A DNA stretch of 64,000 nt from an uncultured Bacteroidota bacterium (lineage in GTDB: Bacteria > Bacteroidota > Bacteroidia > Bacteroidales > UBA12481): assembly GCA_903851365.1 (NCBI GenBank), contig CAINOB010000020.1:30227-94226 (forward strand), read 5' to 3'. Within the stretch, counting starts at the first letter, position 1, and each line of letters begins with the position of its first letter. The position numbers were made by a program, and so were the translations under genes. Below the pieces are notes generated by a model. That model was not told where the DNA came from, did no database searches, and was given only the letters and a program-made list of their open reading frames with translations. Below are positions 1 through 64,000 of this stretch, one piece after another.

Positions 1-237
1 ATTGAACCAGGCACTCAACCAGGCAAAATTTTAAGATTGAGAGGAAAAGGTATTCCTGAACTGAATGGATATGGGAAGGGAGACCTATTGGTCAGGATCA
101 ATGTTTGGATACCAAAATCAATGACCAAAGAGGAAAAGCGGATTGTTGAAGAGCTTAATAGATCCTCCAATTTTGCTCCAAATCCGACTGCAGCTGAGAA
201 GAATGTATTTCGCCGGATGAAAGAGATGTTCGATTAA
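1..237 (+). CDS. dnaJ: Chaperone DnaJ, C-terminal fragment (5' end outside window)
   Basis: Frame 1 is open from base 1. The translation ...GKGIPELNGYGKGDLLVRINVWIPKSMTKEEKRIVEEL... matches the conserved DnaJ C-terminal region. Confidence 0.8.
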   Translation: MEPGTQPGKILRLRGKGIPELNGYGKGDLLVRINVWIPKSMTKEEKRIVEELNRSSNFAPNPTAAEKNVFRRMKEMFD

Positions 238-315
238 AGAAGAATTGTAACAAATAGGTTATTTAGTGGTCTTAAGGTCGGTTGAGAAACTTAAACTAAA
301 GTCATAAAGTCAAAT

Positions 316-1245
316 ATGAACAATTTCCTGATTGCCAATGGCATAGTCAAACAATTTTCGAATCATCTGGCCTTGGACAAGGTTAGCATGAACGTTCCGG
401 AAGGGAGTATCTTCGGCTTATTGGGACCAAATGGCGCCGGAAAAACGACATTAATCCGGATTATTACTCAGATTACTGCTCCGGACCAGGGTGAGGTACT
501 TTTTCGCGGGAAGAAAATGACAATGGAAGATATTTTTCATATTGGCTACCTACCTGAAGAGCGTGGTTTGTATAAAAAGATGAAAGTTGGAGAGCAAGCC
601 CTGTATTTAGTTCAACTCAAGGGAATGTCAAGAGCGGAAGGATTAAAAAAACTCAAATACTGGTTTGAAAAGTTTGAGATTCAGTCCTGGTGGGATAAAA
701 AGGTTGAGGAGTTATCGAAAGGGATGGCCCAAAAGGTTCAATTTATTGTGACGGTCTTGCATGATCCGAAGTTGTTGATCTTTGATGAACCTTTTACCGG
801 ATTCGACCCGATCAATACCAACCTGGTAAAGAATGAGATTTTAAGGTTGCGAGACAACGGAGCCACTGTTGTCTTTTCCACTCATATTATGTCCTCTGTG
901 GAAGAGCTATGTGACCATATTGCCCTCATAAATAAGGGGAAAAATATTCTTGAGGGGAACATTGATGAGGTCAGATCTCGTTTTAAACCTGATACTTATG
1001 AGTTAAAATTCAGGGGTGACTCGAAAACTCTAAAAGATGCTCTTGATGTCGGTTTTGAATTCGAGGAAGAACCTACTCGTGGAGATGTCGGTCATATCAT
1101 CATTAAACAACAACTGAAGATACCGGTCAGGGATATGGTGACTGCAATAAACTCCTCGGTTGATATCATTTCATTCGAAGAAGTTATACCGGGAATGAAT
1201 GATATTTTCATTCGGGCGGTTGAAGGAACTGATTATAAAGAATAA
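316..1245 (+). CDS. ABC transporter ATP-binding protein (ABC-2/NatA-like)
   Basis: Walker A GPNGAGKTT, signature-like LSKGMAQK and Walker B LLIFDEP. It is followed after 17 nt by an ABC-2 permease. Confidence 0.85.
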   Translation: MNNFLIANGIVKQFSNHLALDKVSMNVPEGSIFGLLGPNGAGKTTLIRIITQITAPDQGEVLFRGKKMTMEDIFHIGYLPEERGLYKKMKVGEQALYLVQLKGMSRAEGLKKLKYWFEKFEIQSWWDKKVEELSKGMAQKVQFIVTVLHDPKLLIFDEPFTGFDPINTNLVKNEILRLRDNGATVVFSTHIMSSVEELCDHIALINKGKNILEGNIDEVRSRFKPDTYELKFRGDSKTLKDALDVGFEFEEEPTRGDVGHIIIKQQLKIPVRDMVTAINSSVDIISFEEVIPGMNDIFIRAVEGTDYKE

Positions 1246-1262
1246 CCTACAGACTGGAAACA

Positions 1263-2597
1263 ATGAATAAAATAAACCTAATCATTCAGCGTGAGTATAC
1301 TACGCGGGTTAAAAAGAAGTCGTTTATTATCATGACCATTCTTACCCCGATACTCCTGGTGGCTTTATTATTTATACCAGGTTATCTTGCCACTAAAGAA
1401 GATAATCAGGCAAAAGTGATTGCTGTCATTGATAAAACCAATATCACAGAAGGAGCTATTGCAGAGTCAGATTACATGAAATTCAAATATATCACTGACA
1501 CTGAAGTTGAGACAATCAAGAAGGATTTTACCAAGAGCGGCTATTATGCAATACTATACATCCCTGAGAACATACTAATTTCCAATAAGGTTCAATTATA
1601 CTCCAACCAGCAGACAACAATTGGTGTAAATGAACATATCGTGAAGGCTCTAGACGGCTTTTTTACCAATATTAAGCTTAAGAAAGAGAATGTACCTATG
1701 GACATTATGAAACGAATAGCAACGAATATTAATGTCGATACAATTCAATGGACAAGCAGTGGTGAGGAGAAATCAGGCTCGGCAGAAATGGTTTTAGTAA
1801 TCGGTTATATATCCGGATTCTTAATGTACATGTTCATATTCATGTTCGGTGCACAGGTGATGCGTGGCGTGATGGAAGAGAAAACCAACCGGATTGTGGA
1901 AGTCATTATATCATCGGTCAAGCCTTTCCAGTTAATGATGGGAAAAGTTGTAGGCATTGCGCTTGTTGGATTAACTCAATTTGTCATCTGGATTGCACTC
2001 ACGTTTGGGATTTTTTACGGTGCCAAATTTGTGCTTTTAAAAAATTCTGGAGATCCGGCAGCCACATCGATCACTGCTAATATTATGGATAAGGCCAATT
2101 CGGGAGTTGCACAGGCACCTACGGGCCAATACCAGGAAATGTTCAAGCAGATTTCCGGAAAATTCTCAGCAGTCAATTTTCCACTGATCATTGGTTGTTT
2201 CCTGTTTTTCTTTATTGGTGGATACTTGTTGTATGCGTCACTTTTTGCCTCGGTTGGTTCAGCAGTTGACAATGACACTGACACACAACAATTTATGCTA
2301 CCTATCACCATTCCCATATTGTTAGGGTTGTTTGTCATGATGAATGCCATGCAATCTCCAAACAGCAGTATTGCGGTAATTTTTTCTCTCATTCCCCTCA
2401 CCTCCCCTATTGTCATGATGGCCAGGATCCCTTATGGGGTGCCGCCTTGGCAACTGGGTTTATCTGGAATTCTTTTGATCATCACTTTTATTGGTTCCAT
2501 CTGGATGGCTGGCAAGATATATCGGACAGGAATCCTGATGTATGGGAAAAAGGTGAATTATGCAGAGCTTTGGAAGTGGTTAAAGTATAAAAACTAA
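1263..2597 (+). CDS. ABC-2 family transporter permease (NatB-like)
   Basis: 444 aa with an N-terminal TM helix, a large extracytoplasmic loop and a C-terminal cluster of hydrophobic helices. It is adjacent to the ABC ATPase. Confidence 0.7.
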   Translation: MNKINLIIQREYTTRVKKKSFIIMTILTPILLVALLFIPGYLATKEDNQAKVIAVIDKTNITEGAIAESDYMKFKYITDTEVETIKKDFTKSGYYAILYIPENILISNKVQLYSNQQTTIGVNEHIVKALDGFFTNIKLKKENVPMDIMKRIATNINVDTIQWTSSGEEKSGSAEMVLVIGYISGFLMYMFIFMFGAQVMRGVMEEKTNRIVEVIISSVKPFQLMMGKVVGIALVGLTQFVIWIALTFGIFYGAKFVLLKNSGDPAATSITANIMDKANSGVAQAPTGQYQEMFKQISGKFSAVNFPLIIGCFLFFFIGGYLLYASLFASVGSAVDNDTDTQQFMLPITIPILLGLFVMMNAMQSPNSSIAVIFSLIPLTSPIVMMARIPYGVPPWQLGLSGILLIITFIGSIWMAGKIYRTGILMYGKKVNYAELWKWLKYKN

Positions 2598-3748
2598 TGG
2601 CATTAATACTGGTTATTGATGATGAGCGAAGTATCCGGAATACACTAAAAGAAGTTCTGGAGTATGAGAATCATCAGATTGACCTCGCGGAAGATGGGGT
2701 GATTGGACTGTCAATGATTCAAGAGAATCATTATGACATAGTCCTTTGCGACATCAAGATGCCAAAGATGGATGGTATTGAAGTTCTTGAGAAGATCTTT
2801 CAGATTACGACCGATGTACAGGTAATCATGATATCTGGTCATGGGACTGTTGATGCGGCAGTTGAAGCCATTAAGAAAGGGGCCTATGATTTCATCGAGA
2901 AGCCGCTGGATCTTAACCGATTGCTAATTGCAATCAGGAATGCGATGGATAAGACCAGTCTGCTCACCGAGACTAAGAGTTTAAAGAAAAAGGTAGCCAG
3001 AAATTATCAGATGATTGGGGAATCGCAGGCTATGAAAAAGATCAAAGAAATGATCGACCGAGTCGCCCCAACGGATGCAAGAGTATTGATTACCGGCTCA
3101 AATGGAACAGGCAAGGAGCTAGTTGCCAGACAATTGCATGAACAGAGCAATCGGGCCTGCGGACTATTTGTGGAAGTCAATTGTGCTGCAATACCATCGG
3201 AACTAATCGAAAGTGAGCTTTTTGGACATGAAAAAGGATCATTTACATCTGCATTCAAGCAAAGAAAAGGCAAATTCGAATTAGCGGATAAAGGGACCCT
3301 TTTCCTGGATGAGATTGGTGACATGAGCCTATCGGCGCAGGCCAAGGTATTAAGGGCGCTGCAGGAAGGTCGAATTACCAGGGTTGGTGGAGATAAAGAC
3401 ATTACTGTGGATGTCAGGGTAATTGCTGCCACCAATAAAAATCTTAAAGAAGAAATTGCAGAAAACCGTTTTAGAGAAGATCTATACCATCGTTTGGGGG
3501 TTATCATTATACAGGTTCCTCCATTAAAGGATCGTACGGATGATATTCCTTTGTTAGCGACGCATTTTATCGACCAAATTTGCTCAGAGATGGGAATGCC
3601 ACCAAAGCAGATCGATGACGATGCAGTAGAAGAGTTAAAGAAACTCCAATGGACAGGTAACATCCGTGAATTCAGGAATGTTATTGAAAGGCTTATCATT
3701 CTAGGAGGGCAGATTATCACGAGCGAAGATGTCAAGGTGTTTGCCTAA
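2597..3748 (+). CDS. Sigma-54-dependent response regulator (receiver + AAA+ domain, no C-terminal HTH)
   Basis: Receiver motif VLCDIKMPKMDG, Walker A GSNGTGKE, GAFTGA-position loop GSFTSA and Walker B LFLDEIGD. The protein ends shortly after NIREFRNVIERL. Its start overlaps the permease stop (TAATG). Confidence 0.8.
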   Translation: MALILVIDDERSIRNTLKEVLEYENHQIDLAEDGVIGLSMIQENHYDIVLCDIKMPKMDGIEVLEKIFQITTDVQVIMISGHGTVDAAVEAIKKGAYDFIEKPLDLNRLLIAIRNAMDKTSLLTETKSLKKKVARNYQMIGESQAMKKIKEMIDRVAPTDARVLITGSNGTGKELVARQLHEQSNRACGLFVEVNCAAIPSELIESELFGHEKGSFTSAFKQRKGKFELADKGTLFLDEIGDMSLSAQAKVLRALQEGRITRVGGDKDITVDVRVIAATNKNLKEEIAENRFREDLYHRLGVIIIQVPPLKDRTDDIPLLATHFIDQICSEMGMPPKQIDDDAVEELKKLQWTGNIREFRNVIERLIILGGQIITSEDVKVFA

Positions 3749-3788
3749 AACAGTACTGTTTGCTACCTTTGTTGAAACAGTTAACTGT

Positions 3789-4253
3789 ATGTTGAAAATT
3801 GCTGTCTTTCCGGGATCGTTTGATCCATTTACCAAAGGACATGAAAATGTGATCAGCAGGGCATTGCCTTTGTTTGATAAAATCCTGATCGCTATCGGGC
3901 ACAATTCGGAGAAGAGGAGTTTTTTTTCTCTGGAGAAGCGGTTAGCCATGATTGGGAAATTATATCAGGATGAACCCCGGATTGAGGTTACTTTTTATGA
4001 GGGGTTGACAGTAGATTATTGCAGACAGGTTAAGGCTCAGTACCTATTGAGGGGGTTGAGAACAGCTGCGGATTTTGAGTATGAGAGGGCCATAGCGCAG
4101 ATCAACAGGAAGATGAATCCAGAAGTTGAAACCGTATTTATTTTGGCAGTTCCCGAATTCACTCCTGTTAACTCTACAATAATCAGGGAAATACTTAAAT
4201 ATGGTGGAGACGCGAGTCAATTTCTGCCAGACAAGATGATTATCGGGGACTAA
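3789..4253 (+). CDS. coaD: Phosphopantetheine adenylyltransferase
   Basis: From the internal ATG at 3789 the product reads MLKIAVFPGSFDPFTKGHENV..., with the T/HxGH nucleotidyltransferase motif. The 20-codon upstream extension in the ORF track is unlikely to be real. Confidence 0.85.
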   Translation: MLKIAVFPGSFDPFTKGHENVISRALPLFDKILIAIGHNSEKRSFFSLEKRLAMIGKLYQDEPRIEVTFYEGLTVDYCRQVKAQYLLRGLRTAADFEYERAIAQINRKMNPEVETVFILAVPEFTPVNSTIIREILKYGGDASQFLPDKMIIGD

Positions 4254-4888
4254 TCACCAGCTTCCTGTTCTGAGCCCCAGGAAACATCACCAATCAATTC
4301 CGCTATCGATCTATACGTATTCTCCAATACCACATCAAATTGAGAGGGGACCAACCATGTTGCTTCCGAAATTCCCTCCTCCGTTTGCGGAATTGTCGCT
4401 AAATCGCCAAAATAATCCATTGCAAACCACCATGTCCTCTTGATTACCCTATTCCCTTCCAGTTTGTAAGTATGATAGGTTGAAGGCAGTTCGTTTAATA
4501 TTTTAAGATTTTCAATCCCACATTCTTCCTTAACCTCACGAAGTGCAGCATTGGAAGGAGATTCACCTTTTTCAATCTTACCTTTAGGAAGATCCCATTT
4601 ACCAAACCGTTTAATAAAGAGATATTTCCCTGAGGGATGACGAACAATACCACCTGCAGCCTCGATTATCTGATAGAAACTGATAAAAAGGTTAAAAAAA
4701 GCGTCTGGATCCTCACAGCAAACACAATAACTATGTATACCTGAAGTTTCGAATTGTGAAATCAATTCTGAAATAATGCTCCGATCAGGTCTGATTATAA
4801 CTTCCTTGCATACACCACCCAATGCCTGATCTGGAGTTGAGATTGACAAGAGACAGTCGTTGAAAAAAACTTTATACCTTTGGGTCAT
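4250..4888 (-). CDS. Nudix hydrolase with N-terminal extension domain
   Basis: Nudix box GKWDLPKGKIEKGESPSNAALREVKEECGI. The start is placed at Met36 of the track ORF (MTQRYKVFF). The alternative start at 4993 would overlap pyrE. Confidence 0.75.
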   Translation of the reverse strand: MTQRYKVFFNDCLLSISTPDQALGGVCKEVIIRPDRSIISELISQFETSGIHSYCVCCEDPDAFFNLFISFYQIIEAAGGIVRHPSGKYLFIKRFGKWDLPKGKIEKGESPSNAALREVKEECGIENLKILNELPSTYHTYKLEGNRVIKRTWWFAMDYFGDLATIPQTEEGISEATWLVPSQFDVVLENTYRSIAELIGDVSWGSEQEAGD

Positions 4889-5519
4889 GATGGACACAGA
4901 AAAGATGATTGCGTCGCTTTTATTGCAAATTAAAGCAATAAAGCTGTCTCCGGCAAGTCCGTTCACCTGGGCTTCGGGGTGGAAATCACCCATTTATTGT
5001 GATAACCGTAAAACTTTATCCTATCCTTTAGTTCGTAAAACAATCAGCGAAGAGTTTGCTCTGAGGATTAAGGATGAATATCCTGATACAGAATTGATTG
5101 CAGGTGTCGCTACAGGTGCAATTGCGCATGGTATTCTTGTTGCTGAAGCAATGGATTTGCCATTTGTATATGTTCGTCCTGAAGCAAAAGGTCATGGGTT
5201 AGGGAATCAGATTGAGGGTGATTATAAGGAAGGAATGAGGACTGTGATCATTGAGGACTTGATTTCAACCGGAGGTAGCAGCCTGGCTGCTTTTAGAGCA
5301 TTACAATCTGCCGGGTTGAATGTTCTCGGGATGCTAGCTATTTTCACGTACGGATTTCCAATATCCGAGGAGAATTTCAGAATGGCTGGTTGCCGGATAG
5401 GAACACTCAGCAATTATGGCAGTCTTTTGAGTCTTGCACTCCAGACCGGTGACATTTTACCAGAGCAAGAAGAGTTATTACAACAATGGAGAAAAAACCC
5501 GGAACTCTGGGGACGTTGA
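4887..5519 (+). CDS. pyrE: Orotate phosphoribosyltransferase
   Basis: PFTWASGWKSPIYCDNRKTLSYP and the PRPP-binding loop VIIEDLISTGGSS. The start is chosen at MMDTEK by the usual N-terminal length; 4860 and 4890 are alternatives. Confidence 0.85.
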   Translation: MMDTEKMIASLLLQIKAIKLSPASPFTWASGWKSPIYCDNRKTLSYPLVRKTISEEFALRIKDEYPDTELIAGVATGAIAHGILVAEAMDLPFVYVRPEAKGHGLGNQIEGDYKEGMRTVIIEDLISTGGSSLAAFRALQSAGLNVLGMLAIFTYGFPISEENFRMAGCRIGTLSNYGSLLSLALQTGDILPEQEELLQQWRKNPELWGR

Positions 5520-5529
5520 CAACAATTCT

Positions 5530-6267
5530 CTACAGGACGTATTCAATTTCCTGGTAAGCAAATGTTCGAACTTCACCGGATTCAGTTTGGACTATGAGGT
5601 GTCCGTATTCTGAAACTGCGGTTATTTTAGCAATGAACTTTTCATTTCCTGCTTTAAACTCCGAAAATTCCTCAAATCGATATAACTTATCTAGATATTG
5701 GGTATTAATTAAATCGATCCGGCCCGCCTCGAGCAATGAATATTTATTTATAAATGAGTCAATGAGAAGTGTCTCAAGCTCAACAAGGTCATATTCAATA
5801 TTGGTTAAAAGCCTAAGTGAGATAGGATTGGGGATATTTTTTAAGAAATCAATCTGGTTAATATTAAGCCCGATGCCTAAAATAGCATGTTCAATATAAT
5901 TACCCAGAATTGCTGTTTCAATGAGTATTCCTCCAATTTTTTTATCTTTTGCGTATAAGTCATTTGGCCATTTAATACTCACATTTTCAATGAAAAGTTC
6001 AAGAAAATCTGATGCGGCCAAAGCGAAGGTTTTTGAGAGGATAAATTGATCCGAAGCGCCAAATTTTTCAGGAAAAACGACCAGCGTGCCAGTCAAGTTT
6101 TTACCCGGCTCGGTGATCCATGTTTTACTTCCCTGACCTTTTCCGGCAAACTGTTCATCGGTACGAACCCAAAATGGCTCCTTTTTCGTTTCCTTAGAAA
6201 CTAAACCAACAGCATACAAATTTGTAGAATTCAGTCTTTTAGAAAAATACTTTGCTGGTTGTTGCAT
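5530..6267 (-). CDS. birA: Biotin--[acetyl-CoA-carboxylase] ligase (group I, no HTH)
   Basis: GKGQGSKTW (a variant of the GRGRxGRxW loop), KWPNDLY and GIGLNINQ motifs. 245 aa. Confidence 0.75.
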   Translation of the reverse strand: MQQPAKYFSKRLNSTNLYAVGLVSKETKKEPFWVRTDEQFAGKGQGSKTWITEPGKNLTGTLVVFPEKFGASDQFILSKTFALAASDFLELFIENVSIKWPNDLYAKDKKIGGILIETAILGNYIEHAILGIGLNINQIDFLKNIPNPISLRLLTNIEYDLVELETLLIDSFINKYSLLEAGRIDLINTQYLDKLYRFEEFSEFKAGNEKFIAKITAVSEYGHLIVQTESGEVRTFAYQEIEYVL

Positions 6268-6372
6268 GGAAGCTCAATTTACTGACTAAATTTACGCAAA
6301 ATTAAATGATCGTGTTAAAGCGGCAACCATGTTTAGTTAAGTGGTTGATACTGAGCAAAAGAAAAAGAAAAT

Positions 6373-6744
6373 ATGAAGAAAAAACTTGATGATCCTGATT
6401 ATAATGCATTATTGGAGATAATTATTGAAGCAATACGTTCAAAAAAAGGAGAAGCGATAACATTTCTGGATCTCACACATCTGAACACAACAATCAGCAG
6501 AAGTTTTCTAATTGCGCATGCCGGATCTACGGTTCAGGCAAAGGCTATTGCTGAGGGTGTTGAGGATCAGGTAAGAGAAAAAACAAAGAGAAAGCCATAT
6601 CATCGTGAAGGATTTGACAATTCACAATGGATTTTACTTGATTACGGTGATGTAATAGTTCATATTTTCCAAAAACCTTTCCGGGATTTTTATAATCTTG
6701 AGGAACTTTGGGCCGATGGTCACCGGACAGATTTTGCATCGTGA
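6373..6744 (+). CDS. rsfS: Ribosome silencing factor RsfS
   Basis: 123 aa with DYGDVIVHIFQKPFRDFYNLEELW, typical of RsfS/IojAP. It has the conserved position upstream of ftsH. Confidence 0.8.
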   Translation: MKKKLDDPDYNALLEIIIEAIRSKKGEAITFLDLTHLNTTISRSFLIAHAGSTVQAKAIAEGVEDQVREKTKRKPYHREGFDNSQWILLDYGDVIVHIFQKPFRDFYNLEELWADGHRTDFAS

Positions 6745-6826
6745 CAATAATTTCTGATGATGGTATAATAATTGACGAAACAATTCTTTATTCCTAATTA
6801 CCACTATCCGGAAAGAAACTGAAAAA

Positions 6827-8854
6827 ATGGCAGACGATAATATTACATCCAAACAAAAACCATCCACCGGTCCAAAAGGACAATCGGGTGATCCGCTGAA
6901 AAAGAAACCCAGATTCAACATTATGTGGGTTTACGCTATCATTGTGCTAGGCATTTTTGCTGTAGCCACATTCAATAAGGGAGGTAAACCCCAGAAAACC
7001 GACTGGAAAGAATTCAGAGAAGAAATGCTAAAAACCGGCGATGTAGAAAAGCTGGTTGTTGTTAATAATGAGTCTGTTGAAATTTACATTAAGCCAGATC
7101 GGCTCAATGATCCCAAATTTCAAAAAATGTTCAAAAACCGTTTTGTTACGGTGTCAGAGCGCGGTCCTCAGTTTTATTTTCAGATCAACTCAATTGAGAT
7201 TTTCGACAAAAGGCTAGAAGAGATAAATGCCGAATTACCAGCTGATCAACGTGTTGAGTATTCGGTCGATAAGCGAACCGATGTATTAATGCAGGTATTA
7301 AGCTGGGTTATTCCCTTTGGGCTCCTCATCGGATTTTACCTGTTCATTTTCAGGAGGATGAGTAATCCAGGTGGTGGCGGCGGAGCTGGTTCAATTTTTA
7401 GTGTTGGGAAGAGTAAAGCGAAGATTTTCAACAAAGAGGAAGATAACATCAATGTCACCTTCAAGGATGTAGCAGGATTAGCTGAAGCAAAAATTGAAAT
7501 CATGGAGATTGTCGATTTCCTAAAAAGTCCTTTAAAATACACTCAGCTTGGTGGAAAGATTCCAAAAGGAGCATTGTTGGTTGGGCCTCCGGGAACAGGT
7601 AAAACTTTAATAGCCAAGGCAGTTGCGGGTGAAGCAAATGTCCCTTTCTTTTCGATGTCTGGATCTGATTTTGTCGAGATGTTCGTCGGTGTTGGGGCAT
7701 CAAGGGTCCGTGACCTTTTCAAACAGGCAAAAGAAAAGGCTCCATGCATTGTTTTTATTGATGAAATTGATGCGATTGGAAGGGCACGAGGCAGAAATGT
7801 TAATTTCGGATCAAATGATGAACGTGAAAATACGCTTAATCAGCTCCTTACTGAAATGGATGGATTTGCATCCAATTCGGGGGTGATCTTATTGGCTGCA
7901 ACAAACCGTGCTGATATTCTTGACAAAGCGCTTTTAAGGGCCGGTCGTTTCGACAGACAGATTCACGTTGAATTACCCGATCTCAATGAACGTAAGGAGA
8001 TCTTTCAGGTTCACCTCAGAAATGTCAAATATGATCCGGAATTAGACATTGATTTCTTTGCCAGGCAAACACCAGGGTTCAGTGGTGCTGACATTGCAAA
8101 TGTTTGCAATGAATCGGCACTTATTGCTGCCCGTCGCGAGAAGAAGATGGTTGAAAGGCAAGATTTCCTTGATGCAGTTGACCGAATCATTGGTGGATTA
8201 GAAAAGAAAAATAAAATTATTTCTTCCGATGAGAAGCGAGCCATAGCCTATCACGAGGCAGGTCATGCAACAGTTAGCTGGTTACTGGAATATGCTTATC
8301 CATTAGTTAAAATAACTATCGTTCCGAGGGGAAAAGCGCTTGGCGCAGCCTGGTACCTGCCAGATGAACGCCAGCTAACAACCACAGAACAGATTCTTGA
8401 TGAAATAGCTTCGGCACTTGCCGGGCGAGCTGCAGAAGAGCTTTGTTTTGGCAAGATCTCAACTGGTGCCTTAAATGATCTGGAACGTGTTACCAAACAA
8501 GCTTATGCAATGGTTACATATTTTGGCATGAGTGATAAAATTGGCAAATTGAGTTACTATGATTCATCTGGGCAGTCTGAGTACAATTTCAGTAAACCCT
8601 ATAGTGAAAAGACTGCGGAGCTTATCGATACAGAAGCCAAGCAAATCATAGATGACGCTTATGAACGTGCCAAGAAGATCCTGATTGAAAATGCCGCCGG
8701 TCATATGGCGATTTCAGAGATGCTTTTAGAGAAGGAAGTATTATTCGCGGAAGATATGGAGAAGGTCTTTGGACCAAGAAAAGGTCATAAACCTGAAAGC
8801 GTTGCACCAACACCTGCTCCAACACCGTTACCTGCACCTGAAATTCATGAATAG
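6827..8854 (+). CDS. ftsH: ATP-dependent zinc metalloprotease FtsH
   Basis: Two N-terminal TM segments, Walker A GPPGTGKT, Walker [13 protein letters not shown] region and zinc motif HEAGHA. Confidence 0.95.
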
Positions 8855-8857
8855 ATA

Positions 8858-9517
8858 ATGATGGAAGTCAGGGACTCAAGGAGGATTATTCTTGATAAAA
8901 TCAAGGCTGCCAAAAACAATCAGGAAGACAGAGTTAAGACTTCGTTTCCAAAATTTAAGCACGATTCGCTTCAGTATCTAAATGATATTGAGGACCATCC
9001 GGAGATGGAATTTGCCCGTAACCTTGTTCAGGTTAAGGGCAAATTTGCATATTGCGCGAATCAAAAAGAATTGGTTCTTGCCCTGCGAATCCTGTATCAT
9101 GAAGAGCAATGGGAAAAGATATTCTGCGCTGAACCGTCAATCCGTGAATATATTGACCGGGCCGGCATACCCTATTCATCTGATTTGGATTCTTTAAAGG
9201 ATACGGAAGCAGCAATTACAGGATGTGAATTTTTAGTTGCTCGAACCGGAAGTATTATGGTGTCGTCGTCTCAGGGATCTGGCCGCAGAGTATTCGGGCA
9301 TGCCCCAGTTCATATTGTTATAGGAAGGGCATCTCAGGTAGTTAATGAAATTGGCGACGCTTTAAGCGGCATAAAAGGGAAATATGGCGAAATGCCATCT
9401 CAGGTTTCATTGATTACAGGACCAAGCCGGACCGCTGATATCGAAAAAACTCTTGTCCTCGGAGCGCATGGTCCCCGTGATCTCTTTGTGTTTTTACTAA
9501 ACGATTTTCAGATTTGA
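8858..9517 (+). CDS. LUD-domain (LutC/YkgG-like) protein
   Basis: 219 aa. ITGCEFLVARTGSIMVSSS resembles the LUD-domain core. It lies 4 nt after ftsH and overlaps cdsA by 4 nt. Confidence 0.6.
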   Translation: MMEVRDSRRIILDKIKAAKNNQEDRVKTSFPKFKHDSLQYLNDIEDHPEMEFARNLVQVKGKFAYCANQKELVLALRILYHEEQWEKIFCAEPSIREYIDRAGIPYSSDLDSLKDTEAAITGCEFLVARTGSIMVSSSQGSGRRVFGHAPVHIVIGRASQVVNEIGDALSGIKGKYGEMPSQVSLITGPSRTADIEKTLVLGAHGPRDLFVFLLNDFQI

Positions 9518-10329
9518 AAGAGTTCCTGATACGCACAGTTTCCGGGCTGATTTATGCAGCTGTTATGATCGGTTCGATCATGGTGCATCCACTCGTTTTT
9601 CTTGCTGTTTTTCTGTTTATTTTAATTTTGGGCATGACCGAATTTTATCGAATGTGCTCCACTGAAGAAAAGCGGCCCATGGTTATTCCAGGTATTGCAG
9701 CAGGGATAATAATCTTTTTGGCCATTTTTTTTACGAAATATTCCTCAGCTGACAGCAGAATTCTATTTCTCATACCGGTTTCAGCATTGATTCTTATTGT
9801 TCTGCCGATGTTTCGGGTTAAGGATCATGCGATATGGACATCAGCATTAACATTTCTTGGGATTATATATGTCAGCCTTCCCGTTTCAGTATTCAATCTT
9901 TTAGTTTATCACCCCTATAAAGAAGGATTTAATTATCAGGTAGTCCTGTTCCTTTTTCTGATTTTATGGTTAAATGATACTGGAGCTTATATTAGTGGAA
10001 AACTGACTGGCAAGCATAAGATGTTCCCCAGAATCTCACCAAAAAAATCATGGGAAGGATTTGCAGGAGGATTACTGATGGCACTTTTAGTTACCTGGTT
10101 AAGCAAACCTCTGTTTCCAGATATTCCATCCGGACACCTTTGGATACTTTGCCCCATCATTGTAATAACAGGCACATTAGGGGACTTAGTTGAATCAGGC
10201 TGGAAACGCGCCTCAGGTGTCAAAGACTCTGGCAAGTTAATGCCCGGTCACGGTGGGATTCTGGATCGTTTTGACAGTCTCATTCTTGCAGCCCCAGCGG
10301 TTTATATCACTTTAAAATTACTAACATGA
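9514..10329 (+). CDS. cdsA: Phosphatidate cytidylyltransferase
   Basis: Polytopic membrane protein with the CdsA signature SGWKRASGVKDSGKLMPGHGGILDRFDS. Confidence 0.85.
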   Translation: MKEFLIRTVSGLIYAAVMIGSIMVHPLVFLAVFLFILILGMTEFYRMCSTEEKRPMVIPGIAAGIIIFLAIFFTKYSSADSRILFLIPVSALILIVLPMFRVKDHAIWTSALTFLGIIYVSLPVSVFNLLVYHPYKEGFNYQVVLFLFLILWLNDTGAYISGKLTGKHKMFPRISPKKSWEGFAGGLLMALLVTWLSKPLFPDIPSGHLWILCPIIVITGTLGDLVESGWKRASGVKDSGKLMPGHGGILDRFDSLILAAPAVYITLKLLT

Positions 10330-10988
10330 GGATAAGCATACATCGTGAAGGGATAAAGACACTGTCAGCTATTGGCATAGTACTTTTCATTATTAATCTT
10401 GCTGCCTATTTAGGTTTTGGAACCGATTTAATATTTTACCTGATATTAGGATTTTCACTGTTTGTTCTTTGCTTTGTTGGGTGGTTCTTTCGCAACCCCG
10501 ACCGGCCAGCAGCCTCTTCGCACGATTCGGTTATAGCCCCAGCTGATGGCACAATCATATCGGTTGATGAGCTTTATGTCGGAGAGTTCTTTGAGGATTA
10601 CCGTACCCGTGTTTCCATTTTCATGTCAGGGAACAATGTTCATGTTAACTGGATTCCATTATCGGGATTTGTTCGTTATCAGAGGTACAATCCCGGGAAA
10701 CACTTATTAGCTAAACATCCGAAATCATCTGACCGTAATGAACGGAGTACTGTGGTTATCGAAGATCCAAAAGGTAATTTATTAATGATGCGGCAAATAG
10801 CAGGATTGATGGCTCGCAGGGTTATTACCTATCCTCGTCCAGGAAAGACAGTATCTCAAGGTGACGAGCTTGGTTTTATTAAGTTCGGATCGAGGGTAGA
10901 CTTGTTTTTTCCAAAGGGTACAAAAATATTGGTTAAACCTGGCGATAAAACCATTGGCAGGGTTACCAAGGTTGCCAAATGGCACTAA
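10326..10988 (+). CDS. psd: Phosphatidylserine decarboxylase proenzyme (short, membrane-anchored type)
   Basis: N-terminal TM helices and the self-cleavage-type motif FIKFGSRVDLFF. It overlaps cdsA by 4 nt. Confidence 0.8.
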   Translation: MRISIHREGIKTLSAIGIVLFIINLAAYLGFGTDLIFYLILGFSLFVLCFVGWFFRNPDRPAASSHDSVIAPADGTIISVDELYVGEFFEDYRTRVSIFMSGNNVHVNWIPLSGFVRYQRYNPGKHLLAKHPKSSDRNERSTVVIEDPKGNLLMMRQIAGLMARRVITYPRPGKTVSQGDELGFIKFGSRVDLFFPKGTKILVKPGDKTIGRVTKVAKWH

Positions 10989-11089
10989 AGTGTTAAAAAT
11001 GGTATAAATAAAATTTGTTTAACTTTTCTTTAACAACTGATTAGATAGAAAGAGCGTTATCTTCGTATCAACATTAATAAAAAGAAAAA

Positions 11090-11389
11090 ATGAAAAAATT
11101 ATTAGTTGTTCTCTCATTATTAGTTTTTGTAGGAGTTTATGCTGCACCTGCTTTTTCAATGTCAAAAGATACCGCTGCAAAAATCGTAGCTGTTGACAAA
11201 GACAAAAAAGATAAAAAAGCTACCAAAGCTGCTGCTAAAACCGGAACCGAAGCAAAAGCATCTTGCTGCGAAGCTGGTAAAGGCGAAATGAAAGCTGGTT
11301 GCTGCGAAGCTGGTAAAGGTGATATGAAAGCTGGTTGCTGCGAAGCTGGTAAAGCCCAAGGCATGAAAGCTGAAGAGAAAAAGAAATAA
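11090..11389 (+). CDS. Secreted Lys/Ala-rich protein with three CCEAGK repeats (function unknown)
   Basis: Signal peptide MKKLLVVLSLLVFVGVYAAPAFS, then three copies of a CCEAGKG(E/D)MKAG-type unit. An intrinsic terminator follows immediately. Confidence 0.6.
   Translation: MKKLLVVLSLLVFVGVYAAPAFSMSKDTAAKIVAVDKDKKDKKATKAAAKTGTEAKASCCEAGKGEMKAGCCEAGKGDMKAGCCEAGKAQGMKAEEKKK
11264..11356. repeat. 36-bp tandem repeat, 2.6 copies, inside the CC-repeat gene
   Basis: tgctgcgaagctggtaaaggcgaaatgaaagctggt / tgctgcgaagctggtaaaggtgatatgaaagctggt / tgctgcgaagctggtaaagcc. Units 1 and 2 differ at 2 positions. Confidence 0.9.
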
Positions 11390-11410
11390 TTCAGAATACC
11401 TGAAAAAAAA

Positions 11411-11435
11411 GCCCGGCATAACCGGGCTTTTTTTT
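11411..11435. terminator. Bidirectional intrinsic terminator between convergent genes
   Basis: aaaaaaaa-GCCCGG-cataa-CCGGGC-ttttttttt. The GC stem is flanked by an A-run and a T-run, between the 11389 (+) and 11444 (-) gene ends. Confidence 0.75.
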
Positions 11436-11443
11436 GCTTTTAA

Positions 11444-12502
11444 TTATTTGAGCAGATACCTTAAAGATATCAGATTTGAATATTGAGCAACAGAAAGGTC
11501 ACCAACATCAGTCAAGGCATAATCGATATAAATATTGTGGTATTGAATTCCGAGTCCAAGATTTGGCTGTAAGTTCAGATTTTCCTTTCCATCCAGACCA
11601 GGCACGAACTGGAAGTTTCCGACACCCATACGGGCAAAAAGCCATTTAGAGAATTTTAGTTCACCACCAAAATAAGGATCTATACCAATCGGACCAATAG
11701 GGAGTATCACATGTTTTCTGCCATCGAAGGTAAAATGTGCATCGAACGCAAGAGCGACGCTTAACTTATCGTTCAACCTAAAATCTCTAGAAGCAGCGAC
11801 AATCAGCCTTGGAACAGTTACTTCAAGGCTATTCACAGGAAGTTCATTTCCGGTTAATGCGAAAGCTTGTGAAAGCAGATCCTTTTTAAAGCTCCAGACA
11901 TTAAAAGTTCCAGATATATCGCGAGCAACTGCAGAGAAATGCCAATTTGATACAGAATAAGCCAAAGCAGCATCGATACCAAACCCCCATGCTTTAGCAA
12001 ACTCGCCAGTATGACGATAGATCAATTTGACATTAGCTCCAGCCTGAAGTCCTGGAATCTTCATTTTTCGAGCATAGGACACCAGAATTCCCATATCAGC
12101 TGCTGAAAAGCTTGTAATTCTATCGTATCTTATATTCCCTTCCGGGTCAATGAGTTCAAGTGTATTAGGAATATCATCAACTGCGAATCTTATCAGGGAC
12201 AATCCAAGTGAACTTCCCTGGTCGAGTTTATAAGCTACACCGCCGTAATCATATTTTGCCAAACCTGCAAAATATTCTGAATGCATCAAACCAAAATCCA
12301 TTTTACCCGGTATATCCAACAATCTGGCCGGGTTCCAATATCCTGCAGTCACATCATCGACCATTGCAGTGCCTGCCCCACCCATCCCCATCAGGCGCGC
12401 ACCGGCACCGATAGATAGGAATTCGTTTGAGTATTTTACCTGAGCAGGAGCTACACTGCTAATTAGCAACGATATGAAAAATACTAAGCCTAATTGTTTC
12501 AT
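11444..12502 (-). CDS. Outer-membrane beta-barrel protein, PorV/PorQ (FadL-like) family candidate
   Basis: Signal peptide MKQLGLVFFISLLISSVAPAQ, then FLSIGAGARLMGMGGAGTAMVDDVTAGYWNPARL resembling the N-terminal motif of T9SS PorV/PorQ-type barrels. It has alternating beta-strand-like sequence and a C-terminal aromatic region. Confidence 0.45.
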   Translation of the reverse strand: MKQLGLVFFISLLISSVAPAQVKYSNEFLSIGAGARLMGMGGAGTAMVDDVTAGYWNPARLLDIPGKMDFGLMHSEYFAGLAKYDYGGVAYKLDQGSSLGLSLIRFAVDDIPNTLELIDPEGNIRYDRITSFSAADMGILVSYARKMKIPGLQAGANVKLIYRHTGEFAKAWGFGIDAALAYSVSNWHFSAVARDISGTFNVWSFKKDLLSQAFALTGNELPVNSLEVTVPRLIVAASRDFRLNDKLSVALAFDAHFTFDGRKHVILPIGPIGIDPYFGGELKFSKWLFARMGVGNFQFVPGLDGKENLNLQPNLGLGIQYHNIYIDYALTDVGDLSVAQYSNLISLRYLLK

Positions 12503-12582
12503 AGTGACCTTTACGATTCGCAACCTAAGATAAGTAAACTAACCTTTTTAACTATTTTTACGACTATTTATTGCCCAAATCC

Positions 12583-13329
12583 ATGAAACGAATCATACAA
12601 CCGCTGGTACGCCAGATACCGAATACTCTGACACTTCTCAATCTACTTTGTGGTTCAGTTGCTGTTCTACTGGCGCTTCGCGGATACCTTAGAGAGGGTG
12701 CCATCCTGATTATGTTTGGTTTCTTTTTTGATTTGTTCGACGGATTAGCGGCACGATTGCTTAAAGCTCAATCGCCAATTGGTAAAGAACTTGATTCATT
12801 GGCTGATTTGATCACCTTTGGACTGGCACCTGCGGCCATTCTTTTTGGAATTCAAGATTACCTTGGACAGGAAGGGCCATTTTCACTATTACAACCAACC
12901 GGGACCATCATCCTGAGGTTACTCCCATTTCTTCTTCCAGTCTTTGCAGGATTGCGGTTAGCCAAATTCAATGTAGATGAAAGACAATCCCACCAGTTTA
13001 TCGGACTTCCGACTCCTGCAAATGGATTAATGGTACTTGCGCTCCCCTTGCTGATGCACAGCCAACCAACATCATTTATGTATGCATGGTTAAGTAATGA
13101 CCTGTTTGTCCCTATCTATTCAGTCATCGTTTCTTACCTGATGGTTAGTCCTTTAAGACTATATTCGATGAAGATAAAAGGGTTCAGATTGAATCAGAAT
13201 AAATTCACTTACCTCTTTGGAGCGATAGCCATTACCATGATCATCCTTTTCAGGCAAACAGGAATCTTTCTCATGATTCCTGTTTATATATTATATGCCG
13301 GAATACTGGCGATTGCAGTAAAGGAGTGA
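12583..13329 (+). CDS. pssA: CDP-diacylglycerol--serine O-phosphatidyltransferase
   Basis: CDP-alcohol phosphatidyltransferase motif DLFDGLAARLLKAQSPIGKELDSLADL in a polytopic membrane protein. ATG at 12583 is preferred over the TTG at 12571. Confidence 0.8.
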   Translation: MKRIIQPLVRQIPNTLTLLNLLCGSVAVLLALRGYLREGAILIMFGFFFDLFDGLAARLLKAQSPIGKELDSLADLITFGLAPAAILFGIQDYLGQEGPFSLLQPTGTIILRLLPFLLPVFAGLRLAKFNVDERQSHQFIGLPTPANGLMVLALPLLMHSQPTSFMYAWLSNDLFVPIYSVIVSYLMVSPLRLYSMKIKGFRLNQNKFTYLFGAIAITMIILFRQTGIFLMIPVYILYAGILAIAVKE

Positions 13330-13332
13330 TTC

Positions 13333-13455
13333 TCAATCCTCGTCCTTTTCAGGAAGATGTGATTCAAACTTTTTCAATGCAAATCTTATTATATAGTAGG
13401 CTGCAATGATAAGTGCAGGCCAGGACAAGAGCCAGAGTATTTGCTTTATATACAT
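13333..13455 (-). CDS. Small single-TM protein, CydX-like candidate accessory subunit of cytochrome bd
   Basis: Hand-translated 40-codon ORF, MYIKQILWLLSWPALIIAAYYIIRFALKKFESHLPEKDED, lying 31 nt downstream of the cydB stop on the same strand. It is not in the ORF track because it is under 60 aa. Confidence 0.5.
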   Translation of the reverse strand: MYIKQILWLLSWPALIIAAYYIIRFALKKFESHLPEKDED

Positions 13456-13486
13456 TTTCGTTTCATTTTATTTGTGACCAGCATTT

Positions 13487-14620
13487 CTAATAAAGATGTT
13501 CTTCGGTTTTCATCTCTTCACGGGTGATTTTCTTCTTATTCATCGACCACCATGCATAACAGATATAGGCAAGGACAAAGGGCACCAAAAGTGACACATA
13601 AGACATAGCCGTCAACGTGAACTTACTGGATGAGGCGTTTTCAATCGTCAATGATGATTGCAGGTTGTATGAAGAAGGATAGAACGAAGTATGGTTGAAG
13701 CCGGCGATGAGGAAAAGGCTCATGACAGTGAGGACTGTTCCCGCACCAGCGAACCATATCCCAGAAGTGCATTTGTTTTTCAGCAGTGAAGAACCTATAC
13801 CATACAATACCCCTACAACTCCAATTAGCAGCATAACCAAAACAAATGGCATCTGCAGAAAATTATGCAGGTATTTGAACTTTTCAAGAAAGACGAGTTT
13901 AGTATCCGGGTTATAAGCATAACCATTGAGAAACATCAGGCGGATAAGGAAGAACAGAAAGAAAACCAGAAAAGGTATGGTATTAATCAACAGATGTTTT
14001 TTAGATCTGGTGAAGATCACTTCATCATCTATATTATTCATGAAATAGAGGGTTGCCAATACTCTTGATAAGAAAAAAACTGCCAGACCCAGCGATAGGT
14101 TTTGTACATTAAAGGCAGCTTCAAGACCGCGTGCAGGTCCTTCCCAGTTCACCTGGTTCATCTCATTGAGGGAGAAACTGGATCCCGTAAAGAAGGTTCC
14201 AACTGCTGTACCGATCAGAATAGTTCCCAGCAAGCCATTAACAAAAAGAAATGTCTCATAGGTTTTCTGACCGAGGAAATTACCAGCTTTTGTCCGGAAT
14301 TCGTATGATACGGCCTGAATAACAAAAGCAAACAGTATCAGAATCCAAACCCAATATGCTCCGCCAAAACTCGAAGAATAGAATAATGGGAAGGAAGCAA
14401 AGAAAGCTCCCCCAAATGTAACAAGTGTTGTAAAAGTAAATTCCCATTTCCGACCGAGGGAGTTAACCAGCATGGTAACCTCCGTCTCATTTTTACCGAG
14501 GTTTCTAAAAAGGGTCTGGCCGCCCTGAACGAACATCAGGAAAACCAGCAAGCTACCCAGCAAGGAGACTATAATCCACCAATATTGTTGTAAGACGAGG
14601 TGAGACAATGATTCAAACAT
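13487..14620 (-). CDS. cydB: Cytochrome bd ubiquinol oxidase subunit II
   Basis: 377-aa polytopic protein whose start overlaps the cydA stop by 1 nt. The composition and length are typical of CydB. Confidence 0.9.
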   Translation of the reverse strand: MFESLSHLVLQQYWWIIVSLLGSLLVFLMFVQGGQTLFRNLGKNETEVTMLVNSLGRKWEFTFTTLVTFGGAFFASFPLFYSSSFGGAYWVWILILFAFVIQAVSYEFRTKAGNFLGQKTYETFLFVNGLLGTILIGTAVGTFFTGSSFSLNEMNQVNWEGPARGLEAAFNVQNLSLGLAVFFLSRVLATLYFMNNIDDEVIFTRSKKHLLINTIPFLVFFLFFLIRLMFLNGYAYNPDTKLVFLEKFKYLHNFLQMPFVLVMLLIGVVGVLYGIGSSLLKNKCTSGIWFAGAGTVLTVMSLFLIAGFNHTSFYPSSYNLQSSLTIENASSSKFTLTAMSYVSLLVPFVLAYICYAWWSMNKKKITREEMKTEEHLY

Positions 14621-16185
14621 TATTTGGTTCCTCCTTCATTTTTTGTTCCGTGTTTAATTGCCTTTAACATGATATTAACCTCAGCGATTGCCAGAACCGT
14701 AAAGGTTACTGCAAAGAGGAAGAAAGTGACCATAACACTTCCGGCATCTAGTTTTGTTACTGCGGCCACTGTAGGAAGCAGGTCCTGAATAGTCCAAGGC
14801 TGCCTGCCGAGCTCAGCAACGATCCAACCCGCCTCAGAAGCAACATAAGAAAGTGGAATAATCCAGGGAGCCAGGCGTAACCAGAATTTTCTTTGTGGCA
14901 ATTCGCCGCGTGCCGAAAAGAAGAGCATGAGAGCGAAGAAAACCATAAATCCAAATCCGAATATCACCATGATATGGAAGCTATAAAAGGTCAGAGGCAC
15001 CTGAGGAACATAATATTTAACATCATCGTTAAAACCATATCCAAAGTATTTAAACTTACTATCCAAAAAGGTTTTATCCTTAAACAGCAATTTAAGGCTG
15101 TCGGCTTTAGCAAGGTTTCCAGCAGCTTTTGCATGCTTATAATCGGTTAATGTTTGCCGGGCAACTTTGCCTCGTTCTACTTTTTCAGGAATGGATAAAA
15201 TTCCCTGGCCAGGATTGCCATGAGTAAAATCGTTAACTCCTGCAACGAATCGTTTAGGATCACCGTAGGCCATCCATGATAGAAGATTCGGCATCTCGAG
15301 TTTGAGAGCAAAGGTTTCGCCTGTCTCACGTTTTTCTTTCCCATTTAAAATACCGAAAGCTACCAGGCCTGCTTCACTTTTGCCATTATATAATCCTTCC
15401 ATGGCGGCAAGTTTCATAGGCTGAACTTCAGCAATTTGTTTGGCTGATCCATCTCCAGTTAAAGCGAGGGACACAGATGCAAGCAAGCCGAAAACTGAGG
15501 CAACAGTAATGCTACGGAGGGCCAATCGAGTTTCTTTCTTTCGTAGAAGGAACCATGCGCTAACCCCGATAACAAAAATCGATGCCAGTACCATTCCTGA
15601 AGTTATGGTATGAAGAAATTTATTTACAGCGACCGGTGAGAAGAGGACTTCCCAAAAGGAGGTCATTTCATTTCTTGCGGTTTCGGGATTGAAAGCGGTA
15701 CCAGCAGGATATTGCATCCAGGCATTTGCTACAAGAATCCACAAAGCTGAAAGGTTGGCTCCGATAGCAACCAGCCAGGAAGAAGCCAGGTGAAATTTTT
15801 TGCTCACCTTATTCCACCCAAAGAACATGACCGCAATAAATGTGGATTCCATAAAAAAGGCCATAATTCCTTCGATGGCAAGAGGTGCCCCAAAAATATC
15901 ACCGACAAACCAGGAATAATTCGACCAGTTGGTCCCGAATTCAAATTCCATTATTATCCCGGTCGCAACACCGATGGCAAAATTTATCCCGAACAGTTTC
16001 ATCCAGAACTTGGTTAATTTTTTCCATTCAGGATCACCGGTTTTCACGTAGATGGTTTCCATCATTGCAATAATCCAGGTAATCCCGAGTGTCAGCGGAA
16101 CAAACAGCCAGTGGTACATTGCAGTTAGGGCAAATTGTGCCCTCGACCAATCCACCAGAGGAGTTAAATCAATTGAAGCTAACAT
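14620..16185 (-). CDS. cydA: Cytochrome bd ubiquinol oxidase subunit I
   Basis: GTNWSNYSWFVGDIFGAPLAIEGIMAFFMESTF is the conserved CydA haem/Q-loop region. 521 aa. Confidence 0.95.
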   Translation of the reverse strand: MLASIDLTPLVDWSRAQFALTAMYHWLFVPLTLGITWIIAMMETIYVKTGDPEWKKLTKFWMKLFGINFAIGVATGIIMEFEFGTNWSNYSWFVGDIFGAPLAIEGIMAFFMESTFIAVMFFGWNKVSKKFHLASSWLVAIGANLSALWILVANAWMQYPAGTAFNPETARNEMTSFWEVLFSPVAVNKFLHTITSGMVLASIFVIGVSAWFLLRKKETRLALRSITVASVFGLLASVSLALTGDGSAKQIAEVQPMKLAAMEGLYNGKSEAGLVAFGILNGKEKRETGETFALKLEMPNLLSWMAYGDPKRFVAGVNDFTHGNPGQGILSIPEKVERGKVARQTLTDYKHAKAAGNLAKADSLKLLFKDKTFLDSKFKYFGYGFNDDVKYYVPQVPLTFYSFHIMVIFGFGFMVFFALMLFFSARGELPQRKFWLRLAPWIIPLSYVASEAGWIVAELGRQPWTIQDLLPTVAAVTKLDAGSVMVTFFLFAVTFTVLAIAEVNIMLKAIKHGTKNEGGTK

Positions 16186-16188
16186 AGT

Positions 16189-16425
16189 TTATCGGTTATA
16201 GGTGGTTAAATTTTCAAGTACATGTTTTGAGCGTTGCTCATTCGTTTTAAAGTTCTTCTTAAGAAAATCCGGCATGAAGAGGAATCGGATAATTGCAAAA
16301 AGGATAAATAGTTTGATCAGAATAATGATCCACATTTTCTTTCCCCAGCCAGAGATTTCCTTAAATCCATCAAAATAAAGGTGCCATATTCTGAAAATGA
16401 ATGATTTATCAGAATTTAACTTCAT
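16189..16425 (-). CDS. DUF4492-family small membrane protein (first gene of the cyd operon)
   Basis: IWHLYFDGFKEISGWGKKMWIIILIKLFILFAIIRFLFMPDFL matches my recollection of the DUF4492 proteins that precede cydAB in Bacteroidia. It ends 3 nt before cydA. Confidence 0.7.
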   Translation of the reverse strand: MKLNSDKSFIFRIWHLYFDGFKEISGWGKKMWIIILIKLFILFAIIRFLFMPDFLKKNFKTNEQRSKHVLENLTTYNR

Positions 16426-16467
16426 AGGTCGATTTTGCGGTTAATTTAGGGAATAATTCGTCAGATT

Positions 16468-19413
16468 TCAAAATGCGTAAAAAGTTGCAGTTCCTTTGAA
16501 TATTTCCCCCTTTTTCAAGGGTTTACGCTCTTTTTGATGATGACTTGCAAAGAACATATCTCCCCCACCAGTAAAGAATGATGCCACCAGGACATCAATT
16601 TTATCTTGTGCAACCCAGGCACGAACAGCATGATTCCCATCAGAGGTTATATGAATTCCCTGATTAGCTTCATTAGCCAGTTCGGCCCAAATGATATTTT
16701 CTCGGGTAGCCCGGAAATCATTTGATCCCATCGTGGTCTGATCAGATGACCAAGACCATTGTGGTTTTACGCCAAACTTGAACTGATGAGCATTGTCTGC
16801 AGCAAATGGTTTAGCCCATCCGGCAGGACGACCGATATGATCGTCGGGATACACTGACCATTGTGCGATACGGTTCCAGGAAAGCAATTCGAATTCACGA
16901 GGAATGGCCAGTACCAGTCCTATCTGTCGTGGATCTATATCAATTTTTGTTGTAAACTGATAATCAATATTTATCCGACCTACTGAATCCATTCGATAGG
17001 TCAGCGTAATATTGGCCTCATCATAAGTGCCCTCGACCTTTATCCAGGGGCCTGCTTTATCTTTACCGGAATCCGTAATTTTTCCTTTCCAATTGGAGCA
17101 AGTATTATTTAAAGGTTGAATGTCGAGGCTATGTTCGGTATCACAGGGACCAGTTGTTAGCGGTAACATTTGCAATTCCGGCCCATCGACCTTAATTTTC
17201 AGGCCAGAGGATAACAATTGAAATACCTTTCCGTTTAGGGCATTGATGGCCAATTCATGATTACCTGACTTTAATATTACCTGATCACCTTTGGCTGCAA
17301 GTTCGGGAGTTCTGACTTCAACAAGTACAGGTGGTACTGGAGTCACAGGTTTTCCGAGGTTGATTTTATAAGAATCAATAAGGTAATTCATTGGACTAAA
17401 AATCGAAATTTCCACTTCATCCCCATCTTTTGGAGCCTCATCCGGAGTAATATTCAGGATTCCCGTCTGACCCGGATCAGCCGAAACCGCTGCAGATCCT
17501 TGTTTATTACCCAATTTCCAACGAAAAGCCAATTCTCCAAGATTAGTAAACAGGTACCGGTTTTGAACTGGTATTCGCAAAGGTTGTCCCGCTTTTGGGA
17601 GGAGAAGATTATTTACCCAGATTTTGATTGGAGAGTATGCCTTTTTCAAATGCCAGTATTCGGGTTTCGGCCTTCTCCAGCCATCGATCGGGCCCCATTC
17701 ACCATAGCCAACCAATTTTCCAGAAGGAAGATAAAAAGCATCATCAACGCCTGACCAAATAGCGCCACCAAGGCATCCCTGACTATTATACATATTATCT
17801 ACCATTGGTTCAAGTCCCCTGCCCCAATCGTCACGCACACCAGGATCAGCCACTATTTCCTGTCGGTTATAACAATTCAGGTGGCAATATTCACCAAACA
17901 GAAGCGGCCGATCGAACCTCCTGGCAACATCAGGACCACCAGGGCCAGGGTAGTGGATAACTGCTATCTGGCAATTTTTACTGCCTGCGTTATTATAACC
18001 GCCATAAGCCTGATCATGAAATGATACAGGGCGTGTTGGGTCGATTCGATTAAGGTCGGCAAGAATTGTTTCCCAAACCGGGCCCCAGGTTGATTCATTG
18101 GCCATCGACCAGATGAGGATGGATGGGTGGTTTCTATACTGAGCGACTGTTTCCAGAACTTCCCTGCGAATAATATTCAGTAGGTTTAGGTCATGCGGAT
18201 TTGCAGTTTTCCAATGCAGGTTAGCACCATGACCAACCCAGCATAAGGGCGACTCACACTCTACAAAAAAGCCAATAGAATCACATAGAGAGATGAACTC
18301 TTCAGCCGGGGGATAATGGGATGTCCGAATGTAATTTACATTGGCCTCCTTAAACAACTGCGCATCAGCCTTCCATTCATTGATGGACAAGCTGCGTCCT
18401 TTTGTGGGATGCACTTCATGCCTGTTTACTCCAAACAATTTTATAGGCCTGCCGTTAACGAAGACTTGGTTTCCCGATACCAATATTTCCCGAAAACCGA
18501 TCTTTTGAGAGACCGATTCTATCAGGGTAACATTGCTCATCAGTCGAATTTCAACAGTATAAAGACGTGGGTGCTCGGGGTCCCATTTTTCCGGACTCTG
18601 CACTCGCATATTAAATTGCTTTTTCAGGACCTGAGCATCAGCCGGCCAATCAATCTTAAAGGTTTTAGCAAGGCTTTTCTGAGTCTGGGGTCCAATGTGT
18701 GTCAGAACGATTTCCAACGATGATCCAGTTGGTATTTCTTTCTCTTTTTTAATGATCTCCAGGTTGATTTTCAGATCTGCATTCACAAATTGCTCATCAA
18801 AATCGGTTGACACAAGGAATTCTGAGACATGTAAATCCGGAACCGAAAAAATCTCTACTTTCCTTGTTATCCCTCCTAACTGATGAGCAGCATATTGCGT
18901 AGCGGATGCCAGGGTATCGGCTAAAGATTCACTGACTATTCCTATAACAAGGTCGTTCGGTTTTCCGGGTTTTATAAGTGTTGTGACATCGAGCTCAGCA
19001 GGAGTAAAACCACCCTCATGGTTACCGGCCATATTACCGTTGATAAAAACTCTTGCATCACTATAAAGACCATCACATTTTAAGATTATACGGGTACCCT
19101 TCCAATCAGCCGGTATATCCAGTTGCCGCCAATAGGCAGCACGTGTATTTTTTTCGACAGTAAACCCCTGCATCAACCATTCGCCGGGTACTTGAATTGG
19201 AGACCACGCTAATCTTTTCGGATTGACTGATTCCCAAAATCCCCTGACTGGTGAAGCACAAAATTTCCAATTACCATTCAGGTTAATCAGTGGCTTGACA
19301 ACGCCCTGACAATAGGTAGGTTTTGGTGTATATGAAGGAATAGAAGGTTCTTGTGCGAATAGATTACCAACTCCAAAGAGGAAAACCGCGGGGAGGATTA
19401 TTCGTGCATTCAT
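16468..19413 (-). CDS. Glycoside hydrolase family 2 (beta-galactosidase/beta-mannosidase-like), secreted
   Basis: Start at MNARIILPAVFLFGVGNLFAQ (signal peptide). GH2 motifs are NHEGGFTPAELDVT, NYIRTSHYPPAEEF, WSMANES (acid/base region) and LLFGEYCH (nucleophile region). Confidence 0.85.
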   Translation of the reverse strand: MNARIILPAVFLFGVGNLFAQEPSIPSYTPKPTYCQGVVKPLINLNGNWKFCASPVRGFWESVNPKRLAWSPIQVPGEWLMQGFTVEKNTRAAYWRQLDIPADWKGTRIILKCDGLYSDARVFINGNMAGNHEGGFTPAELDVTTLIKPGKPNDLVIGIVSESLADTLASATQYAAHQLGGITRKVEIFSVPDLHVSEFLVSTDFDEQFVNADLKINLEIIKKEKEIPTGSSLEIVLTHIGPQTQKSLAKTFKIDWPADAQVLKKQFNMRVQSPEKWDPEHPRLYTVEIRLMSNVTLIESVSQKIGFREILVSGNQVFVNGRPIKLFGVNRHEVHPTKGRSLSINEWKADAQLFKEANVNYIRTSHYPPAEEFISLCDSIGFFVECESPLCWVGHGANLHWKTANPHDLNLLNIIRREVLETVAQYRNHPSILIWSMANESTWGPVWETILADLNRIDPTRPVSFHDQAYGGYNNAGSKNCQIAVIHYPGPGGPDVARRFDRPLLFGEYCHLNCYNRQEIVADPGVRDDWGRGLEPMVDNMYNSQGCLGGAIWSGVDDAFYLPSGKLVGYGEWGPIDGWRRPKPEYWHLKKAYSPIKIWVNNLLLPKAGQPLRIPVQNRYLFTNLGELAFRWKLGNKQGSAAVSADPGQTGILNITPDEAPKDGDEVEISIFSPMNYLIDSYKINLGKPVTPVPPVLVEVRTPELAAKGDQVILKSGNHELAINALNGKVFQLLSSGLKIKVDGPELQMLPLTTGPCDTEHSLDIQPLNNTCSNWKGKITDSGKDKAGPWIKVEGTYDEANITLTYRMDSVGRINIDYQFTTKIDIDPRQIGLVLAIPREFELLSWNRIAQWSVYPDDHIGRPAGWAKPFAADNAHQFKFGVKPQWSWSSDQTTMGSNDFRATRENIIWAELANEANQGIHITSDGNHAVRAWVAQDKIDVLVASFFTGGGDMFFASHHQKERKPLKKGEIFKGTATFYAF

Positions 19414-19536
19414 ATCAGAATTGTAATAAATAAGGGTTACTAAGATAATCGATAAATGACACACATTTGTTAGAATGAGACTGGTCGGTCTGTAGTCAAT
19501 TTATTATCTTGCTGCGATTTTTAAACAATTCTGCCC

Positions 19537-21045
19537 GTGAAACGATTTTGGCTTTTTTTTGTTCCTGGTCTGGTTATCGGGATTATTTTAGTTTTATCTG
19601 GAAATAAAGCAGTTGAAGCTACCTCAAGCGATAAATTCTGTAATTCCTGCCATATTCATCCTCAGGCGGAATTTTCCTGGAAGAAATCGCTTCATTATGA
19701 AACGAGGAGTGGGTTTCACGCACATTGTGTTGAGTGCCATTTACCACCAAAAGGTCATGGGTATCTTCCTGAAAAAACCCGTACCGGATTGAGGGACCTT
19801 TGGAGCTATTGGTTTAAGGATTCAGCTTCATTTAACTGGGATGCAAAATCAAAACTTGATTATGCCAAGGGTTATGTTTATGAATCAGCCTGCCTGAAAT
19901 GCCATCCAAACCTTTATCCGGCAAAATTGACCAAAGAAGGTTCAGATGCTCATTTATATTATGATGCACAGATTCAAAAAGGTGAAGATATACGTTGTAT
20001 CAATTGCCATTTAAATGCCGGGCATTATGATCCCAACTATTCACATAAGGCTAATGCAGGGTTTGGTAAGGAAGTTGTATCAGGGGTAATCTATAAAGAA
20101 CCTACGAAGGTTGAGAAGTTTGAATCATTTGAAGAAAAAGTTCCGAATTCCGGAGTTTCCTTTAAAATGGTAGCGATTCCCGGGGGTACTTTCAATATGG
20201 GAAGCCCTGATGATGAGCCGTTCCGTAAGCCTGATGAAGGTCCGGTAAGGCAGGTGAAGATCAGTCCATTCTATATGGCTGAGGTTGAGGTAAGCTGGAA
20301 TGAATACCTCGCCTTTTATGCACAAACTGCGAGACAAGGCAAGACAGCAGTTAAGACTGACCTAAATACGGTTACCACAGTTGATGCAATAATCGGAGCG
20401 ACTCCACCCTATGGCCAACCTGATCAAAACTGGGGCAAAGGCAAGCGGCCGGTGATTTCAGCCAGTTTTACCGCAGCGCAGACTTACTGCAAATGGCTAT
20501 CAATTGTTACAGGAAAGAATTATCGGTTACCTACCGAAGCTGAATGGGAATATGCAGCCCGTGCAGGAAAGGAGACTCCTTATTTCTTTGATGGAAATCC
20601 GAAAAAATTTGTCAAGAAAAAATTCCTCTCATCGAAACGGGATACGACCATGATTAACCGTTTTGTGGTTTACAAAGAGAACAGTCAGGCTAAAACCCAG
20701 GAACCGTCATTTGTTTTACCTAATCCGTTTGGCTTAAAGAATATGCTTGGTAACGTTGCGGAGTTTTGTTCTGACTGGTATGCAGCGGATACTTATTATA
20801 AAAATCAGGGTGTTGTTGCAGATCCAAAAGGTCCGGTTAGCGGCAAGGAGCATGTAGTAAGAGGCGGAAGTTATAAGAGCAATGCCGACCAGGTACGTGC
20901 GGCTGCCCGTGAGGCCACACAAACACAATCCTGGTTGCGGACAGATCCTCAATCGCCAAAAAGTATCTGGTGGTATTCAGATTGTTTTTATGTTGGATTC
21001 AGGGTAGTTTGCGAATATGATTCACTCACTGGCAAAACGAAATAG
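19537..21045 (+). CDS. Membrane-anchored tetrahaem cytochrome c (NapC/NirT-like) fused to an FGE-sulfatase-like (SUMF1/GldK-like) domain
   Basis: GTG start and TM helix FWLFFVPGLVIGIILVL. Four CxxCH motifs (CNSCH, CVECH, CLKCH, CINCH) lie in the first ~170 aa. FGE-fold motifs follow: GGTFNMGSPDDEP, RLPTEAEWEYAARAG, GNVAEFCSDWY and RGGSY. Confidence 0.75.
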   Translation: MKRFWLFFVPGLVIGIILVLSGNKAVEATSSDKFCNSCHIHPQAEFSWKKSLHYETRSGFHAHCVECHLPPKGHGYLPEKTRTGLRDLWSYWFKDSASFNWDAKSKLDYAKGYVYESACLKCHPNLYPAKLTKEGSDAHLYYDAQIQKGEDIRCINCHLNAGHYDPNYSHKANAGFGKEVVSGVIYKEPTKVEKFESFEEKVPNSGVSFKMVAIPGGTFNMGSPDDEPFRKPDEGPVRQVKISPFYMAEVEVSWNEYLAFYAQTARQGKTAVKTDLNTVTTVDAIIGATPPYGQPDQNWGKGKRPVISASFTAAQTYCKWLSIVTGKNYRLPTEAEWEYAARAGKETPYFFDGNPKKFVKKKFLSSKRDTTMINRFVVYKENSQAKTQEPSFVLPNPFGLKNMLGNVAEFCSDWYAADTYYKNQGVVADPKGPVSGKEHVVRGGSYKSNADQVRAAAREATQTQSWLRTDPQSPKSIWWYSDCFYVGFRVVCEYDSLTGKTK

Positions 21046-21075
21046 ATACTCAAAAACCAAAATAAACTTCAAGTC

Positions 21076-22434
21076 ATGTCAAATAAACCTAATCTTTCAA
21101 GAAGGAATTTTCTGGGCAAGGCAGCAGCAGTAGGGGCTGTAGGAGCCATTAGTCCAGCCTTGATTACCTCTTGTGCACCAAAAGGCAAATCAAAAATTGT
21201 TGAATACCTTAATTGCACCTTATTAGACAAAGCTCCTGATGGTCCGGAACTTAAGGCAGGTCTTATTGGTTGCGGTGGACGTGGTACAGGTGCCGCCATG
21301 AATTTCCTAAGTGCCGGTCCGAATTTAAAGATCACAGCACTTGCCGATGTATTTAAGGACAGGCTAGAAGATTGCAGAGGCAAATTAAAAAATGACTGGA
21401 AACAGGAAATTGCTGACGAAAACTGTTTTGTAGGATTCGATGCTTATGAAAAACTTCTGGCAACAGGAGTAGATATCGTAATTTTAGCCACTCCCCCCTA
21501 TTTCAGGCCGATCCATTTTGAAGCAGCTGTACAGGCAAAAAAACATTGTTTCCTGGAAAAACCAGTTGCAACTGATGCAGCCGGAGCTCGTTCGATCATG
21601 GCATCAGCAAAAAAAGCTGCTGGCATGGATCTTTCGGTCGTCACGGGAACACAACGTCGTCATCAGCGCGATTATGTTGAGATTTATAAAAAAGTTGCCG
21701 GTGGAGCTATTGGTGAGATTACCGGAGGGAATGTTTACTGGAATCAGTCAAAGCTGTGGCATACCAATCCAAAACCTGAATGGAGCGAAATGGAAGCAAT
21801 GATTCGTAACTGGGTAAACTGGACCTGGTTATCGGGAGATCATATTGTAGAGCAACATGTTCATAATATTGATGTTGGATGCTGGTTCATGGGAAATCAT
21901 CCAGTCAAAGCATTAGGATTTGGATCCAGACAGCGCAGGGTAACAGGTGATCAGTATGATAATTTCAGTATAGATTATGTTTTTGAAGATGGACGTCATA
22001 TGCACAGCATGTGCCGTCAGATCAACGGTTGCGGCGGAGGTGTTTTCGAGCGTTTCCAGGGCACTGAAGGAGCTGCATTGCTCAACGGAAATAATATCAG
22101 GCTGGTAGACCTTGCTGGGAAAGATATCTGGACATTCCCATATATTGTTAATGCCCAAGGTGAAAAGAGCATTGCTATTGGACCTTATGACCAGGAGCAC
22201 ATTGACTTGGTAACTTCGATCAGAACCCATAAGCCCATCAATGAGGCAGAGTCCACTGCGATTTCAACAATGGTTGGTATTATGGGAAGGATATCAGCAT
22301 ATACCGGGAAAGAAGTGACATTCGATGAAATGATGAATTCCGACATGAATCTGGGACCAAAAACATTTGTTCTTGGACCGGTAAATGATGTTTCAAAAGA
22401 GTTACCAATTCCGGGTGAAGCTTTTGTCGGCTAA
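21076..22434 (+). CDS. Tat-exported Gfo/Idh/MocA family oxidoreductase
   Basis: Twin-arginine signal SRRNFLGKAAAVGAVGA, Rossmann motif GLIGCGGRGTGAA and the EKP motif (CFLEKPVA). Confidence 0.8.
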   Translation: MSNKPNLSRRNFLGKAAAVGAVGAISPALITSCAPKGKSKIVEYLNCTLLDKAPDGPELKAGLIGCGGRGTGAAMNFLSAGPNLKITALADVFKDRLEDCRGKLKNDWKQEIADENCFVGFDAYEKLLATGVDIVILATPPYFRPIHFEAAVQAKKHCFLEKPVATDAAGARSIMASAKKAAGMDLSVVTGTQRRHQRDYVEIYKKVAGGAIGEITGGNVYWNQSKLWHTNPKPEWSEMEAMIRNWVNWTWLSGDHIVEQHVHNIDVGCWFMGNHPVKALGFGSRQRRVTGDQYDNFSIDYVFEDGRHMHSMCRQINGCGGGVFERFQGTEGAALLNGNNIRLVDLAGKDIWTFPYIVNAQGEKSIAIGPYDQEHIDLVTSIRTHKPINEAESTAISTMVGIMGRISAYTGKEVTFDEMMNSDMNLGPKTFVLGPVNDVSKELPIPGEAFVG

Positions 22435-22445
22435 AGAATCTATCT

Positions 22446-23399
22446 ATGGATAATAAAGACAACACCAGGCGTGGATTTATCCGGAAGGCAACATTTGCTG
22501 TTGCAGCGGCGACAGCAGCACCGGCTATCCTGAAGGCGCAAGGCTTAAATGAAGGCACAAGGCTCAAGGCACAAGGTGCAGGGCCTTTCAAGCTTAAGTA
22601 TGCCCCGTCGATTGGCATGTTCAGTGCGACTGTCGGAAATGACGATCCGATTGACAATATCAGGTTTTGCAATGATCAGGGTTTTCGTGCTGTTTTTGAT
22701 AATGGCTTGATGGGTCGTCCAGTCGAGGAGCAGGATAAAATAGCTTCGGAGCTGGCGAGACTGGGAATGGATTTGGGGCCGTTTGTTTTATATGCAGATT
22801 TTGGGGTGACTTCGTTTGTTACAAATGACCCAGAAAAGAGGTCCATGCTGCTGGACAAGATGAAGCAAGGAGTTGAACTTGCCAAGAGGACCAATGCCAA
22901 GTGGGCACTGGTTGTTCCTGGCAGGTACGATGAAAGGCTTCATCTGGATTATCAGACTACGAATGTTATTGAAAACCTTCGTTATTGCGCTGAGATCTTT
23001 GAACCCGCCGGTTTAACAATGGTTCTGGAACCACTAAATACTATTCATGACCATCCGGGATTATTCCTGACCAGAATACCGCAGGCTTACCTAATCTGCA
23101 GGTCCGTCAACAGTCCCTATATTAAAATTGTTGATGACCTTTATCATCAGCAGATTACTGAAGGGAACCTTATTCCAAACATTCAGGCGGCTTACAGTGA
23201 AATAGGAGCTTTTCATCTTGGCGATAATCCGGGGAGAAATGAGCCTACTTCCGGTGAAATCAATTACAAGAACATATTCAAATTTCTTTTTGAGAAGGGC
23301 TATAACGGGACCTTATGCATGGAGCATGGTAAATCGATCCCAGGGAAAGAAGGAGATGCGAGGGTTATTGCGGCATATCGTGAAATGGATGCTTTTTAA
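22446..23399 (+). CDS. Tat-exported xylose-isomerase-like TIM-barrel protein (sugar isomerase/epimerase/lyase superfamily)
   Basis: Twin-arginine signal TRRGFIRKATFAVAAATAAPA. TMVLEPLN and LCMEHG segments are typical of the AP-endonuclease-2/xylose-isomerase-like barrel. Confidence 0.7.
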   Translation: MDNKDNTRRGFIRKATFAVAAATAAPAILKAQGLNEGTRLKAQGAGPFKLKYAPSIGMFSATVGNDDPIDNIRFCNDQGFRAVFDNGLMGRPVEEQDKIASELARLGMDLGPFVLYADFGVTSFVTNDPEKRSMLLDKMKQGVELAKRTNAKWALVVPGRYDERLHLDYQTTNVIENLRYCAEIFEPAGLTMVLEPLNTIHDHPGLFLTRIPQAYLICRSVNSPYIKIVDDLYHQQITEGNLIPNIQAAYSEIGAFHLGDNPGRNEPTSGEINYKNIFKFLFEKGYNGTLCMEHGKSIPGKEGDARVIAAYREMDAF

Positions 23400-23454
23400 A
23401 ATTAAACTTAATTTCCGTCAATTGGTCTAATCATTCGACTTTAAAACAATCAAA

Positions 23455-24279
23455 ATGAAAAGGATAGTTCCGTTTCTTATTGGTTTTGGCCTTGTTGCAT
23501 TTTCTTCATGCAAGCAGGATGAGGTAGCTTTAGCACCTCAGACAGTCAGCAAGGTTGAGGATCAGATATTAAACGCTGATCTACTGGATGATGTACTTGA
23601 TGAAGTGGAGTTCACTTCAGATGTGTGGTTCGGTGAATTGAAAACCGGGTTTGTAGATTGCAGAACGGTGACAGTTGTACCCGAGGACAAGGTAACCTGG
23701 CCAAAAACAATCACTATCGATTTTGGAACCGAAGGTTGCATGGTTCGTGACAGTGTATTTAAAAAAGGGAAAATTATCATTAACCAGAATGCGTCCCAAA
23801 ACGGGCGAGCATGGACCAAGGTGATCACCTTTGATAACTACTATGTCAACGGAAACAAGATTGACGGTACCAATACAACCTCTTTTAGCCGCGCGTCAGG
23901 CAGTCCTACCTGGACATCTACAATAGTGGGCGGACAGGTTACCACAGCTGAAGGGATGATCAAAACCCGCGAAGCGATTCATGTCAGAGTTCAAACCCGA
24001 GGTATTGATACAAGGCTCGATCGGACTGATGATGCATTCCAGATTTCAGGGCATGCTGCCGGTACAAGAATTGATGGGAAAAACTTTTCCTGGGTGATCA
24101 ATGAACCATTGGTTATCAGCAATAATTGCCGTTGGATACGGCGGGGTGTTAAAGTTCTTACTCTTGAAGGCTTAAGTGATATTACAATTAATTATGGTGA
24201 TGGCGAATGCGACAATGTTGCCACTTTAACTCAGGACGGCGTATCAAAGGAGATAACTCTCAAAGGTAGAAGACAATAG
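23455..24279 (+). CDS. Lipoprotein of unknown function
   Basis: Lipobox MKRIVPFLIGFGLVAFSSC. I recognise no other motif. Confidence 0.5.
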   Translation: MKRIVPFLIGFGLVAFSSCKQDEVALAPQTVSKVEDQILNADLLDDVLDEVEFTSDVWFGELKTGFVDCRTVTVVPEDKVTWPKTITIDFGTEGCMVRDSVFKKGKIIINQNASQNGRAWTKVITFDNYYVNGNKIDGTNTTSFSRASGSPTWTSTIVGGQVTTAEGMIKTREAIHVRVQTRGIDTRLDRTDDAFQISGHAAGTRIDGKNFSWVINEPLVISNNCRWIRRGVKVLTLEGLSDITINYGDGECDNVATLTQDGVSKEITLKGRRQ

Positions 24280-24283
24280 ATAA

Positions 24284-26989
24284 TTAAATTCCTCCGACAA
24301 GTTTAATGATCTCCTCTCCAATACCAATTTTATAACCAGAGGAGAGGTAGGTCACTTTACTTTCCTTATTAATCCTTATAACCACTGGCAACTGTCCTGA
24401 AAAGCTTTTGCCAGTGGTTTTTTCCAATTCAGTCAAAGAATACAAATCCTGGACCAGGACAAATCTCGATTTAGCTGGAAGGTTTTTCCAAGTATCCTGA
24501 TTAAACCCTGCCGGAAGTTTATTTTCTGGAACGATAAATATGAAAGGGCAGTTCAATTTATCAATCTCCTTTTTCAACATTCCAAGATCCTGAAAAATGT
24601 GTTTTGATGGTTCTTTATCCGGTTCTATCCAGCAAATTACAGCACGATCGGTTGCAACAATATCCTTCCAATTAAATGGTTGATTATCCATGGTTTTGAC
24701 ATTCCAGGAAGGGTTAAGTGTCCCAAGGATTTCCGGAGCTTTACCTGACTTTCGCAAGGAGATCATCATGATTTTCTTTTCACCCCCTTTCAATTCGAAG
24801 AAAGTCAAGGTGCTCAACACTTTTCCTCCCGGGATACGATTTCCCGTTACGAGCAGATAAAATCCCTGATCAAGAGTTAAAGGACCTGCCAAAGGATCTC
24901 CGAAATTATCAGAACCATAAGCCAGGGTTTTGTATTTACCATTCTCAAAATGAGCCAATGTATAATGAGTTTCATATTGCGGTTTTACCGGATTTGAAGG
25001 ATCATTTGTGAGGATCAGAGTTCCACTTTGGAGTGCGGACAATTTAGATTCATCAAAACCAACTTTAATCCAACTTGAATCAGTCCAGTACTCAACCTCC
25101 AGCGTACCTGGTTTCAATCTGGCAGGTATTCCAAATGTACGGAAGCAGGCCACGGCAAATATTTTACGTGAATCAGGGTCTGCAACTCGCAGGTTGTATA
25201 CTCCAACAGGAGTGAGTGGCGTATTATAATAGTTATCGTTGTTATTGATTTTGATATTCTGTCTGATCCATTCGATCAAATCATCCGGATTTTTACGGAC
25301 ATTATCAATGAATTTTCGACCAAATTTCAAAGTCAGAAAAGATCGGTAAGCCACAAGCATTTCATTTGCAACGCGGGGGTTAAGAAGCGCCTCGAAAGGG
25401 AAAGTGGTCTCAGAAGATTTGGAGGTAAGAGGCGGTATCACCGCTTTACCAGGCGAGACAGTCAGGTGATCGAGAAGAATATCGGCTTTGGTGTCGCGCA
25501 GGTCCTTATCTGCAATCAGACTGAGAAGCTTCATGGCAACATCCCTCAACTCCGGTTTAACAGCTTTAAGAAAATATTCAATTTCATTGTAATTACCGCG
25601 GCTTCTGGAGATGAAATTCCAGGTTTGTTCAATATCCAGGTTAAGAGACTCAGCGAATATTCGAGACTCTTTTTCTGTTCTAAATGTTTTCTCATATGCG
25701 CCCCGAATAGAATCTTCCCGGCGAAGCATGATATTGTTCTTATCCCTGCAATCATTGGCGATCTGCAATGGATCGCGTTGAATCGGTGGAGTCATATCGA
25801 TATCCAATTTCAACGAGGCATAGGGTTTTTGGTCAATCTTCAGGGTAAGAGTGTCGATATCGGCTACAGTAATTTTCGAAAATCCAAAATTATCACCTGC
25901 ATAAGCCCACACCACCAAATCCCCGAAGCCAGTAAGAAAATCGCAATATCCCTTATCGTCAGTTTTTTTAACCGAGATCGGGTAATATTCTGCATAATTA
26001 TACAATTGAAATTCCACGGTGGCATTTTTCTCAGGCTGACCTGCCAAATTCAGGACTTTAACATGGATTTCTTTGGTTGGCGCATAGGTTGAAAGTGTAT
26101 TTAGGAGGGCGAAATTTGATTCACGATTTTCTGCCCGCTCCTCACCTTTATAATCACCAAAAGCCTTAGTATGTATGAGCATTGCTCTTCTTGCCGGTTC
26201 TGTGAACCAACCCAGATCGGGAACACATTCAGGTTCGCAGGCTCCCATATAGTGCCATTTACCATCAGCCCAGAATTCCACCCATGCATGATTATCATCT
26301 GAATGGGCCCAGCGTGGGGTGTACACTTGTCTGGCTGGAATTGCAACTGCTCTCAGCGCCGTGACTGCAAACGTAGACTCCTCGCCGCATCTCCCATAAG
26401 CAGTTATTAATGAAGCTAATGGAGCAGATGTTCGGATATCGCTACCGCGGTAAGTTACTTTTTCATGACACCAATGATTAACCTCAATAGCCGCCTGGAG
26501 CATTGACATTTTTTTAATCCGGACCTTCAGTTCCTTAAAAAAAACTATCCTGGCGGTATCAAGATTTTCGTTATTCACGCGATAGGGAATTACGAAATGG
26601 CGAAATAAATCTTCAGGTATTGTTTTACCCCAGGAAAATGTATCCCGGGCGGCAAGACTCCATTGTACCTGTTTAAGAAAGAAATCGCCATTATATTCTG
26701 ACAAATCACTCAATGGCATATAGGCGTAGAGGAATTTCAGCCCCTCCAATTCGGTGGTAGTGATTTTGCGTTTTAAAACACCAAACAATAGAGAATCCCG
26801 TGATGATGCCAAAGCCTTTCTCTCAAGGAACTTGGATTCAACTCGCTGACTATATGCAGGATCTGAGTATAAATGGAATTTAGACCCTGAACATGAAGTA
26901 AGGAGAACTCCACATGCCAAAACCGTTAAAACGGTGAGGAACAGATGCGGAGAGGAGGTTAATGAGGATAAATTAGTTCGGGTTTTCAT
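24284..26989 (-). CDS. Transglutaminase-core lipoprotein with C-terminal thioredoxin-like (non-CxxC) region
   Basis: Start at MKTRTN... with lipobox VLLTSC. The Cys-His-Asp transglutaminase core is GRCGEESTFAVTALRAVAIPARQVY...DNHAWVEFWADGKWHYMGACEPE. The C-terminal AVICWIEPDKEPSKH resembles a TlpA/AhpC fold lacking the CxxC. Confidence 0.7.
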   Translation of the reverse strand: MKTRTNLSSLTSSPHLFLTVLTVLACGVLLTSCSGSKFHLYSDPAYSQRVESKFLERKALASSRDSLLFGVLKRKITTTELEGLKFLYAYMPLSDLSEYNGDFFLKQVQWSLAARDTFSWGKTIPEDLFRHFVIPYRVNNENLDTARIVFFKELKVRIKKMSMLQAAIEVNHWCHEKVTYRGSDIRTSAPLASLITAYGRCGEESTFAVTALRAVAIPARQVYTPRWAHSDDNHAWVEFWADGKWHYMGACEPECVPDLGWFTEPARRAMLIHTKAFGDYKGEERAENRESNFALLNTLSTYAPTKEIHVKVLNLAGQPEKNATVEFQLYNYAEYYPISVKKTDDKGYCDFLTGFGDLVVWAYAGDNFGFSKITVADIDTLTLKIDQKPYASLKLDIDMTPPIQRDPLQIANDCRDKNNIMLRREDSIRGAYEKTFRTEKESRIFAESLNLDIEQTWNFISRSRGNYNEIEYFLKAVKPELRDVAMKLLSLIADKDLRDTKADILLDHLTVSPGKAVIPPLTSKSSETTFPFEALLNPRVANEMLVAYRSFLTLKFGRKFIDNVRKNPDDLIEWIRQNIKINNNDNYYNTPLTPVGVYNLRVADPDSRKIFAVACFRTFGIPARLKPGTLEVEYWTDSSWIKVGFDESKLSALQSGTLILTNDPSNPVKPQYETHYTLAHFENGKYKTLAYGSDNFGDPLAGPLTLDQGFYLLVTGNRIPGGKVLSTLTFFELKGGEKKIMMISLRKSGKAPEILGTLNPSWNVKTMDNQPFNWKDIVATDRAVICWIEPDKEPSKHIFQDLGMLKKEIDKLNCPFIFIVPENKLPAGFNQDTWKNLPAKSRFVLVQDLYSLTELEKTTGKSFSGQLPVVIRINKESKVTYLSSGYKIGIGEEIIKLVGGI

Positions 26990-27109
26990 ATCAGTAATAT
27001 TCTTATAATCAACATACAAGCCCATCAGCAGATCGATCTAACAGGGGATGGCATTAATTGTTGAAAATACAATTTTTACTATTTCGTTGGTTTATTCATA
27101 ATCGGTTTC

Positions 27110-27117
27110 TATTTTTG
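27110..27117 (+). promoter_or_regulatory. Candidate Bacteroidota -7 promoter box for the aromatic operon leader
   Basis: TATTTTTG matches TAnnTTTG exactly and ends 21 nt upstream of the leader-peptide ATG. No clean -33 TTTG was seen. Confidence 0.3.
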
Positions 27118-27137
27118 TGGTCGGATTGTAAATAATT

Positions 27138-27230
27138 ATGCAAGCATTTTCGGGAGTATATTATTTTTTCTTCTTCTACTTCGGCTTTTATTTTAAAAGG
27201 TCGACCGGGAATGCCGTGATCATAAATTAG
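27138..27230 (+). CDS. Phe/Tyr-rich leader peptide of the aromatic amino-acid operon
   Basis: Hand-translated product MQAFSGVYYFFFFYFGFYFKRSTGNAVIIN, with 8 Phe and 4 Tyr in residues 4-19. A terminator follows, then pheA. Confidence 0.7.
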   Translation: MQAFSGVYYFFFFYFGFYFKRSTGNAVIIN

Positions 27231-27265
27231 TAAAACATTAAGATCAAAATAGGCGAATCCCGGTC
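27203..27265 (+). promoter_or_regulatory. Candidate antiterminator pairing of the attenuator
   Basis: GACCGGGA (27203-27210, leader codons 22-25) is the perfect reverse complement of TCCCGGTC (27258-27265). The latter contains most of the 5' arm of the terminator stem. Confidence 0.5.
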
Positions 27266-27290
27266 CACAAAGGCCGGGTTTTTTGTTTTT
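27259..27290 (+). terminator. Intrinsic terminator (attenuator) 11 nt upstream of pheA
   Basis: CCCGG(T)CC-acaaa-GGCCGGG followed by TTTTTTGTTTTT. No upstream + strand gene needs terminating here, because the neighbour is divergent. Confidence 0.7.
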
Positions 27291-27301
27291 ATGCAATACA
27301 G

Positions 27302-28156
27302 ATGAAAGATTCAGACACCATCAGAGCGGCAATACAGGGGATAGCAGGGTCATTCCATGATCAGGCTTCAAGGGAATACTTTCCGGATCGGACAGTTCAG
27401 CTTGTTCCTTGCGAGGCATTCGAAGATTTATTTGAAGCAGTGAAATCGGGAGCTGCCGATGTAGCTGTAATGGCGATAGAAAACACTGTAGCTGGATCGC
27501 TGCTACCCAATTACGCCTTGCTCAGGGATTCCGGCTTTACCATTTTTGGTGAGATATTTTTGCGTATAAGCCAGCATCTGATGGCATTGCCCGGTCAATC
27601 GATTGATGATATCACCGAAGCTTATTCCCATTATATGGCCATAGCACAAACCCGCAATTTTTTCAGGGCCTATCCGGGAATTCGACTGATTGAAGCTGAT
27701 GATACGGCTGCGAGTGCAAAAAGGGTTGCCGAAGGCGGTGTGAAACATCAGGCAGCGATTGCCGGAGAGCATGCTGCAGAAATGTATGGTTTGGAAATTC
27801 TGGCGCGCTGCATCGAGACAAACAAGAGAAACTTCACCAGGTTTTTGCTGATCTATAAGCCAAACGGAGTACACCCTTTCAAAACTGAGAATCCGGATAA
27901 AGCATCATTATCGTTCACCCTGCCTCATGAAACAGGAAGTTTATCGCAGGTACTTTCCATATTTTCCTTTTACAGGATTAGCCTGACCAAGATTCAATCG
28001 ATTCCAATCCTGGGCCAGGAGTGGGAGTATCATTTTCTAATCGACCTGACTTTTGATGATCCATTAAGATACAAGCAATCGCTGGATGCGATCAGACCAT
28101 TGACACATGAGCTTACTATTTTGGGTGAATATATTCAGGGAAAACAAGTCCAATGA
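27302..28156 (+). CDS. pheA: Prephenate dehydratase (PDT + ACT domains, no chorismate mutase domain)
   Basis: 284 aa with the NFTRFLLI motif and a C-terminal ACT-like region (IQSIPILGQEWEYHFLIDL). Confidence 0.85.
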   Translation: MKDSDTIRAAIQGIAGSFHDQASREYFPDRTVQLVPCEAFEDLFEAVKSGAADVAVMAIENTVAGSLLPNYALLRDSGFTIFGEIFLRISQHLMALPGQSIDDITEAYSHYMAIAQTRNFFRAYPGIRLIEADDTAASAKRVAEGGVKHQAAIAGEHAAEMYGLEILARCIETNKRNFTRFLLIYKPNGVHPFKTENPDKASLSFTLPHETGSLSQVLSIFSFYRISLTKIQSIPILGQEWEYHFLIDLTFDDPLRYKQSLDAIRPLTHELTILGEYIQGKQVQ

Positions 28157-29325
28157 AAAGATTACTAATCGAACCATCGACAAGGATTGAGGGATTGGAA
28201 GAGTACTATTTCTCAACAAAACTTAAGCAGATCCGGGAAATGAACCTGACCGGAGAGACAGTCATCAATCTTGGCATCGGAAGTCCTGACCAGGCACCTG
28301 CAGAAGAAGCCATTGAAGAATTATCGGTTCAGGCACGAGACAAAAATAGTCATGGATACCAGCCTTACCAAGGTCTTCCGGATTTACGTAAAGCTTTTAG
28401 CGGGTGGTATTCCAGATCGTATGGAGTTGAATTAGATCCGGACAGTCAAATTTTACCACTGTTTGGATCAAAAGAAGGGTTAATGCACATAGCCATGTCA
28501 TTTCTTAGCCCTGGAGATGCAGCATTGGTTCCTGATCCAGGCTACCCTGCTTATTCGGCAGTCACCCGACTGGCAGGTGCAAAGGTCATAACTTATCCTC
28601 TATTGCCTGAAAATGGGTGGATGCCCGACCTGAATTTCATAGAATTAATGGGAATTGACAGGGTTAAGGTGATGTGGGTTAATTATCCGCACATGCCGAC
28701 TGGTACCAGGGCAACTAAAGAATTATTCGGAGAATTGGTGGCCTTTGCGATGAATCACAGGATACTGCTGGTAAACGACAATCCTTACAGTTTTATTCTC
28801 AATAATGAGCCGATCAGCCTGTTAGCAGCTCCTGATGCAATAGAAACCTGCCTTGAATTGAATAGCCTGAGCAAATCACATAATATGGCAGGTTGGAGGA
28901 TCGGGATGGTTGCCGGGAGGAAAGAGTATATGGATTATCTGATGAGATTTAAAAGTCAGATGGACTCTGGCATGTTCAGGCCCATGCAGCTTGCAGCTGT
29001 GAAGGCATTGGAAGCCGGACCTGAATGGTACGAGAAAATAAACACTGTTTACCGTGAGCGAAAAGTAGTTGCTCATGCTCTGCTGGATAATCTAAAATGT
29101 ACTTATGATGAGGACCAGGCAGGACTTTTTGTTTGGGCCCGGATTCCATCATCAGAACGTTCAGGGCAAGAATTGGCAGATCGTATCCTCATGGAGAAAA
29201 GGGTTTTTATCACGCCCGGTTTTATTTTCGGACCTCAAGGCGACAAATATATCAGGGTTTCCCTTTGCCAGCCTAAAGAAATAATCGTCAGTGCAATTGA
29301 AAGAATTAACGGAGCATTATTATGA
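28153..29325 (+). CDS. Class I/II PLP aminotransferase (probable aromatic/prephenate aminotransferase)
   Basis: PLP-lysine motif NSLSKSHNMAGWRIG. It overlaps pheA by 4 nt and tyrA by 4 nt. Confidence 0.8.
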   Translation: MKRLLIEPSTRIEGLEEYYFSTKLKQIREMNLTGETVINLGIGSPDQAPAEEAIEELSVQARDKNSHGYQPYQGLPDLRKAFSGWYSRSYGVELDPDSQILPLFGSKEGLMHIAMSFLSPGDAALVPDPGYPAYSAVTRLAGAKVITYPLLPENGWMPDLNFIELMGIDRVKVMWVNYPHMPTGTRATKELFGELVAFAMNHRILLVNDNPYSFILNNEPISLLAAPDAIETCLELNSLSKSHNMAGWRIGMVAGRKEYMDYLMRFKSQMDSGMFRPMQLAAVKALEAGPEWYEKINTVYRERKVVAHALLDNLKCTYDEDQAGLFVWARIPSSERSGQELADRILMEKRVFITPGFIFGPQGDKYIRVSLCQPKEIIVSAIERINGALL

Positions 29326-30182
29326 CAGTTTGTATTATTGGCCTGGGTTTGATCGGTGGATCCATTGGTCTTGAGTTGAAAACCAAGCGTTTTTCTGATC
29401 GTATTATTGGTGTTGAAAAAAATCCGGCATACGCTAAAATCGCGTTAGAAAGAGGATTGGTCGATGAGGTTGCCAAACTGGTTGACGGCATTCAACAATC
29501 CGATCTGATCATTCTGGCCATTCCTGTTGACGGAATTCTTTCCTTATTGCCATTCATTTTGGATTATGTTACCCATCAAACGGTTACCGATGTCGGATCA
29601 ACCAAAATGAGTATTACCGAGATGGTGAGGAACCATCCGAAACGTTCAAATTACGTTCCATCCCATCCTATGTCGGGTACGGAATTCTCAGGGCCAGAGG
29701 CAGCGATTTCAGGATTGTTCAACAAAAAAGTCGGCATTATCTGCGATATGGCACTCAGCAATCCAAAAGCGCTCGAGATGATAACGAATTTATATATGGC
29801 CCTTAATATGAGGCTCATTTTCATGAGTTCAAAAGAGCATGATTTGCATACCGCCTATGTTTCTCATATCTCGCATCTTACGTCCTTTGCACTCGCATTG
29901 ACGGTTCTGGATAAGGAACAGAATGAAAAAAATATTCTGAACCTCGCATCCGGAGGTTTTGACAGTACAGTCAGGCTTGCAGCATCATCAGCAGAAATGT
30001 GGGTACCGGTTTTCGATCAAAACAGAGAAAATGTTGTAGAGGTGATGGACACGTATATTGAAAAGATGACTCAATTTAAAGATTTAATTCAAGCCGGAGA
30101 GACTAATAAAGTCAGGGACCTGATAAAAAAAGCCAACATTATTCAAAAAACATTAAACTTGAACCCATGGAATCAAAAATAG
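29322..30182 (+). CDS. tyrA: Prephenate dehydrogenase
   Basis: VCIIGLGLIGGSIGLELK Rossmann motif and the SHPMSG motif. Confidence 0.85.
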   Translation: MTVCIIGLGLIGGSIGLELKTKRFSDRIIGVEKNPAYAKIALERGLVDEVAKLVDGIQQSDLIILAIPVDGILSLLPFILDYVTHQTVTDVGSTKMSITEMVRNHPKRSNYVPSHPMSGTEFSGPEAAISGLFNKKVGIICDMALSNPKALEMITNLYMALNMRLIFMSSKEHDLHTAYVSHISHLTSFALALTVLDKEQNEKNILNLASGGFDSTVRLAASSAEMWVPVFDQNRENVVEVMDTYIEKMTQFKDLIQAGETNKVRDLIKKANIIQKTLNLNPWNQK

Positions 30183-31255
30183 CTTCAACAACATTTGCCG
30201 GTTGGGGATTCGATGCAACCAGGCCTTTAGTAATTGCCGGACCCTGTTCCGCAGAAACTGAGGAACAGGTTCTGGATACTGCCAGACGACTAAAATCAAC
30301 ACGTACGCAAGTATATCGTGCAGGAATCTGGAAACCGCGCACCCGGCCAAATTCCTTTGAAGGAGTCGGAGTAAAAGGATTGAAATGGCTCAAAATGGTG
30401 AAAGAGGAAACGGGTTTGCTTACCACAACGGAAGTAGCAAACGCCCAGCACGCCTATGAAGCTTTAAAATATGGGGTTGATATACTATGGATCGGGGCCA
30501 GGACCACCGTCAATCCATTTACAATCCAGGAGATTGCTGATGCGCTAAGTGGCGTGGATATACCTGTATGTGTTAAAAATCCCGTGAACCCGGATGTGGA
30601 CTTGTGGATCGGATCGATCGAACGATTGCAAAAGGTTGGGATAAACAGGATAGCTGCCGTTCACCGGGGATTCTCAAGTTTCTCTGAAAATCGTTATAGG
30701 AATGCACCTAACTGGCAGATTCCTATCGAATTAAAAAGAAGAAGACCAGATTTACCAATGATTTGTGATCCCAGTCATATATCCGGCCGCAGAAATTTAC
30801 TTTTAGAGGTTTCGCAAAAGGCGATGGACCTAAACTTTGACGGGTTGATGATTGAAACACATCCCGATCCGGACAATGCCTGGTCGGATGCGAAACAGCA
30901 AATTACACCTGAGGAACTGGGTATCCTCCTTGACCAGCTTATTCTTCGAAAAACCGATCCGGGCAGTGAAGGTTTTATTCACCAGCTTGAGGCACTTCGT
31001 TGTGAGATTGACCGACTCGACCAGGAGCTTATGAATATTCTTGAAGACAGGATGAAAGTTGCCGCCGGTATCGGACAATGCAAAAAAGATAATGGCGTAA
31101 CGATTCTCCAACCTGCCCGGTGGGATCAGATCATATCGAAATATCTGGCTGTTGGCCAAACAAAAGGGTTCTCTGAGGAATTCATAAGGAAGGTATTCAT
31201 GGCCATTCACCAGGAGTCCATCAACACGCAGACTAAGATCATGAACGAAGAATAA
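30167..31255 (+). CDS. Bifunctional 3-deoxy-7-phosphoheptulonate (DAHP) synthase / chorismate mutase type II
   Basis: KDO8PS-like type I-beta DAHPS motifs VIAGPCSAE and ICDPSH. The C-terminal AroQ-like helix region is LEALRCEIDRLDQELMNILEDRMKVAAGIGQCK. Confidence 0.85.
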   Translation: MESKIASTTFAGWGFDATRPLVIAGPCSAETEEQVLDTARRLKSTRTQVYRAGIWKPRTRPNSFEGVGVKGLKWLKMVKEETGLLTTTEVANAQHAYEALKYGVDILWIGARTTVNPFTIQEIADALSGVDIPVCVKNPVNPDVDLWIGSIERLQKVGINRIAAVHRGFSSFSENRYRNAPNWQIPIELKRRRPDLPMICDPSHISGRRNLLLEVSQKAMDLNFDGLMIETHPDPDNAWSDAKQQITPEELGILLDQLILRKTDPGSEGFIHQLEALRCEIDRLDQELMNILEDRMKVAAGIGQCKKDNGVTILQPARWDQIISKYLAVGQTKGFSEEFIRKVFMAIHQESINTQTKIMNEE

Positions 31256-31320
31256 TGTGCAAATGTGCTAATGAGGTAATATGCTAATAAAAGTAAATTA
31301 GAGGATTTAAGGGAAAGATT

Positions 31321-32574
31321 ATGCAGATAACGGTTCAGCGATCGAGGATCTCCGGGAGAGTTGCAGCACCACCTTCAAAGAGTTACGCCCAGCGTGCTCT
31401 TGCCGGCGCTCTGCTGGCCAAGGGAACAACCACCATCTTTAATCCCTCTCGTAGCGATGATGCTCAGGCCGCCTTAAGAATCATTCAGCAATTGGGAGCT
31501 GCTATTGAAGATCTTGGTGACCGGCTGATCATTAAAGGAGGGTTTAGTCCAAAGGGTCAAAAGCTGGATTGCGGTGAGGCTGGGCTCAGCTTGCGCATGT
31601 TTTCACCGATTGCCGCCCTGGCTGATCAAACCATGCTGATGAATGGCGCCGGGTCGCTTTTAAAAAGACCGGTTCAAATGATCAATGATGCGTTGAATCA
31701 ACTCGGGTGCCGCTGCCAATCTCAGGATGGATTTTTACCTGTCTGGATAAAAGGACCTTTAAAGAGCGGAAAGGCGACTATTGACGGCTCCATCTCGTCA
31801 CAGCTACTTACCGGCATGCTCATGGCATTACCGGTGGTTAAAGGGGATTCGGAGATTTCTGTATCCAACCTTCAGAGCCTTCCATATATTGATATGACTA
31901 TCAATATGTTAAAGCAGTTTGGTATTTCTGTTGAAAATCGTCATTATGAATCATTCCGAATCTCAGGAAAGCAGAAATACAAGCCTGCAACATTGACTGT
32001 TGAAGGAGATTGGAGCGGAGCATCCTTTCTGCTTGTTGCCGGAGCTCTGGGTGGTGAAATTACTGTCGACGGATTGCAAGCAGATTCGCTGCAGGCTGAC
32101 CGGCAGATTCTGAAAGCCCTAGGTTTTGCCGGTGCTCGTATTGAAACCAGCGATAATCAGGTTACAGTTGGCAGAAATGAACTCAGGGCTTTTGATTTTG
32201 ATGCTACGCATTGCCCTGATTTATTTCCCCCATTGGTGGCATTGGCTGCTCATTGCAATGGAGTGAGCCGTATTGAAGGAGTTGGCAGGCTGGTCCATAA
32301 GGAAAGTAACAGGGCTAAGGTTTTACAGGAGGAGTTTTATAAATTAGGCATATCCATTCGTATTGAAGGAGGAAATCTTTATGTCGCCGGGTCGTCGGTG
32401 ATGAAAAATGGAGAAGTTGATTCACACGGTGACCATAGGATCGCGATGGCCGCAGCAACGGTAGCAACGATCTCAAGAACGCCGGTAAGAATAGCAGGTG
32501 CCGAATGTGTCGCAAAATCATATCCCGGATTTTACCAGGATATAAAATCTGTTGGAGGAAGGATAGATGAATAG
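31321..32574 (+). CDS. aroA: 3-phosphoshikimate 1-carboxyvinyltransferase (EPSP synthase)
   Basis: 417 aa with PPSKSYAQRAL (Lys-Ser-x-x-x-R motif) and the C-terminal DHRIAMAAA motif. Confidence 0.85.
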   Translation: MQITVQRSRISGRVAAPPSKSYAQRALAGALLAKGTTTIFNPSRSDDAQAALRIIQQLGAAIEDLGDRLIIKGGFSPKGQKLDCGEAGLSLRMFSPIAALADQTMLMNGAGSLLKRPVQMINDALNQLGCRCQSQDGFLPVWIKGPLKSGKATIDGSISSQLLTGMLMALPVVKGDSEISVSNLQSLPYIDMTINMLKQFGISVENRHYESFRISGKQKYKPATLTVEGDWSGASFLLVAGALGGEITVDGLQADSLQADRQILKALGFAGARIETSDNQVTVGRNELRAFDFDATHCPDLFPPLVALAAHCNGVSRIEGVGRLVHKESNRAKVLQEEFYKLGISIRIEGGNLYVAGSSVMKNGEVDSHGDHRIAMAAATVATISRTPVRIAGAECVAKSYPGFYQDIKSVGGRIDE

Positions 32575-33523
32575 TTTCGGTAAAAATTTCAGGGTCAGTA
32601 TTTTTGGAGAGTCTCATGGAACATTGCTCGGAATCACGATTGATGGCTGTAAACCGGGAATCTCCATTTCGGAGCAGGATTTCATGGAGGATATTCGTCG
32701 GAGGCAGCCAGGAGGAACCGGTACCACCCCTCGTGTTGAAACGGATTTACCAAAAATTGTTTCCGGGTGGTTTAACGGTTTTACGACAGGCGCTCCATTG
32801 ACCATAGTTTTTGAGAATCAAAATACAAAATCAGGTGATTATGATCACCTTCGAAAGCAGCCAAGGCCCGGTCATGCCGATTGGGTAGCCATGATGAAAT
32901 TCAATGGATTCAATGATCATCGTGGCGGCGGACATTTCAGCGGCAGGTTGACGCTTGCCCTGGTAGCTGCAGGAGTGGTTGCAAAAAAGATGATCGGATC
33001 CATCAAGGTTTCCGCTAAGCTTATTGAGGCCGGCGGCAATAGAGACATTGAGGCGGCTATAGCCAAGGCTGTGGAAGAGAAAGACTCCATCGGGGGTATC
33101 ATCGAATGTGTAGCTTCTTCTTTACCGATCGGTCTAGGCGAGCCTTTTTTTGATTCTGTGGAATCGATGCTTGCACATGCCGCTTTTGCCATACCTGCCA
33201 TAAAGGGGATTGAGTTTGGAAGCGGTTTCAGTGCAGCTAAGATGAAGGGCAGCCAGCATAATGACCGGATAATATCAAAAGAAGGTATGACCGACACTAA
33301 CAATGCGGGTGGTATTAACGGGGGCCTAACCAATGGCAATGACCTGATTTTCAGGGTTGCAGTTAAACCTACATCCAGTACATCCCAGCCTCAGCAGACG
33401 TTAAATTTAGAGAGTGGAAAGGTGGAGGAGTTGGTCATTGGTGGCAGGCACGACACTTGTATTGCGCTGAGAGTTCCTGTTGTACTTGAGGCTATTACAG
33501 CAATTGTGCTGGCCGGATTTTAA
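32567..33523 (+). CDS. aroC: Chorismate synthase (compact 318-aa form)
   Basis: Motifs FGESHG, RPGHADW, GGGHFSGR and KPTSS...GRHD. It overlaps aroA by 8 nt. Confidence 0.9.
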   Translation: MNSFGKNFRVSIFGESHGTLLGITIDGCKPGISISEQDFMEDIRRRQPGGTGTTPRVETDLPKIVSGWFNGFTTGAPLTIVFENQNTKSGDYDHLRKQPRPGHADWVAMMKFNGFNDHRGGGHFSGRLTLALVAAGVVAKKMIGSIKVSAKLIEAGGNRDIEAAIAKAVEEKDSIGGIIECVASSLPIGLGEPFFDSVESMLAHAAFAIPAIKGIEFGSGFSAAKMKGSQHNDRIISKEGMTDTNNAGGINGGLTNGNDLIFRVAVKPTSSTSQPQQTLNLESGKVEELVIGGRHDTCIALRVPVVLEAITAIVLAGF

Positions 33524-33573
33524 TCAGCAGAATTTTGTATTTTGGGAGGAAAATAAACCATCATACAAAATTT

Positions 33574-34770
33574 ATGAAATCTTTCGATCCCGCTTCCAAT
33601 ATCCAAGATCTTCTGCAGTTTGGCGAATATGGCGATGTTAACCCATCGATCACCGACAGTGCAACATTTACTTTTATGCAGGCAAAAACCATGGCTGACA
33701 CCTTCCATGGTGAAACACAGGGTTGCTTTTTATATTCCCGTCACTGGAATCCCAGCAACAAATATCTTTCCGATGCCCTGGCTGCGATGGAAGGCACTGA
33801 GGCTGCATGGGTGACGGCTTCGGGAATGAGCGCTATAACCTGCGCCCTTCTTCATGGTATCTCTACTGGTGACCACATCGTTGCGAGTGTCACTTCTTAT
33901 GGCGGAACTTTTGCTTTTCTAAGTAATTGGATAAAAAAATTCAAGGTTGAGGTTTCCTTTGTCAACATAACCAACCTGGATTCGGTTAAAAAAGCCATAA
34001 AACCGAATACGAAGCTGATATACACGGAGACCATGACAAATCCGATGCTTCAGATTTCAGATATTCCTGCGCTATCAAAAATCGCTCATGAGAATGGAGC
34101 AAAACTGATTGTTGACAATACTTTTTCACCGATGATAGTTTCGCCATGTCGTCATGGAGCGGATATTACCGTATACAGTATGACAAAGTTTATCAATGGG
34201 AAAAACGACTGTGTTGCCGGTGCCATTTGTTCCACAGCAGAATATATCAGTTCACTTATCGATGTCAATAATGGTACGGCAATGTTGCTCGGACCAGTAC
34301 TTGACCCGATGCGATCCTCATCAATCCTGAAGAACTTGCATACTCTTCATATCAGGATGAAGCAGCACAGTTTCAATGCTCAATACCTTGCAGAAAAATT
34401 CAAGACAATCGGATTAAATTTCAATTATCCGGGAGTACCTGAACATCCGGGCCATGAGTTATTAAAGTCGATGATGAATCCCGGGTTCGGTTTCGGCGGT
34501 ATGATTGCAATCGACCTGATATCAGCTGAAAAGGCGAGCAAGGTGATGGAAGCAATGGAAAGAAAAGGGGTTGGTTATCTGGCTGTCAGCCTTGGGTATT
34601 TTAAAACTCTTTTCAGCAACTCTGGGAAAAGCACTTCCTCTGAAATACCTGATGAGATACAGCACGAGATGGGATTATCAGAAGGGTTGATCCGCTTTTC
34701 AGTTGGACTCGACAATGATATTGAAAGGACATTTGAATTGATTAAAGAATCGTTGAAGGAGTCTGAATAG
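33574..34770 (+). CDS. Cys/Met-metabolism PLP-dependent enzyme (methionine gamma-lyase / sulfhydrylase family)
   Basis: PLP-lysine motif YSMTKFINGKND, and YSRHWNPS in place of the usual YSRxGNPT. ATG at 33574 is preferred over the TTG at 33535. Confidence 0.7.
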   Translation: MKSFDPASNIQDLLQFGEYGDVNPSITDSATFTFMQAKTMADTFHGETQGCFLYSRHWNPSNKYLSDALAAMEGTEAAWVTASGMSAITCALLHGISTGDHIVASVTSYGGTFAFLSNWIKKFKVEVSFVNITNLDSVKKAIKPNTKLIYTETMTNPMLQISDIPALSKIAHENGAKLIVDNTFSPMIVSPCRHGADITVYSMTKFINGKNDCVAGAICSTAEYISSLIDVNNGTAMLLGPVLDPMRSSSILKNLHTLHIRMKQHSFNAQYLAEKFKTIGLNFNYPGVPEHPGHELLKSMMNPGFGFGGMIAIDLISAEKASKVMEAMERKGVGYLAVSLGYFKTLFSNSGKSTSSEIPDEIQHEMGLSEGLIRFSVGLDNDIERTFELIKESLKESE

Positions 34771-34806
34771 TTTTGTAACTTATCGACTGAATTAAACTTT
34801 ACTGCC

Positions 34807-35646
34807 ATGATCAGAAAAATAGAAAGCACTTTAGGAAGTACTCCTGTATTAGAGGGAGCCGGAGTGAAATTACAACGCGTTTTTGGTTATCCGCGCAAAG
34901 GATGGTTAGATCCCTTCCTGATGATGGATCATTTTGGATCTGATAATCCAGACGATTATATGGCAGGATTTCCATGGCATCCGCACCGGGGAATTGAAAC
35001 CGTTACTTACATGATTTCCGGTGAGGTTGCACATGAAGATAGCATGGGAAACAAAGGCATTATAAAATCAGGTGAAATCCAGTGGATGACAGCAGGAGGA
35101 GGCATATTACATCAGGAGATGCCCCGAAAGTTTAATGGGTTAATGAGTGGATTTCAACTGTGGGTAAATCTACCTGCTTCTCACAAGATGATGGCGCCGA
35201 GATATCAGGATATTTCAGCACATCTTATACCCGAATTCGATTGGAAGGGCATCACTATCCGGCTGGCCGCCGGCAAGTTTGGTGAATATACCGGTCCGGT
35301 TAAAGACATCGTAATTAAGCCGCGGTTTATGGACATGACGTTACCTGCAGGGGTTGAGCAGACCTTCGATGTTAACGCTGAGCATACGGTCTTTGCTTAC
35401 GTTTTTGAGGGAGCCGCCTTTTTTGACCTGAAAATGGAGCATCCTGTTGAGGCAGGCACGCTGGTGAAGCTCATCTCAGGTGATCAGGTTTTTATTGCAG
35501 CCACCAAAGCAGGTGCCCGGTTTCTAATGCTGGACGGCAAACCGCTGCACGAGGAGATTGCCTGGAGAGGACCGATTGTTATGAATACCAAAGAAGAACT
35601 TTATCAAGCATTTGAAGATTACCAGACCGGGCACTTCGTGAAGTGA
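34807..35646 (+). CDS. Pirin family protein
   Basis: Bicupin metal motif HPHRGIETVTYMISGEVAHEDSMGN. Confidence 0.85.
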   Translation: MIRKIESTLGSTPVLEGAGVKLQRVFGYPRKGWLDPFLMMDHFGSDNPDDYMAGFPWHPHRGIETVTYMISGEVAHEDSMGNKGIIKSGEIQWMTAGGGILHQEMPRKFNGLMSGFQLWVNLPASHKMMAPRYQDISAHLIPEFDWKGITIRLAAGKFGEYTGPVKDIVIKPRFMDMTLPAGVEQTFDVNAEHTVFAYVFEGAAFFDLKMEHPVEAGTLVKLISGDQVFIAATKAGARFLMLDGKPLHEEIAWRGPIVMNTKEELYQAFEDYQTGHFVK

Positions 35647-35723
35647 GAAGTCATAGATTCGAGGACCAATTTTGAATACCGGGGGTGGAGAATCAAAGTA
35701 TTCAATAAGGTTATTTGTTTCAA

Positions 35724-38700
35724 CTAATAATCTATCCGAATAAATTTTACCTCAAACGGTTTTAAGCTAATCAAATTTAACGGCTGACCGATTTCGTCGC
35801 CGATAATATTGACTTCGACCATCCGCTTTATGGTTCTTCCGGCTATGGCTGAAGAAAGTGTTACCGATCCAGCTACCCCATCAAGTTCGCGAAGATGAAG
35901 TAATACGCTGCCGGCCTTATTAAAATCAGGGCGTGAATTCACCAGCATAATATTCCTTGCACCTTCCATTTTCAGCGTCTGGAAAAGGGGCTCGGTAAGT
36001 TCATTTTTTCCTGCCGGGAAGGTCCTGGTTGGAAAGGGGTTACGCACTCCCCTGGCAAACTGAGCAGCTGCAGTTTCAGTGGTATCCTTTGTCGTAGTCA
36101 TTTGATAGGTCCAGTGAAATGCACCCTCCTGGTAAGCCCTGAAATTCGTGAACCAATAATTGTTCATGACCCAGGAATAGAGCCACGGTTTGCATGGGGC
36201 CTGATAACGGTCAAATTTTCCAAGGTTGAAGCCACCAAACTGCCATAGCGGGATCTCATCGCTGACCATAACAATTTGCCCATCCGCACTTTTCACGGAC
36301 ACATAATTTTGGGCAACATTCCAATCAGACGAGGAACCTGGCAATTGTTTTCCCTGTGTCATGGAGCCTCCAATAGTTTCAAACACAATTCTTGAACCTG
36401 GCAGGCTAAAAGGGAAAGTAACATATAACCCTTCCGGGTTGGTAAGAATCTCCTTACGGCCGAGGTAATGAAATTCAATCAATTTTGTCTGGTCATACAA
36501 TCTGACTTCCCATTCCAGGCCTTTCGGAGAGGATGTAGAGCCTTTTTCAAAACCATCGATATCAGCAGAGAATTTCACACTTTGCCACAAATCACCTTTG
36601 ACACCGTCTTCCATCACTACGTTTCTCACTGTCGTATGGCTGGTCTCTTTCATGTTATTGCGGTCGGAAAGTGTTTCATGTACAATCTGTCCAATTTTCC
36701 ATGGATTGTCTTTATCGATAAGTTCCTTTTTCAATTCTTTATCAAACAAACTGCTGACAGCGCCAGTTGCAATATCAAAGCTGATGCTATAGTATTGATT
36801 TTCCATTGTTTTTATAGATGGACCCTTTTTGTTAGGCGGGGAATTCTGATTGCCAGCCTCGACTTTAAAGGCTTTCCAGCCCAGGGCAGGAATATCTTCA
36901 ACTTTCAATGCCCAGTAGGAGCCTTCACTTCGGCTTCTGACCAACTGCACCTGAATTTCACGATTTGTCGCCAGATCGATAATTTTAAACTGTTTGCGCG
37001 ATGGGATAATCTGGTTATCGACAAATAGTTCCACAATTCCGGAGCGTTTCCAGCCAAGGGAGTTCATCACATAAATAACCGGGTAAGGCGCCTTTTTGAG
37101 ATAGGTTTGAATACGTCCGAGTGCATCCTCATTAAGCAGTGTTACCTTTTTCAGGGCTTCCCAGGCATAAGCGCCTTTTTGAAGCCACTGTTCGGTTGTA
37201 TTTTCAGAATAAGGCCGGTCAATACTTTCATCTGCACCAACAGTATGCTCGTCGAAGAACAGCGCATTTTCGCTGATATGTTCAATCTTACCTTTCAGAT
37301 CAGCTGAAAGATCCCCACCAAGCATTGAAACCATGGCAAACAATCCTTCGTCGACTTGCTTTAGGTTTTGAGTTTTACGCACCTTGGCAGTCTCCCTGGA
37401 AGTCGAACCAAAACCATCGGTCCACCAATCCAACCAGGCATTTCGATAAACTGGTAAAGTTTCAGAATAGTTCTTCTCAACATATTCCAGGAATTCCGAA
37501 GCTGTTGCCAGCCTTAATTTAGGTGATTCATACTTTTCGTTCCATGCTTTGACAATTTCGCACGCTCCGGTTGATGGTGGTGAATTATCTGTCAGATAGC
37601 CTGAGAACTGAGCGGCAACCCTATCGAAAGGATAGCCTTTATCTTCAAGATTTCTTAAGTATTGGAATATTTTATTCGGATCAAAATTATTGGCATCTGG
37701 TAATCCGAAATTATTTCCGGTCATATAATGATCGCTGCGGTATGCGAGGAGCCTGGATCCGGAGGGAGTTTCCCACCAGAAACAGGTAGGTATCATAAAT
37801 GGCAGGATTGACCGGGTTTCATTAATACCCATAGTCAGGTACTTAACACTAGTATTCCTGAGGTAATCTGGTATACACCATGCCACACCATTTACATCAT
37901 TCTGCATTGTCGTTTTAACAGTTATACCCTGATCTTTAATCTCCTTCAGAGGTTGAAAATAATCGAACATTATATTTTCATCTGCAATTTCTGCCATATT
38001 GAAGTACATGCCCGTAACCTCTATCCTGCCCTCTCCTATTCGCTTTTTGAATCGTTCAATCTGGGATTTCGGGCGGGTTCGTAAATACTCGCGGACCACC
38101 CAGGTGGACTCGCAGGTCCATCGGAATTTTGCATCATCCGGAAGGTTATCGGTCTGGTCGCAATAATCAAGAGCATAATCAATATAACGGAGGTGTTCAG
38201 CAAGAATTTCTGACTGAGGCCTGGTATAACCGATATCAGTATGAGCATGTTGAATCAGATAGATCTCCCACTTTTTTGTTGGCAGCTGAGTACCAGTAAC
38301 TTTTTCCATCAGCCCGGTTTCGTATTTCAACGTGATTTCCAGTTTTTTGGAAGCTTTTACCAAAGGAACCGGAACGAAAAACTGATTATATCCGATTTTT
38401 GTCTGACCGGTCAGGATTTCCTTACCTCCGTATAAAAAAGTAACGCGACAGGGCTCCCGAAACTGGATTTGTGATATCCTGACCTGTTGATACTGTACCC
38501 CTTTATCCCTGGCCAGGATAGAAGTATTGCTTAATGAATTTCCTGATTGCAGTGACTTTTTAAAAACAATGATCCATGCGCTCTTTGTTGTTGGCAGCAG
38601 TGTCACTTTAATGTCGACCGGTTGTTTTTGCTTAACCTTTGATGCCGGTATGGTTAAAATCATAAAACCGTTGATCTCCACCCCGTGAATATTTTTCGAT

Positions 38701-39107
38701 TGATAGAATGTTAAGATCCCACCCTCAGATCCTTTCACCGACCAGGTTTTATCTTCATTATTGGTAAAATTAAATTCTTCCCCACCATTCGCCTTCAATT
38801 TAAAAGCAAGCTCAGGGGAGTCTGTTGACATGGCTACCATAAAAACAAAGGCCAGCTGTCCGGATTTGACTGTTTGGTTAACCGGCGCTGTTTTCCAGTT
38901 CATTACCGGATTCTCAAAAGAATTCCGGAGAATATAGGCATCCTCATTCTCTGGAAGCGGCGACCGGTAGTTAAAATCGACACCGCTGATCCCCTGGACG
39001 AAGCCTGGAAGATATACTGTTAGCCCGTTCTGCTGAGCCAGAATAATCTGGTGGTTCAGCAACATCAGAATAAGGCATTGAATAATGATGGCGGTTATTT
39101 TTTTCAT
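35724..39107 (-). CDS. Secreted glycoside hydrolase family 38-like alpha-mannosidase with ~270-aa N-terminal extra domain
   Basis: Signal peptide MKKITAIIIQCLILMLLNHQIILAQ and the GH38 N-terminal metal/catalytic motif IYLIQHAHTDIGYT. 1127 aa. Confidence 0.75.
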   Translation of the reverse strand: MKKITAIIIQCLILMLLNHQIILAQQNGLTVYLPGFVQGISGVDFNYRSPLPENEDAYILRNSFENPVMNWKTAPVNQTVKSGQLAFVFMVAMSTDSPELAFKLKANGGEEFNFTNNEDKTWSVKGSEGGILTFYQSKNIHGVEINGFMILTIPASKVKQKQPVDIKVTLLPTTKSAWIIVFKKSLQSGNSLSNTSILARDKGVQYQQVRISQIQFREPCRVTFLYGGKEILTGQTKIGYNQFFVPVPLVKASKKLEITLKYETGLMEKVTGTQLPTKKWEIYLIQHAHTDIGYTRPQSEILAEHLRYIDYALDYCDQTDNLPDDAKFRWTCESTWVVREYLRTRPKSQIERFKKRIGEGRIEVTGMYFNMAEIADENIMFDYFQPLKEIKDQGITVKTTMQNDVNGVAWCIPDYLRNTSVKYLTMGINETRSILPFMIPTCFWWETPSGSRLLAYRSDHYMTGNNFGLPDANNFDPNKIFQYLRNLEDKGYPFDRVAAQFSGYLTDNSPPSTGACEIVKAWNEKYESPKLRLATASEFLEYVEKNYSETLPVYRNAWLDWWTDGFGSTSRETAKVRKTQNLKQVDEGLFAMVSMLGGDLSADLKGKIEHISENALFFDEHTVGADESIDRPYSENTTEQWLQKGAYAWEALKKVTLLNEDALGRIQTYLKKAPYPVIYVMNSLGWKRSGIVELFVDNQIIPSRKQFKIIDLATNREIQVQLVRSRSEGSYWALKVEDIPALGWKAFKVEAGNQNSPPNKKGPSIKTMENQYYSISFDIATGAVSSLFDKELKKELIDKDNPWKIGQIVHETLSDRNNMKETSHTTVRNVVMEDGVKGDLWQSVKFSADIDGFEKGSTSSPKGLEWEVRLYDQTKLIEFHYLGRKEILTNPEGLYVTFPFSLPGSRIVFETIGGSMTQGKQLPGSSSDWNVAQNYVSVKSADGQIVMVSDEIPLWQFGGFNLGKFDRYQAPCKPWLYSWVMNNYWFTNFRAYQEGAFHWTYQMTTTKDTTETAAAQFARGVRNPFPTRTFPAGKNELTEPLFQTLKMEGARNIMLVNSRPDFNKAGSVLLHLRELDGVAGSVTLSSAIAGRTIKRMVEVNIIGDEIGQPLNLISLKPFEVKFIRIDY

Positions 39108-39186
39108 AACAATTTTGATAGTTGAGGTAAGGAAAAATACAACTATTTTTCAGTAGAAAATATCATCGTTTAAAAGTCTTAAAAAA

Positions 39187-39948
39187 ATGAAAAGATCGAG
39201 TTTAGCTTTTACGCTTTGTTTAATGGCTTTAATTGCTATTCAGGGTATAGCTCAATCAACAAAGGACGCAATGGCCCTTTTTCATGAGATTGACCATACT
39301 GCTGCGCCCAATACTTTGGTTAATAAAGAAAAGGACAAAGGTTGGAGGATTCTTTTTGATGGAAAAACGACCAATGGGTGGCATGGCTATAATCTGAAAA
39401 TTTTTCCGGGCTGCTGGATAATTGAAGATGGAGCGTTTACAATGACGAGCAAAGGAGGTACTGAAGATCAGGATATCATAACAAACCGAAAGTATCGCAA
39501 TTTTGCTTTAAGCATTGATTACAAGCTCACCAAGGGCGCTAATAGTGGTATTATTTACCAGATTGCAGAAGATCCGAAATATAAATTTCCATACGAGACC
39601 GGTCCTGAGTTTCAGGTTATTGATCATGAGAACTGGCCCGACAAGCTGGAAGACTGGCAGATTAACGGAGCAAATTATGCCATGTACCCTCCAATTGCCC
39701 ATCCATACAAACCTGTTGGTGAATGGAATCACCTCTTACTCGTTGTTCAGGGCAATGATGTAACACAGGTTCTTAATGGAGTAATCGTTGTTCATTACAT
39801 AAAAAATTCGGAAGAATGGCTAAAACTGCGCAACAGCGGCAAATGGTCAAACTTCCCAGACTGGGGAAAATTCGATGATGGATACATCTCACTTCAAAAT
39901 CACGGAACCAAAGTGTGGTATCGCAACATCAAGATAAAAGAACTTTAA
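39187..39948 (+). CDS. DUF1080 (3-keto-disaccharide hydrolase family) protein, secreted
   Basis: Signal peptide, GWRILFDGKTTNGWHGY and the C-terminal LQNHGTKVWYRNIKIKEL. Confidence 0.8.
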   Translation: MKRSSLAFTLCLMALIAIQGIAQSTKDAMALFHEIDHTAAPNTLVNKEKDKGWRILFDGKTTNGWHGYNLKIFPGCWIIEDGAFTMTSKGGTEDQDIITNRKYRNFALSIDYKLTKGANSGIIYQIAEDPKYKFPYETGPEFQVIDHENWPDKLEDWQINGANYAMYPPIAHPYKPVGEWNHLLLVVQGNDVTQVLNGVIVVHYIKNSEEWLKLRNSGKWSNFPDWGKFDDGYISLQNHGTKVWYRNIKIKEL

Positions 39949-39968
39949 AAACCGATAACAAAGCTACC

Positions 39969-41462
39969 ATGGCATCCTCAAATCTTTCACGTCGAAGTTT
40001 TTTAAAGACCACCTCCATTGCTGCAGCAGGAATTTCTGTTATACCGAGTAATACGGTCAGCGGATTGGGTCATAAGGCACCGAGTGATAAACTAAATATC
40101 GCAGGAATCGGGATCGGCGGGAAGGGCCATCCAAATCTTGTGGGTATGTCGACCGAGAACATTGTCGGATTATGCGATGTTGACTGGAAATATGCCGACC
40201 GTTGTTTCAGTGAATTCCCAAAAGCGAAGAGGTACTGGGATTGGCGTAAAATGTTTGATGAGCTTGGGAGCTCCATCGACGGGGTTATGGTAGCTACTGC
40301 CGACCATAATCATGCCGGAATAGCCGCAGCAGCCTTATCGATGGGAAAACATGTATACTGCCAGAAGCCCCTAACGCATTCAATTTATGAATCGCGACTT
40401 CTTACCCGCCTTGCAGCAAGCCATAAGGTTGCCACTCAAATGGGTAACCAGGGGAATTCGGGACATGGTGTCAGGCAGATATGTGAATGGATCTGGAATG
40501 GGGAAATCGGAGAAATCAGGGAGGTGCATGCCTGGACCGACCGCCCAATATGGCCTCAGGGATTGCAGCGTCCAACGCAGGTAATGCCTGTGCCAAAAAC
40601 TTTAGACTGGGATCTCTTTATTGGTCCGTCTAAAATGCGGCCATACCATGAGGCTTATACACCATGGAACTGGAGAGGCTGGTGGGATTTTGGAACAGGG
40701 GCTTTTGGTGATATGGCCTGTCATGTTCTTGATCCTGTGTTTCAATCATTAAAATTAGGATATCCGGAACAGGTTCAAGGTAGTTCGACTTTGATCAATA
40801 CCGAGTCGGCCCCGCAGGCTGAATCAGTAAAATTCTCTTTTCCTGCCCGCTTAAACCTGCCAAAAGTAGGCTTGCCGACGGTTGATTTGCATTGGTACGA
40901 TGGCGGGTTGCTTCCTTCTGTTTTTGAAATGCTTCCTGAGGGGGAAAACTTAATGGCGGATGGATTAGGAGGCTGCCTTTTCATAGGTTCGAAGGATACC
41001 CTGATTTGCGGATGCGGTGGATTCAACGGACGATTGCTATCGGGCCGTGTACCGCAGGTTACGCCATATTTAACACGTATTCCCGGTGCGGTTGGCTATG
41101 TTGATGGTCCTCATGAGCAGGACTGGATTCGGGCCTGTAAAGAATCACCTGAAAGCCGACGTGAGGCAACATCGAACTTTGCTTATTCAGGGCCTTTCAA
41201 TGAAGCAGTCCTTTTGGGGGTTCTGGCGATCAGGTTACAGGGCCTGAATAAATCGTTGAAATGGGATGGGGAAAATATGAAGTTTACCAATATTTCGCAG
41301 CAGGAGGAATTAAAGCTGGTTACACAAGAGGAATTTAAAGTTATCGATGGCCATCCGAACTTCAATAACAAGCTTGCAAAGTTTAATGCACTGGAATGTG
41401 CAACAGAATATATCAGGCATACCTATCGGGAAGGCTGGACCTTACCCGCAATGCCAAAATGA
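39969..41462 (+). CDS. Tat-exported Gfo/Idh/MocA family oxidoreductase
   Basis: Start at MASSNLSRRSFLKTTSIAAAG (twin-arginine signal), Rossmann motif LNIAGIGIGGKG and VYCQKPLTHS (EKP-equivalent). Confidence 0.8.
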   Translation: MASSNLSRRSFLKTTSIAAAGISVIPSNTVSGLGHKAPSDKLNIAGIGIGGKGHPNLVGMSTENIVGLCDVDWKYADRCFSEFPKAKRYWDWRKMFDELGSSIDGVMVATADHNHAGIAAAALSMGKHVYCQKPLTHSIYESRLLTRLAASHKVATQMGNQGNSGHGVRQICEWIWNGEIGEIREVHAWTDRPIWPQGLQRPTQVMPVPKTLDWDLFIGPSKMRPYHEAYTPWNWRGWWDFGTGAFGDMACHVLDPVFQSLKLGYPEQVQGSSTLINTESAPQAESVKFSFPARLNLPKVGLPTVDLHWYDGGLLPSVFEMLPEGENLMADGLGGCLFIGSKDTLICGCGGFNGRLLSGRVPQVTPYLTRIPGAVGYVDGPHEQDWIRACKESPESRREATSNFAYSGPFNEAVLLGVLAIRLQGLNKSLKWDGENMKFTNISQQEELKLVTQEEFKVIDGHPNFNNKLAKFNALECATEYIRHTYREGWTLPAMPK

Positions 41463-41498
41463 ATTTTAGCTGAACAAATAATTTATAATAAACACTTT

Positions 41499-42188
41499 AT
41501 GAAGCTTACCGCATTATTGTTACCGCTTATGCTCGCAGCATCATCGGGTTTTGCCCAGGTTACCCTGCCATTGACCGGTCATCCGGACAGTAAACACTGG
41601 AAGAATCTATTCAAGGAAGATTTGTCGGATGCCGAATTTGTTCCGGGGATCTGGACTTGCGAAAAAGGTGTTTTTACAGCAAGTGAGGACCAGATTATTT
41701 TTTCGAAGGTTGAGTATGAGAATTTTGTCCTGGACCTGGAGTTTAATGTGGAACCAGGTGCCAACAGTGGCGTTGTTGTTTATTGTACCGATAAAAAAGA
41801 TTGGATCCCCCATTCAGTAGAGATTCAAATCCTGGATGACGGCAATGAAAAATGGGCCAGTGTTCCGGGGACCTGGCAATGTGCTTCTATTTTTGGTCAT
41901 CTGGCACCGTCAGCTAAGGTTACCAAAAAGCCAGGTGAATGGAGCAGAATGACCATTGCATGCAAAGGAAAGATGGTTTATGTAGTATTGAACGGAAAAC
42001 CGGTTACTACCATGGATATGTCAAAATGGACCAGCGCAAAGAAAAATCCTGATGGCAGTGACATTCCCGAATGGCTGAGTACACCATTTTCCGAATTAGC
42101 CACCAAGGGTTTAGTTGGCTTGCAAGGAAAGCACGCAGGAGCAAGGACCTTCTTCCGTAATATGAAGATCATCCAGCTGAAGTCCTGA
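41499..42188 (+). CDS. DUF1080 (3-keto-disaccharide hydrolase family) protein, secreted
   Basis: Signal peptide MKLTALLLPLMLAASSGFAQ. LQGKHAGARTFFRNMKIIQL is the C-terminal family signature. Confidence 0.8.
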   Translation: MKLTALLLPLMLAASSGFAQVTLPLTGHPDSKHWKNLFKEDLSDAEFVPGIWTCEKGVFTASEDQIIFSKVEYENFVLDLEFNVEPGANSGVVVYCTDKKDWIPHSVEIQILDDGNEKWASVPGTWQCASIFGHLAPSAKVTKKPGEWSRMTIACKGKMVYVVLNGKPVTTMDMSKWTSAKKNPDGSDIPEWLSTPFSELATKGLVGLQGKHAGARTFFRNMKIIQLKS

Positions 42189-42189
42189 A

Positions 42190-44070
42190 TTAATTGGAAA
42201 GAGGACGCTTAGCCAGTTCCTTGAGATCAATTGAAATCACTTTACTGACCTTTTTGTTATTTCTCAATGAGATAGCTCTGATTCGGGAGGCCCCGTTTGG
42301 AATATCGATTGGTTTGCTGTAAAAAGGATAGGTCCTGTCAGGGAAACTTTCATCAAAAGAATAGAACACCTGCAATCCATTTATCTCGGTTTTGATTGAT
42401 ATTTTCTTTTTACCATTATCCTCGATCATCGAGATAATCGGATCAAATGCGCTTCGCGAATAATTGATCCCAAGTTTATCCAGCCGATCGAACTGATACT
42501 CCATGCGGGAAGTAAAGCCATCCCAGTTTTTCAGGGAGGCAGGTGACCAGAGGACTTCAGCAAGGGCCATTCCCCGTGGCCAGGTCATATATTGTGCATG
42601 GCTAAGCGTTGCAACCGATTCCGTCCATAGATTTCCCTGTCCGCCCAGGATCAGGGCTGGATTAATATTTGCAGGAACAGGTTCAAATTTATAGACATCC
42701 GATAATCTTAGCATTGAATAGGTAGCAGGTTCATTTGCAGGGTCCCCCTGATATAAATCGAGATAACAATTGCTTGTCGGAGTCATAATAACATGATGTC
42801 CCATTTTTGCAGCCTCAATGCCACCATCCATACCCCGCCAACTCATAACAGTAGCTTCAGGAGCCAATCCACCTTCCAATATTTCATCCCAACCAATCAT
42901 TTTCTTTCCCTTGGACTTAAGCATCTTCTCAATACGCTTAGTAAACCAGCTCTGCAGCTCGTTCATACCAGTGATATTTTCGCGTTTCATGAGGGCCTGG
43001 CACTCCGGACTGGTTTTCCAGAAACTTTTATTACACTCATCGCCGCCGATATGAATGTACTCACAAGGAAACAGATCGGCCATTTCGGTAAATACTTTAT
43101 CAAGGACCTCAAATACCACTTCTTTTCCGGGGCAAAGTGAATTATCGCTACTGCCATAAAACTTACTACCCGGATTAACAGGATAAGGTTTCCCTGTCGA
43201 TGAAAGTTCAGGGTAGGAGGCAATCAGAGCCAGACTATGTCCGGGTATATCTATTTCAGGGAGGATTGTAATATGCCGGTCGGCCGCATACTTAACAACC
43301 TCACGGATCTGGTCCTGGGTATAAAACCCTCCTTCTGTAGCCTGTTCATTTTCCTTTGGAGGATCAAAGGTCCACCATAGTCCGGTCCGCGGAACTCGCC
43401 AGGCGCCGGTTTTGGTAAGATTGGGCAGGCTTTTAATTTCGACTCTCCACCCCTGGTCATCAGACAGATGCCAATGAAAAACATTAAACTTATATAGTGC
43501 CATCTGATCGATATAGCGCTTCACATCATTAAAGTTAAAAAAATGCCGGCTCACGTCGAGCATCAGGCCTCTCCAGGGAAATCTCGGGTAATCGGTAATT
43601 GTAACAGCCGGGATGTTAATTACAGGATCAATACCTATCACCAGGTTATCGGGTAAAGGGCTAAGCTGCAAAAGTGTTTGCAAGCCATAAAACAAACCTG
43701 CCTGTTCATTAGCAATAATCCTGATTTTTTGAGGATTCACCACCAGTTGATATCCTTCATTACCGAGCGATTCATCCCTTACATCAGAGATTAAAAAATA
43801 AACTGCCGGAGTTGAGGATCTAGGGCGGGAGGATATCTTAGGACCGAATCCAAAGGTTTTTACTATGGCTTCATGCATAACACCAGATAAGTTCGATGTC
43901 CCCTTAGTAGTATCAGGAATTACGAATTCAGTATTATGATCGATAGTGAAAAAGCCATCGCTCCATGTTACTGATGCCGGTTGCGGGATAATACCAGGTT
44001 TTTTTGTCTGAGAAAATCCGGAATTGAAAATCAGAGTCAGCAGAGCAAATGAGCAAAGTACTTTTAACAT
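42190..44070 (-). CDS. Glycoside hydrolase family 20 beta-N-acetylhexosaminidase, secreted
   Basis: FHWHLSDDQGWRVEIKS and the catalytic HIGGDEC motif, plus a signal peptide. Confidence 0.9.
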   Translation of the reverse strand: MLKVLCSFALLTLIFNSGFSQTKKPGIIPQPASVTWSDGFFTIDHNTEFVIPDTTKGTSNLSGVMHEAIVKTFGFGPKISSRPRSSTPAVYFLISDVRDESLGNEGYQLVVNPQKIRIIANEQAGLFYGLQTLLQLSPLPDNLVIGIDPVINIPAVTITDYPRFPWRGLMLDVSRHFFNFNDVKRYIDQMALYKFNVFHWHLSDDQGWRVEIKSLPNLTKTGAWRVPRTGLWWTFDPPKENEQATEGGFYTQDQIREVVKYAADRHITILPEIDIPGHSLALIASYPELSSTGKPYPVNPGSKFYGSSDNSLCPGKEVVFEVLDKVFTEMADLFPCEYIHIGGDECNKSFWKTSPECQALMKRENITGMNELQSWFTKRIEKMLKSKGKKMIGWDEILEGGLAPEATVMSWRGMDGGIEAAKMGHHVIMTPTSNCYLDLYQGDPANEPATYSMLRLSDVYKFEPVPANINPALILGGQGNLWTESVATLSHAQYMTWPRGMALAEVLWSPASLKNWDGFTSRMEYQFDRLDKLGINYSRSAFDPIISMIEDNGKKKISIKTEINGLQVFYSFDESFPDRTYPFYSKPIDIPNGASRIRAISLRNNKKVSKVISIDLKELAKRPLSN

Positions 44071-44079
44071 ATTGGTTGA

Positions 44080-45219
44080 TTATTTCTTTACATAAGTAGT
44101 GGTTAATCCTTTGTACGCCCTGGCCAGGGCAGCAATATTACGTGAGTCGCCAACAAAACTATCGAGAGGTTTTGACAGAAAAACATCCACAGGCGGTAAC
44201 AGTGAATTTGCTCCGGCTTTGGTAAAACCATATAGACCAATATTTGCCTTAATGGCTGCAGGAACAATTTTAGCCGCATCCTGGCGGTTCCAGTTTGCAA
44301 GGCAGGTAAGAAGGCGGGTATTTGGGCCAACCATATTTCGGATGGCTTCAACGCTTTCAAGATCTCCCCCTTCGTTCATAAGGAGATCTGCCTGTTTAAA
44401 CATTTCTGATCCAACAACATCACCGCCGGTAACCTGGCAGCATGTTAACCATATCTGGCAATTTGGATCCGCCTTTTTTGCAGTGTCATGAATCCTTTTC
44501 CAGCACCTTTCGATGGCTTTGCGTCTGAATTGATGCTCGATATCCGGAGTAATTTTTTCGATACCGGGGAATGGTTCATTCATTAATTCAGCATACATTA
44601 CTTTTTCGCAGTCCATCCATTTTAAAGGTGGATAGGGTTCCATCGTTGCACCGGGATTCCATATCCAGTCGATCATAAACCCATCCATATGAGTTTTTTT
44701 TATGGCATCGTCGATAGATGCACATAAATAATCGAGGTACTGGGTAGTAAATGGGATATGTGGATTTGAAATTATACCGTAGCTCAGATCAGGGTGATCC
44801 AATCCCCATTTTGTATTGGCACCGGCACAGAAATAACCAAAAACCTTCATGTTTTTCTTATGTCCAAGCCTTACCATTTCCGTAAGAAAATCGTATTTCA
44901 AACCAGGCTGCTCCGGAATGATACCGTTTTTATACCAGGCGTAACCATTACAGGAAACCGCAAATGTCTGTATTACATTACAGCCCAGATCGGAATACCA
45001 CTTTATATGATCAACCGGATTTGCATCAGCCCAGAGGCCGGGCCTGGCAAATCCATTAGGCCCACCTTCACCCCAGTTAAAGTCAATATCAAAAGCTTTT
45101 ATCAGATCAGACGAGGAGCTGTTTTTCGTCTTACATGCAGGCAGTAAAAGCACTGACAATAGGATTACCAGGTAGTAGATGCCCCCAGATTTCAGTCGGG
45201 GGTTCGTCCTTTTTTTCAT
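44080..45219 (-). CDS. Lipoprotein, possible glycoside-hydrolase-like TIM barrel (unknown family)
   Basis: Start at MKKRTNPRLKSGGIYYLVILLSVLLLPAC (lipobox). The alternating pattern and its position in the glycosidase island suggest the call, but I recognise no diagnostic motif. Confidence 0.4.
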   Translation of the reverse strand: MKKRTNPRLKSGGIYYLVILLSVLLLPACKTKNSSSSDLIKAFDIDFNWGEGGPNGFARPGLWADANPVDHIKWYSDLGCNVIQTFAVSCNGYAWYKNGIIPEQPGLKYDFLTEMVRLGHKKNMKVFGYFCAGANTKWGLDHPDLSYGIISNPHIPFTTQYLDYLCASIDDAIKKTHMDGFMIDWIWNPGATMEPYPPLKWMDCEKVMYAELMNEPFPGIEKITPDIEHQFRRKAIERCWKRIHDTAKKADPNCQIWLTCCQVTGGDVVGSEMFKQADLLMNEGGDLESVEAIRNMVGPNTRLLTCLANWNRQDAAKIVPAAIKANIGLYGFTKAGANSLLPPVDVFLSKPLDSFVGDSRNIAALARAYKGLTTTYVKK

Positions 45220-45224
45220 GGTGA

Positions 45225-45893
45225 TTATCTCCTTGCGTTGACTTTGCCGAGGCCCGAAACATTCTGCCGCACCACAGGATTTCCATAATAGTCGATTGCT
45301 CCGATACCCTCCACGGTGGCATCGAGCTGCGCTGTCGTCCAAACGGTAGCTTTACCAACACCACGAAGAACAACCTTGGCTTCACGCGATTCCAGCTGCG
45401 GACCGTCGAAACTTCCGGCGCCCTTCATTGAAACATTCAGCCGGTCGGTTTTTCCCGACAATGCAATTCGTCCAGCACCTGGAAGGTCAACATCAACAAG
45501 ACCTACCTCAAGTCCTGAAAGAACTATTTCCCCGGCACCTTTGAGTGTAAGATATAATGATTCCGTTTTTAATCCGGCCATTTTTACGCTGGCTGCTCCC
45601 TGAACGAAAATACCATCCAGATTTTTGACCATGAGGTGATATTTCAGAACACGCCCCTCAACTGCACTGGTTACGGCACTCCAGGTTTTATCGAACCAAC
45701 CGGCATCGATATCAAGAACAAGTTCACCTTCTCTGATGAAAGTTTTTACAGTTGATATAATGTCGGGTTCGCCTTCGATCCTAAGACTTTCCTGATCGCC
45801 TTGACTAATAAACAAATGGCCATAATCTTTAAGGAGGATACGACGAACGTCTTTGATTTCCCTGGTCTCAGTTGAAAAATTGATTGTATTCAT
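45225..45893 (-). CDS. DUF2807 (head-GIN / putative adhesin-like beta-helix) protein
   Basis: Repeated GAG/GSG-containing strands (LKGAGEIVLSG, LPGAGRIALSG, MKGAGSFDG, LRGVGKATV) typical of DUF2807. No obvious signal peptide from Met14. Confidence 0.65.
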   Translation of the reverse strand: MNTINFSTETREIKDVRRILLKDYGHLFISQGDQESLRIEGEPDIISTVKTFIREGELVLDIDAGWFDKTWSAVTSAVEGRVLKYHLMVKNLDGIFVQGAASVKMAGLKTESLYLTLKGAGEIVLSGLEVGLVDVDLPGAGRIALSGKTDRLNVSMKGAGSFDGPQLESREAKVVLRGVGKATVWTTAQLDATVEGIGAIDYYGNPVVRQNVSGLGKVNARR

Positions 45894-45964
45894 TGCAAAT
45901 TCATTTTGCCATAAAGTTAAGAAGCAGATCAAGATTATTTAACTTTCGTAAAACTTTAATCAAA

Positions 45965-46414
45965 ATGACAACAAAACTTCAAATCGAGCAATTCCTTGCC
46001 AATGAACCCATTGCCATGGCAGGAGTATCCAGGAACCCAAAAAAATTTGGACGAATTGCATACGAGGAACTTTTACAAAAAGGACTCCGGTTGATTCCAA
46101 TAAATCCAAATATTGATTCTATCAATGGCACAGCCTGTTACCCTGGCGTTAACGACCTTCCGGCTGAGGTGAATTCAATAATTATCATGACAAAAAAAGA
46201 TCAGACCGAAAAAATTGTTAAAGAAGTTTTAGCCAAAGGGATAAAAAACATCTGGATTCAGCAATCTTCAGATACACCTGAAGCACTGGCACTATTGAAG
46301 GGTAAAGACGTCAATCTGATATCGAAGCAATGTATTCTGATGCACCACAAGCCCCACAGCATGCACAAGTTTCACAGGTCAATCAAAGCTTTTTTTGGCG
46401 GGTTACCAAAGTAA
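45965..46414 (+). CDS. CoA-binding domain protein (YccU-like)
   Basis: From the internal ATG the product reads MTTKLQIEQFLANEPIAMAGVSRNPKKFGRIAYEELLQKGLRLIPINPN, the typical CoA_binding_2 N-terminus. Confidence 0.7.
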   Translation: MTTKLQIEQFLANEPIAMAGVSRNPKKFGRIAYEELLQKGLRLIPINPNIDSINGTACYPGVNDLPAEVNSIIIMTKKDQTEKIVKEVLAKGIKNIWIQQSSDTPEALALLKGKDVNLISKQCILMHHKPHSMHKFHRSIKAFFGGLPK

Positions 46415-46417
46415 TTA

Positions 46418-47110
46418 TCAGGGGTTAAGGACAAATTGAAATCCGATTCCGTGTCGATTTTCAATCTTGATATTTGGATCGTGTGACAGGTATTTCCGAA
46501 GGCGCGATATGTATACATCGAGGCTTCTGCCTGCAAAGTAATCGTTGCCTCCCCAAACAGACTCCAATATTTGTTCGCGGCCAAGCAGGACATCCTGATT
46601 TTTTACAAAATAACTCAATAGTTCCCCCTCCCGAAAGGTCAGTTTAACCTCGCCTTTTCCACCGGTGAGTAATAATTTTGTAGGAAAAAAGGAATAGCAG
46701 CCCAGTTTTATTACGGTTTGCGGGGAAGCATCCTGACTGGTTTTTGAGCGACGAAGGAATATCCGGATTTTAAGAATAAGTTCTTCAATGCTGAAAGGCT
46801 TAACCAGGTAATCATCCCCACCCAAGATAAGTCCTTCCAGTTTATCTTCCTTTAAAGATTTTGCAGTAACAAATATGATTGGCACGTCCTGATTTGCTTC
46901 TCTGATCTTGCGCGCCAGCGTAAAGCCGTCCATCCGCGGAAGGTTTACGTCGAGAACACAAATATCCGGAGTTTTCTTTTGAAACAATTCCCAGGCTTCG
47001 ATTCCATCAATTGCAGTAATCACGGTAAACATTTCACGTTCGAGGTTATCGGTTGTGATGAACTTTAATGTTTCATCATCCTCAACATAAAGAATCAGAG
47101 GTTTTTCCAT
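46418..47110 (-). CDS. OmpR-family response regulator
   Basis: Receiver motif VLDVNLPRMDG and the winged-helix segment LDVYISRLRKYL. Confidence 0.85.
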   Translation of the reverse strand: MEKPLILYVEDDETLKFITTDNLEREMFTVITAIDGIEAWELFQKKTPDICVLDVNLPRMDGFTLARKIREANQDVPIIFVTAKSLKEDKLEGLILGGDDYLVKPFSIEELILKIRIFLRRSKTSQDASPQTVIKLGCYSFFPTKLLLTGGKGEVKLTFREGELLSYFVKNQDVLLGREQILESVWGGNDYFAGRSLDVYISRLRKYLSHDPNIKIENRHGIGFQFVLNP

Positions 47111-47113
47111 AGA

Positions 47114-48388
47114 TTATTCTGTTTTAACCGGGATAAATATCCGCATTGTTGTTCCCTGACCTTCCTTACTATCGATTGTGATTTTCCAGCCGTGAGCCCT
47201 GACAGCATTTCTGGTATAATAAAGTCCTAAACCAAAACCCTTTGTGTTATGGATATTTCCAGTAGGAACCCGGTAAAACTTCTCAAATATTCTTTTCTTC
47301 AATTTGGCCGGAATCCCGATTCCATTATCACGAACTTCAATAATAAGTGTTCCATTAGCTTCATTGACAATAACTTCAATATCTGGGACTTCATCGGAAT
47401 ATTTAATTGCATTATCTAAAAGATTCAGGATAATATTAGTCAGGTGAGTTGGGTCGGCATCGATCATTTCAACTTTTGACAGGTAATGCAATTTCAGGCT
47501 TCCATTTGAGCAACTCACCCTGGGCTCCATAAGTTCACAGATCTCGGTGATGATTCCGTTCAGGTTCAGCGGAACTTTTTTTATCAGAACTTTATCGCCC
47601 AGCGGGCCACCCATTTCGAGCACCATCTCAACCTGTTTAAGAAGGTGGTTGACCTGAGACCGGATAATATCGCCATATCGCTTAAGACGTTCCGGTTCAT
47701 GAAGAATATCCGGCCGTTGGATAACATCAGCCGACATTAAGAGTGATGCCAGGGGTGTTTTAAATTCATGGGTCATTGTATTTATGAAATCCCGCTGAAC
47801 TTCAGCATATCGTCGCTGGCGGAGAATAATCATCTGAGTATAAGCGAAAAACAAAATGACCAGCAGTAAGATAAAACTAAAGAAATACCAAATCCGCATT
47901 GAGTCCATGAGCAAGCGGTTTTGCCCGGCGAAATGAATTCCAAAATAATAGAGATAATCCGAAGATTTCGGGAGATTCTCCTTCATTGGAGTGATTTTCG
48001 GGTTTTCACCAAATCGTACTAGCCGACCATAAATCATTTTATCGGTCTGACAGTCATATATACCATACTCAAAATCAAGGGTAAGCCTACGAACTTTAAA
48101 TTCAGTAATCAGAAATTGTTCCAGAATTTCAGGTTCAATTTTGGTATTTACATTAACTAAATAATAGTCAGGGCTATGATGAAAAACAGGACTCTGCCTT
48201 GGAAGTTCCGCATCGTTATATTTTGCAAGGTCCTGGGCAACAGAGGTAAGAGCAATTGTAATAGTCTGATTAAGCTGAAGGCTCTCCTTATCCATAGCCT
48301 GTTTAACAAAATAGAATTGCACACTTATGATTCCGGCGATTGCCAGGAAGCCTAAAACAAGAACAATCCGTATTGCAGTGCGATTCAT
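47114..48388 (-). CDS. Sensor histidine kinase
   Basis: Two TM segments, H-box MTHEFKTPLASL, N-box LLDNAIKYS, G1 DNGIGI and G2 GFGLGL. The start is placed at MNRTAIRIV; 48424 is an alternative. Confidence 0.85.
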   Translation of the reverse strand: MNRTAIRIVLVLGFLAIAGIISVQFYFVKQAMDKESLQLNQTITIALTSVAQDLAKYNDAELPRQSPVFHHSPDYYLVNVNTKIEPEILEQFLITEFKVRRLTLDFEYGIYDCQTDKMIYGRLVRFGENPKITPMKENLPKSSDYLYYFGIHFAGQNRLLMDSMRIWYFFSFILLLVILFFAYTQMIILRQRRYAEVQRDFINTMTHEFKTPLASLLMSADVIQRPDILHEPERLKRYGDIIRSQVNHLLKQVEMVLEMGGPLGDKVLIKKVPLNLNGIITEICELMEPRVSCSNGSLKLHYLSKVEMIDADPTHLTNIILNLLDNAIKYSDEVPDIEVIVNEANGTLIIEVRDNGIGIPAKLKKRIFEKFYRVPTGNIHNTKGFGLGLYYTRNAVRAHGWKITIDSKEGQGTTMRIFIPVKTE

Positions 48389-48489
48389 AGGAGCGAAGAT
48401 ACCTGATAAACCAATGGCAGTCAATATTGCTTAACAACTCGTTAACAATTATTTGATACCCGTTAACTGTGAGGCTTTATTCATTGGCC

Positions 48490-48497
48490 TACATTTG
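48490..48497 (+). promoter_or_regulatory. Candidate Bacteroidota -7 promoter box
   Basis: TACATTTG matches TAnnTTTG, with 25 nt between the box and the DUF1573 gene ATG. Confidence 0.3.
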
Positions 48498-48522
48498 GGA
48501 CATAATTTTAAAACAAAAGAAA

Positions 48523-49092
48523 ATGAAAAAAACAGCTTTATTCATACTGGCAGCTGGAGTCGTAAGTTTTATGGCTCTGCCGGTAAATGCACAAAAGAAA
48601 GTTACCCTTCAGGAAGTTCAGAAAGAGACTCAGAAAACTGAAGCTGCTCAGGCAGTTGCTGCCCCTCCAGCAAATACAGCACAGGCAACACCGGGAAACA
48701 GCAATGCTGCTCAGGCACCAGCTGTTCCGGTTCCATTGACTTGTACCTGGGATGTTACCGACTATGATTTCGGTAAAAATGTTATGCAGTTGAAACCGGC
48801 GAGTGCAACTTTTACCATGAAAAATGCAGGAAAAGATCCAGTTACCATTACCCTGGTTCAGCCAAGTTGCGGATGTACATCTCCGAAATACACTAAGGAA
48901 CCAATTAAACCAGGTGAAAAAGGTGAAGTTGTTTTAACTTATGATGCTAAAATCAGCGGTTTCTTCTCAAAATCAGCTCAGGTAAAATTGAGCGACGGTC
49001 AGAAATATGTATTGACTATTAAAGGCGAAGTTCAGAAGGATGAAGCTACTCCAGCTGCTGCTCCAGCCCAAGTAGCACCTGTTAAAAAATAA
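48523..49092 (+). CDS. DUF1573 domain protein, secreted
   Basis: Signal peptide MKKTALFILAAGVVSFMALPVNAQ, a low-complexity Ala/Gln/Pro linker and the DUF1573 core PSCGCTSPKYTKEPIKPGEKGEVVLTYD. Confidence 0.7.
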   Translation: MKKTALFILAAGVVSFMALPVNAQKKVTLQEVQKETQKTEAAQAVAAPPANTAQATPGNSNAAQAPAVPVPLTCTWDVTDYDFGKNVMQLKPASATFTMKNAGKDPVTITLVQPSCGCTSPKYTKEPIKPGEKGEVVLTYDAKISGFFSKSAQVKLSDGQKYVLTIKGEVQKDEATPAAAPAQVAPVKK

Positions 49093-49143
49093 TATTGATG
49101 GGTCGAAAGACACAGGGATATCAATAGACATCCAATTTAAAAA

Positions 49144-49174
49144 CCCGGCAAGTGAATACCTGCCGGGTTTTTTT
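49144..49174 (+). terminator. Intrinsic terminator after the DUF1573 gene
   Basis: CCCGGCA-agtgaatacc-TGCCGGG followed by TTTTTTT. Confidence 0.7.
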
Positions 49175-49227
49175 ATTTAAATTGTATCTTTATCAAATGA
49201 TGATGTTCTGCTAACCAAATACCTATT

Positions 49228-49926
49228 ATGAAAACCAAATCTTACATTCTCAATCTGGTCTTCTTAGTAATTTTCGTTTTGGAGCTGATAGGAACCATAA
49301 ATGGAAGCAAATGGTTCGATTATCCTGTAAAACCACTCATTCTTATCTGGATAGCAGTATATTTTATCATCATGGCTAAGCCCCGGCCTTACCATTGGCT
49401 GGTAATACTGGCATTTTTCTTTTCATGGGCGGGAGATTTACTTTTAATGTTCGGGTGGAAAAATGAAATGTTCTTTTTTGCAGGTGTAGGTGGATTTTTC
49501 CTATCACAAATAACCTACATTCAAGTCTTCCGAAAATACTCCGTATCAGAGGGGAAAAAGATTTTCGCCCGCAAGCCGATTTGGATCTTACCTTTTGCGA
49601 TATACCTGGTTTCTATATACCTCTATGTTTATCCTCATCTTGAGGGAATCATGAAACCTGTGGTCGCCTTATATGCATGTTCTCTGATTGGCATGTGTGC
49701 CGCGGCATTTAACCGCATCGGGCTTGTGAATTCATCCAGTTTCCAGATTCTGTTCATCGGAGCCATTTTCTTTGTCATTTCTGACAGCCTTTTGGCGATC
49801 AACAAATTCGCAAACCCGATACCCATTTCAGGTTTCCTGGTAATGTCGACCTATATGCTTGCGCAATATCTTATTATGCTTGGGCTTATTCGGAGCAGCA
49901 ATTCGTATCAGGAAAAAACATCTTAG
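49228..49926 (+). CDS. YhhN-family membrane protein (lysoplasmalogenase family)
   Basis: Eight-helix-like hydrophobic profile. The FFFSWAGDLLLMF and FFVISDSLLAINKF motifs are characteristic of YhhN/TMEM86. Confidence 0.7.
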   Translation: MKTKSYILNLVFLVIFVLELIGTINGSKWFDYPVKPLILIWIAVYFIIMAKPRPYHWLVILAFFFSWAGDLLLMFGWKNEMFFFAGVGGFFLSQITYIQVFRKYSVSEGKKIFARKPIWILPFAIYLVSIYLYVYPHLEGIMKPVVALYACSLIGMCAAAFNRIGLVNSSSFQILFIGAIFFVISDSLLAINKFANPIPISGFLVMSTYMLAQYLIMLGLIRSSNSYQEKTS

Positions 49927-49942
49927 GCAGGAATTCCATATT

Positions 49943-52162
49943 ATGTCGTTTGAGTCTGGACATCTCGAAAAGTTCATAGAGGACCATTATAGTCTGAAGG
50001 TCAAATTTTCAGAATTATCAGGTTATCAGGACTTGAACTATCTGGCAAAAACCGAATCCGGGGAAAAGTACATTCTAAAAATAAGTACAGATCAAGAGGA
50101 TCGCGATTTTATCAATACCCAAAATGCAATTCTTTTAAACCTGGCCAAGCAACCGATTGGCAATCTGCTGCCGCATCCGATCCTAAATAAAGCCGGTGAA
50201 TTTATCACGCTGATCACGATAAATGGGATCGTGGCAATTGCAAGATTATTCCCCTTTATTGAAGGGAGTTTTCTGGCAGAATCAATGCCTGATATCGCGT
50301 TTTATGTTGATCTGGGAAGAGCTTTTAGCCAGATCGACCAGCAAATGGCAGGTTTTGAGAATGCCACTTTAAAATGCAGGACCCATGAGTGGGATTTATC
50401 GAGAATTATGGAGGTTGAGGAGGATATCCATCTGATCAGTGATCCGGCTGACCGGCGTGTAGCTCATTATTATCTGATGAAGTACCGCGAAGAAGTGCTA
50501 CCGGTTTACCATAAACTTCCGAGGGCCCTGATTCATGGAGATGGAAATGACTGGAATATCCTGGTTAATAGTATAGGAAAGGTAGCTGGCATTATCGATT
50601 TTGGCGATATGCTTTGGAGCGCCAGGATTAACGAAGTAGCCATTGTGCTTGCTTATGCAATGATGGGCAGATCGGATTACATGGATGTTTATGATGCGGT
50701 TATCAGGGGATATCAGGAGATTTTGCCATTAACAGAATTAGAGCTATCACTATTATATTATCTGGTAGGAGCACGATGGTGCCAGACCCTGGTAATGGCT
50801 GCGCGAAGGACCAAATCTGATACTCCCAATGAATATCATCAGGTAAGCGTAAAAGGTGCGAGCGAAATGTTGCACATCTGGATCAGGGAAAATCCTTTAA
50901 AAAAAGCAGAGGAGGTTAAGATAGTTGAGGAGGTTAACAGGAGGTACCTCTATTTCTCCAAAGCAGTTTCCTTATCCTACAAAGAGCCGATACAAATGAC
51001 CGGTGCCGCTTTGCAATACATGTACAGTTCTGATGGAAAAACCTTTGTGGATTGCGTAAATAACATACCGCATGTAGGGCATTGTCATCCCAAAGTTGTG
51101 GAAGCAGGACAACGGCAGATGAGCCGTTTAAACACGAATACAAGATATTTATACAACAGCCTTGATCGGTATGCAGAGAAATTGCTTTCAAAATTACCCG
51201 ACTCGCTTAATAAAGTATTTTTTGTGAACTCCGGATCTGCAGCAACGGACCTGGCAGTTCGACTGGCGGAGGCTTATACCGGACAAACAGAGTATTTGGT
51301 TCTTGATTATGCTTATCATGGGAATACCAAAGCAGCCATCGGTTTAAGTCCGTATAAATTCAACCGGAAAGGGGGCAAAGGAAAACCGGAAAATGTGACG
51401 ATTTTAAAGGACCTCGCCCAACTTCAGGTACCTCCCCCTAGCCCCCTCCATAGGAAGGAGGGGGAACAAAACCCGCGCACGTTTTTTGCAGAGTCCATTG
51501 TGGGTTGTGCGGGACAGATAATACTGTCGAAAGAGTTTATGCAACAGACAGTTAACAGTGTAAGGGCTTGCGAAGGAATCTATGTGGCTGATGAGGTTCA
51601 AACTGGTTTTGGAAGAGTTGGCCACAAGTTCTGGGGATATGAGTTATATGATGTTATTCCTGATATAGTAATTCTGGGAAAACCTATGGGAAACGGACAC
51701 CCGATGGGAGCAGTGGTCTGCACTGATGCCATAGCCAAGAACTTCGAAACCGGAATGGAATTTTTCAGTTCCTTCGGTGGCAATCCGGTCAGTTGTGAAA
51801 TCGGATTGGCCGTAATGGAGGTTATTGAAGAGGAAGGGTTGCAGGAAAATGCCAGGTTAGTGGGTGATTTTTTACTGCAACAGTTGCCAGTTGGCAGTAA
51901 AGAGTCGGCAGGAGGCAGTAGGCAGTATCATATTGCGGAAGTTCGTGGATCAGGGTTGTTTTTGGGCATCGAATTGATAGAAAACGAGACAGGAAAGCCA
52001 GCAACGGAGGCCGCTGTGAATATTGTAAATAACATGAAAGAAAGAGGCTTCCTGCTGAGCACTGACGGACCATTCAACAATGTGATCAAGTTCAAACCGC
52101 CGATGTGTTTCTCCATGCGGAATGCCGAGGAATTAATAGAAAACCTTGGGCGTTGGATCTAA
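49943..52162 (+). CDS. Fusion protein: APH/hydroxylysine-kinase-like phosphotransferase + class-III PLP aminotransferase-fold (phospho-lyase-like) domain
   Basis: The N-terminal half has kinase motifs LIHGDGNDWNILV and IIDFGDM. The C-terminal half has ADEVQTGFGRVGHKFWGYE and ILGKPMGNGHPMG, which are very close to the AGXT2L1/2-type motifs as I recall them. Confidence 0.8.
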   Translation: MSFESGHLEKFIEDHYSLKVKFSELSGYQDLNYLAKTESGEKYILKISTDQEDRDFINTQNAILLNLAKQPIGNLLPHPILNKAGEFITLITINGIVAIARLFPFIEGSFLAESMPDIAFYVDLGRAFSQIDQQMAGFENATLKCRTHEWDLSRIMEVEEDIHLISDPADRRVAHYYLMKYREEVLPVYHKLPRALIHGDGNDWNILVNSIGKVAGIIDFGDMLWSARINEVAIVLAYAMMGRSDYMDVYDAVIRGYQEILPLTELELSLLYYLVGARWCQTLVMAARRTKSDTPNEYHQVSVKGASEMLHIWIRENPLKKAEEVKIVEEVNRRYLYFSKAVSLSYKEPIQMTGAALQYMYSSDGKTFVDCVNNIPHVGHCHPKVVEAGQRQMSRLNTNTRYLYNSLDRYAEKLLSKLPDSLNKVFFVNSGSAATDLAVRLAEAYTGQTEYLVLDYAYHGNTKAAIGLSPYKFNRKGGKGKPENVTILKDLAQLQVPPPSPLHRKEGEQNPRTFFAESIVGCAGQIILSKEFMQQTVNSVRACEGIYVADEVQTGFGRVGHKFWGYELYDVIPDIVILGKPMGNGHPMGAVVCTDAIAKNFETGMEFFSSFGGNPVSCEIGLAVMEVIEEEGLQENARLVGDFLLQQLPVGSKESAGGSRQYHIAEVRGSGLFLGIELIENETGKPATEAAVNIVNNMKERGFLLSTDGPFNNVIKFKPPMCFSMRNAEELIENLGRWI

Positions 52163-52172
52163 TTCCCGACAC

Positions 52173-55100
52173 CTATTTCTCCACTCTCGTTACGTCCTGG
52201 TCAAAAGTTAATTCGATAATAGTATCAGGCAGGGTGCGGCTTTTGGAATTTGTCCGGATAGTGATTTTGCCAATATTTTCAGTCACATTTACCTCGGCAC
52301 CAGTCAGGCAGCGGCTCGAAACCAGTTTCTGATTCAGTGCAGGAAGCTCAACGATATCCGGGGCTCCATTAAAAAGATGAACAAAAATCTTCTTGCCTTT
52401 GTAGGTACCTCCTCCCCAAGCACCATTTCGGAACGGACCTCCTTCAGTGCCATATATTGATTCACCATACTTTCTGATCCATGCTCCCATCTCGGCTAAC
52501 CGTCCGGCTTGGTCAGCAGGAATGATACCGGTTGCATCGGGACCAACATCCAGTAACAGGTTGCCATCCCCTGTGGCACAACTCACGAGATTACGAATAC
52601 ACTCATCGAAGGGCTTAACTTTACCATCTTTGCGATATGACCAGCCTCCGCCTGGAGCATCAACAACGCACATGCAGGATTCCCAGTTGCGGCTGGTCCG
52701 ATACGACCCAATTGTTTGTTCGGGTGTATCGAAATCGGCTTGCAACGAGGGAACGTACTCGGCAAAAAAACTGCATCGGTTATTGATAATAGCCTGTGGC
52801 TGGAGTCTTCTCACCAGCTCAAGAATCCTATCTGCATGCCAGTATTTAATGGATTCTCCGGTACCAAAACTATCGAACCAAACAACATCTATCGAGCCAT
52901 AATTGGATAACAATTCTGTCAATTGGCCAGTCATATAGGCTTCATATTTACTATTGTCACCAACTCCATAATCGGGATTATGCCAATCGCGCGGTGAATA
53001 ATAAATTCCAAATTTCAGTCCGGCCTCATGACAGGCATCCGAAAGTTCCTTGACCACATCCCGTTTAAATGGGGTATTCATGATGGAATAATCCGAGTAT
53101 TTAGTATTCCACATACTGAATCCGCCGTGGTGCTTTGTAGTAAAAACAACGTATTTCATACCGGCATCTTTAGCAATTTTCACCCATTCTTTTGCATTGA
53201 ATCTGGTTGGGTTAAACTGTTTATACAGGTTATCATACACTGGATCTCCACCTGAACCCGCCGGACCACCCCAGGAGCCGTCGAGCGGTTTTGGTCCGAG
53301 TCTTGACCAGCTGATTTCGGTACCTGCCACACTTGACATATCCCAATGAATAAACATTCCAAAACGAGCGTCGCGCCACCATTGCATGCGGGCCGCGAGT
53401 TTAACCGGAGCACTGGCGCCACTCTCATAACCCTGCTTATTCACTGCTGTTATCCGGTAATATTGAATTCCGGAAAGTGGTTTTCCATCGAATCCGGGAG
53501 CCCCATCAATGAAAGAGTGCATTGATGCAGGCACATAGGTCACGAGGTTTTCCGGCCCGGCTTTAAACTCAGGATCATTACTCCGGTAAATTCTGTACCA
53601 GAAAGCATCCGGCGAAACATTCCAGCTGATTGTACGATTATCTACCCTGATAATAGAAGGCTCCACCAATTTTGGCAGGGTTGAATTTGCAACAGTGATC
53701 AAAGTTTTATTGCCAGAAACGGGCCACCTCATATTACTTTTTCCATCTGAAATCGAAATGTAATATTCGATTAAACCATTGCCAGGGATAATTTGAGAAA
53801 AAATAGCTTTTACCTTCCTGGTCATCGGCATTTTACTCCAGGCCTCTGTTCCAGCCAGGCGCCAAAATAAGACTGCAGAAACGCTGTCAAAATTCTTCGC
53901 ATCAAGCACACGAACAGTTATATCAGCCGGCTGTCCAGCAATCGCCGAAGATGGTGCTGAAATAACAACTGGAAACAGGGGTGATTCTATTAAAACAGGT
54001 TTCCTGACCTTGCTTTCTATAGGCAAATAATTTAGCTGAACAAATCGGTTCTGGCTGCTCATTACATTACCAAGCGATGAAATATCGGTTACCCTATGCG
54101 TAAAATTTCTAGCCCAGGACTGCATAATATCTGGAAGTTCAGCCCACTGCGGATCGCTGAACCGCTCATTCATCAGAATATGATCACATTCAGCAGCAAT
54201 GCGGCATCGCAAATTCTGCAACCTGGTTTTTTGTTCTGGCGTTGCATTTGAAATACACTTATCAATAACTGCAAGTTGTGCCTTGGCTTTCTGATACTCC
54301 GGCATTACCGAAACGGGAGGTTTTTCGAGGAACCGAAGGAATAAATGACGAAGACTGCTCACCGGTTTGATTCGGGCAGTCATATTTATCCATGACTGCC
54401 AGCCCTGTGTGTCGTTTACGGTCAGAGTGCCGACAATTGGTCCTCCGAGGGAATCTGTGCGAAACTCAATGACTCCGCCATGGGAGGCAGAAGATACCCG
54501 CAGGATCAGACTATCAGTTGACTCACCAAAATCTACATTCTCAAATTCCAGCCAACTGCCTTTCCTGATAAACCCGACACACTCCCCACCCTCACTGCAA
54601 GGGGCTTTCTGTGTATCAAATTGGTACACCTCCTTTGAAGCAAACCTGACGGTACCGTTAGCGATGATTGCTTTTATATTCAGAAGATATTCATCTCTGC
54701 CTGCCAGTTTAAATCCAGGTGTTTCCTGACATTCACCGAAGCCTGAAGCAAAGGGCTCATTTTGGTTTATAATCTCCGTGATAGCGTCAGCTGCTGCAGC
54801 TCCATAATTTTCAACTGCATAATCATGGTAAATATCTTTAGAAGCGATGTGAGTCATGTCATTCCATGGAGCCTTGCTCATAAATGACATCTTTGGATCG
54901 ATGGCATCTGTAAGCCTCCACGTCAGGCAGTAAAAGCCCTTCATATTCGGAGCCCTGCTATTCCAGGCCTTTATGGTATTTGACAAGTTCATGTTATAAG
55001 GATAATAATACTCCGAGCTGTTGAAATCACGCTCGAGCCACGGACATCCCCAATATTCACGATCCCCATAGATTGCGCCGGTTTCACAACCGTCAGAATA

Positions 55101-56261
55101 AGCTGAAATCGGAGCACAAATTACATCCGAAGGTAAAGTGGCAGTATTTTTGGGATTGATACCCCAACCTGCCACAGCCAGTCGGGTTTTTGGGGATTTT
55201 GTTTTCATCCCTGCATAAAAGCCATCAAAAACACGGCGCCATTTTTTCCAGAGTTCAGTATTGGCAGCAATTCCTTCAGACTGGAAACAAAGCAGGTAAT
55301 CCAAATCGGGATAATTCGATGTAACCTCTTGCACTTGAGCTGCAATTACTTTGGGATCATCAGATTCAGTTTTATACTCCGGTAGGATCAGATCTACATC
55401 CAAACCAAGACCTATCCTGATTCCCCGCTGATGTGCATATTCAATCACACGCTGGAACATGCTTACTCCTTTGCGGTAAACTTGTTCATTTGTCAGGGTT
55501 TCGTTATGGAGGGCACAGTCAGCACCGAAATCGTAATCTCCAAACAAATCCGAAGCGCCAAACCTATATTCATTCACATCCCAACCCGGGCAAGCCCAGC
55601 CATGACCGGATCTGGCAGTTGCCATCCAAACCCTGGATAGGATTCCATTAACCGAGAAATTGTGGTACATCTCATTGTGACCGGCCTCCCCATTATAATT
55701 ATGGATATGCAAAAAGTTCAGACGCATTTTTGCCATCTGATCTAAAATGAATTTCCAGTCGTCCCAGGAATAGGAAGTAGCCGATTGAGGAAAGTTGGTC
55801 CAAGGGAGGAATCCGCGAATCGCGACTGCCGGAGTCTTAAATTCATCCAGTTTTTCTGGCATGAGCGGCTGTTTTTTATCAGGAAGGACCTCTCCCCCCA
55901 GGTAAAACGCAATCCCATAATGATCTTCCAGCAGTCCATAAACACCATAGAGGACCCCTTCGGGATCGGATCCAGCAATAACGACATTGTCCCCTACCCT
56001 TTTTAAAACATAGCCCTGCGGACCAGCCTTTCCTGATACCTGCTGTAGAATAAAACTCCCGGGCTTGACCTTGGTAGCATCGGTTTGTATGACCAGCTTT
56101 TCTCCTGTGACCTGAAAGAGGTATCGCTGAAGTTCAAGGGCGGCATATTTTTCGATAGGTGCAGCATTTCCCGGAAGCACGATACCACCGGTTAGCTTTT
56201 GGGCATTAGAAGGTAATATGGCGAAAAAAATTATGGAGCAGAGCAAGATTAAAGCTTTCAT
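52173..56261 (-). CDS. 1362-aa secreted multidomain glycosidase: N-terminal DUF4838-like/TIM-barrel region, CBM6-like module, FN3-like module, C-terminal GH29 alpha-L-fucosidase
   Basis: Signal peptide. The N-terminus GGIVLPGNAAPIEKYAALELQRYLFQVTG is as in DUF4838/GH20b-type proteins. The CBM6-like stretch is GSWLEFENVDFGESTDSLILRVSS. GH29 motifs are WWRDARFGMFIHWD and KHHGGFSMWNT. Confidence 0.75.
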   Translation of the reverse strand: MKALILLCSIIFFAILPSNAQKLTGGIVLPGNAAPIEKYAALELQRYLFQVTGEKLVIQTDATKVKPGSFILQQVSGKAGPQGYVLKRVGDNVVIAGSDPEGVLYGVYGLLEDHYGIAFYLGGEVLPDKKQPLMPEKLDEFKTPAVAIRGFLPWTNFPQSATSYSWDDWKFILDQMAKMRLNFLHIHNYNGEAGHNEMYHNFSVNGILSRVWMATARSGHGWACPGWDVNEYRFGASDLFGDYDFGADCALHNETLTNEQVYRKGVSMFQRVIEYAHQRGIRIGLGLDVDLILPEYKTESDDPKVIAAQVQEVTSNYPDLDYLLCFQSEGIAANTELWKKWRRVFDGFYAGMKTKSPKTRLAVAGWGINPKNTATLPSDVICAPISAYSDGCETGAIYGDREYWGCPWLERDFNSSEYYYPYNMNLSNTIKAWNSRAPNMKGFYCLTWRLTDAIDPKMSFMSKAPWNDMTHIASKDIYHDYAVENYGAAAADAITEIINQNEPFASGFGECQETPGFKLAGRDEYLLNIKAIIANGTVRFASKEVYQFDTQKAPCSEGGECVGFIRKGSWLEFENVDFGESTDSLILRVSSASHGGVIEFRTDSLGGPIVGTLTVNDTQGWQSWINMTARIKPVSSLRHLFLRFLEKPPVSVMPEYQKAKAQLAVIDKCISNATPEQKTRLQNLRCRIAAECDHILMNERFSDPQWAELPDIMQSWARNFTHRVTDISSLGNVMSSQNRFVQLNYLPIESKVRKPVLIESPLFPVVISAPSSAIAGQPADITVRVLDAKNFDSVSAVLFWRLAGTEAWSKMPMTRKVKAIFSQIIPGNGLIEYYISISDGKSNMRWPVSGNKTLITVANSTLPKLVEPSIIRVDNRTISWNVSPDAFWYRIYRSNDPEFKAGPENLVTYVPASMHSFIDGAPGFDGKPLSGIQYYRITAVNKQGYESGASAPVKLAARMQWWRDARFGMFIHWDMSSVAGTEISWSRLGPKPLDGSWGGPAGSGGDPVYDNLYKQFNPTRFNAKEWVKIAKDAGMKYVVFTTKHHGGFSMWNTKYSDYSIMNTPFKRDVVKELSDACHEAGLKFGIYYSPRDWHNPDYGVGDNSKYEAYMTGQLTELLSNYGSIDVVWFDSFGTGESIKYWHADRILELVRRLQPQAIINNRCSFFAEYVPSLQADFDTPEQTIGSYRTSRNWESCMCVVDAPGGGWSYRKDGKVKPFDECIRNLVSCATGDGNLLLDVGPDATGIIPADQAGRLAEMGAWIRKYGESIYGTEGGPFRNGAWGGGTYKGKKIFVHLFNGAPDIVELPALNQKLVSSRCLTGAEVNVTENIGKITIRTNSKSRTLPDTIIELTFDQDVTRVEK

Positions 56262-56291
56262 GATGAGGATTTTAGGTATTCAATTACCATT

Positions 56292-58979
56292 TTACATTGT
56301 TAATACGAAACTGACAGGCCTGTATGCATGCAGGTTATAAGAAAATTTACCATCCTTAATTTTCAAAGGTTTGGCGAGGGTTTCACCGCGGAGGGAAACC
56401 GGTGTCGCATTAAGAAATTTCGAGCCTGCAGGCATAGTAATCTCCAGGTCTTCAGTTAAGCCAGCCTGTTCCCAAACCCTTAAGATAGTGCCCTGGCCAT
56501 CCGGATTCGGACCAAATGCAGTTAAGGCAACTCCCTTACGCGACAGGCTGATTCCGGATTGTGTGATAGGCAAAGTGCCTGGATTACTTCTGGAGCGACC
56601 CACTTTCAGTGGTATGCGGGCTTCCATTGAAGGAGTGTACAGTGCTGATTCAGAACTAAATTTATCAAATGACCAGATCCTTACGCGGGAACTCATGCGC
56701 TCACCATTACCGATCCAGGCAACAAAATTTGTTCGCCAGTGGTTATTATACATATTAATATAGACATACGGCTTTGATGGTTCATAGCGCTTATCAAACT
56801 GATAATCCCCTGGTACGCCCAAACTAATGACTGGAGAATCCTCGGAGCAAAGTCCTACTCCGCTTCCGCTATTTCCGTTATAAACAGCTACACCTGAATT
56901 GATCCACCACATATGGAAGTTTGAGTTATCGATTTTGAGATCCTTTATTGGGTCTAGATCAGCACCAAGTCTGCCCAAACGGAATTTTGGATTTTCAATT
57001 TTAAACGGTAGGCAAATCCATCCTGCTTCTGGCCATCCATCTGGCTGTTTTTGCCAGCTGACTTCCAGATCTGCAGCCGGAGTTCCTGCAGGAAGGGTGA
57101 GCCGGATCGAAATCCTTTGCGGTTGTCCAGGTCCCGGGATTGTTCCGGTCATAACTGCGGATACATCGATTGCACTTTTTGAAAATGTCAGGGTCATATT
57201 TTCGGGCAGTGCCGAACGATAAATACTGTCTTTGGGCATATCATAGGCAACAAAACAAACCCGATGTCCAACATACTGAGGATACAGAGATTTTGCCAGC
57301 CAGTCGGAGAGATCTTTATATCCAAATCGTTCATAAAGGTATTGGCCAAACCCCTGGGGAGCATTTCGATCAACCAATTCCTTACCTGAGCGCTTATCAA
57401 TCAAACTGGTGATTCTTCCCTGTTTTGAATCGAAGGTGGCTTTAAAGAACGGACTCTCAATTAAACTATTTTTTTCATCAACCGATAATTCTGCTGCCAC
57501 AGGATTTTCCTGTGAGGCAACAAATGTTCTGTATCCCATCGGTGGAATATCTTTAACAAAAAACCTGCTCACGGGAAAAGCATCTTCAATTGCATGAAAC
57601 TCATGTGATACCAGAATTGAAGGTCCACCATCAGCAGGTTTCAGTGAATTAAATACCGGAAGGATGCGGGTGTCGATCACCACCTCGCCATCGCGCTTCC
57701 ATGGCAATGGATTATATACGACCACTCTGGGTCCTTTCGTACTAACATTATCGGCAAGTGCGGCAATGGCATCTTCATATGGCTCGCTAATAAGCTGTTG
57801 AACGCAATTTATATAATCGGCATGGTCCTTCCACGATTTTTCCATCAACTGGTACTGAGGAGGTAATCCTTGCGACCAAAGTGCATTCCACTCAGGACCA
57901 TACGGCAGTTTTACGTAATGCTGATTGGCAAGTCCCCAGGTATGTTCGCTATAGAGCATACTTTTTTCATAGGCCTGAGAAATGGCGTTCGAAATATCGG
58001 GAAGATAAATTCCCCATCCCTTTTCAAGCGTAGTGAGTTCATCCGCTCCACCGATTTCGGGTCGGATATTCTGAGCCAGTTTACTCGCAGCAGGCTGGCT
58101 CATTGGCCCATGAATCCAAACATCTCCAATATCACTGCGCACTTCCGGAAGATTACTGAGGTCTTCCTTCAAAATCAGTTTCGCAAAATCGTCCATACTT
58201 CCTACGCGGGCCTTAATTCCTTTGGTCTGATAAAAAGCAAGGTCTTTTGCAACAGTTTCCGGTCCCGGAGGGCCCTGGTTATCCCCAGTCATGTTTATAT
58301 AAACCCAATTTTTATAGGGCCAGTTTTCCGGAGGAAGCGGATCGCTCCCATAGCCATTATTATATAGTGTCAGTAATTTTGAATCATCTGGACCTACCCA
58401 CCAAAACATCAGGGGCAAACCATGCTCTTTGTTAACAACTGGTCCGCCCATATGGTAAAATTGGATGCCAGCATTGGCAAAAAGTGTTGGGGTGATCCAT
58501 GACTGACCTGGGACATCGCTCATTTTAGCACTAATTGACAAGGGCTGGCCAAATTTGCGTGAGATAGTCGATGAAATATTAAGACCGCGAACGAGGTCTT
58601 CCATTTCGGCAGTTTCTGTATGCGTTGTAAATGGATAGGCATGAACCACGAGATTCCCTTCACGAATAGCCTGCTCAATTTTTTTCCGGCGATCAGGGGC
58701 CTGTCCTTCCCAGAGCATTTGCTTCATTGGCCATCCCGAAACAGTCCAGACAAATTGTTTCTCTTTTGGCTGGTGACTATTTTCTTCGATTGCTGCCAAA
58801 ACGCGGTCAACCATCTCGGTCCGATATTCATGCACAACATCATGAACAGTAGATGAGTACCCTATATCAAAATGCGTTTTGTAAACGATAATGACATTTT
58901 CGACTGCTGATTTTTTCGTCTGACCCTGAACGGCACAAAAAATAAGGGCGGTGGACAAGAGGGCGATGAGGTGTTTCAT
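56292..58979 (-). CDS. Secreted glycoside hydrolase family 38-like alpha-mannosidase
   Basis: Signal peptide MKHLIALLSTALIFCAVQGQ and N-terminal motif IIVYKTHFDIGYSS in the GH38 position. 895 aa. Its start overlaps the upstream gene's stop (ATGA). Confidence 0.7.
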   Translation of the reverse strand: MKHLIALLSTALIFCAVQGQTKKSAVENVIIVYKTHFDIGYSSTVHDVVHEYRTEMVDRVLAAIEENSHQPKEKQFVWTVSGWPMKQMLWEGQAPDRRKKIEQAIREGNLVVHAYPFTTHTETAEMEDLVRGLNISSTISRKFGQPLSISAKMSDVPGQSWITPTLFANAGIQFYHMGGPVVNKEHGLPLMFWWVGPDDSKLLTLYNNGYGSDPLPPENWPYKNWVYINMTGDNQGPPGPETVAKDLAFYQTKGIKARVGSMDDFAKLILKEDLSNLPEVRSDIGDVWIHGPMSQPAASKLAQNIRPEIGGADELTTLEKGWGIYLPDISNAISQAYEKSMLYSEHTWGLANQHYVKLPYGPEWNALWSQGLPPQYQLMEKSWKDHADYINCVQQLISEPYEDAIAALADNVSTKGPRVVVYNPLPWKRDGEVVIDTRILPVFNSLKPADGGPSILVSHEFHAIEDAFPVSRFFVKDIPPMGYRTFVASQENPVAAELSVDEKNSLIESPFFKATFDSKQGRITSLIDKRSGKELVDRNAPQGFGQYLYERFGYKDLSDWLAKSLYPQYVGHRVCFVAYDMPKDSIYRSALPENMTLTFSKSAIDVSAVMTGTIPGPGQPQRISIRLTLPAGTPAADLEVSWQKQPDGWPEAGWICLPFKIENPKFRLGRLGADLDPIKDLKIDNSNFHMWWINSGVAVYNGNSGSGVGLCSEDSPVISLGVPGDYQFDKRYEPSKPYVYINMYNNHWRTNFVAWIGNGERMSSRVRIWSFDKFSSESALYTPSMEARIPLKVGRSRSNPGTLPITQSGISLSRKGVALTAFGPNPDGQGTILRVWEQAGLTEDLEITMPAGSKFLNATPVSLRGETLAKPLKIKDGKFSYNLHAYRPVSFVLTM

Positions 58980-61900
58980 AGGGTATCAGGTTTCGGGTGT
59001 CGGGTGTCGGATGTAGGGTATCGGATTACAATTAAAAAGCCTTTTCCACTTGGGACAACCAGCTTGTTGAGAGCCACGGATTTTTGAGCCGTCTGAAAAT
59101 CTTTCACTGCGGGAATGTATATTTCCGCTTTTACAGGATTTATTCCGAGTTTAACCCAATCCACAGTTAAAGCCGTAGGCTGGTCCGTTTTGCTCCAGTT
59201 GGCAACCGAGATTATTGTACAGTCCTTTCCTTTATAGGCGGTTGCTTTCACTATTGCATTGGTGCTTGTTACGGGACAATTCTTATCCCAGTAACCGATC
59301 ATCTCTTTGGTTTCGATCTGATAATCATCCCAGAATTTCCAGATAGCTCCCGGAGGGTTGGCTGTCCAACCTGCACGATTGGATATTCCATAAACCATAC
59401 CCCGCCATGGATTTCCTCCACCCTCAAGCATCTGTCCGGGCAAACCGAAAGGGATACCTGATACTTCGATCAGCCAATGATCCGGCATTCTGTTATAATC
59501 CCGGCCTTCTCCTATCCAGACCAGATCGAAATAGGGCAATAAGTCCATATATAGATTCAGGCAGTTGGTAAAACCTGCCCACTGATTAAAATGGTTCCAG
59601 CTATGCAGATCCATCCGTCCAACGCGTCGGTAACGATCAATGATTTTCCTAGCCCGCATGAGGGTAAATCTATCGAGTGCAGAATCGTCGATGTAAACCC
59701 CGTCGATACCAATATTCTGAACCATCCAATCAAGTCCGGCAACATAAAAATTATTCAGACGGCTATCGGGTGTGGTTATTACCGACAAGTCGGTTTCCCC
59801 TTTGAATTTCCCTTCCTTGACCAGGTTGAACCAGGCTGGAATATATTTCCCATTCAGGTTCTTTTTGAGCCATTCGTTGGGGCCATTTGGGCAGATCAGT
59901 GTTTTACAGTCATTTCCGGGACCCGGAAAAATCACTTCACCGTTCAAGCTGTAAAAGGCACGGAATTCGGGCAAATTTTTAGTTAGTTCGCGGGTCGTGT
60001 AATAAAACTTCATCCGCAAATCAGCTTTATGAGCATCCGAAACCAATTTTGTGAGCTCTGAGATATTCTCATCCAGATAAGGATAGTTGATAAACGGATA
60101 CAGGTCCTCAGCATGATGGATATTGATGATATTAGCTCCTGCAGCTTTAGCGTCAGCTATTTTGACAGAGGTATTGGTTCCACCGCCATGATAATACCGG
60201 TCGCCAAACTTGGCTTTCTTATCGATCAGCCGGAATGGAGTGATCAGAAGTTCGAAATCATAATTGAGTGTTTCACCCTGCTTTATCTCCCGTGCCCCGG
60301 AATAGGCACTAATTTGCACGTCAGCTTCCTTATCAGCAATATTTACACCTCCTTTTCCAGCGTTGCCCCAGGATGAAGGAAGGTTGAGCGGGCCAAATTC
60401 ATAATAAATATTAATGAGCGGTCGCCGGTAGTTCTCTGCTTTCCACTTGATCCTCATTCCACCGTTAACCGCACCGATCCAAAGCATATCCTGATTTTTA
60501 GTGACATCCCATTTCCATTTCCAAACCGGGCTCCGATAACCTCCTTCATGATTCAGGCCCATCATGTATTCCGATTTTTCTTTATTCATTGGGATTTCCA
60601 GACGAATATCCCTGACTTTCACATCTGATTTGGCCGTCAGTTTCAACTTATAATCAACAAATCCATCAAACTCCATCCTGCCTGTACATTCCAGGTCGAA
60701 TTCATCTGATGTATTTAATACGCTCCAGCTTACCTTGGATGGTGTTTGCTCCAGAAAATTCATATCCCCGGGTTTCAGCCTGATTGTCTTCCCGTTATCC
60801 AGCTCGATAATAAATCGGAACGCGCTGTTAATCAGAGGTTCGCCACGGTCTTTCAATTCCTCATTCGACTTTCCGAAAAAAGTTGTCACTGCAGCAGGCA
60901 ATCCATTGTCAGCAATCTCAAGGCTGCGGCCGAGAATACAAATACGGTTGGCTATCACATTTACAGGTATGAAACCTTTGGTAATGCTATCATCAATACC
61001 AACTGTCGAGTTCAGCCAATTCAGGCGAGCCAGACTTTTACCCTCATTATAGCCGTGATTTTCTATTTTTTCTCCGCTAACTATCAGTTCGACAGGAACT
61101 ATCTGCATCAATTCACCAGAACTAATGATAACAGATCCTGAATAATTACCAGCATTAATACTATCCAGATCAATACCCATCCACAATTCTTGCAACTGTC
61201 CAGCAGGAACATTAATAATTTTCGAAAATGGATTTCCCTTAAAATCGATGCCCCCGGCATTAAAGCAGGTAAAACGGGTATCAGGGATCAAGTTAGAAAA
61301 TTGGATCCTGACATCGTTTAAATCATGGTTTCCAGCAACCAATGATAGCTTAAATACTTTGAACTGACCTGGATTTGCAGCTAATTCCATGGGCAATAAA
61401 TTGACAGGACTATCCATATGCAGGATGCCAGTTTTAGCAAAATCCTGCATCTTATCGAGGTCCTCCACATTCATAACCGGTGAAGCAGCTTTGTCCGGTT
61501 GAGGGGTTGCATTTGACGTACTTCCCGGAAGGGCATACCAAAAAGTTACCAGCGAATAATTCAGCAGGTTCCAGAATTCACGTATATCGGTGCCGGGCGA
61601 TGCTTCCATATCAAAAACCAATCGGTTATTGAATGGCACTACATCCAGTATCCTGTTTCTGGTGCAGATATTATATCCTCGGGGATCAGCGCTATTTCCT
61701 GTGCAGACATTGGCTCCCACCGGGATTGAAAAAGTATCGCGGCCTGTTGGGACCACACCTCCGGCCCATCCGTAATAATCCTCAGTACCCGTACCAAAAT
61801 GAGATGGAAACTTTCGGGTAATATCGGACTCATCAATATATATTTTCTCATCACCCTCACCCCACCAGCCATGTCCGGGACTCAGCACAGTGAGAGCATC

Positions 61901-63061
61901 TCCAACAAGAACGCCTTTTCCATGAACATCGATAAAATTCATATCAACAAACCGATGGCCGGGCAGAGAACCAACAGGTTTCCAGTAGGCATTGAAGTGC
62001 ATTGACCTGTCATCCCATTTCCAGTCATCAATCAGTACATCGATCCAAACAGTTACTTGGTTTTCCTGCAGATTAAACAGATTTATCTCTGCACTTTTCC
62101 CATATGGCATAGCATACCTGCAAATCATGGTTCCATCAGGTAAAACTGTCCGGCTCCAGGTATGAAAGGGGTTTATCTTATCTCCACTGCAAAAGAAATC
62201 ACCGATCGGGCACCACACGGTTTTCTCCCCATCAAAAGTCATCTGAAGGATAGTGGAGCGAAGCGCCTGAGGGCCGGCTTGCGGATCAATCCTCAATGTG
62301 AGCTGGCGGATCGCATGATTCCCGTCAGGCAGTTTTATTGTCTGGTTACCTTTTTGCTGAAGGTTGATGGTCTTGGTTAGAGAATTTGGAGCTGAGGTTT
62401 TTGGTGGTGATCCCAATGTCTTTCCCGTTTGAGCGATCAGTTCCGAGGCTTTAACAAACTCTTTCGATGAAAAGGATCTAATTTTAACATCCTTATTATA
62501 AGCCCGATAGTTAATAATATTGTAAAAAGCCTTGTCGGTCATCGTAATTTTGCAGCTTTTAGCAAACGGAATAGGCAGAAAACAAACACCTGCCCTTGCC
62601 GTAAGTCCTGCAAATGGAGGCTTTATTGAACCTTTTCCTGTAAGCAATTCGATAAAACACTCGTCGATCAGAGGTGTAGTGCTTCCATCAATATATATTC
62701 TGATATTCGGGCCTTTGCGGTTATTGAAATCGTAATAAAAGAAAGGGGTCCACATTCGCGTGATACAACCGGGACCGTCATGGTCCATCACTACATATTC
62801 TGTTTTGCCCTCATGGATTTCCTCCCGGATCCAGCTAACACCGTCGGAATCTGCGAACCATCCGGGTTTATCGGGTGCCACTGAGGCTCGATTATAGCTA
62901 CTGGCTTGAAGTGATTGATATTCCGGCGAAGGAAATTGGGCCATTTTCCCGGGGTTGGTCATTTCCCGGAGCATCGTCTCCAGAGATACTGTCTGAGCAC
63001 TTGCCTCTCCAGCCAGGATGGACAGAAGGATTGCAAAAGAAGCTATAAATTTTCGAAACAT
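58976..63061 (-). CDS. 1361-aa secreted fusion: N-terminal DUF2961/GH172 domain + C-terminal DUF4091/GH123-like domain
   Basis: Signal peptide. DUF2961 motifs are DHDGPGCITRMW and GTGTEDYYGWAGG. The C-terminal half resembles the DUF4091/GH123-type barrel from memory only. Confidence 0.7.
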   Translation of the reverse strand: MFRKFIASFAILLSILAGEASAQTVSLETMLREMTNPGKMAQFPSPEYQSLQASSYNRASVAPDKPGWFADSDGVSWIREEIHEGKTEYVVMDHDGPGCITRMWTPFFYYDFNNRKGPNIRIYIDGSTTPLIDECFIELLTGKGSIKPPFAGLTARAGVCFLPIPFAKSCKITMTDKAFYNIINYRAYNKDVKIRSFSSKEFVKASELIAQTGKTLGSPPKTSAPNSLTKTINLQQKGNQTIKLPDGNHAIRQLTLRIDPQAGPQALRSTILQMTFDGEKTVWCPIGDFFCSGDKINPFHTWSRTVLPDGTMICRYAMPYGKSAEINLFNLQENQVTVWIDVLIDDWKWDDRSMHFNAYWKPVGSLPGHRFVDMNFIDVHGKGVLVGDALTVLSPGHGWWGEGDEKIYIDESDITRKFPSHFGTGTEDYYGWAGGVVPTGRDTFSIPVGANVCTGNSADPRGYNICTRNRILDVVPFNNRLVFDMEASPGTDIREFWNLLNYSLVTFWYALPGSTSNATPQPDKAASPVMNVEDLDKMQDFAKTGILHMDSPVNLLPMELAANPGQFKVFKLSLVAGNHDLNDVRIQFSNLIPDTRFTCFNAGGIDFKGNPFSKIINVPAGQLQELWMGIDLDSINAGNYSGSVIISSGELMQIVPVELIVSGEKIENHGYNEGKSLARLNWLNSTVGIDDSITKGFIPVNVIANRICILGRSLEIADNGLPAAVTTFFGKSNEELKDRGEPLINSAFRFIIELDNGKTIRLKPGDMNFLEQTPSKVSWSVLNTSDEFDLECTGRMEFDGFVDYKLKLTAKSDVKVRDIRLEIPMNKEKSEYMMGLNHEGGYRSPVWKWKWDVTKNQDMLWIGAVNGGMRIKWKAENYRRPLINIYYEFGPLNLPSSWGNAGKGGVNIADKEADVQISAYSGAREIKQGETLNYDFELLITPFRLIDKKAKFGDRYYHGGGTNTSVKIADAKAAGANIINIHHAEDLYPFINYPYLDENISELTKLVSDAHKADLRMKFYYTTRELTKNLPEFRAFYSLNGEVIFPGPGNDCKTLICPNGPNEWLKKNLNGKYIPAWFNLVKEGKFKGETDLSVITTPDSRLNNFYVAGLDWMVQNIGIDGVYIDDSALDRFTLMRARKIIDRYRRVGRMDLHSWNHFNQWAGFTNCLNLYMDLLPYFDLVWIGEGRDYNRMPDHWLIEVSGIPFGLPGQMLEGGGNPWRGMVYGISNRAGWTANPPGAIWKFWDDYQIETKEMIGYWDKNCPVTSTNAIVKATAYKGKDCTIISVANWSKTDQPTALTVDWVKLGINPVKAEIYIPAVKDFQTAQKSVALNKLVVPSGKGFLIVIRYPTSDTRHPKPDTL
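58981..59029. repeat. Seven tandem 7-nt units at the junction of two glycosidase genes
   Basis: On the + strand: GGGTATC AGGTTTC GGGTGTC GGGTGTC GGATGTA GGGTATC GGATTAC. The array encodes the last ~16 codons of the 1361-aa ORF and abuts the GH38 start codon. Confidence 0.6.
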
Positions 63062-63152
63062 TTTGGCGGGTTTAGAAGCAGCAATTTAAGAAAAGTAGTA
63101 AAGTTGGCAACTCTAATTTAGATCATTAACTTACGGCACTAAACCTGATAAA

Positions 63153-64000
63153 ATGGGAAACAAAGTGCCGGCAGCCCTTCGGTATTTCGTGTTTATAATT
63201 GCAGGATTTCTTATTGTCTTGCAATTGACAGCTAAAGAGCCTGTCCGAATGTTGATTCTATCTGGAAAAAACAATCATGATTGGCAAAAGACTACGCCCG
63301 TACTCGAGAAAATATTTACTGGTTCAGGAAAGTTCACAGTATCCATAACCAATCGGCCCGATACTTTGAAGTATACCGATTATAAGCGATTCCGAATCGT
63401 GGTTAGCAACTGGAACTCCTGGCCCGACACCTCAACCCGTTGGGATCCAATTAAAGAAGGTGCCTTTTCACAATATATTAAAGAAGGTGGAGGAGCACTT
63501 TTCCTCCATGCCGGCGGTTCCTCATTTTATGGTTGGGAAGATTACCATACCATTGCTATTGGAAGATGGGGGAAAAACACTGAACACGATAACATAGGTC
63601 AAGCTCTTGTCCACTTTTCAGATATCGAACATCCGATCACCAAAGGGCTTAAAGATTTTATAATTACTGATGAGATCTGGAAAAACACCGATATCAGTCC
63701 GAATGCAAAATCTTTGGGATGGGTCCAGAAGAAAGGACCAAATGGCAACCTTGAACAAACACAGTATCCGGCAATCCTTATCAATGAATTTGGAAATGGT
63801 CGTAGTTTTTACACGATCCTTGGCCACGGTGAAAAGGTTTTAGCAAACCGTGGATTGCAGAAACTGCTAATCAGAGCTGCCAGCTGGGTCTGCGCTGGAA
63901 ATAAATCGTTATCCGGTTTTTTTGGAACCTACAATTTTTCACCGGACCGAAAACCGCATTTCCATCCACTGATTTCTCCAAATGGGACCATTCTTACAGC
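63153..64000 (+). CDS. ThuA-domain (trehalose-utilisation-like) protein, 3' end outside window
   Basis: Hand-translated and open from the ATG at 63153 to the window end. It has a TM/signal segment, then MLILSGKNNHDWQKTTP, GGGALFLHAGGSSF, HPITKGL, TDEIW and GNGRSFYTILGH, as in ThuA. It is absent from the ORF track because no stop lies in the window. Confidence 0.75.
   Translation, partial: MGNKVPAALRYFVFIIAGFLIVLQLTAKEPVRMLILSGKNNHDWQKTTPVLEKIFTGSGKFTVSITNRPDTLKYTDYKRFRIVVSNWNSWPDTSTRWDPIKEGAFSQYIKEGGGALFLHAGGSSFYGWEDYHTIAIGRWGKNTEHDNIGQALVHFSDIEHPITKGLKDFIITDEIWKNTDISPNAKSLGWVQKKGPNGNLEQTQYPAILINEFGNGRSFYTILGHGEKVLANRGLQKLLIRAASWVCAGNKSLSGFFGTYNFSPDRKPHFHPLISPNGTILT

Follow-up and report, generated by a model that had tools for sequence, protein, structure and literature searches.

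The gene considered here lies in a window of 64,000 nucleotides (the whole stretch of DNA that was analysed) and raises the question of why a predicted cytochrome of the NapC/NirT/NrfH type should be joined, in one polypeptide, to a domain with the fold of the formylglycine-generating enzymes (FGEs). The answer proposed below, to which we assign a probability of about 0.5 on the evidence of sequence and gene context, is that the fusion, with predicted haems and a predicted flavin, would sit in the membrane as the outlet for electrons from a dehydrogenase system of the periplasm. The features of the gene and of its neighbours are collected in Table 1.

Table 1. Features of the fusion gene and of the genes around it; positions are those of the window.
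Feature	Position	Strand	Residues	Basis and remarks
DUF4492-like small ORF, cydA and cydB (cytochrome bd quinol oxidase)	13487..16425	-		ORFs; context only
Whole fusion gene (TM anchor, tetrahaem NapC/NirT/NrfH-type cytochrome, FGE-fold domain)	19537..21045	+	502 aa, GTG start	ORF list, translation, PF03264 and PF03781
N-terminal TM helix	19546..19602	+	4-22	FWLFFVPGLVIGIILVLSG; read from sequence; counterpart in alignment: TM helix region of NrfH (2j7a)
NapC/NirT/NrfH-type tetrahaem domain	19552..20037	+	6-167	PF03264 (Cytochrom_NNT), 89.3 bits (cut-off 24.1)
Haem motif 1, CNSCH	19639..19653	+	35-39	Followed by I-H-P; C35, C38, H39, H41 and P42 invariant
Haem motif 2, CVECH	19726..19740	+	64-68	C64, C67 and H68 invariant
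K80...D87 pair	19774..19797	+	80-87	Aligned to the Lys/Asp pair of NrfH (2j7a)
Haem motif 3, CLKCH	19891..19905	+	119-123	C119, C122 and H123 invariant
Haem motif 4, CINCH	19996..20010	+	154-158	C154, C157 and H158 invariant
FGE-fold domain	20092..21042	+	186-502 (Pfam match 210-463)	PF03781 (FGE-sulfatase), 150.4 bits (cut-off 23.3)
Predicted ApbE flavinylation motif D283-A-I-I-G-A-T289	20383..20403	+	283-289	Thr289, predicted FMN site; low-confidence model loop
Site of the two Cu-binding cysteines of FGE	20860..20910	+		Here RGGSYKSNADQVRAAAR; 3-residue deletion, no Cys; alignment to 6s07, 5nxl and 2aft
Clade-specific insert DPQSPKSIWW	20944..20973	+	470-479	Absent from canonical and generic FGEs in the same alignment
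Gfo/Idh/MocA dehydrogenase, Tat-exported, predicted electron donor	21076..22434	+		PF01408, PF22725, twin-arginine signal
Xylose-isomerase-like TIM barrel	22446..23399	+		PF01261; Tat-like N-terminus
Lipoprotein-like protein	23455..24279	+	274 aa	Last gene of the co-directional cluster; conserved in the related locus L001

A first, sequence-only reading of this DNA had described a single ORF made up of a TM helix, four haem sites and an FGE-fold half, and the ORF call, the homologues and the Pfam search that it had suggested, in which both families score above their gathering thresholds, agree with that description. The two halves are not separate genes brought together by a sequencing frameshift, because the one-ORF fusion recurs in all of the top 120 clusters and, among reference genomes of Bacteroidia, KSB1 and Acidobacteriota, at eight loci. 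Furthermore, both domains and exactly four CxxCH motifs are present in each of the 120 homologues listed.

The N-terminus (MKRFWLFFVPGLVIGIILVLSG) consists of one hydrophobic helix, in agreement with the N-termini of the homologues, where K2, G11 and G15 are conserved, and the c-type haem motifs suggest that the remainder of the protein is located in the periplasm. The tetrahaem domain gives a profile match to D. vulgaris NrfH over the full domain length (2j7a_C, E = 9.1e-9), and its four haem motifs, on whose conservation the sequence-only reading depended, are invariant among 55 homologues at 62-84% identity and also in 10 sequences down to 28% identity. His 53, 139 and 163 are invariant too and, from the alignment, are candidate distal haem ligands, while K80, G84 and D87 are retained even at 28-46% identity. 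The equivalent pair in NrfH consists of Lys82 and Asp89, which we take to be residues of the menaquinol site, near haem 1. With the NrfH profile match and the aligned K80/D87 pair, the assignment to the NapC/NirT/NrfH type holds, and the role of this half as a quinone-pool module with predicted haem attachment is supported.

Like NrfH, NapC, CymA and NirT, the fusion has one N-terminal TM helix, four CxxCH motifs within about 165 residues and a PF03264 match above threshold. It departs from NrfH in its first motif, CxxCHxH instead of CxxCHxM, and from the named equivalogs in its scores, which fall below every NCBIfam cut-off (63.2 vs 134.2 bits for NrfH, 52.4 vs 310.6 for NapC/NirT and 57.7 vs 478.2 for TorC). 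Moreover, the C-terminal FGE-fold domain of 330 residues is found in none of the named members of these families.

For this second half, the AF2 model (pLDDT 86.4, pTM 0.89) was compared with known structures by Foldseek; the best match was PvdO (5hha; TM 0.79 on the target, E = 7.5e-19), followed by FGEs (E about 1e-17), with probability 1.0. The fold is the same as in FGE/SUMF1, PvdO, pFGE/SUMF2, PorK/GldK, the C-domain of EgtB and ToxD, with which the RLPTEAEWEYA, GNVxEW and RGGS motifs are shared. The copper site of FGE, in contrast, is lost: residue-by-residue alignment sets GGSFLCHESYCNRYRVAAR of the T. curvata enzyme (6s07) against GGSY, a three-residue gap and KSNADQVRAAAR in the fusion, and both copper-ligand cysteines are gone. 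The same deletion is present in all aligned members of the related clade; the Streptomyces-type FGEs in that alignment retain the cysteine pair. No sulfatase gene belongs to the fusion operon, and the only one seen in the loci examined lies about 10 kb away in a related locus (L081). The missing catalytic residues contradict an identity as a formylglycine-generating enzyme, which had been called unlikely before, and the lack of a conserved sulfatase neighbour agrees with this. Two elements separate the clade from other FGE-fold proteins, the block D-A-[IV]-[ST]-x-[AP]-[ST]-x-P-[YWF] and the insert DPQxPKSxWW, and its gene context is made up of Gfo/Idh/MocA, apbE and cytochrome genes, not of sulfatase, pyoverdine, ergothioneine or T9SS genes.

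The flavin transferase ApbE recognises the motif D-x-x-[S/T]-G-A-[S/T] and attaches FMN to its last residue (PMC12052999). Residues 283-289 of the fusion, DAIIGAT, fit this motif except at position 4, which is Ile and not Ser/Thr; the family consensus is DAISGAT. Among the 120 fusion homologues listed, 119 contain D-x-I-x-G-A-T, and in 95 of those the motif is perfect, reading DAISGAT (91 sequences) or DAITGAT. Three branches of the clade, represented by 121 sequences, all have an invariant Thr289, whereas the block is missing at the corresponding position of generic FGEs in the alignment. The position of this residue is predicted to be extracytosolic, being downstream of the TM anchor and of the c-type haem domain, and the stand-alone relatives possess Sec signal peptides. 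Branches other than that of the fusion carry G-P-T or R-P-[TS] instead of G-A-T, and the stand-alone branch with apbE in its operon has D-A-V-T-R-P-T; ApbE is not known to accept R-P for G-A.

An apbE gene is found in 13 of 39 clade loci, compared with none of 41 generic FGE loci (p = 2.6e-5), and the stand-alone operon of Pedobacter has the order FGE-like protein, Gfo/Idh/MocA enzyme, ApbE. The Gfo/Idh/MocA partners carry no flavinylation motif (one chance match in 27), which leaves the FGE-like protein as the one credible target for ApbE in such operons. The 64-kb window has no apbE gene, and neither do L001, L081 and L084, which belong to the closest relatives, so that flavinylation of this fusion would need a housekeeping ApbE, assumed to be encoded elsewhere in the genome.

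The predicted site shares with recognised ApbE substrates (NqrC, RnfG, NosR, PceC, DUF2271, DUF3570 and the flavinylated fumarate and urocanate reductases) an extracytosolic position. It resembles them in a seven-residue motif that ends in Thr and fits the published one except at position 4, and apbE is co-localised in related operons though not in the window. The proposed relay of electrons by a flavin between a membrane carrier and a periplasmic enzyme would likewise resemble the roles of such substrates (PMC8238504). What differs is the carrier, which would be an FGE-like fold and not FMN_bind, DUF2271 or DUF3570; in addition, many clade members have the non-canonical G-P-T or R-P-T. Pfam and Foldseek detected the FGE-sulfatase fold in the fusion and none of the known flavinylated folds (FMN_bind, DUF2271, DUF3570, NqrB/RnfD). 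The FGE fold, Gfo/Idh/MocA and NapC go unmentioned in the main text of the 2021 and 2024 flavinylation surveys, and no paper was found on an FGE-fold ApbE substrate or on the pairing of FGE-like and Gfo/Idh/MocA proteins.

The gene for a Tat-exported Gfo/Idh/MocA enzyme is adjacent in 24 of the 39 related loci and in none of the 41 generic ones (p = 1.5e-10), which supports the functional tie to a downstream Tat-exported enzyme that had been suggested for this locus. The sequence-only reading had centred on the NapC fusion, but what is conserved is the FGE-like protein together with its Tat-exported partner, and the cytochrome is a lineage-variable add-on to this core. Fusion of the FGE-like domain to a cytochrome has arisen independently with two unrelated types, and each kind of fusion forms a large family. 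NapC fusions occur in anaerobic or microaerobic Bacteroidia, KSB1 and Acidobacteriota, and fusions to a class I cytochrome c (PSCyt1/Cytochrome_CBB3) in Verrucomicrobia and Bryobacteraceae, while the unfused form is found in Pedobacter, Flavobacteriaceae, Chitinophagaceae and Planctomycetes. The pairing has exceptions, namely a dihaem fusion without an adjacent Gfo/Idh/MocA gene (L089) and a NapC fusion followed by SusC/SusD (L091).

The ApbE-type motif with its invariant Thr, the apbE genes of related operons and the independent fusions to two cytochrome types suggest that the FGE-like half probably takes part in redox chemistry through a covalently bound flavin and is not a passive docking module. 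The proposal that it is a lectin-like docking or substrate-binding domain, made when only the sequence had been inspected, is not supported as it was worded. In its present form this proposal would have a cofactor-free domain that binds protein or glycan hold the dehydrogenase, or its substrate, close to the tetrahaem domain, and the dehydrogenase would reduce the haems directly. The lost copper site agrees with it, non-catalytic FGE-fold scaffolds such as PorK/GldK were found among the matches, and the adjacency of the Gfo/Idh/MocA gene fits plain docking equally well. However, plain docking explains neither the invariant Thr within an ApbE-type motif nor the operonic apbE genes of the related loci, nor, given established redox chemistry, how a hydride donor such as NAD(P)H would deliver electrons to one-electron haems without a flavin-like converter. 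It is the alternative that survives best, and we nevertheless consider it unlikely.

Directly downstream of the fusion gene are two genes for Tat-type enzymes, as had been reported from the sequence. In 27 orthologues of the first, the Gfo/Idh/MocA partner, the RRxF and GxGxRGxGAA motifs, D91, EKP, D255 and H263 are kept, and all such partners possess the twin-arginine motif, an intact dinucleotide loop and EKP; the closest solved relative is DgpA (E = 3e-9). The second enzyme, the TIM barrel, gives sub-threshold matches to hydroxypyruvate isomerase and to ketose epimerases, and its PDB relatives include 3ngf and the 3-keto-D-glucoside 4-epimerase 6wn6. It is a frequent but not universal member of the operon, being present in L001, L081, L084, L026, L031, L032 and L034. 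The lipoprotein-like protein has no Pfam or NCBIfam match, and there is no terminator-like site on the + strand between the four co-directional genes. In L084, a relative with 85% identity, the fusion gene is immediately preceded by the DUF4492-cydAB operon in divergent orientation, and cytochrome bd may possibly be the sink for the quinol produced. The neighbours in L081 include transporter, lactonase and sugar-kinase genes, which points to sugar catabolism.

According to the electron-outlet reading, electrons would travel from a sugar to the bound NAD(P) of the Tat-exported enzyme, then to a covalent FMN on Thr289, through the four haems and finally to menaquinone. Periplasmic ApbE would attach FMN covalently to Thr289 of DAIIGAT in the FGE-fold domain. 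The Gfo/Idh/MocA enzyme would oxidise a sugar or glycoside and, like those periplasmic relatives that have been characterised, would use NAD(P) that stays tightly bound; periplasmic Tat-exported enzymes of this type hold NAD tightly (PMC8121099, Liu 2021; 10.1101/2024.03.25.586180, Nasseri 2024). The tethered flavin would accept the hydride from bound NAD(P)H and serve as a two-electron to one-electron converter, from which single electrons would flow via the four haems to menaquinone, and the menaquinol could be oxidised by the cytochrome bd encoded nearby or by fumarate reductase. From NAD(P)H (about -320 mV) to menaquinone (about -74 mV) the path is downhill. We know of no direct precedent that could be cited for a hydride passing from the NAD(P)H bound in one enzyme to a flavin that is tethered to a second protein.

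The direction predicted here, into the quinone pool, is opposite to that of the NrfH/NapC family, as the characterised NapC/NirT/NrfH proteins are all quinol dehydrogenases that feed periplasmic reductases, a function also reflected in the molecule name of 2j7a. A reversed flow, in which menaquinol would reduce the haems, perhaps the FMN, and then a periplasmic reductase, with the Gfo/Idh/MocA enzyme reducing a keto-sugar or another oxidised compound, would agree with this family rule. It would also agree with the ApbE-flavinylated fumarate and urocanate reductases, which receive membrane electrons through their FMN (PMC8238504). Electrons would then have to move uphill, as menaquinol is at about -74 mV and ketone/alcohol couples linked to NAD(P) are at about -150 to -360 mV. 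The relatives of the Gfo/Idh/MocA partner are dehydrogenases that open catabolic pathways, and the neighbours in L081 suggest the breakdown of sugars; we regard this direction as distinctly unlikely.

Slightly less probable again is that the FGE-fold domain itself binds and oxidises a small periplasmic substrate, for example a catechol or dihydroquinoline like those proposed for PvdO, and that the haems receive the electrons. The Gfo/Idh/MocA enzyme would then be a neighbour in the pathway and not a direct redox partner. PvdO, likewise periplasmic and of the FGE fold, is the best structural match, and the strong sub-threshold NCBIfam match to 'dihydropyoverdine dehydrogenase' points the same way, although its 93.3 bits are far under the family cut-off of 500. 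The loci examined have no pyoverdine or other siderophore genes close by, and the ApbE association would be unaccounted for, even if the two readings are not exclusive, as the flavin could serve as the oxidant of such an enzyme. Finally, an unusual FGE or related protein-modifying oxidase, in which electrons delivered by haem replace the copper/thiol chemistry, is very improbable, because the strong Pfam FGE-sulfatase match and the database names of the homologues ('formylglycine-generating enzyme' or 'SUMF1/EgtB/PvdO family nonheme iron enzyme'), which are automatic transfers and not experimental findings, are set against the clade-wide deletion of both copper ligands and the lone sulfatase of L081.

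The electron-outlet reading can be compared with the glucose-fructose oxidoreductase of Z. mobilis and with the glycoside 3-dehydrogenase pathway of B. thetaiotaomicron (BT2158/AL3), with which the Gfo/Idh/MocA partner shares the Tat signal, the Rossmann loop, EKP and the same problem of cofactor recycling. Its gene is followed by that of the xylose-isomerase-like TIM barrel, much as BT2158 is accompanied by BT2156. There, reduction of a second sugar regenerates the bound cofactor, in a redox-neutral ping-pong, whereas a dedicated haem and predicted flavin protein is encoded alongside the enzyme here, which implies net oxidation coupled to respiration. Furthermore, the partner falls outside the BT_2158 family (28.1 bits vs a cut-off of 750, NF058561), and Pfam found no DUF1080 (3-keto-glycoside hydrolase) gene in the cluster. 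LacABC of Caulobacter, the FAD-type glucoside 3-dehydrogenase and ThuAB also connect periplasmic sugar oxidation to the respiratory chain via a cytochrome subunit (PMC8121099). Their catalytic subunits, however, are of the FAD/GMC type (or ThuB with ThuA), and none has an FGE-fold protein or a NapC-type anchor.

As the periplasm has no NAD pool, recycling of the bound cofactor is at issue, and it is an explicit open point in both studies of the Bacteroides 3-keto-glycoside pathway (PMC8121099; 10.1101/2024.03.25.586180). Tentatively, and at somewhat less than even odds, we propose from sequence comparison that the FGE fold constitutes a new class of ApbE-flavinylated redox domain that re-oxidises, through its covalent FMN, the tightly bound NAD(P)H of Tat-exported Gfo/Idh/MocA dehydrogenases. 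In Bacteroidota, Planctomycetota, Verrucomicrobiota, Acidobacteriota and KSB1 the two would together make up a very widespread, previously unrecognised family of sugar dehydrogenases that work in the periplasm and feed respiration. The link to the respiratory chain would then be the NapC anchor, making the present system a sugar:menaquinone oxidoreductase, or a fused cytochrome c of class I, or a free carrier. For the stand-alone branch this would also mean that there are dedicated ApbE enzymes whose recognition motif is the non-canonical T-R-P-T. Tat-exported Gfo/Idh/MocA 'oxidoreductases' are very numerous in Bacteroidota, Planctomycetota and Verrucomicrobiota; if the proposal is correct, a defined protein family would be their missing acceptor, and periplasmic sugar oxidation would become respiratory and energy-conserving. 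As a carrier of phosphoester-linked FMN, the FGE fold would then be new to the list of ApbE substrates, and thousands of proteins that now bear FGE or SUMF1/EgtB/PvdO labels would gain a function. The prediction of glycan catabolism from gene clusters in environmental and gut Bacteroidia would improve as well.

The FGE-like half had also been called cysteine-less, which is correct for the catalytic pair and not for the domain as a whole: C318 is invariant in all three clade branches, the NapC fusions show no variation at C483 or C492, and C411 is kept almost without exception. Within the DPQSPKSIWW insert, D470, P471, Q472, P474, K475, S476 and W478 are invariant over the three branches. The insert and the loop with the flavinylation motif are the two parts of the AF2 model with low pLDDT, and the insert could possibly contact the flavin or a partner protein.

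The sequence-only reading described a membrane-anchored tetrahaem NapC/NirT-type cytochrome joined to an FGE-fold domain in one gene, and the ORF was found at the position and with the two halves that it had claimed (see the table below). In Pfam searches, residues 6-167 match Cytochrom_NNT with 89.3 bits (gathering score 24.1) and residues 210-463 match FGE-sulfatase with 150.4 bits (gathering score 23.3), while the N-terminus of the protein consists of one hydrophobic helix. The four haem-binding motifs (CNSCH, CVECH, CLKCH and CINCH) are invariant among 55 homologues of 62-84% identity, as are the additional histidines H41, H53, H139, H163 and H170. Furthermore, all of the 120 homologues listed contain both domains in a single ORF of about 500 aa with exactly four CxxCH motifs, and the same one-ORF fusion is encoded in reference genomes of Bacteroidia, KSB1 and Acidobacteriota. 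Thus, the possibility that two separate genes had been joined by a frameshift or an assembly artefact is excluded, and the NapC-FGE fusion is almost certainly real.

Features of the window, with coordinates, strand and gene content
Feature	Coordinates	Strand	Description
Cytochrome bd operon	from 13487	-	DUF4492-like small ORF (16189-16425), cydA and cydB
GH2 gene	16468-19464	- (cyd strand)	998 aa; between the cyd operon and the fusion gene
NapC-FGE fusion gene	19537-21045	+	502 aa; GTG start
Gfo/Idh/MocA gene (Gfo partner)	21076-22434	+	Tat-exported
TIM barrel gene	22446-23399	+	xylose-isomerase-like
Lipoprotein-like gene	23455-24279	+	274 aa; lipoprotein-like N-terminus (…AFSSC); no Pfam/NCBIfam match; last gene of the fusion/Gfo/TIM cluster
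Glycoside hydrolase block	35724-63061		dense in large enzymes: two GH38-like, GH20 hexosaminidase, 1362-aa GH29 fucosidase with CBM6, 1361-aa DUF2961 + GH123 protein
Second Gfo/Idh/MocA gene	39915-41462	+	515 aa; GFO_IDH_MocA_C2 domain
Two-domain gene	49859-52162	+	767 aa; N-terminal APH-type phosphotransferase and C-terminal class III aminotransferase domains

A search of representative sequences returned mostly multi-repeat FGE proteins and few clusters of full-length fusions (P0123, P0124, P0127 and P0210). The domains of P0140 (FtsH_ext + FGE) and P0161 (FGE + FAD-oxidase_C) are truncated; both look like chimeric or partial predictions and were left out of the analysis. At two MAG loci, L007 and L008, either the fusion gene or the adjacent Gfo gene is broken across overlapping ORFs in different frames, and in L007 the longest ORF has three CxxCH motifs and the Gfo gene lies in several pieces. 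These splits are probably frameshift errors of long-read assembly, not real pseudogenes.

A profile built from the N-terminal domain alone matches the NrfH of D. vulgaris over the whole domain (E 9.1e-9), a structure deposited as "cytochrome c quinol dehydrogenase". K80 and D87 of the fusion align to a Lys and an Asp of NrfH, seven residues apart, and both are invariant even in sequences of 28-46% identity; we take this NrfH pair to be residues of the menaquinol site. At the aligned motif NrfH has CxxCHxM, whereas the fusion has CxxCHxH. Membership of the NrfH, NapC/NirT and TorC equivalogs was rejected, as the scores fall under the NCBIfam cut-offs. Thus, judged by its profile matches, the cytochrome half falls within the NapC/NirT superfamily and outside every named equivalog tested.

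As for the other half, the alignment reads GGSY---KSNADQVRAAAR in the fusion against GGSFLCHESYCNRYRVAAR in the T. curvata FGE; three residues are deleted in the fusion, and both copper-ligand cysteines are lost. A true FGE function was rejected because this pair is missing. The description of the domain as cysteine-less holds for the copper ligands, but not literally, since C318 is invariant in the clade and C483 and C492 are invariant among the NapC fusions. When the whole protein was modelled with AF2 on a shallow alignment (62-84% identity), the result was unusable (mean pLDDT 54); the FGE half, remodelled from an alignment of three branches of its family, reached a pLDDT of 86.4 and a pTM of 0.89. 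Only two stretches of this model have low confidence, the motif loop (residues 266-300 of the window protein) and the DPQ..WW insert (residues 466-485), as would be expected for segments that require a cofactor or a partner. Foldseek placed PvdO closest (TM 0.79 on target), followed by FGEs, pFGE, PorK, ToxD and EgtB, and it found no flavoprotein of the FGE fold in the PDB. Membership of PvdO was rejected on family score and gene context, and the domain is thus a member of the FGE fold superfamily that is neither an FGE nor a PvdO.

To place this domain among its relatives, one genome per species was scanned, and the ORFs of 80 loci were then searched with the neighbouring proteins of the window. 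The FGE-like half belongs to a clade that reaches far past the NapC fusions and occurs in three forms. The first is the NapC fusion (loci L001-L008). The second, itself a large family, occurs in Verrucomicrobia and Bryobacteraceae and has class I cytochrome c domains (PSCyt1/Cytochrome_CBB3) fused to it, either one or two. The third is a stand-alone protein that carries a Sec signal peptide and is about 320 aa long, found in Pedobacter, Eudoraea, Chitinophagaceae, Saprospiraceae, Planctomycetes and Gemmatimonadota. A homologue of the Gfo/Idh/MocA gene of the window adjoins the FGE-like gene in 24 of the 39 clade loci and in none of the 41 generic FGE loci used as controls (p = 1.5e-10), a pairing that is common, not universal, in the clade. 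The conserved core is therefore the FGE-like protein together with the Tat-exported Gfo enzyme, and the cytochrome part depends on the lineage. That one domain has been fused to two unrelated cytochrome types is a classical sign that the parts are functionally linked in electron transfer. We regard the fusion as a functional partner of the Tat-Gfo enzyme, with a probability of about 0.85. In the locus L091 (8001-14908) a SusC/SusD pair follows the NapC-FGE fusion gene in place of Gfo, which indicates that the fusion can head a polysaccharide utilisation locus.

A twin-arginine motif and an intact GxGxRGxGAA loop occur in all the Gfo partners, as do D91, an EKP motif, D255 and H263; these proteins are predicted to be active dinucleotide-dependent dehydrogenases that are exported folded. 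Among solved proteins, the C-glycoside 3-oxidoreductase DgpA comes closest to the window's partner, with an E value of only 3e-9, and this partner scores far under the cut-off of the BT_2158 family. Similarity of the TIM barrel to hydroxypyruvate isomerase, ketose 3-epimerases and a 3-keto-glucoside epimerase stays, in each case, under the family cut-off. An alternative to oxidation at C3 comes from L081 (10001-17999; a 63%-identical relative), whose operon contains the fusion, an MFS/nucleoside-H+ symporter-type transporter, Gfo, the TIM barrel, a PF10282 lactonase and an FGGY sugar kinase; the transporter, lactonase and kinase hint at a route from aldose to aldonolactone by C1 oxidation in at least some members. 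A promoter and terminator scan, otherwise at chance level, found no + strand terminator between the genes of the window's cluster. The lipoprotein-like protein that ends this cluster is kept in L001 and lies outside the wider module.

ApbE is a periplasmic FAD:protein FMN transferase. A 2025 review gives its seven-residue motif as D-x-x-[S/T]-G-A-[S/T], with FMN put on the last Ser/Thr (PMC12052999). In complete Pedobacter genomes the operon order is FGE-like gene, Gfo/Idh/MocA gene and apbE (PF02424), and apbE homologues occur in 13 of the 39 clade loci against 0 of the 41 control loci (p = 2.6e-5). Since the Gfo partners have no conserved motif, they were rejected as ApbE targets, which leaves the FGE-like protein as the one credible target in these operons. 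The putative motif of the window protein is D283-A-I-I-G-A-T289, with Ile at position 4; D-x-I-x-G-A-T is present in 119 of the 120 fusion homologues listed, of which 91 read DAISGAT and 4 read DAITGAT, the others having Ile or Val at position 4. When 121 sequences covering the three branches were aligned, the motif Thr, P291 and Y292 proved invariant, as did a second clade-specific element, DPQxPKSxW; both blocks are missing from the aligned generic FGEs. The G-A positions vary across the clade, and a plain [ST]GA[ST] pattern misses most members. On these sequence patterns, FMN is rather likely to be attached at Thr289 of the fusion.

The 64-kb window contains no apbE, nor is one found near any protein with the canonical G-A-T in the loci examined; apbE within a locus goes with non-canonical variants (T-R-P-T, S-G-P-T and similar). 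This distribution would fit a picture in which dedicated ApbEs serve the non-canonical motifs and the canonical ones are left to a housekeeping ApbE. The stand-alone proteins from apbE operons (L019, L087 and L088 of Pedobacter; L021, L023, L030, L031 and L034) have D-A-V-T-R-P-[TS] where the canonical motif has S-G-A-T; D-A-V-T-R-P-[TS] is present in all of the 120 Pedobacter-type family sequences listed. If these proteins are flavinylated, their ApbEs recognise Arg-Pro in place of Gly-Ala, for which we know of no demonstration.

Taken together, the Gfo enzyme would oxidise a sugar by means of a tightly bound NAD(P), FMN tethered to Thr289 would take the hydride and pass single electrons to the four haems, and the haems would reduce menaquinone at an NrfH-type site. 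Thermodynamically, the step from NAD(P)H to menaquinone runs downhill, whereas the reverse does not. The data show the domain architecture, the conserved haem motifs, K/D pair and Thr motif, the lost copper site and the gene associations with Tat-Gfo, apbE and cytochromes; the steps of the chain are inferred, and we hold the odds for the complete chain to be even. The protein would combine an NrfH/NapC anchor with an ApbE-type flavin relay, following a logic known from flavinylated extracytosolic systems (PMC8238504), with the difference that electrons would here flow toward the quinone pool. For BT2158, Liu et al. 2021 proposed a bound cofactor and an unnamed acceptor (PMC8121099); if true, the mechanism would supply the acceptor left open there. 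The main text of two systematic surveys of ApbE substrates includes neither the FGE fold nor Gfo/Idh/MocA nor NapC, and a literature search, covering few subscription journals so that absence is not proof, found nothing relevant on the pairing of FGE-like, NapC, Gfo and ApbE proteins.

Cytochrome bd is a plausible sink for the quinol produced. In L084 (6913-9851), an 85%-identical relative, the cyd operon is the immediate upstream neighbour of the fusion gene, in divergent orientation, and the GH2 gene that separates the two in the window looks like an insertion there or a loss in L084. None of the RNA-seq runs searched contains the fusion locus; the DNA runs that contain it (X1-X5) are lake or freshwater metagenomes and, together with the glycoside hydrolase block, suggest a freshwater specialist in the degradation of complex glycans. 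The second Gfo/Idh/MocA protein, encoded in the midst of glycoside hydrolases, has no relation to the fusion's partner; its domain architecture presumably resembles that of the NAD-dependent GH109-type glycosidases.

Follow-up and report, generated by a model that had tools for sequence, protein, structure and literature searches.

The window analysed here, a stretch of 64,000 nucleotides from the genome of an uncultured Bacteroidales bacterium, carries on its forward strand a cluster of aromatic amino-acid genes, each assigned from NCBIfam/Pfam matches:

27302-28156, + strand, pheA, prephenate dehydratase
28153-29325, + strand, aminotransferase
29322-30182, + strand, tyrA, prephenate dehydrogenase
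30167-31255, + strand, DAHP synthase fused to chorismate mutase
31321-32574, + strand, aroA
32567-33523, + strand, aroC

These ORFs overlap or adjoin each other, and no terminator-like site was found on the + strand between 28000 and 36500. The controlled operon is taken as 27302..33523 (+), from pheA through aroC, and possibly extends to 35646. On the other side, a 913-aa ORF (24284-27025) lies on the minus strand, divergent from pheA. As the first-pass annotation of this DNA had pointed out, there is no upstream transcript that would need to be terminated in front of pheA. The region ahead of pheA contains the following elements:

27087..27117, + strand, candidate Bacteroidota-type promoter: -33-like TTGG (27087-27090), 19-nt spacer, -7 box TATTTTTG (27110-27117)
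27096..27296, - strand, 66-aa antisense ORF, mechanically called from a TTG start, spanning promoter, leader and terminator
27138..27230, + strand, leader ORF of 30 codons, MQAFSGVYYFFFFYFGFYFKRSTGNAVIIN, stop TAG at 27228-27230, read from the sequence
27159..27194, + strand, regulatory run, codons 8-19 of the leader (YYFFFFYFGFYF), made up of 7 Phe, 4 Tyr and a conserved Gly
27174..27190, + strand, segment 1, 5' arm of the 1:2 hairpin (RNAalifold), made of F/Y codons and including UUCGGCUUUU
27194..27211, + strand, segment 2, 3' arm of the 1:2 hairpin, holding the antiterminator core GACCGGGA (27203-27210, codons 22-25)
27212..27255, + strand, antiterminator loop and inner helices (27212-27215 with 27252-27255; GAUCA 27217-27221 with 27242-27246), enclosing the leader stop
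27258..27266, + strand, segment 3, 5' arm of the terminator, with segment 2 (antiterminator) or segment 4 (terminator) as partner
27272..27290, + strand, segment 4 (GGCCGGG, 27272-27278) and U-tract (TTTTTTGTTTTT, 27279-27290), predicted site of premature termination

The ATG of the leader ORF (27138) lies 164 nt from that of pheA (27302). Direct reading agrees with what had first been claimed for this ORF: its eight Phe (residues 4, 10-13, 15, 17 and 19) and four Tyr (residues 8, 9, 14 and 18) are all confined to residues 4-19, and no Trp occurs among the 30 codons. With 11 F/Y per 12 residues, the leader is the sole outlier above 6/12, the next best value, among the 1261 small ATG ORFs of the whole window. 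Other leader-like ORFs, with runs of W, H, L, I, V, T or other residues, were also looked for in the window, and none was convincing. In the clade alignment, all 12 relatives keep the leader's ATG, its frame and its stop, indels within the leader are multiples of 3, and TTT/TTC as well as TAT/TAC are swapped synonymously. The leader thereby displays a coding signature. Neither the leader peptide nor its orthologue from the relative L001 was found by exact look-up in the protein collection; thus, gene callers miss this leader.

A hairpin, CCCGGTCC/GGCCGGG (27259-27278), is found 28 nt 3' of the leader stop, and the T-run TTTTTTGTTTTT that follows it ends 11 nt before the pheA ATG. The first-pass annotation had placed the terminator at these coordinates and with these spacings, which stand. 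Its stem with a bulged T is not retained: RNAfold favours a stem of 7 bp, one of them G.U, that closes a loop of 6 nt (-11.9 kcal/mol); A/U flanks can lengthen this stem. Within 26500-28000, this hairpin is the sole terminator-like site on either strand. The proposed antiterminator is likewise exact in the sequence: GACCGGGA (27203-27210) is the perfect reverse complement of TCCCGGTC (27258-27265), an 8-nt stretch overlapping the 5' arm of the terminator. The local fold of the antiterminator domain (27203-27265) reaches -21.2 kcal/mol, as against -11.9 kcal/mol for the terminator hairpin. The inner GAUC helix is recovered by RNAalifold as well (columns 131-134 with 168-171 of the clade alignment). 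The 1:2 hairpin is predicted by RNAalifold in the clade consensus (columns 87-103 with 107-124, corresponding to 27174-27211 of the window); its pairs are mostly invariant, hence covariation gives it little support.

Folding under a ribosome mask gives the behaviour that the initial reading had predicted for stalling and for full translation. When the A-site is placed at 27165-27186, the minimum-energy fold of the window sequence is the antiterminator. When it is placed at the last Phe codon (A-site 27192) or at the stop codon, the fold is the terminator, as it also is with no mask. Not all 12 codons of the run would be effective sensors, because a ribosome stalled at the last 1-2 Phe codons covers segment 2. 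The leader stop lies 17 nt past segment 2, at a distance where a terminating ribosome would not physically cover this segment.

The Bacteroides promoter consensus is TTTG / TAnnTTTG. The candidate promoter upstream of the leader fits this consensus, the motif having been read by eye because a sigma-70 scan is uninformative for Bacteroidota. In the 13-sequence clade alignment TAYTTTTG is almost invariant, and the relative L082 has a perfect TTTG-19 nt-TACTTTTG. The position of this element suggests that transcription would start at about 27122-27126.

The antisense ORF had been regarded at first as an artefact of the region. This is plausible, in so far as the ORF has no Pfam or NCBIfam match. 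The absence of its exact product from the protein collection is uninformative on gene status. In relatives, the antisense frame is open for 39-68 aa. It stays open for a compositional reason, since TTY and TAY codons, read in reverse complement, never yield a stop; conservation of the frame is therefore non-discriminating, and the artefact claim is only weakly tested by it. On balance, this 66-aa ORF is unlikely to be a gene.

The elements described in the window recur ahead of pheA in other Bacteroidales, as was expected from the first reading. An F/Y-rich mini-ORF was found upstream of pheA in about 70/80 loci: a strict rule identified 67/80, at 60-150 nt upstream of pheA, and 3 further loci were missed by this rule. 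A hairpin with a T-run is present in 69/76 scored leaders. The segment that follows the run binds the 5' arm of its own terminator better than 95% of shuffles in 67/69 loci, with a mean duplex energy of -14.9 kcal/mol with its own arm versus -10.4 kcal/mol with the arms of other loci. Across the loci, 39 different complementary core pairs occur, for instance GACCGGGA/TCCCGGTC, GGCAGGA/TCCTGCC, GGCGAGGTTT/AAACCTCGCT and TGAGAGCGGA/TCCGCTCTCA. In all 69 scored loci, the segment 2 core begins 7-15 nt past the F/Y run, whatever the position of the stop codon. This position varies. In 22 other Bacteroidales loci the leader stop stands just ahead of segment 2; in the clade of the window the leader ORF crosses segment 2, and its stop is found 17 nt beyond, inside the antiterminator loop. 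In some lineages, two attenuators of this type may be stacked in tandem.

Covariation was assessed on two MAFFT alignments that were not fitted to the structure, one of the clade (A2) and one of distant loci (A3). In A2, 99% of the antiterminator cells are paired, two pairs are compensatory, and the observed score was reached by 0/500 shuffles. In A3, the antiterminator is 86% paired with 4/7 compensatory pairs (0-1 of 500 shuffles), and the terminator shows five compensatory pairs. A C->U change in segment 3 is accompanied by G->A in segment 2, the G of segment 4 being retained as a G.U pair. Under thermodynamic equilibrium, masking by a stalled ribosome disrupts the terminator in only 24-26/69 loci, the window itself giving a clean switch. 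Few relatives switch under these conditions because full terminators with A/U extensions outweigh the antiterminators in stability; therefore, the switch in most relatives would have to rest on co-transcriptional kinetics. The equilibrium simulation is not counted as support at the family level.

Taken together, an ORF with regulatory codons, an intrinsic terminator and an overlapping antiterminator are all present in the window and are conserved, with covariation, both across Bacteroidales and in the window's own clade. The parts read in the sequence and kept in relatives, the 2:3 and 3:4 pairings that covary and the energies of the competing folds argue for a ribosome-mediated leader-peptide transcription attenuator in front of the pheA operon, which very probably reports the charging of tRNA-Phe and tRNA-Tyr. 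From these elements we infer the following course of events, from the start of transcription and translation of the leader to stalling, kinetic competition between hairpins and a response to the supply of the two amino acids. Transcription would probably begin from the Bacteroidota-type promoter near 27124, and the 30-codon leader would be translated at once. If Phe or Tyr were scarce, the ribosome would stall on the run 27159-27194 and occupy segment 1. Segment 2 (27203-27210) would then be free to pair with segment 3 (27258-27265) as soon as the latter is made. No terminator would form, and RNA polymerase would go on to transcribe the six genes from pheA through aroC. If both amino acids were plentiful, the ribosome would pass segment 2 and reach the stop at 27228, within the antiterminator loop. 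Its presence there would block the 2:3 pairing, presumably by steric hindrance, and segment 3 would pair with segment 4, leading to termination in the U-tract 27279-27290. If translation were absent, the 1:2 hairpin (27174-27211) would sequester segment 2 and the terminator would again be expected.

Other readings of the region may be envisaged. In one of them, a ligand or a factor would set the choice of the terminator, as in a riboswitch or in a protein- or tRNA-binding attenuator, and the F/Y ORF would be incidental. Expression platforms of riboswitches and T-boxes likewise use alternative terminator and antiterminator hairpins, and the conserved inner GAUC helix has no assigned role. However, beyond segments 2, 3 and 4, the sole features common to the 69 loci are an ATG, F/Y codons in its frame and a stop. 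The interval between segments 2 and 3 is free in length and in sequence across loci, so that a conserved aptamer could not be accommodated there, the leader indels remain in-frame with synonymous changes of F/Y codons, and Rfam gave no match for such an element, either locally at E<=10 or over the whole window at gathering thresholds. Such a mechanism is thus very improbable. Another reading would take the mini-ORF as the gene of a functional hydrophobic micro-protein that has its own terminator and merely adjoins pheA. The ORF is indeed conserved, and a K-x-G motif recurs in its C-terminal part. Nevertheless, what is conserved is composition rather than sequence, F and Y interchanging freely and the length ranging from 15 to 32 aa, and the mini-ORF always lies directly 5' of pheA. 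Segment 2, whose GGG or CGGG covaries with the terminator arm, accounts for the K-x-G motif, and the motif is wholly missing in the 22 loci where the ORF ends ahead of segment 2. We consider a micro-protein gene to be just as improbable.

It may also be imagined that the hairpin is a constitutive or bidirectional terminator, or an insulator between divergent genes, the 8-nt complement being a by-product of a GC-rich stem and the antisense ORF possibly a real gene. The A-rich stretch 5' of the stem makes the hairpin roughly symmetrical, and the antisense frame is open in relatives. Yet both neighbours face away from the intergenic region, which leaves no transcript to terminate, and the comparison of self with non-self arms, together with the compensatory changes, shows selection on the 2:3 pairing. 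As for the antisense ORF, it has a TTG start and no family match, and an open frame is to be expected opposite TTY and TAY codons. This is the least probable of the alternatives, and hardly credible.

A leader-peptide attenuator being the preferred reading, the analysis allows a 165-nt leader of this uncultured Bacteroidales bacterium, so far unannotated, to be given a regulatory role with confidence, and indicates that the call of the overlapping 66-aa antisense ORF as a gene is probably unwarranted. More widely, the comparative data place the common aromatic pathway under a dual Phe/Tyr leader peptide in Bacteroidales, among them Bacteroides, Phocaeicola and Parabacteroides, which are gut genera, and the family Muribaculaceae. 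This dual leader is missing from current RNA family databases, and the data suffice to seed a covariance model. Better annotation of operons and small ORFs in the phylum, and a natural Phe/Tyr-responsive switch for Bacteroides engineering, are possible uses. It is tempting to go further and, as a tentative proposal to which we would give somewhat less than even credence, to imagine an order-wide, perhaps phylum-wide, leader family that lacks an Rfam model and has so far been recorded only one species at a time. Such a family would integrate the charging of tRNA-Phe and tRNA-Tyr for the route from DAHP to Phe and Tyr, with a segment 2 spacing of 7-15 nt and two stop layouts, the clade of the window working by steric exclusion and not by masking of segment 2, and with some members in tandem.

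Several known systems can be compared with this leader. In Escherichia coli, the pheL-pheA region has a leader ORF with a Phe run, a terminator before pheA and an alternative antiterminator. The pheL leader uses Phe codons only and controls pheA alone, tyrA being regulated separately by TyrR. The logic is shared, but the leader of the window mixes Phe and Tyr, and its operon combines the common pathway with both branches. Rfam Phe_leader gave no match at E<=10 (cmscan of 26000-28500) or at gathering thresholds over the whole window; on this ground, the leader of the window is an analogue, and not a homologue, of pheL. The classical trp and his attenuators of enterobacteria are built from 1:2, 2:3 and 3:4 pairings, with regulatory codons in segment 1 and termination by default when translation does not occur. 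The predicted arrangement of the window follows this four-segment design, but two amino acids instead of one would be sensed, and the stop stands 17 nt past segment 2. The abstract of Vitreschak et al. 2004 (FEMS Microbiol Lett 234:357) reportedly mentions candidate attenuators in Bacteroidetes/Chlorobi and is taken as a lead only. The pheL families are described in PMC3082878; for the classical attenuators, see also PMC1183508. Within the phylum, the Bacteroid-trp leader RF01692 is a cis-regulatory RNA of the leader-peptide type with Trp codons upstream of trpE (Weinberg et al., 2010, PMC2864571). It resembles the leader of the window in that both precede operons for aromatic amino acids within one phylum; its Trp codons set it apart. 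RF01692 had no match at 26000-28500 (E<=10) or in the whole window, whose leader is devoid of Trp. The search of 26000-28500 at E<=10 returned only three chance matches, to Arrc14, scaDm46E3 and SNORD99, which were dismissed; in that to Arrc14 (E=4.2, 21 bits for a gathering score of 99), no more than the ATG and the terminator are aligned.

The closest system is the pheA-aspC3 leader of Flavobacterium psychrophilum, which has been called a leader peptide attenuation element (Guerin et al., 2021, ISME Commun, PMC9723704, Table S7, Appendix D9). There, the 5' region of pheA is a separate transcribed segment with condition-dependent read-through, a transcriptomic observation that lends the present reading independent support; the leader was described for that species only, its conservation within Flavobacteriaceae being noted (PMC9723704). 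Full-text searches of the literature for a Bacteroides pheA leader found nothing beyond this study. F. psychrophilum belongs to the same phylum, has the same first gene, pheA, and its ORF, MNTNNTFYSNNSFYFYWNIGRDCYMVI, is also rich in Phe and Tyr. It differs from the window in being a member of Flavobacteriia and in having a shorter, interrupted run with one Trp; the design is common to both, with no further sequence homology detectable. The combination of Phe and Tyr in one leader, which the first-pass annotation had considered notable, thus loses its singularity: a mixed leader is the rule in Bacteroidales and was already described for this pheA. The same architecture has been known since 2021 before pheA in a related class, and the switch is of the textbook type, with no new mechanism. 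In the published F. psychrophilum sequence, segment 2, GGGATTGT, is found 10 nt past the run. The 5' arm of the terminator, ACAATCCC, is its exact reverse complement, and a T-run follows the hairpin. This is the layout of the Bacteroidota pheA F/Y leaders, with segment 2 about 10 nt past the run and a (T)CCCG core in the terminator arm, to which the window and 67-70 Bacteroidales loci conform.

The Phe/Tyr-rich leader in front of pheA is very probably a leader-peptide attenuator, a reading supported by the conservation of the leader, terminator and antiterminator and by covariation. Direct reading of 26700-27500 confirmed the observation itself, and all the coordinates of the first-pass annotation were borne out. 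The leader ORF starts at ATG 27138, encodes MQAFSGVYYFFFFYFGFYFKRSTGNAVIIN and stops with TAG at 27228-27230; residues 4-19 comprise 8 Phe and 4 Tyr, and no Trp. A G+C-rich hairpin (27259-27278) follows, then a T-run, TTTTTTGTTTTT (27279-27290), whose end is 11 nt from the pheA ATG (27302). Segment 2, the antiterminator core GACCGGGA (27203-27210), is fully complementary to TCCCGGTC (27258-27265), which overlaps the 5′ arm of the hairpin (segment 3; the 3′ arm is segment 4). The position of the hairpin stands; as a minor detail, RNAfold favours a 7-bp stem including one G.U pair, with a 6-nt loop (-11.9 kcal/mol), over the drawing with a bulged T. Between 26500 and 28000, no other terminator-like site was found on either strand. 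The best 12-residue stretch of the leader holds 11 Phe/Tyr (F/Y) residues, against at most 6 in every other one of the 1261 small ORFs that start with ATG in the whole window, both strands counted.

The leader lies among the following features, the operon genes being assigned with NCBIfam/Pfam and the upstream neighbour with Pfam.

24284-27025, reverse strand, upstream of the leader: transglutaminase-like protein, 913 aa
27096-27296, reverse strand: antisense ORF, 66 aa, TTG start, spanning promoter, leader and terminator
27302-28156, forward strand: prephenate dehydratase (pheA)
28153-29325, forward strand: class I/II aminotransferase
29322-30182, forward strand: prephenate dehydrogenase
30167-31255, forward strand: DAHP synthase fused to chorismate mutase
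31321-32574, forward strand: EPSP synthase
32567-33523, forward strand: chorismate synthase

Because the genes downstream of the leader overlap or abut one another, a single transcript would span the first step of the pathway, its late common section and the branches leading to Phe and to Tyr. It may also include two genes lying 3′ of the chorismate synthase gene aroC (33535-35646, forward strand), one for a Cys/Met-metabolism PLP enzyme (411 aa, TTG start) and the other a 279-aa ORF, as the gaps up to 35646 are short, the strand is the same and no terminator-like site was found on the forward strand between 28000 and 36500. The match of the chorismate synthase ORF (318 aa) to NCBIfam profiles of 344-351 residues is split in two, pointing to either an internal loss of about 25 residues or a segment that has diverged. 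The sole match of the divergently oriented 913-aa neighbour is the Pfam transglutaminase-core domain at about residues 168-259, the bulk being without assignment; its NCBIfam search gave no match. By its PheA homologues, the organism belongs among uncultured Bacteroidales, with best matches (85-90% identity) in metagenome-assembled genomes labelled Porphyromonadaceae or Bacteroidales.

Read against the Bacteroidota promoter consensus, a candidate -7 box, TATTTTTG, occurs at 27110-27117 with TTGG 19 nt further upstream. TAYTTTTG is almost invariant across the clade alignment, and one relative carries a perfect TTTG-19 nt-TACTTTTG. A Bacteroidota-type promoter ahead of the leader is therefore plausible from sequence, and transcription would start near 27124.

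The antisense ORF had been regarded as most likely an artefact. It has no match in Pfam or NCBIfam, and an exact look-up did not find its product in the protein collection. The frame is open for 39-68 aa in relatives; however, reverse complements of TTY and TAY are never stops, so that an open antisense frame is expected and is no evidence of a gene. The ORF is probably spurious.

Folding of the window RNA gives -21.2 kcal/mol for 27203-27265, with an 8-bp segment 2:segment 3 helix (the antiterminator) and two inner helices, against -11.9 kcal/mol for the terminator hairpin by itself. Ribosomes were represented by blocking all RNA up to 14 nt beyond the A-site. With the A-site at 27165, 27174 or 27186, the minimum-energy fold is the antiterminator; with the A-site on the last Phe codon (27192) or on the stop codon (27228), it is the terminator, which also forms in unmasked RNA. 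Thus, the position of the mask flips the fold between the two structures, as had been proposed. Both the unmasked fold and the clade consensus pair segment 2 with F/Y codons (27174-27211), and this predicted hairpin would be the classical 1:2 element, segment 1 being the F/Y-codon arm 27174-27190. The Gly16 codon GGC (27183-27185), which breaks the F/Y run as F-G-F in all window-clade members, falls in its stem UCGGCUUUU/AAAAGCNCGA, and its conservation probably serves RNA pairing and not the peptide.

Relatives were collected by a PheA-alignment scan with one genome per species, giving 80 Bacteroidales loci. A strict rule, requiring an ATG ORF 15-32 codons long in which some stretch of 12 residues includes 7 or more F/Y, retrieved leaders at 67 of them, usually 60-150 nt 5′ of pheA (for instance MTRFYAYYFFFYFYFAKNKNGILYA, MNSFFATYFYFYFYFKNK and MNRFSFTYYFYYFYFSNRVKAGVCM); L017, L026 and L044 have leaders that this rule missed. 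No F/Y leader was found within 3 kb upstream at L015, L019, L030, L032, L039, L043, L068, L072 and L074. At the leaderless loci (nine or ten of 80), another long open frame directly precedes pheA, which probably lies within some other operon there and is regulated by other means. A metagenome scan added further, closer relatives with matching layout. In the clade alignment (13 sequences), each leader keeps its ATG, its frame and a stop codon, with 3-nt length differences within the run and alternation of TTT/TTC and TAT/TAC. All leaders together contain 410 Phe, 302 Tyr and 6 Trp codons. Phe and Tyr exchange freely between lineages, which argues for selection on composition and not on peptide sequence. 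The combined Phe+Tyr sensor, first singled out as notable, is hence not peculiar to the window: leaders that mix F and Y are the norm throughout the order.

Some loci depart from the common layout. L023 and L031 carry two F/Y leaders in tandem, from about 380 to 20 nt 5′ of pheA (match start 3001 in both). The first, MKKCFFTYFYFYFYFF.., has its own segment 2 and terminator (GGGTCTCGC...GTGAGACC and a T-run); the second ORF, ..DDRFYGYFYFYYFM.., is accompanied by GGCGGGC / TCCCGCC...GCGGGA and a T-run. These records are titled Clostridiales and Flexilinea and their PheA and leader are Bacteroidales-like, so mis-binning is likely. At L034, three tandem G+C-rich palindromic units of about 32 nt (GCCCCCCGGCCCCCTAAAGGGGGTGTGAG...) between terminator and pheA (about 1492-1600) stretch the leader-to-pheA distance to 312 nt; the unit looks like a small repetitive element. 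Two Microbacter MAGs (L007 and L008) have identical leaders and terminators, L007 being about 110 nt longer between terminator and pheA.

A hairpin with at least four T's lies between leader and pheA for 69 of the 76 leaders scored. At these 69 loci, the hairpin 5′ arm was compared with the stretch from the end of the F/Y run to the hairpin; pairing was better than 95% of shuffles at 67 (median z = -3.6), and mean binding energy was -14.9 kcal/mol with a locus's own arm versus -10.4 with arms of other loci. The complementary cores form 39 distinct pairs, among them GACCGGGA/TCCCGGTC, GAGCGGGA/TCCCGCTC, GGCAGGA/TCCTGCC, ACGGGATTT/AAATCCCGT, GGCGAGGTTT/AAACCTCGCT, TGAGAGCGGA/TCCGCTCTCA and AAGCGGGGTT/AACCCCGCTT. 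The core always starts 7-15 nt (median 11) past the last F/Y codon. The position of the stop codon varies, just 5′ of segment 2 (TAA GAGCGGG...) in 22 loci; in 47, including the window, the ORF runs on through segment 2, and the recurring K-x-G "motif" of the longer peptides is the GGG of that segment. Covariation was scored in two MAFFT alignments, neither fitted to any structure: A2, the window clade, and A3, made up of 19 distant loci whose stop precedes segment 2.

Pairing and covariation in the two alignments (shuffles reaching the observed score)
A2 antiterminator: 8 pairs, 99% of cells paired, 2 compensatory pairs, 0/500 shuffles
A2 terminator: 8 pairs, 90% of cells paired, 1 compensatory pair, 86/500 shuffles
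A3 antiterminator: 7 pairs, 86% of cells paired, 4 compensatory pairs, 0-1/500 shuffles
A3 terminator: 9 pairs, 90% of cells paired, 5 compensatory pairs, 0/500 shuffles

Shifting the antiterminator partner by one column in A2 lowers pairing to at most 61%, and by one to three columns in A3 to at most 55%. Furthermore, C->U in segment 3 (TCCTGC) is accompanied by G->A in segment 2, while the G of segment 4 is retained as a G.U pair; this points to selection on the 2:3 pairing itself. The F/Y mini-ORF is thus conserved upstream of orthologous pheA genes together with compensatory stem changes.

The element would then work as a four-segment attenuator of the textbook type, sensing through its Phe and Tyr codons jointly, and leader translation and stalling would decide the kinetic competition of 2:3 with 3:4 pairing. 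In equilibrium simulations, the terminator is intact at 66/69 loci without a ribosome and at 69/69 with a ribosome at the stop, and a stalled ribosome breaks it at only 24-26/69. Antitermination in most relatives must therefore be kinetic: the 2:3 pairing would be completed before segment 4 is made. In the window clade, the stop codon is 17 nt downstream of segment 2, which is consequently not covered by the terminating ribosome; this ribosome would sit in the antiterminator loop, on an inner helix, and sterically block closure of the 2:3 helix. A ribosome that stalls at the final Phe codon, or at the one before it, would itself mask segment 2, so that the effective sensing codons would run from about Tyr8 to Phe15 or Phe17.

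The attenuator mechanism itself is unsurprising. The E. coli pheL-pheA attenuator, which uses Phe codons only and controls pheA alone, works like the window element, yet is not homologous to it. Vitreschak et al. reportedly predicted attenuators in Bacteroidetes/Chlorobi in 2004. Rfam holds a Bacteroidetes Trp leader (Bacteroid-trp, RF01692), and had no match to the leader region (26000-28500 at E<=10, chance matches only; whole window at gathering thresholds). The window leader provides a regulatory annotation that is solid and well conserved, and a good starting point from which to build an RNA family model. In Flavobacterium psychrophilum, the pheA leader is a separate 5′ transcribed segment with read-through under specific conditions, conserved in other Flavobacteriaceae and without Rfam match (PMC9723704). 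In its printed sequence, segment 2 (GGGATTGT), 10 nt past the run, is perfectly complementary to the terminator 5′ arm, the same segment 2/terminator-arm design as in the window.
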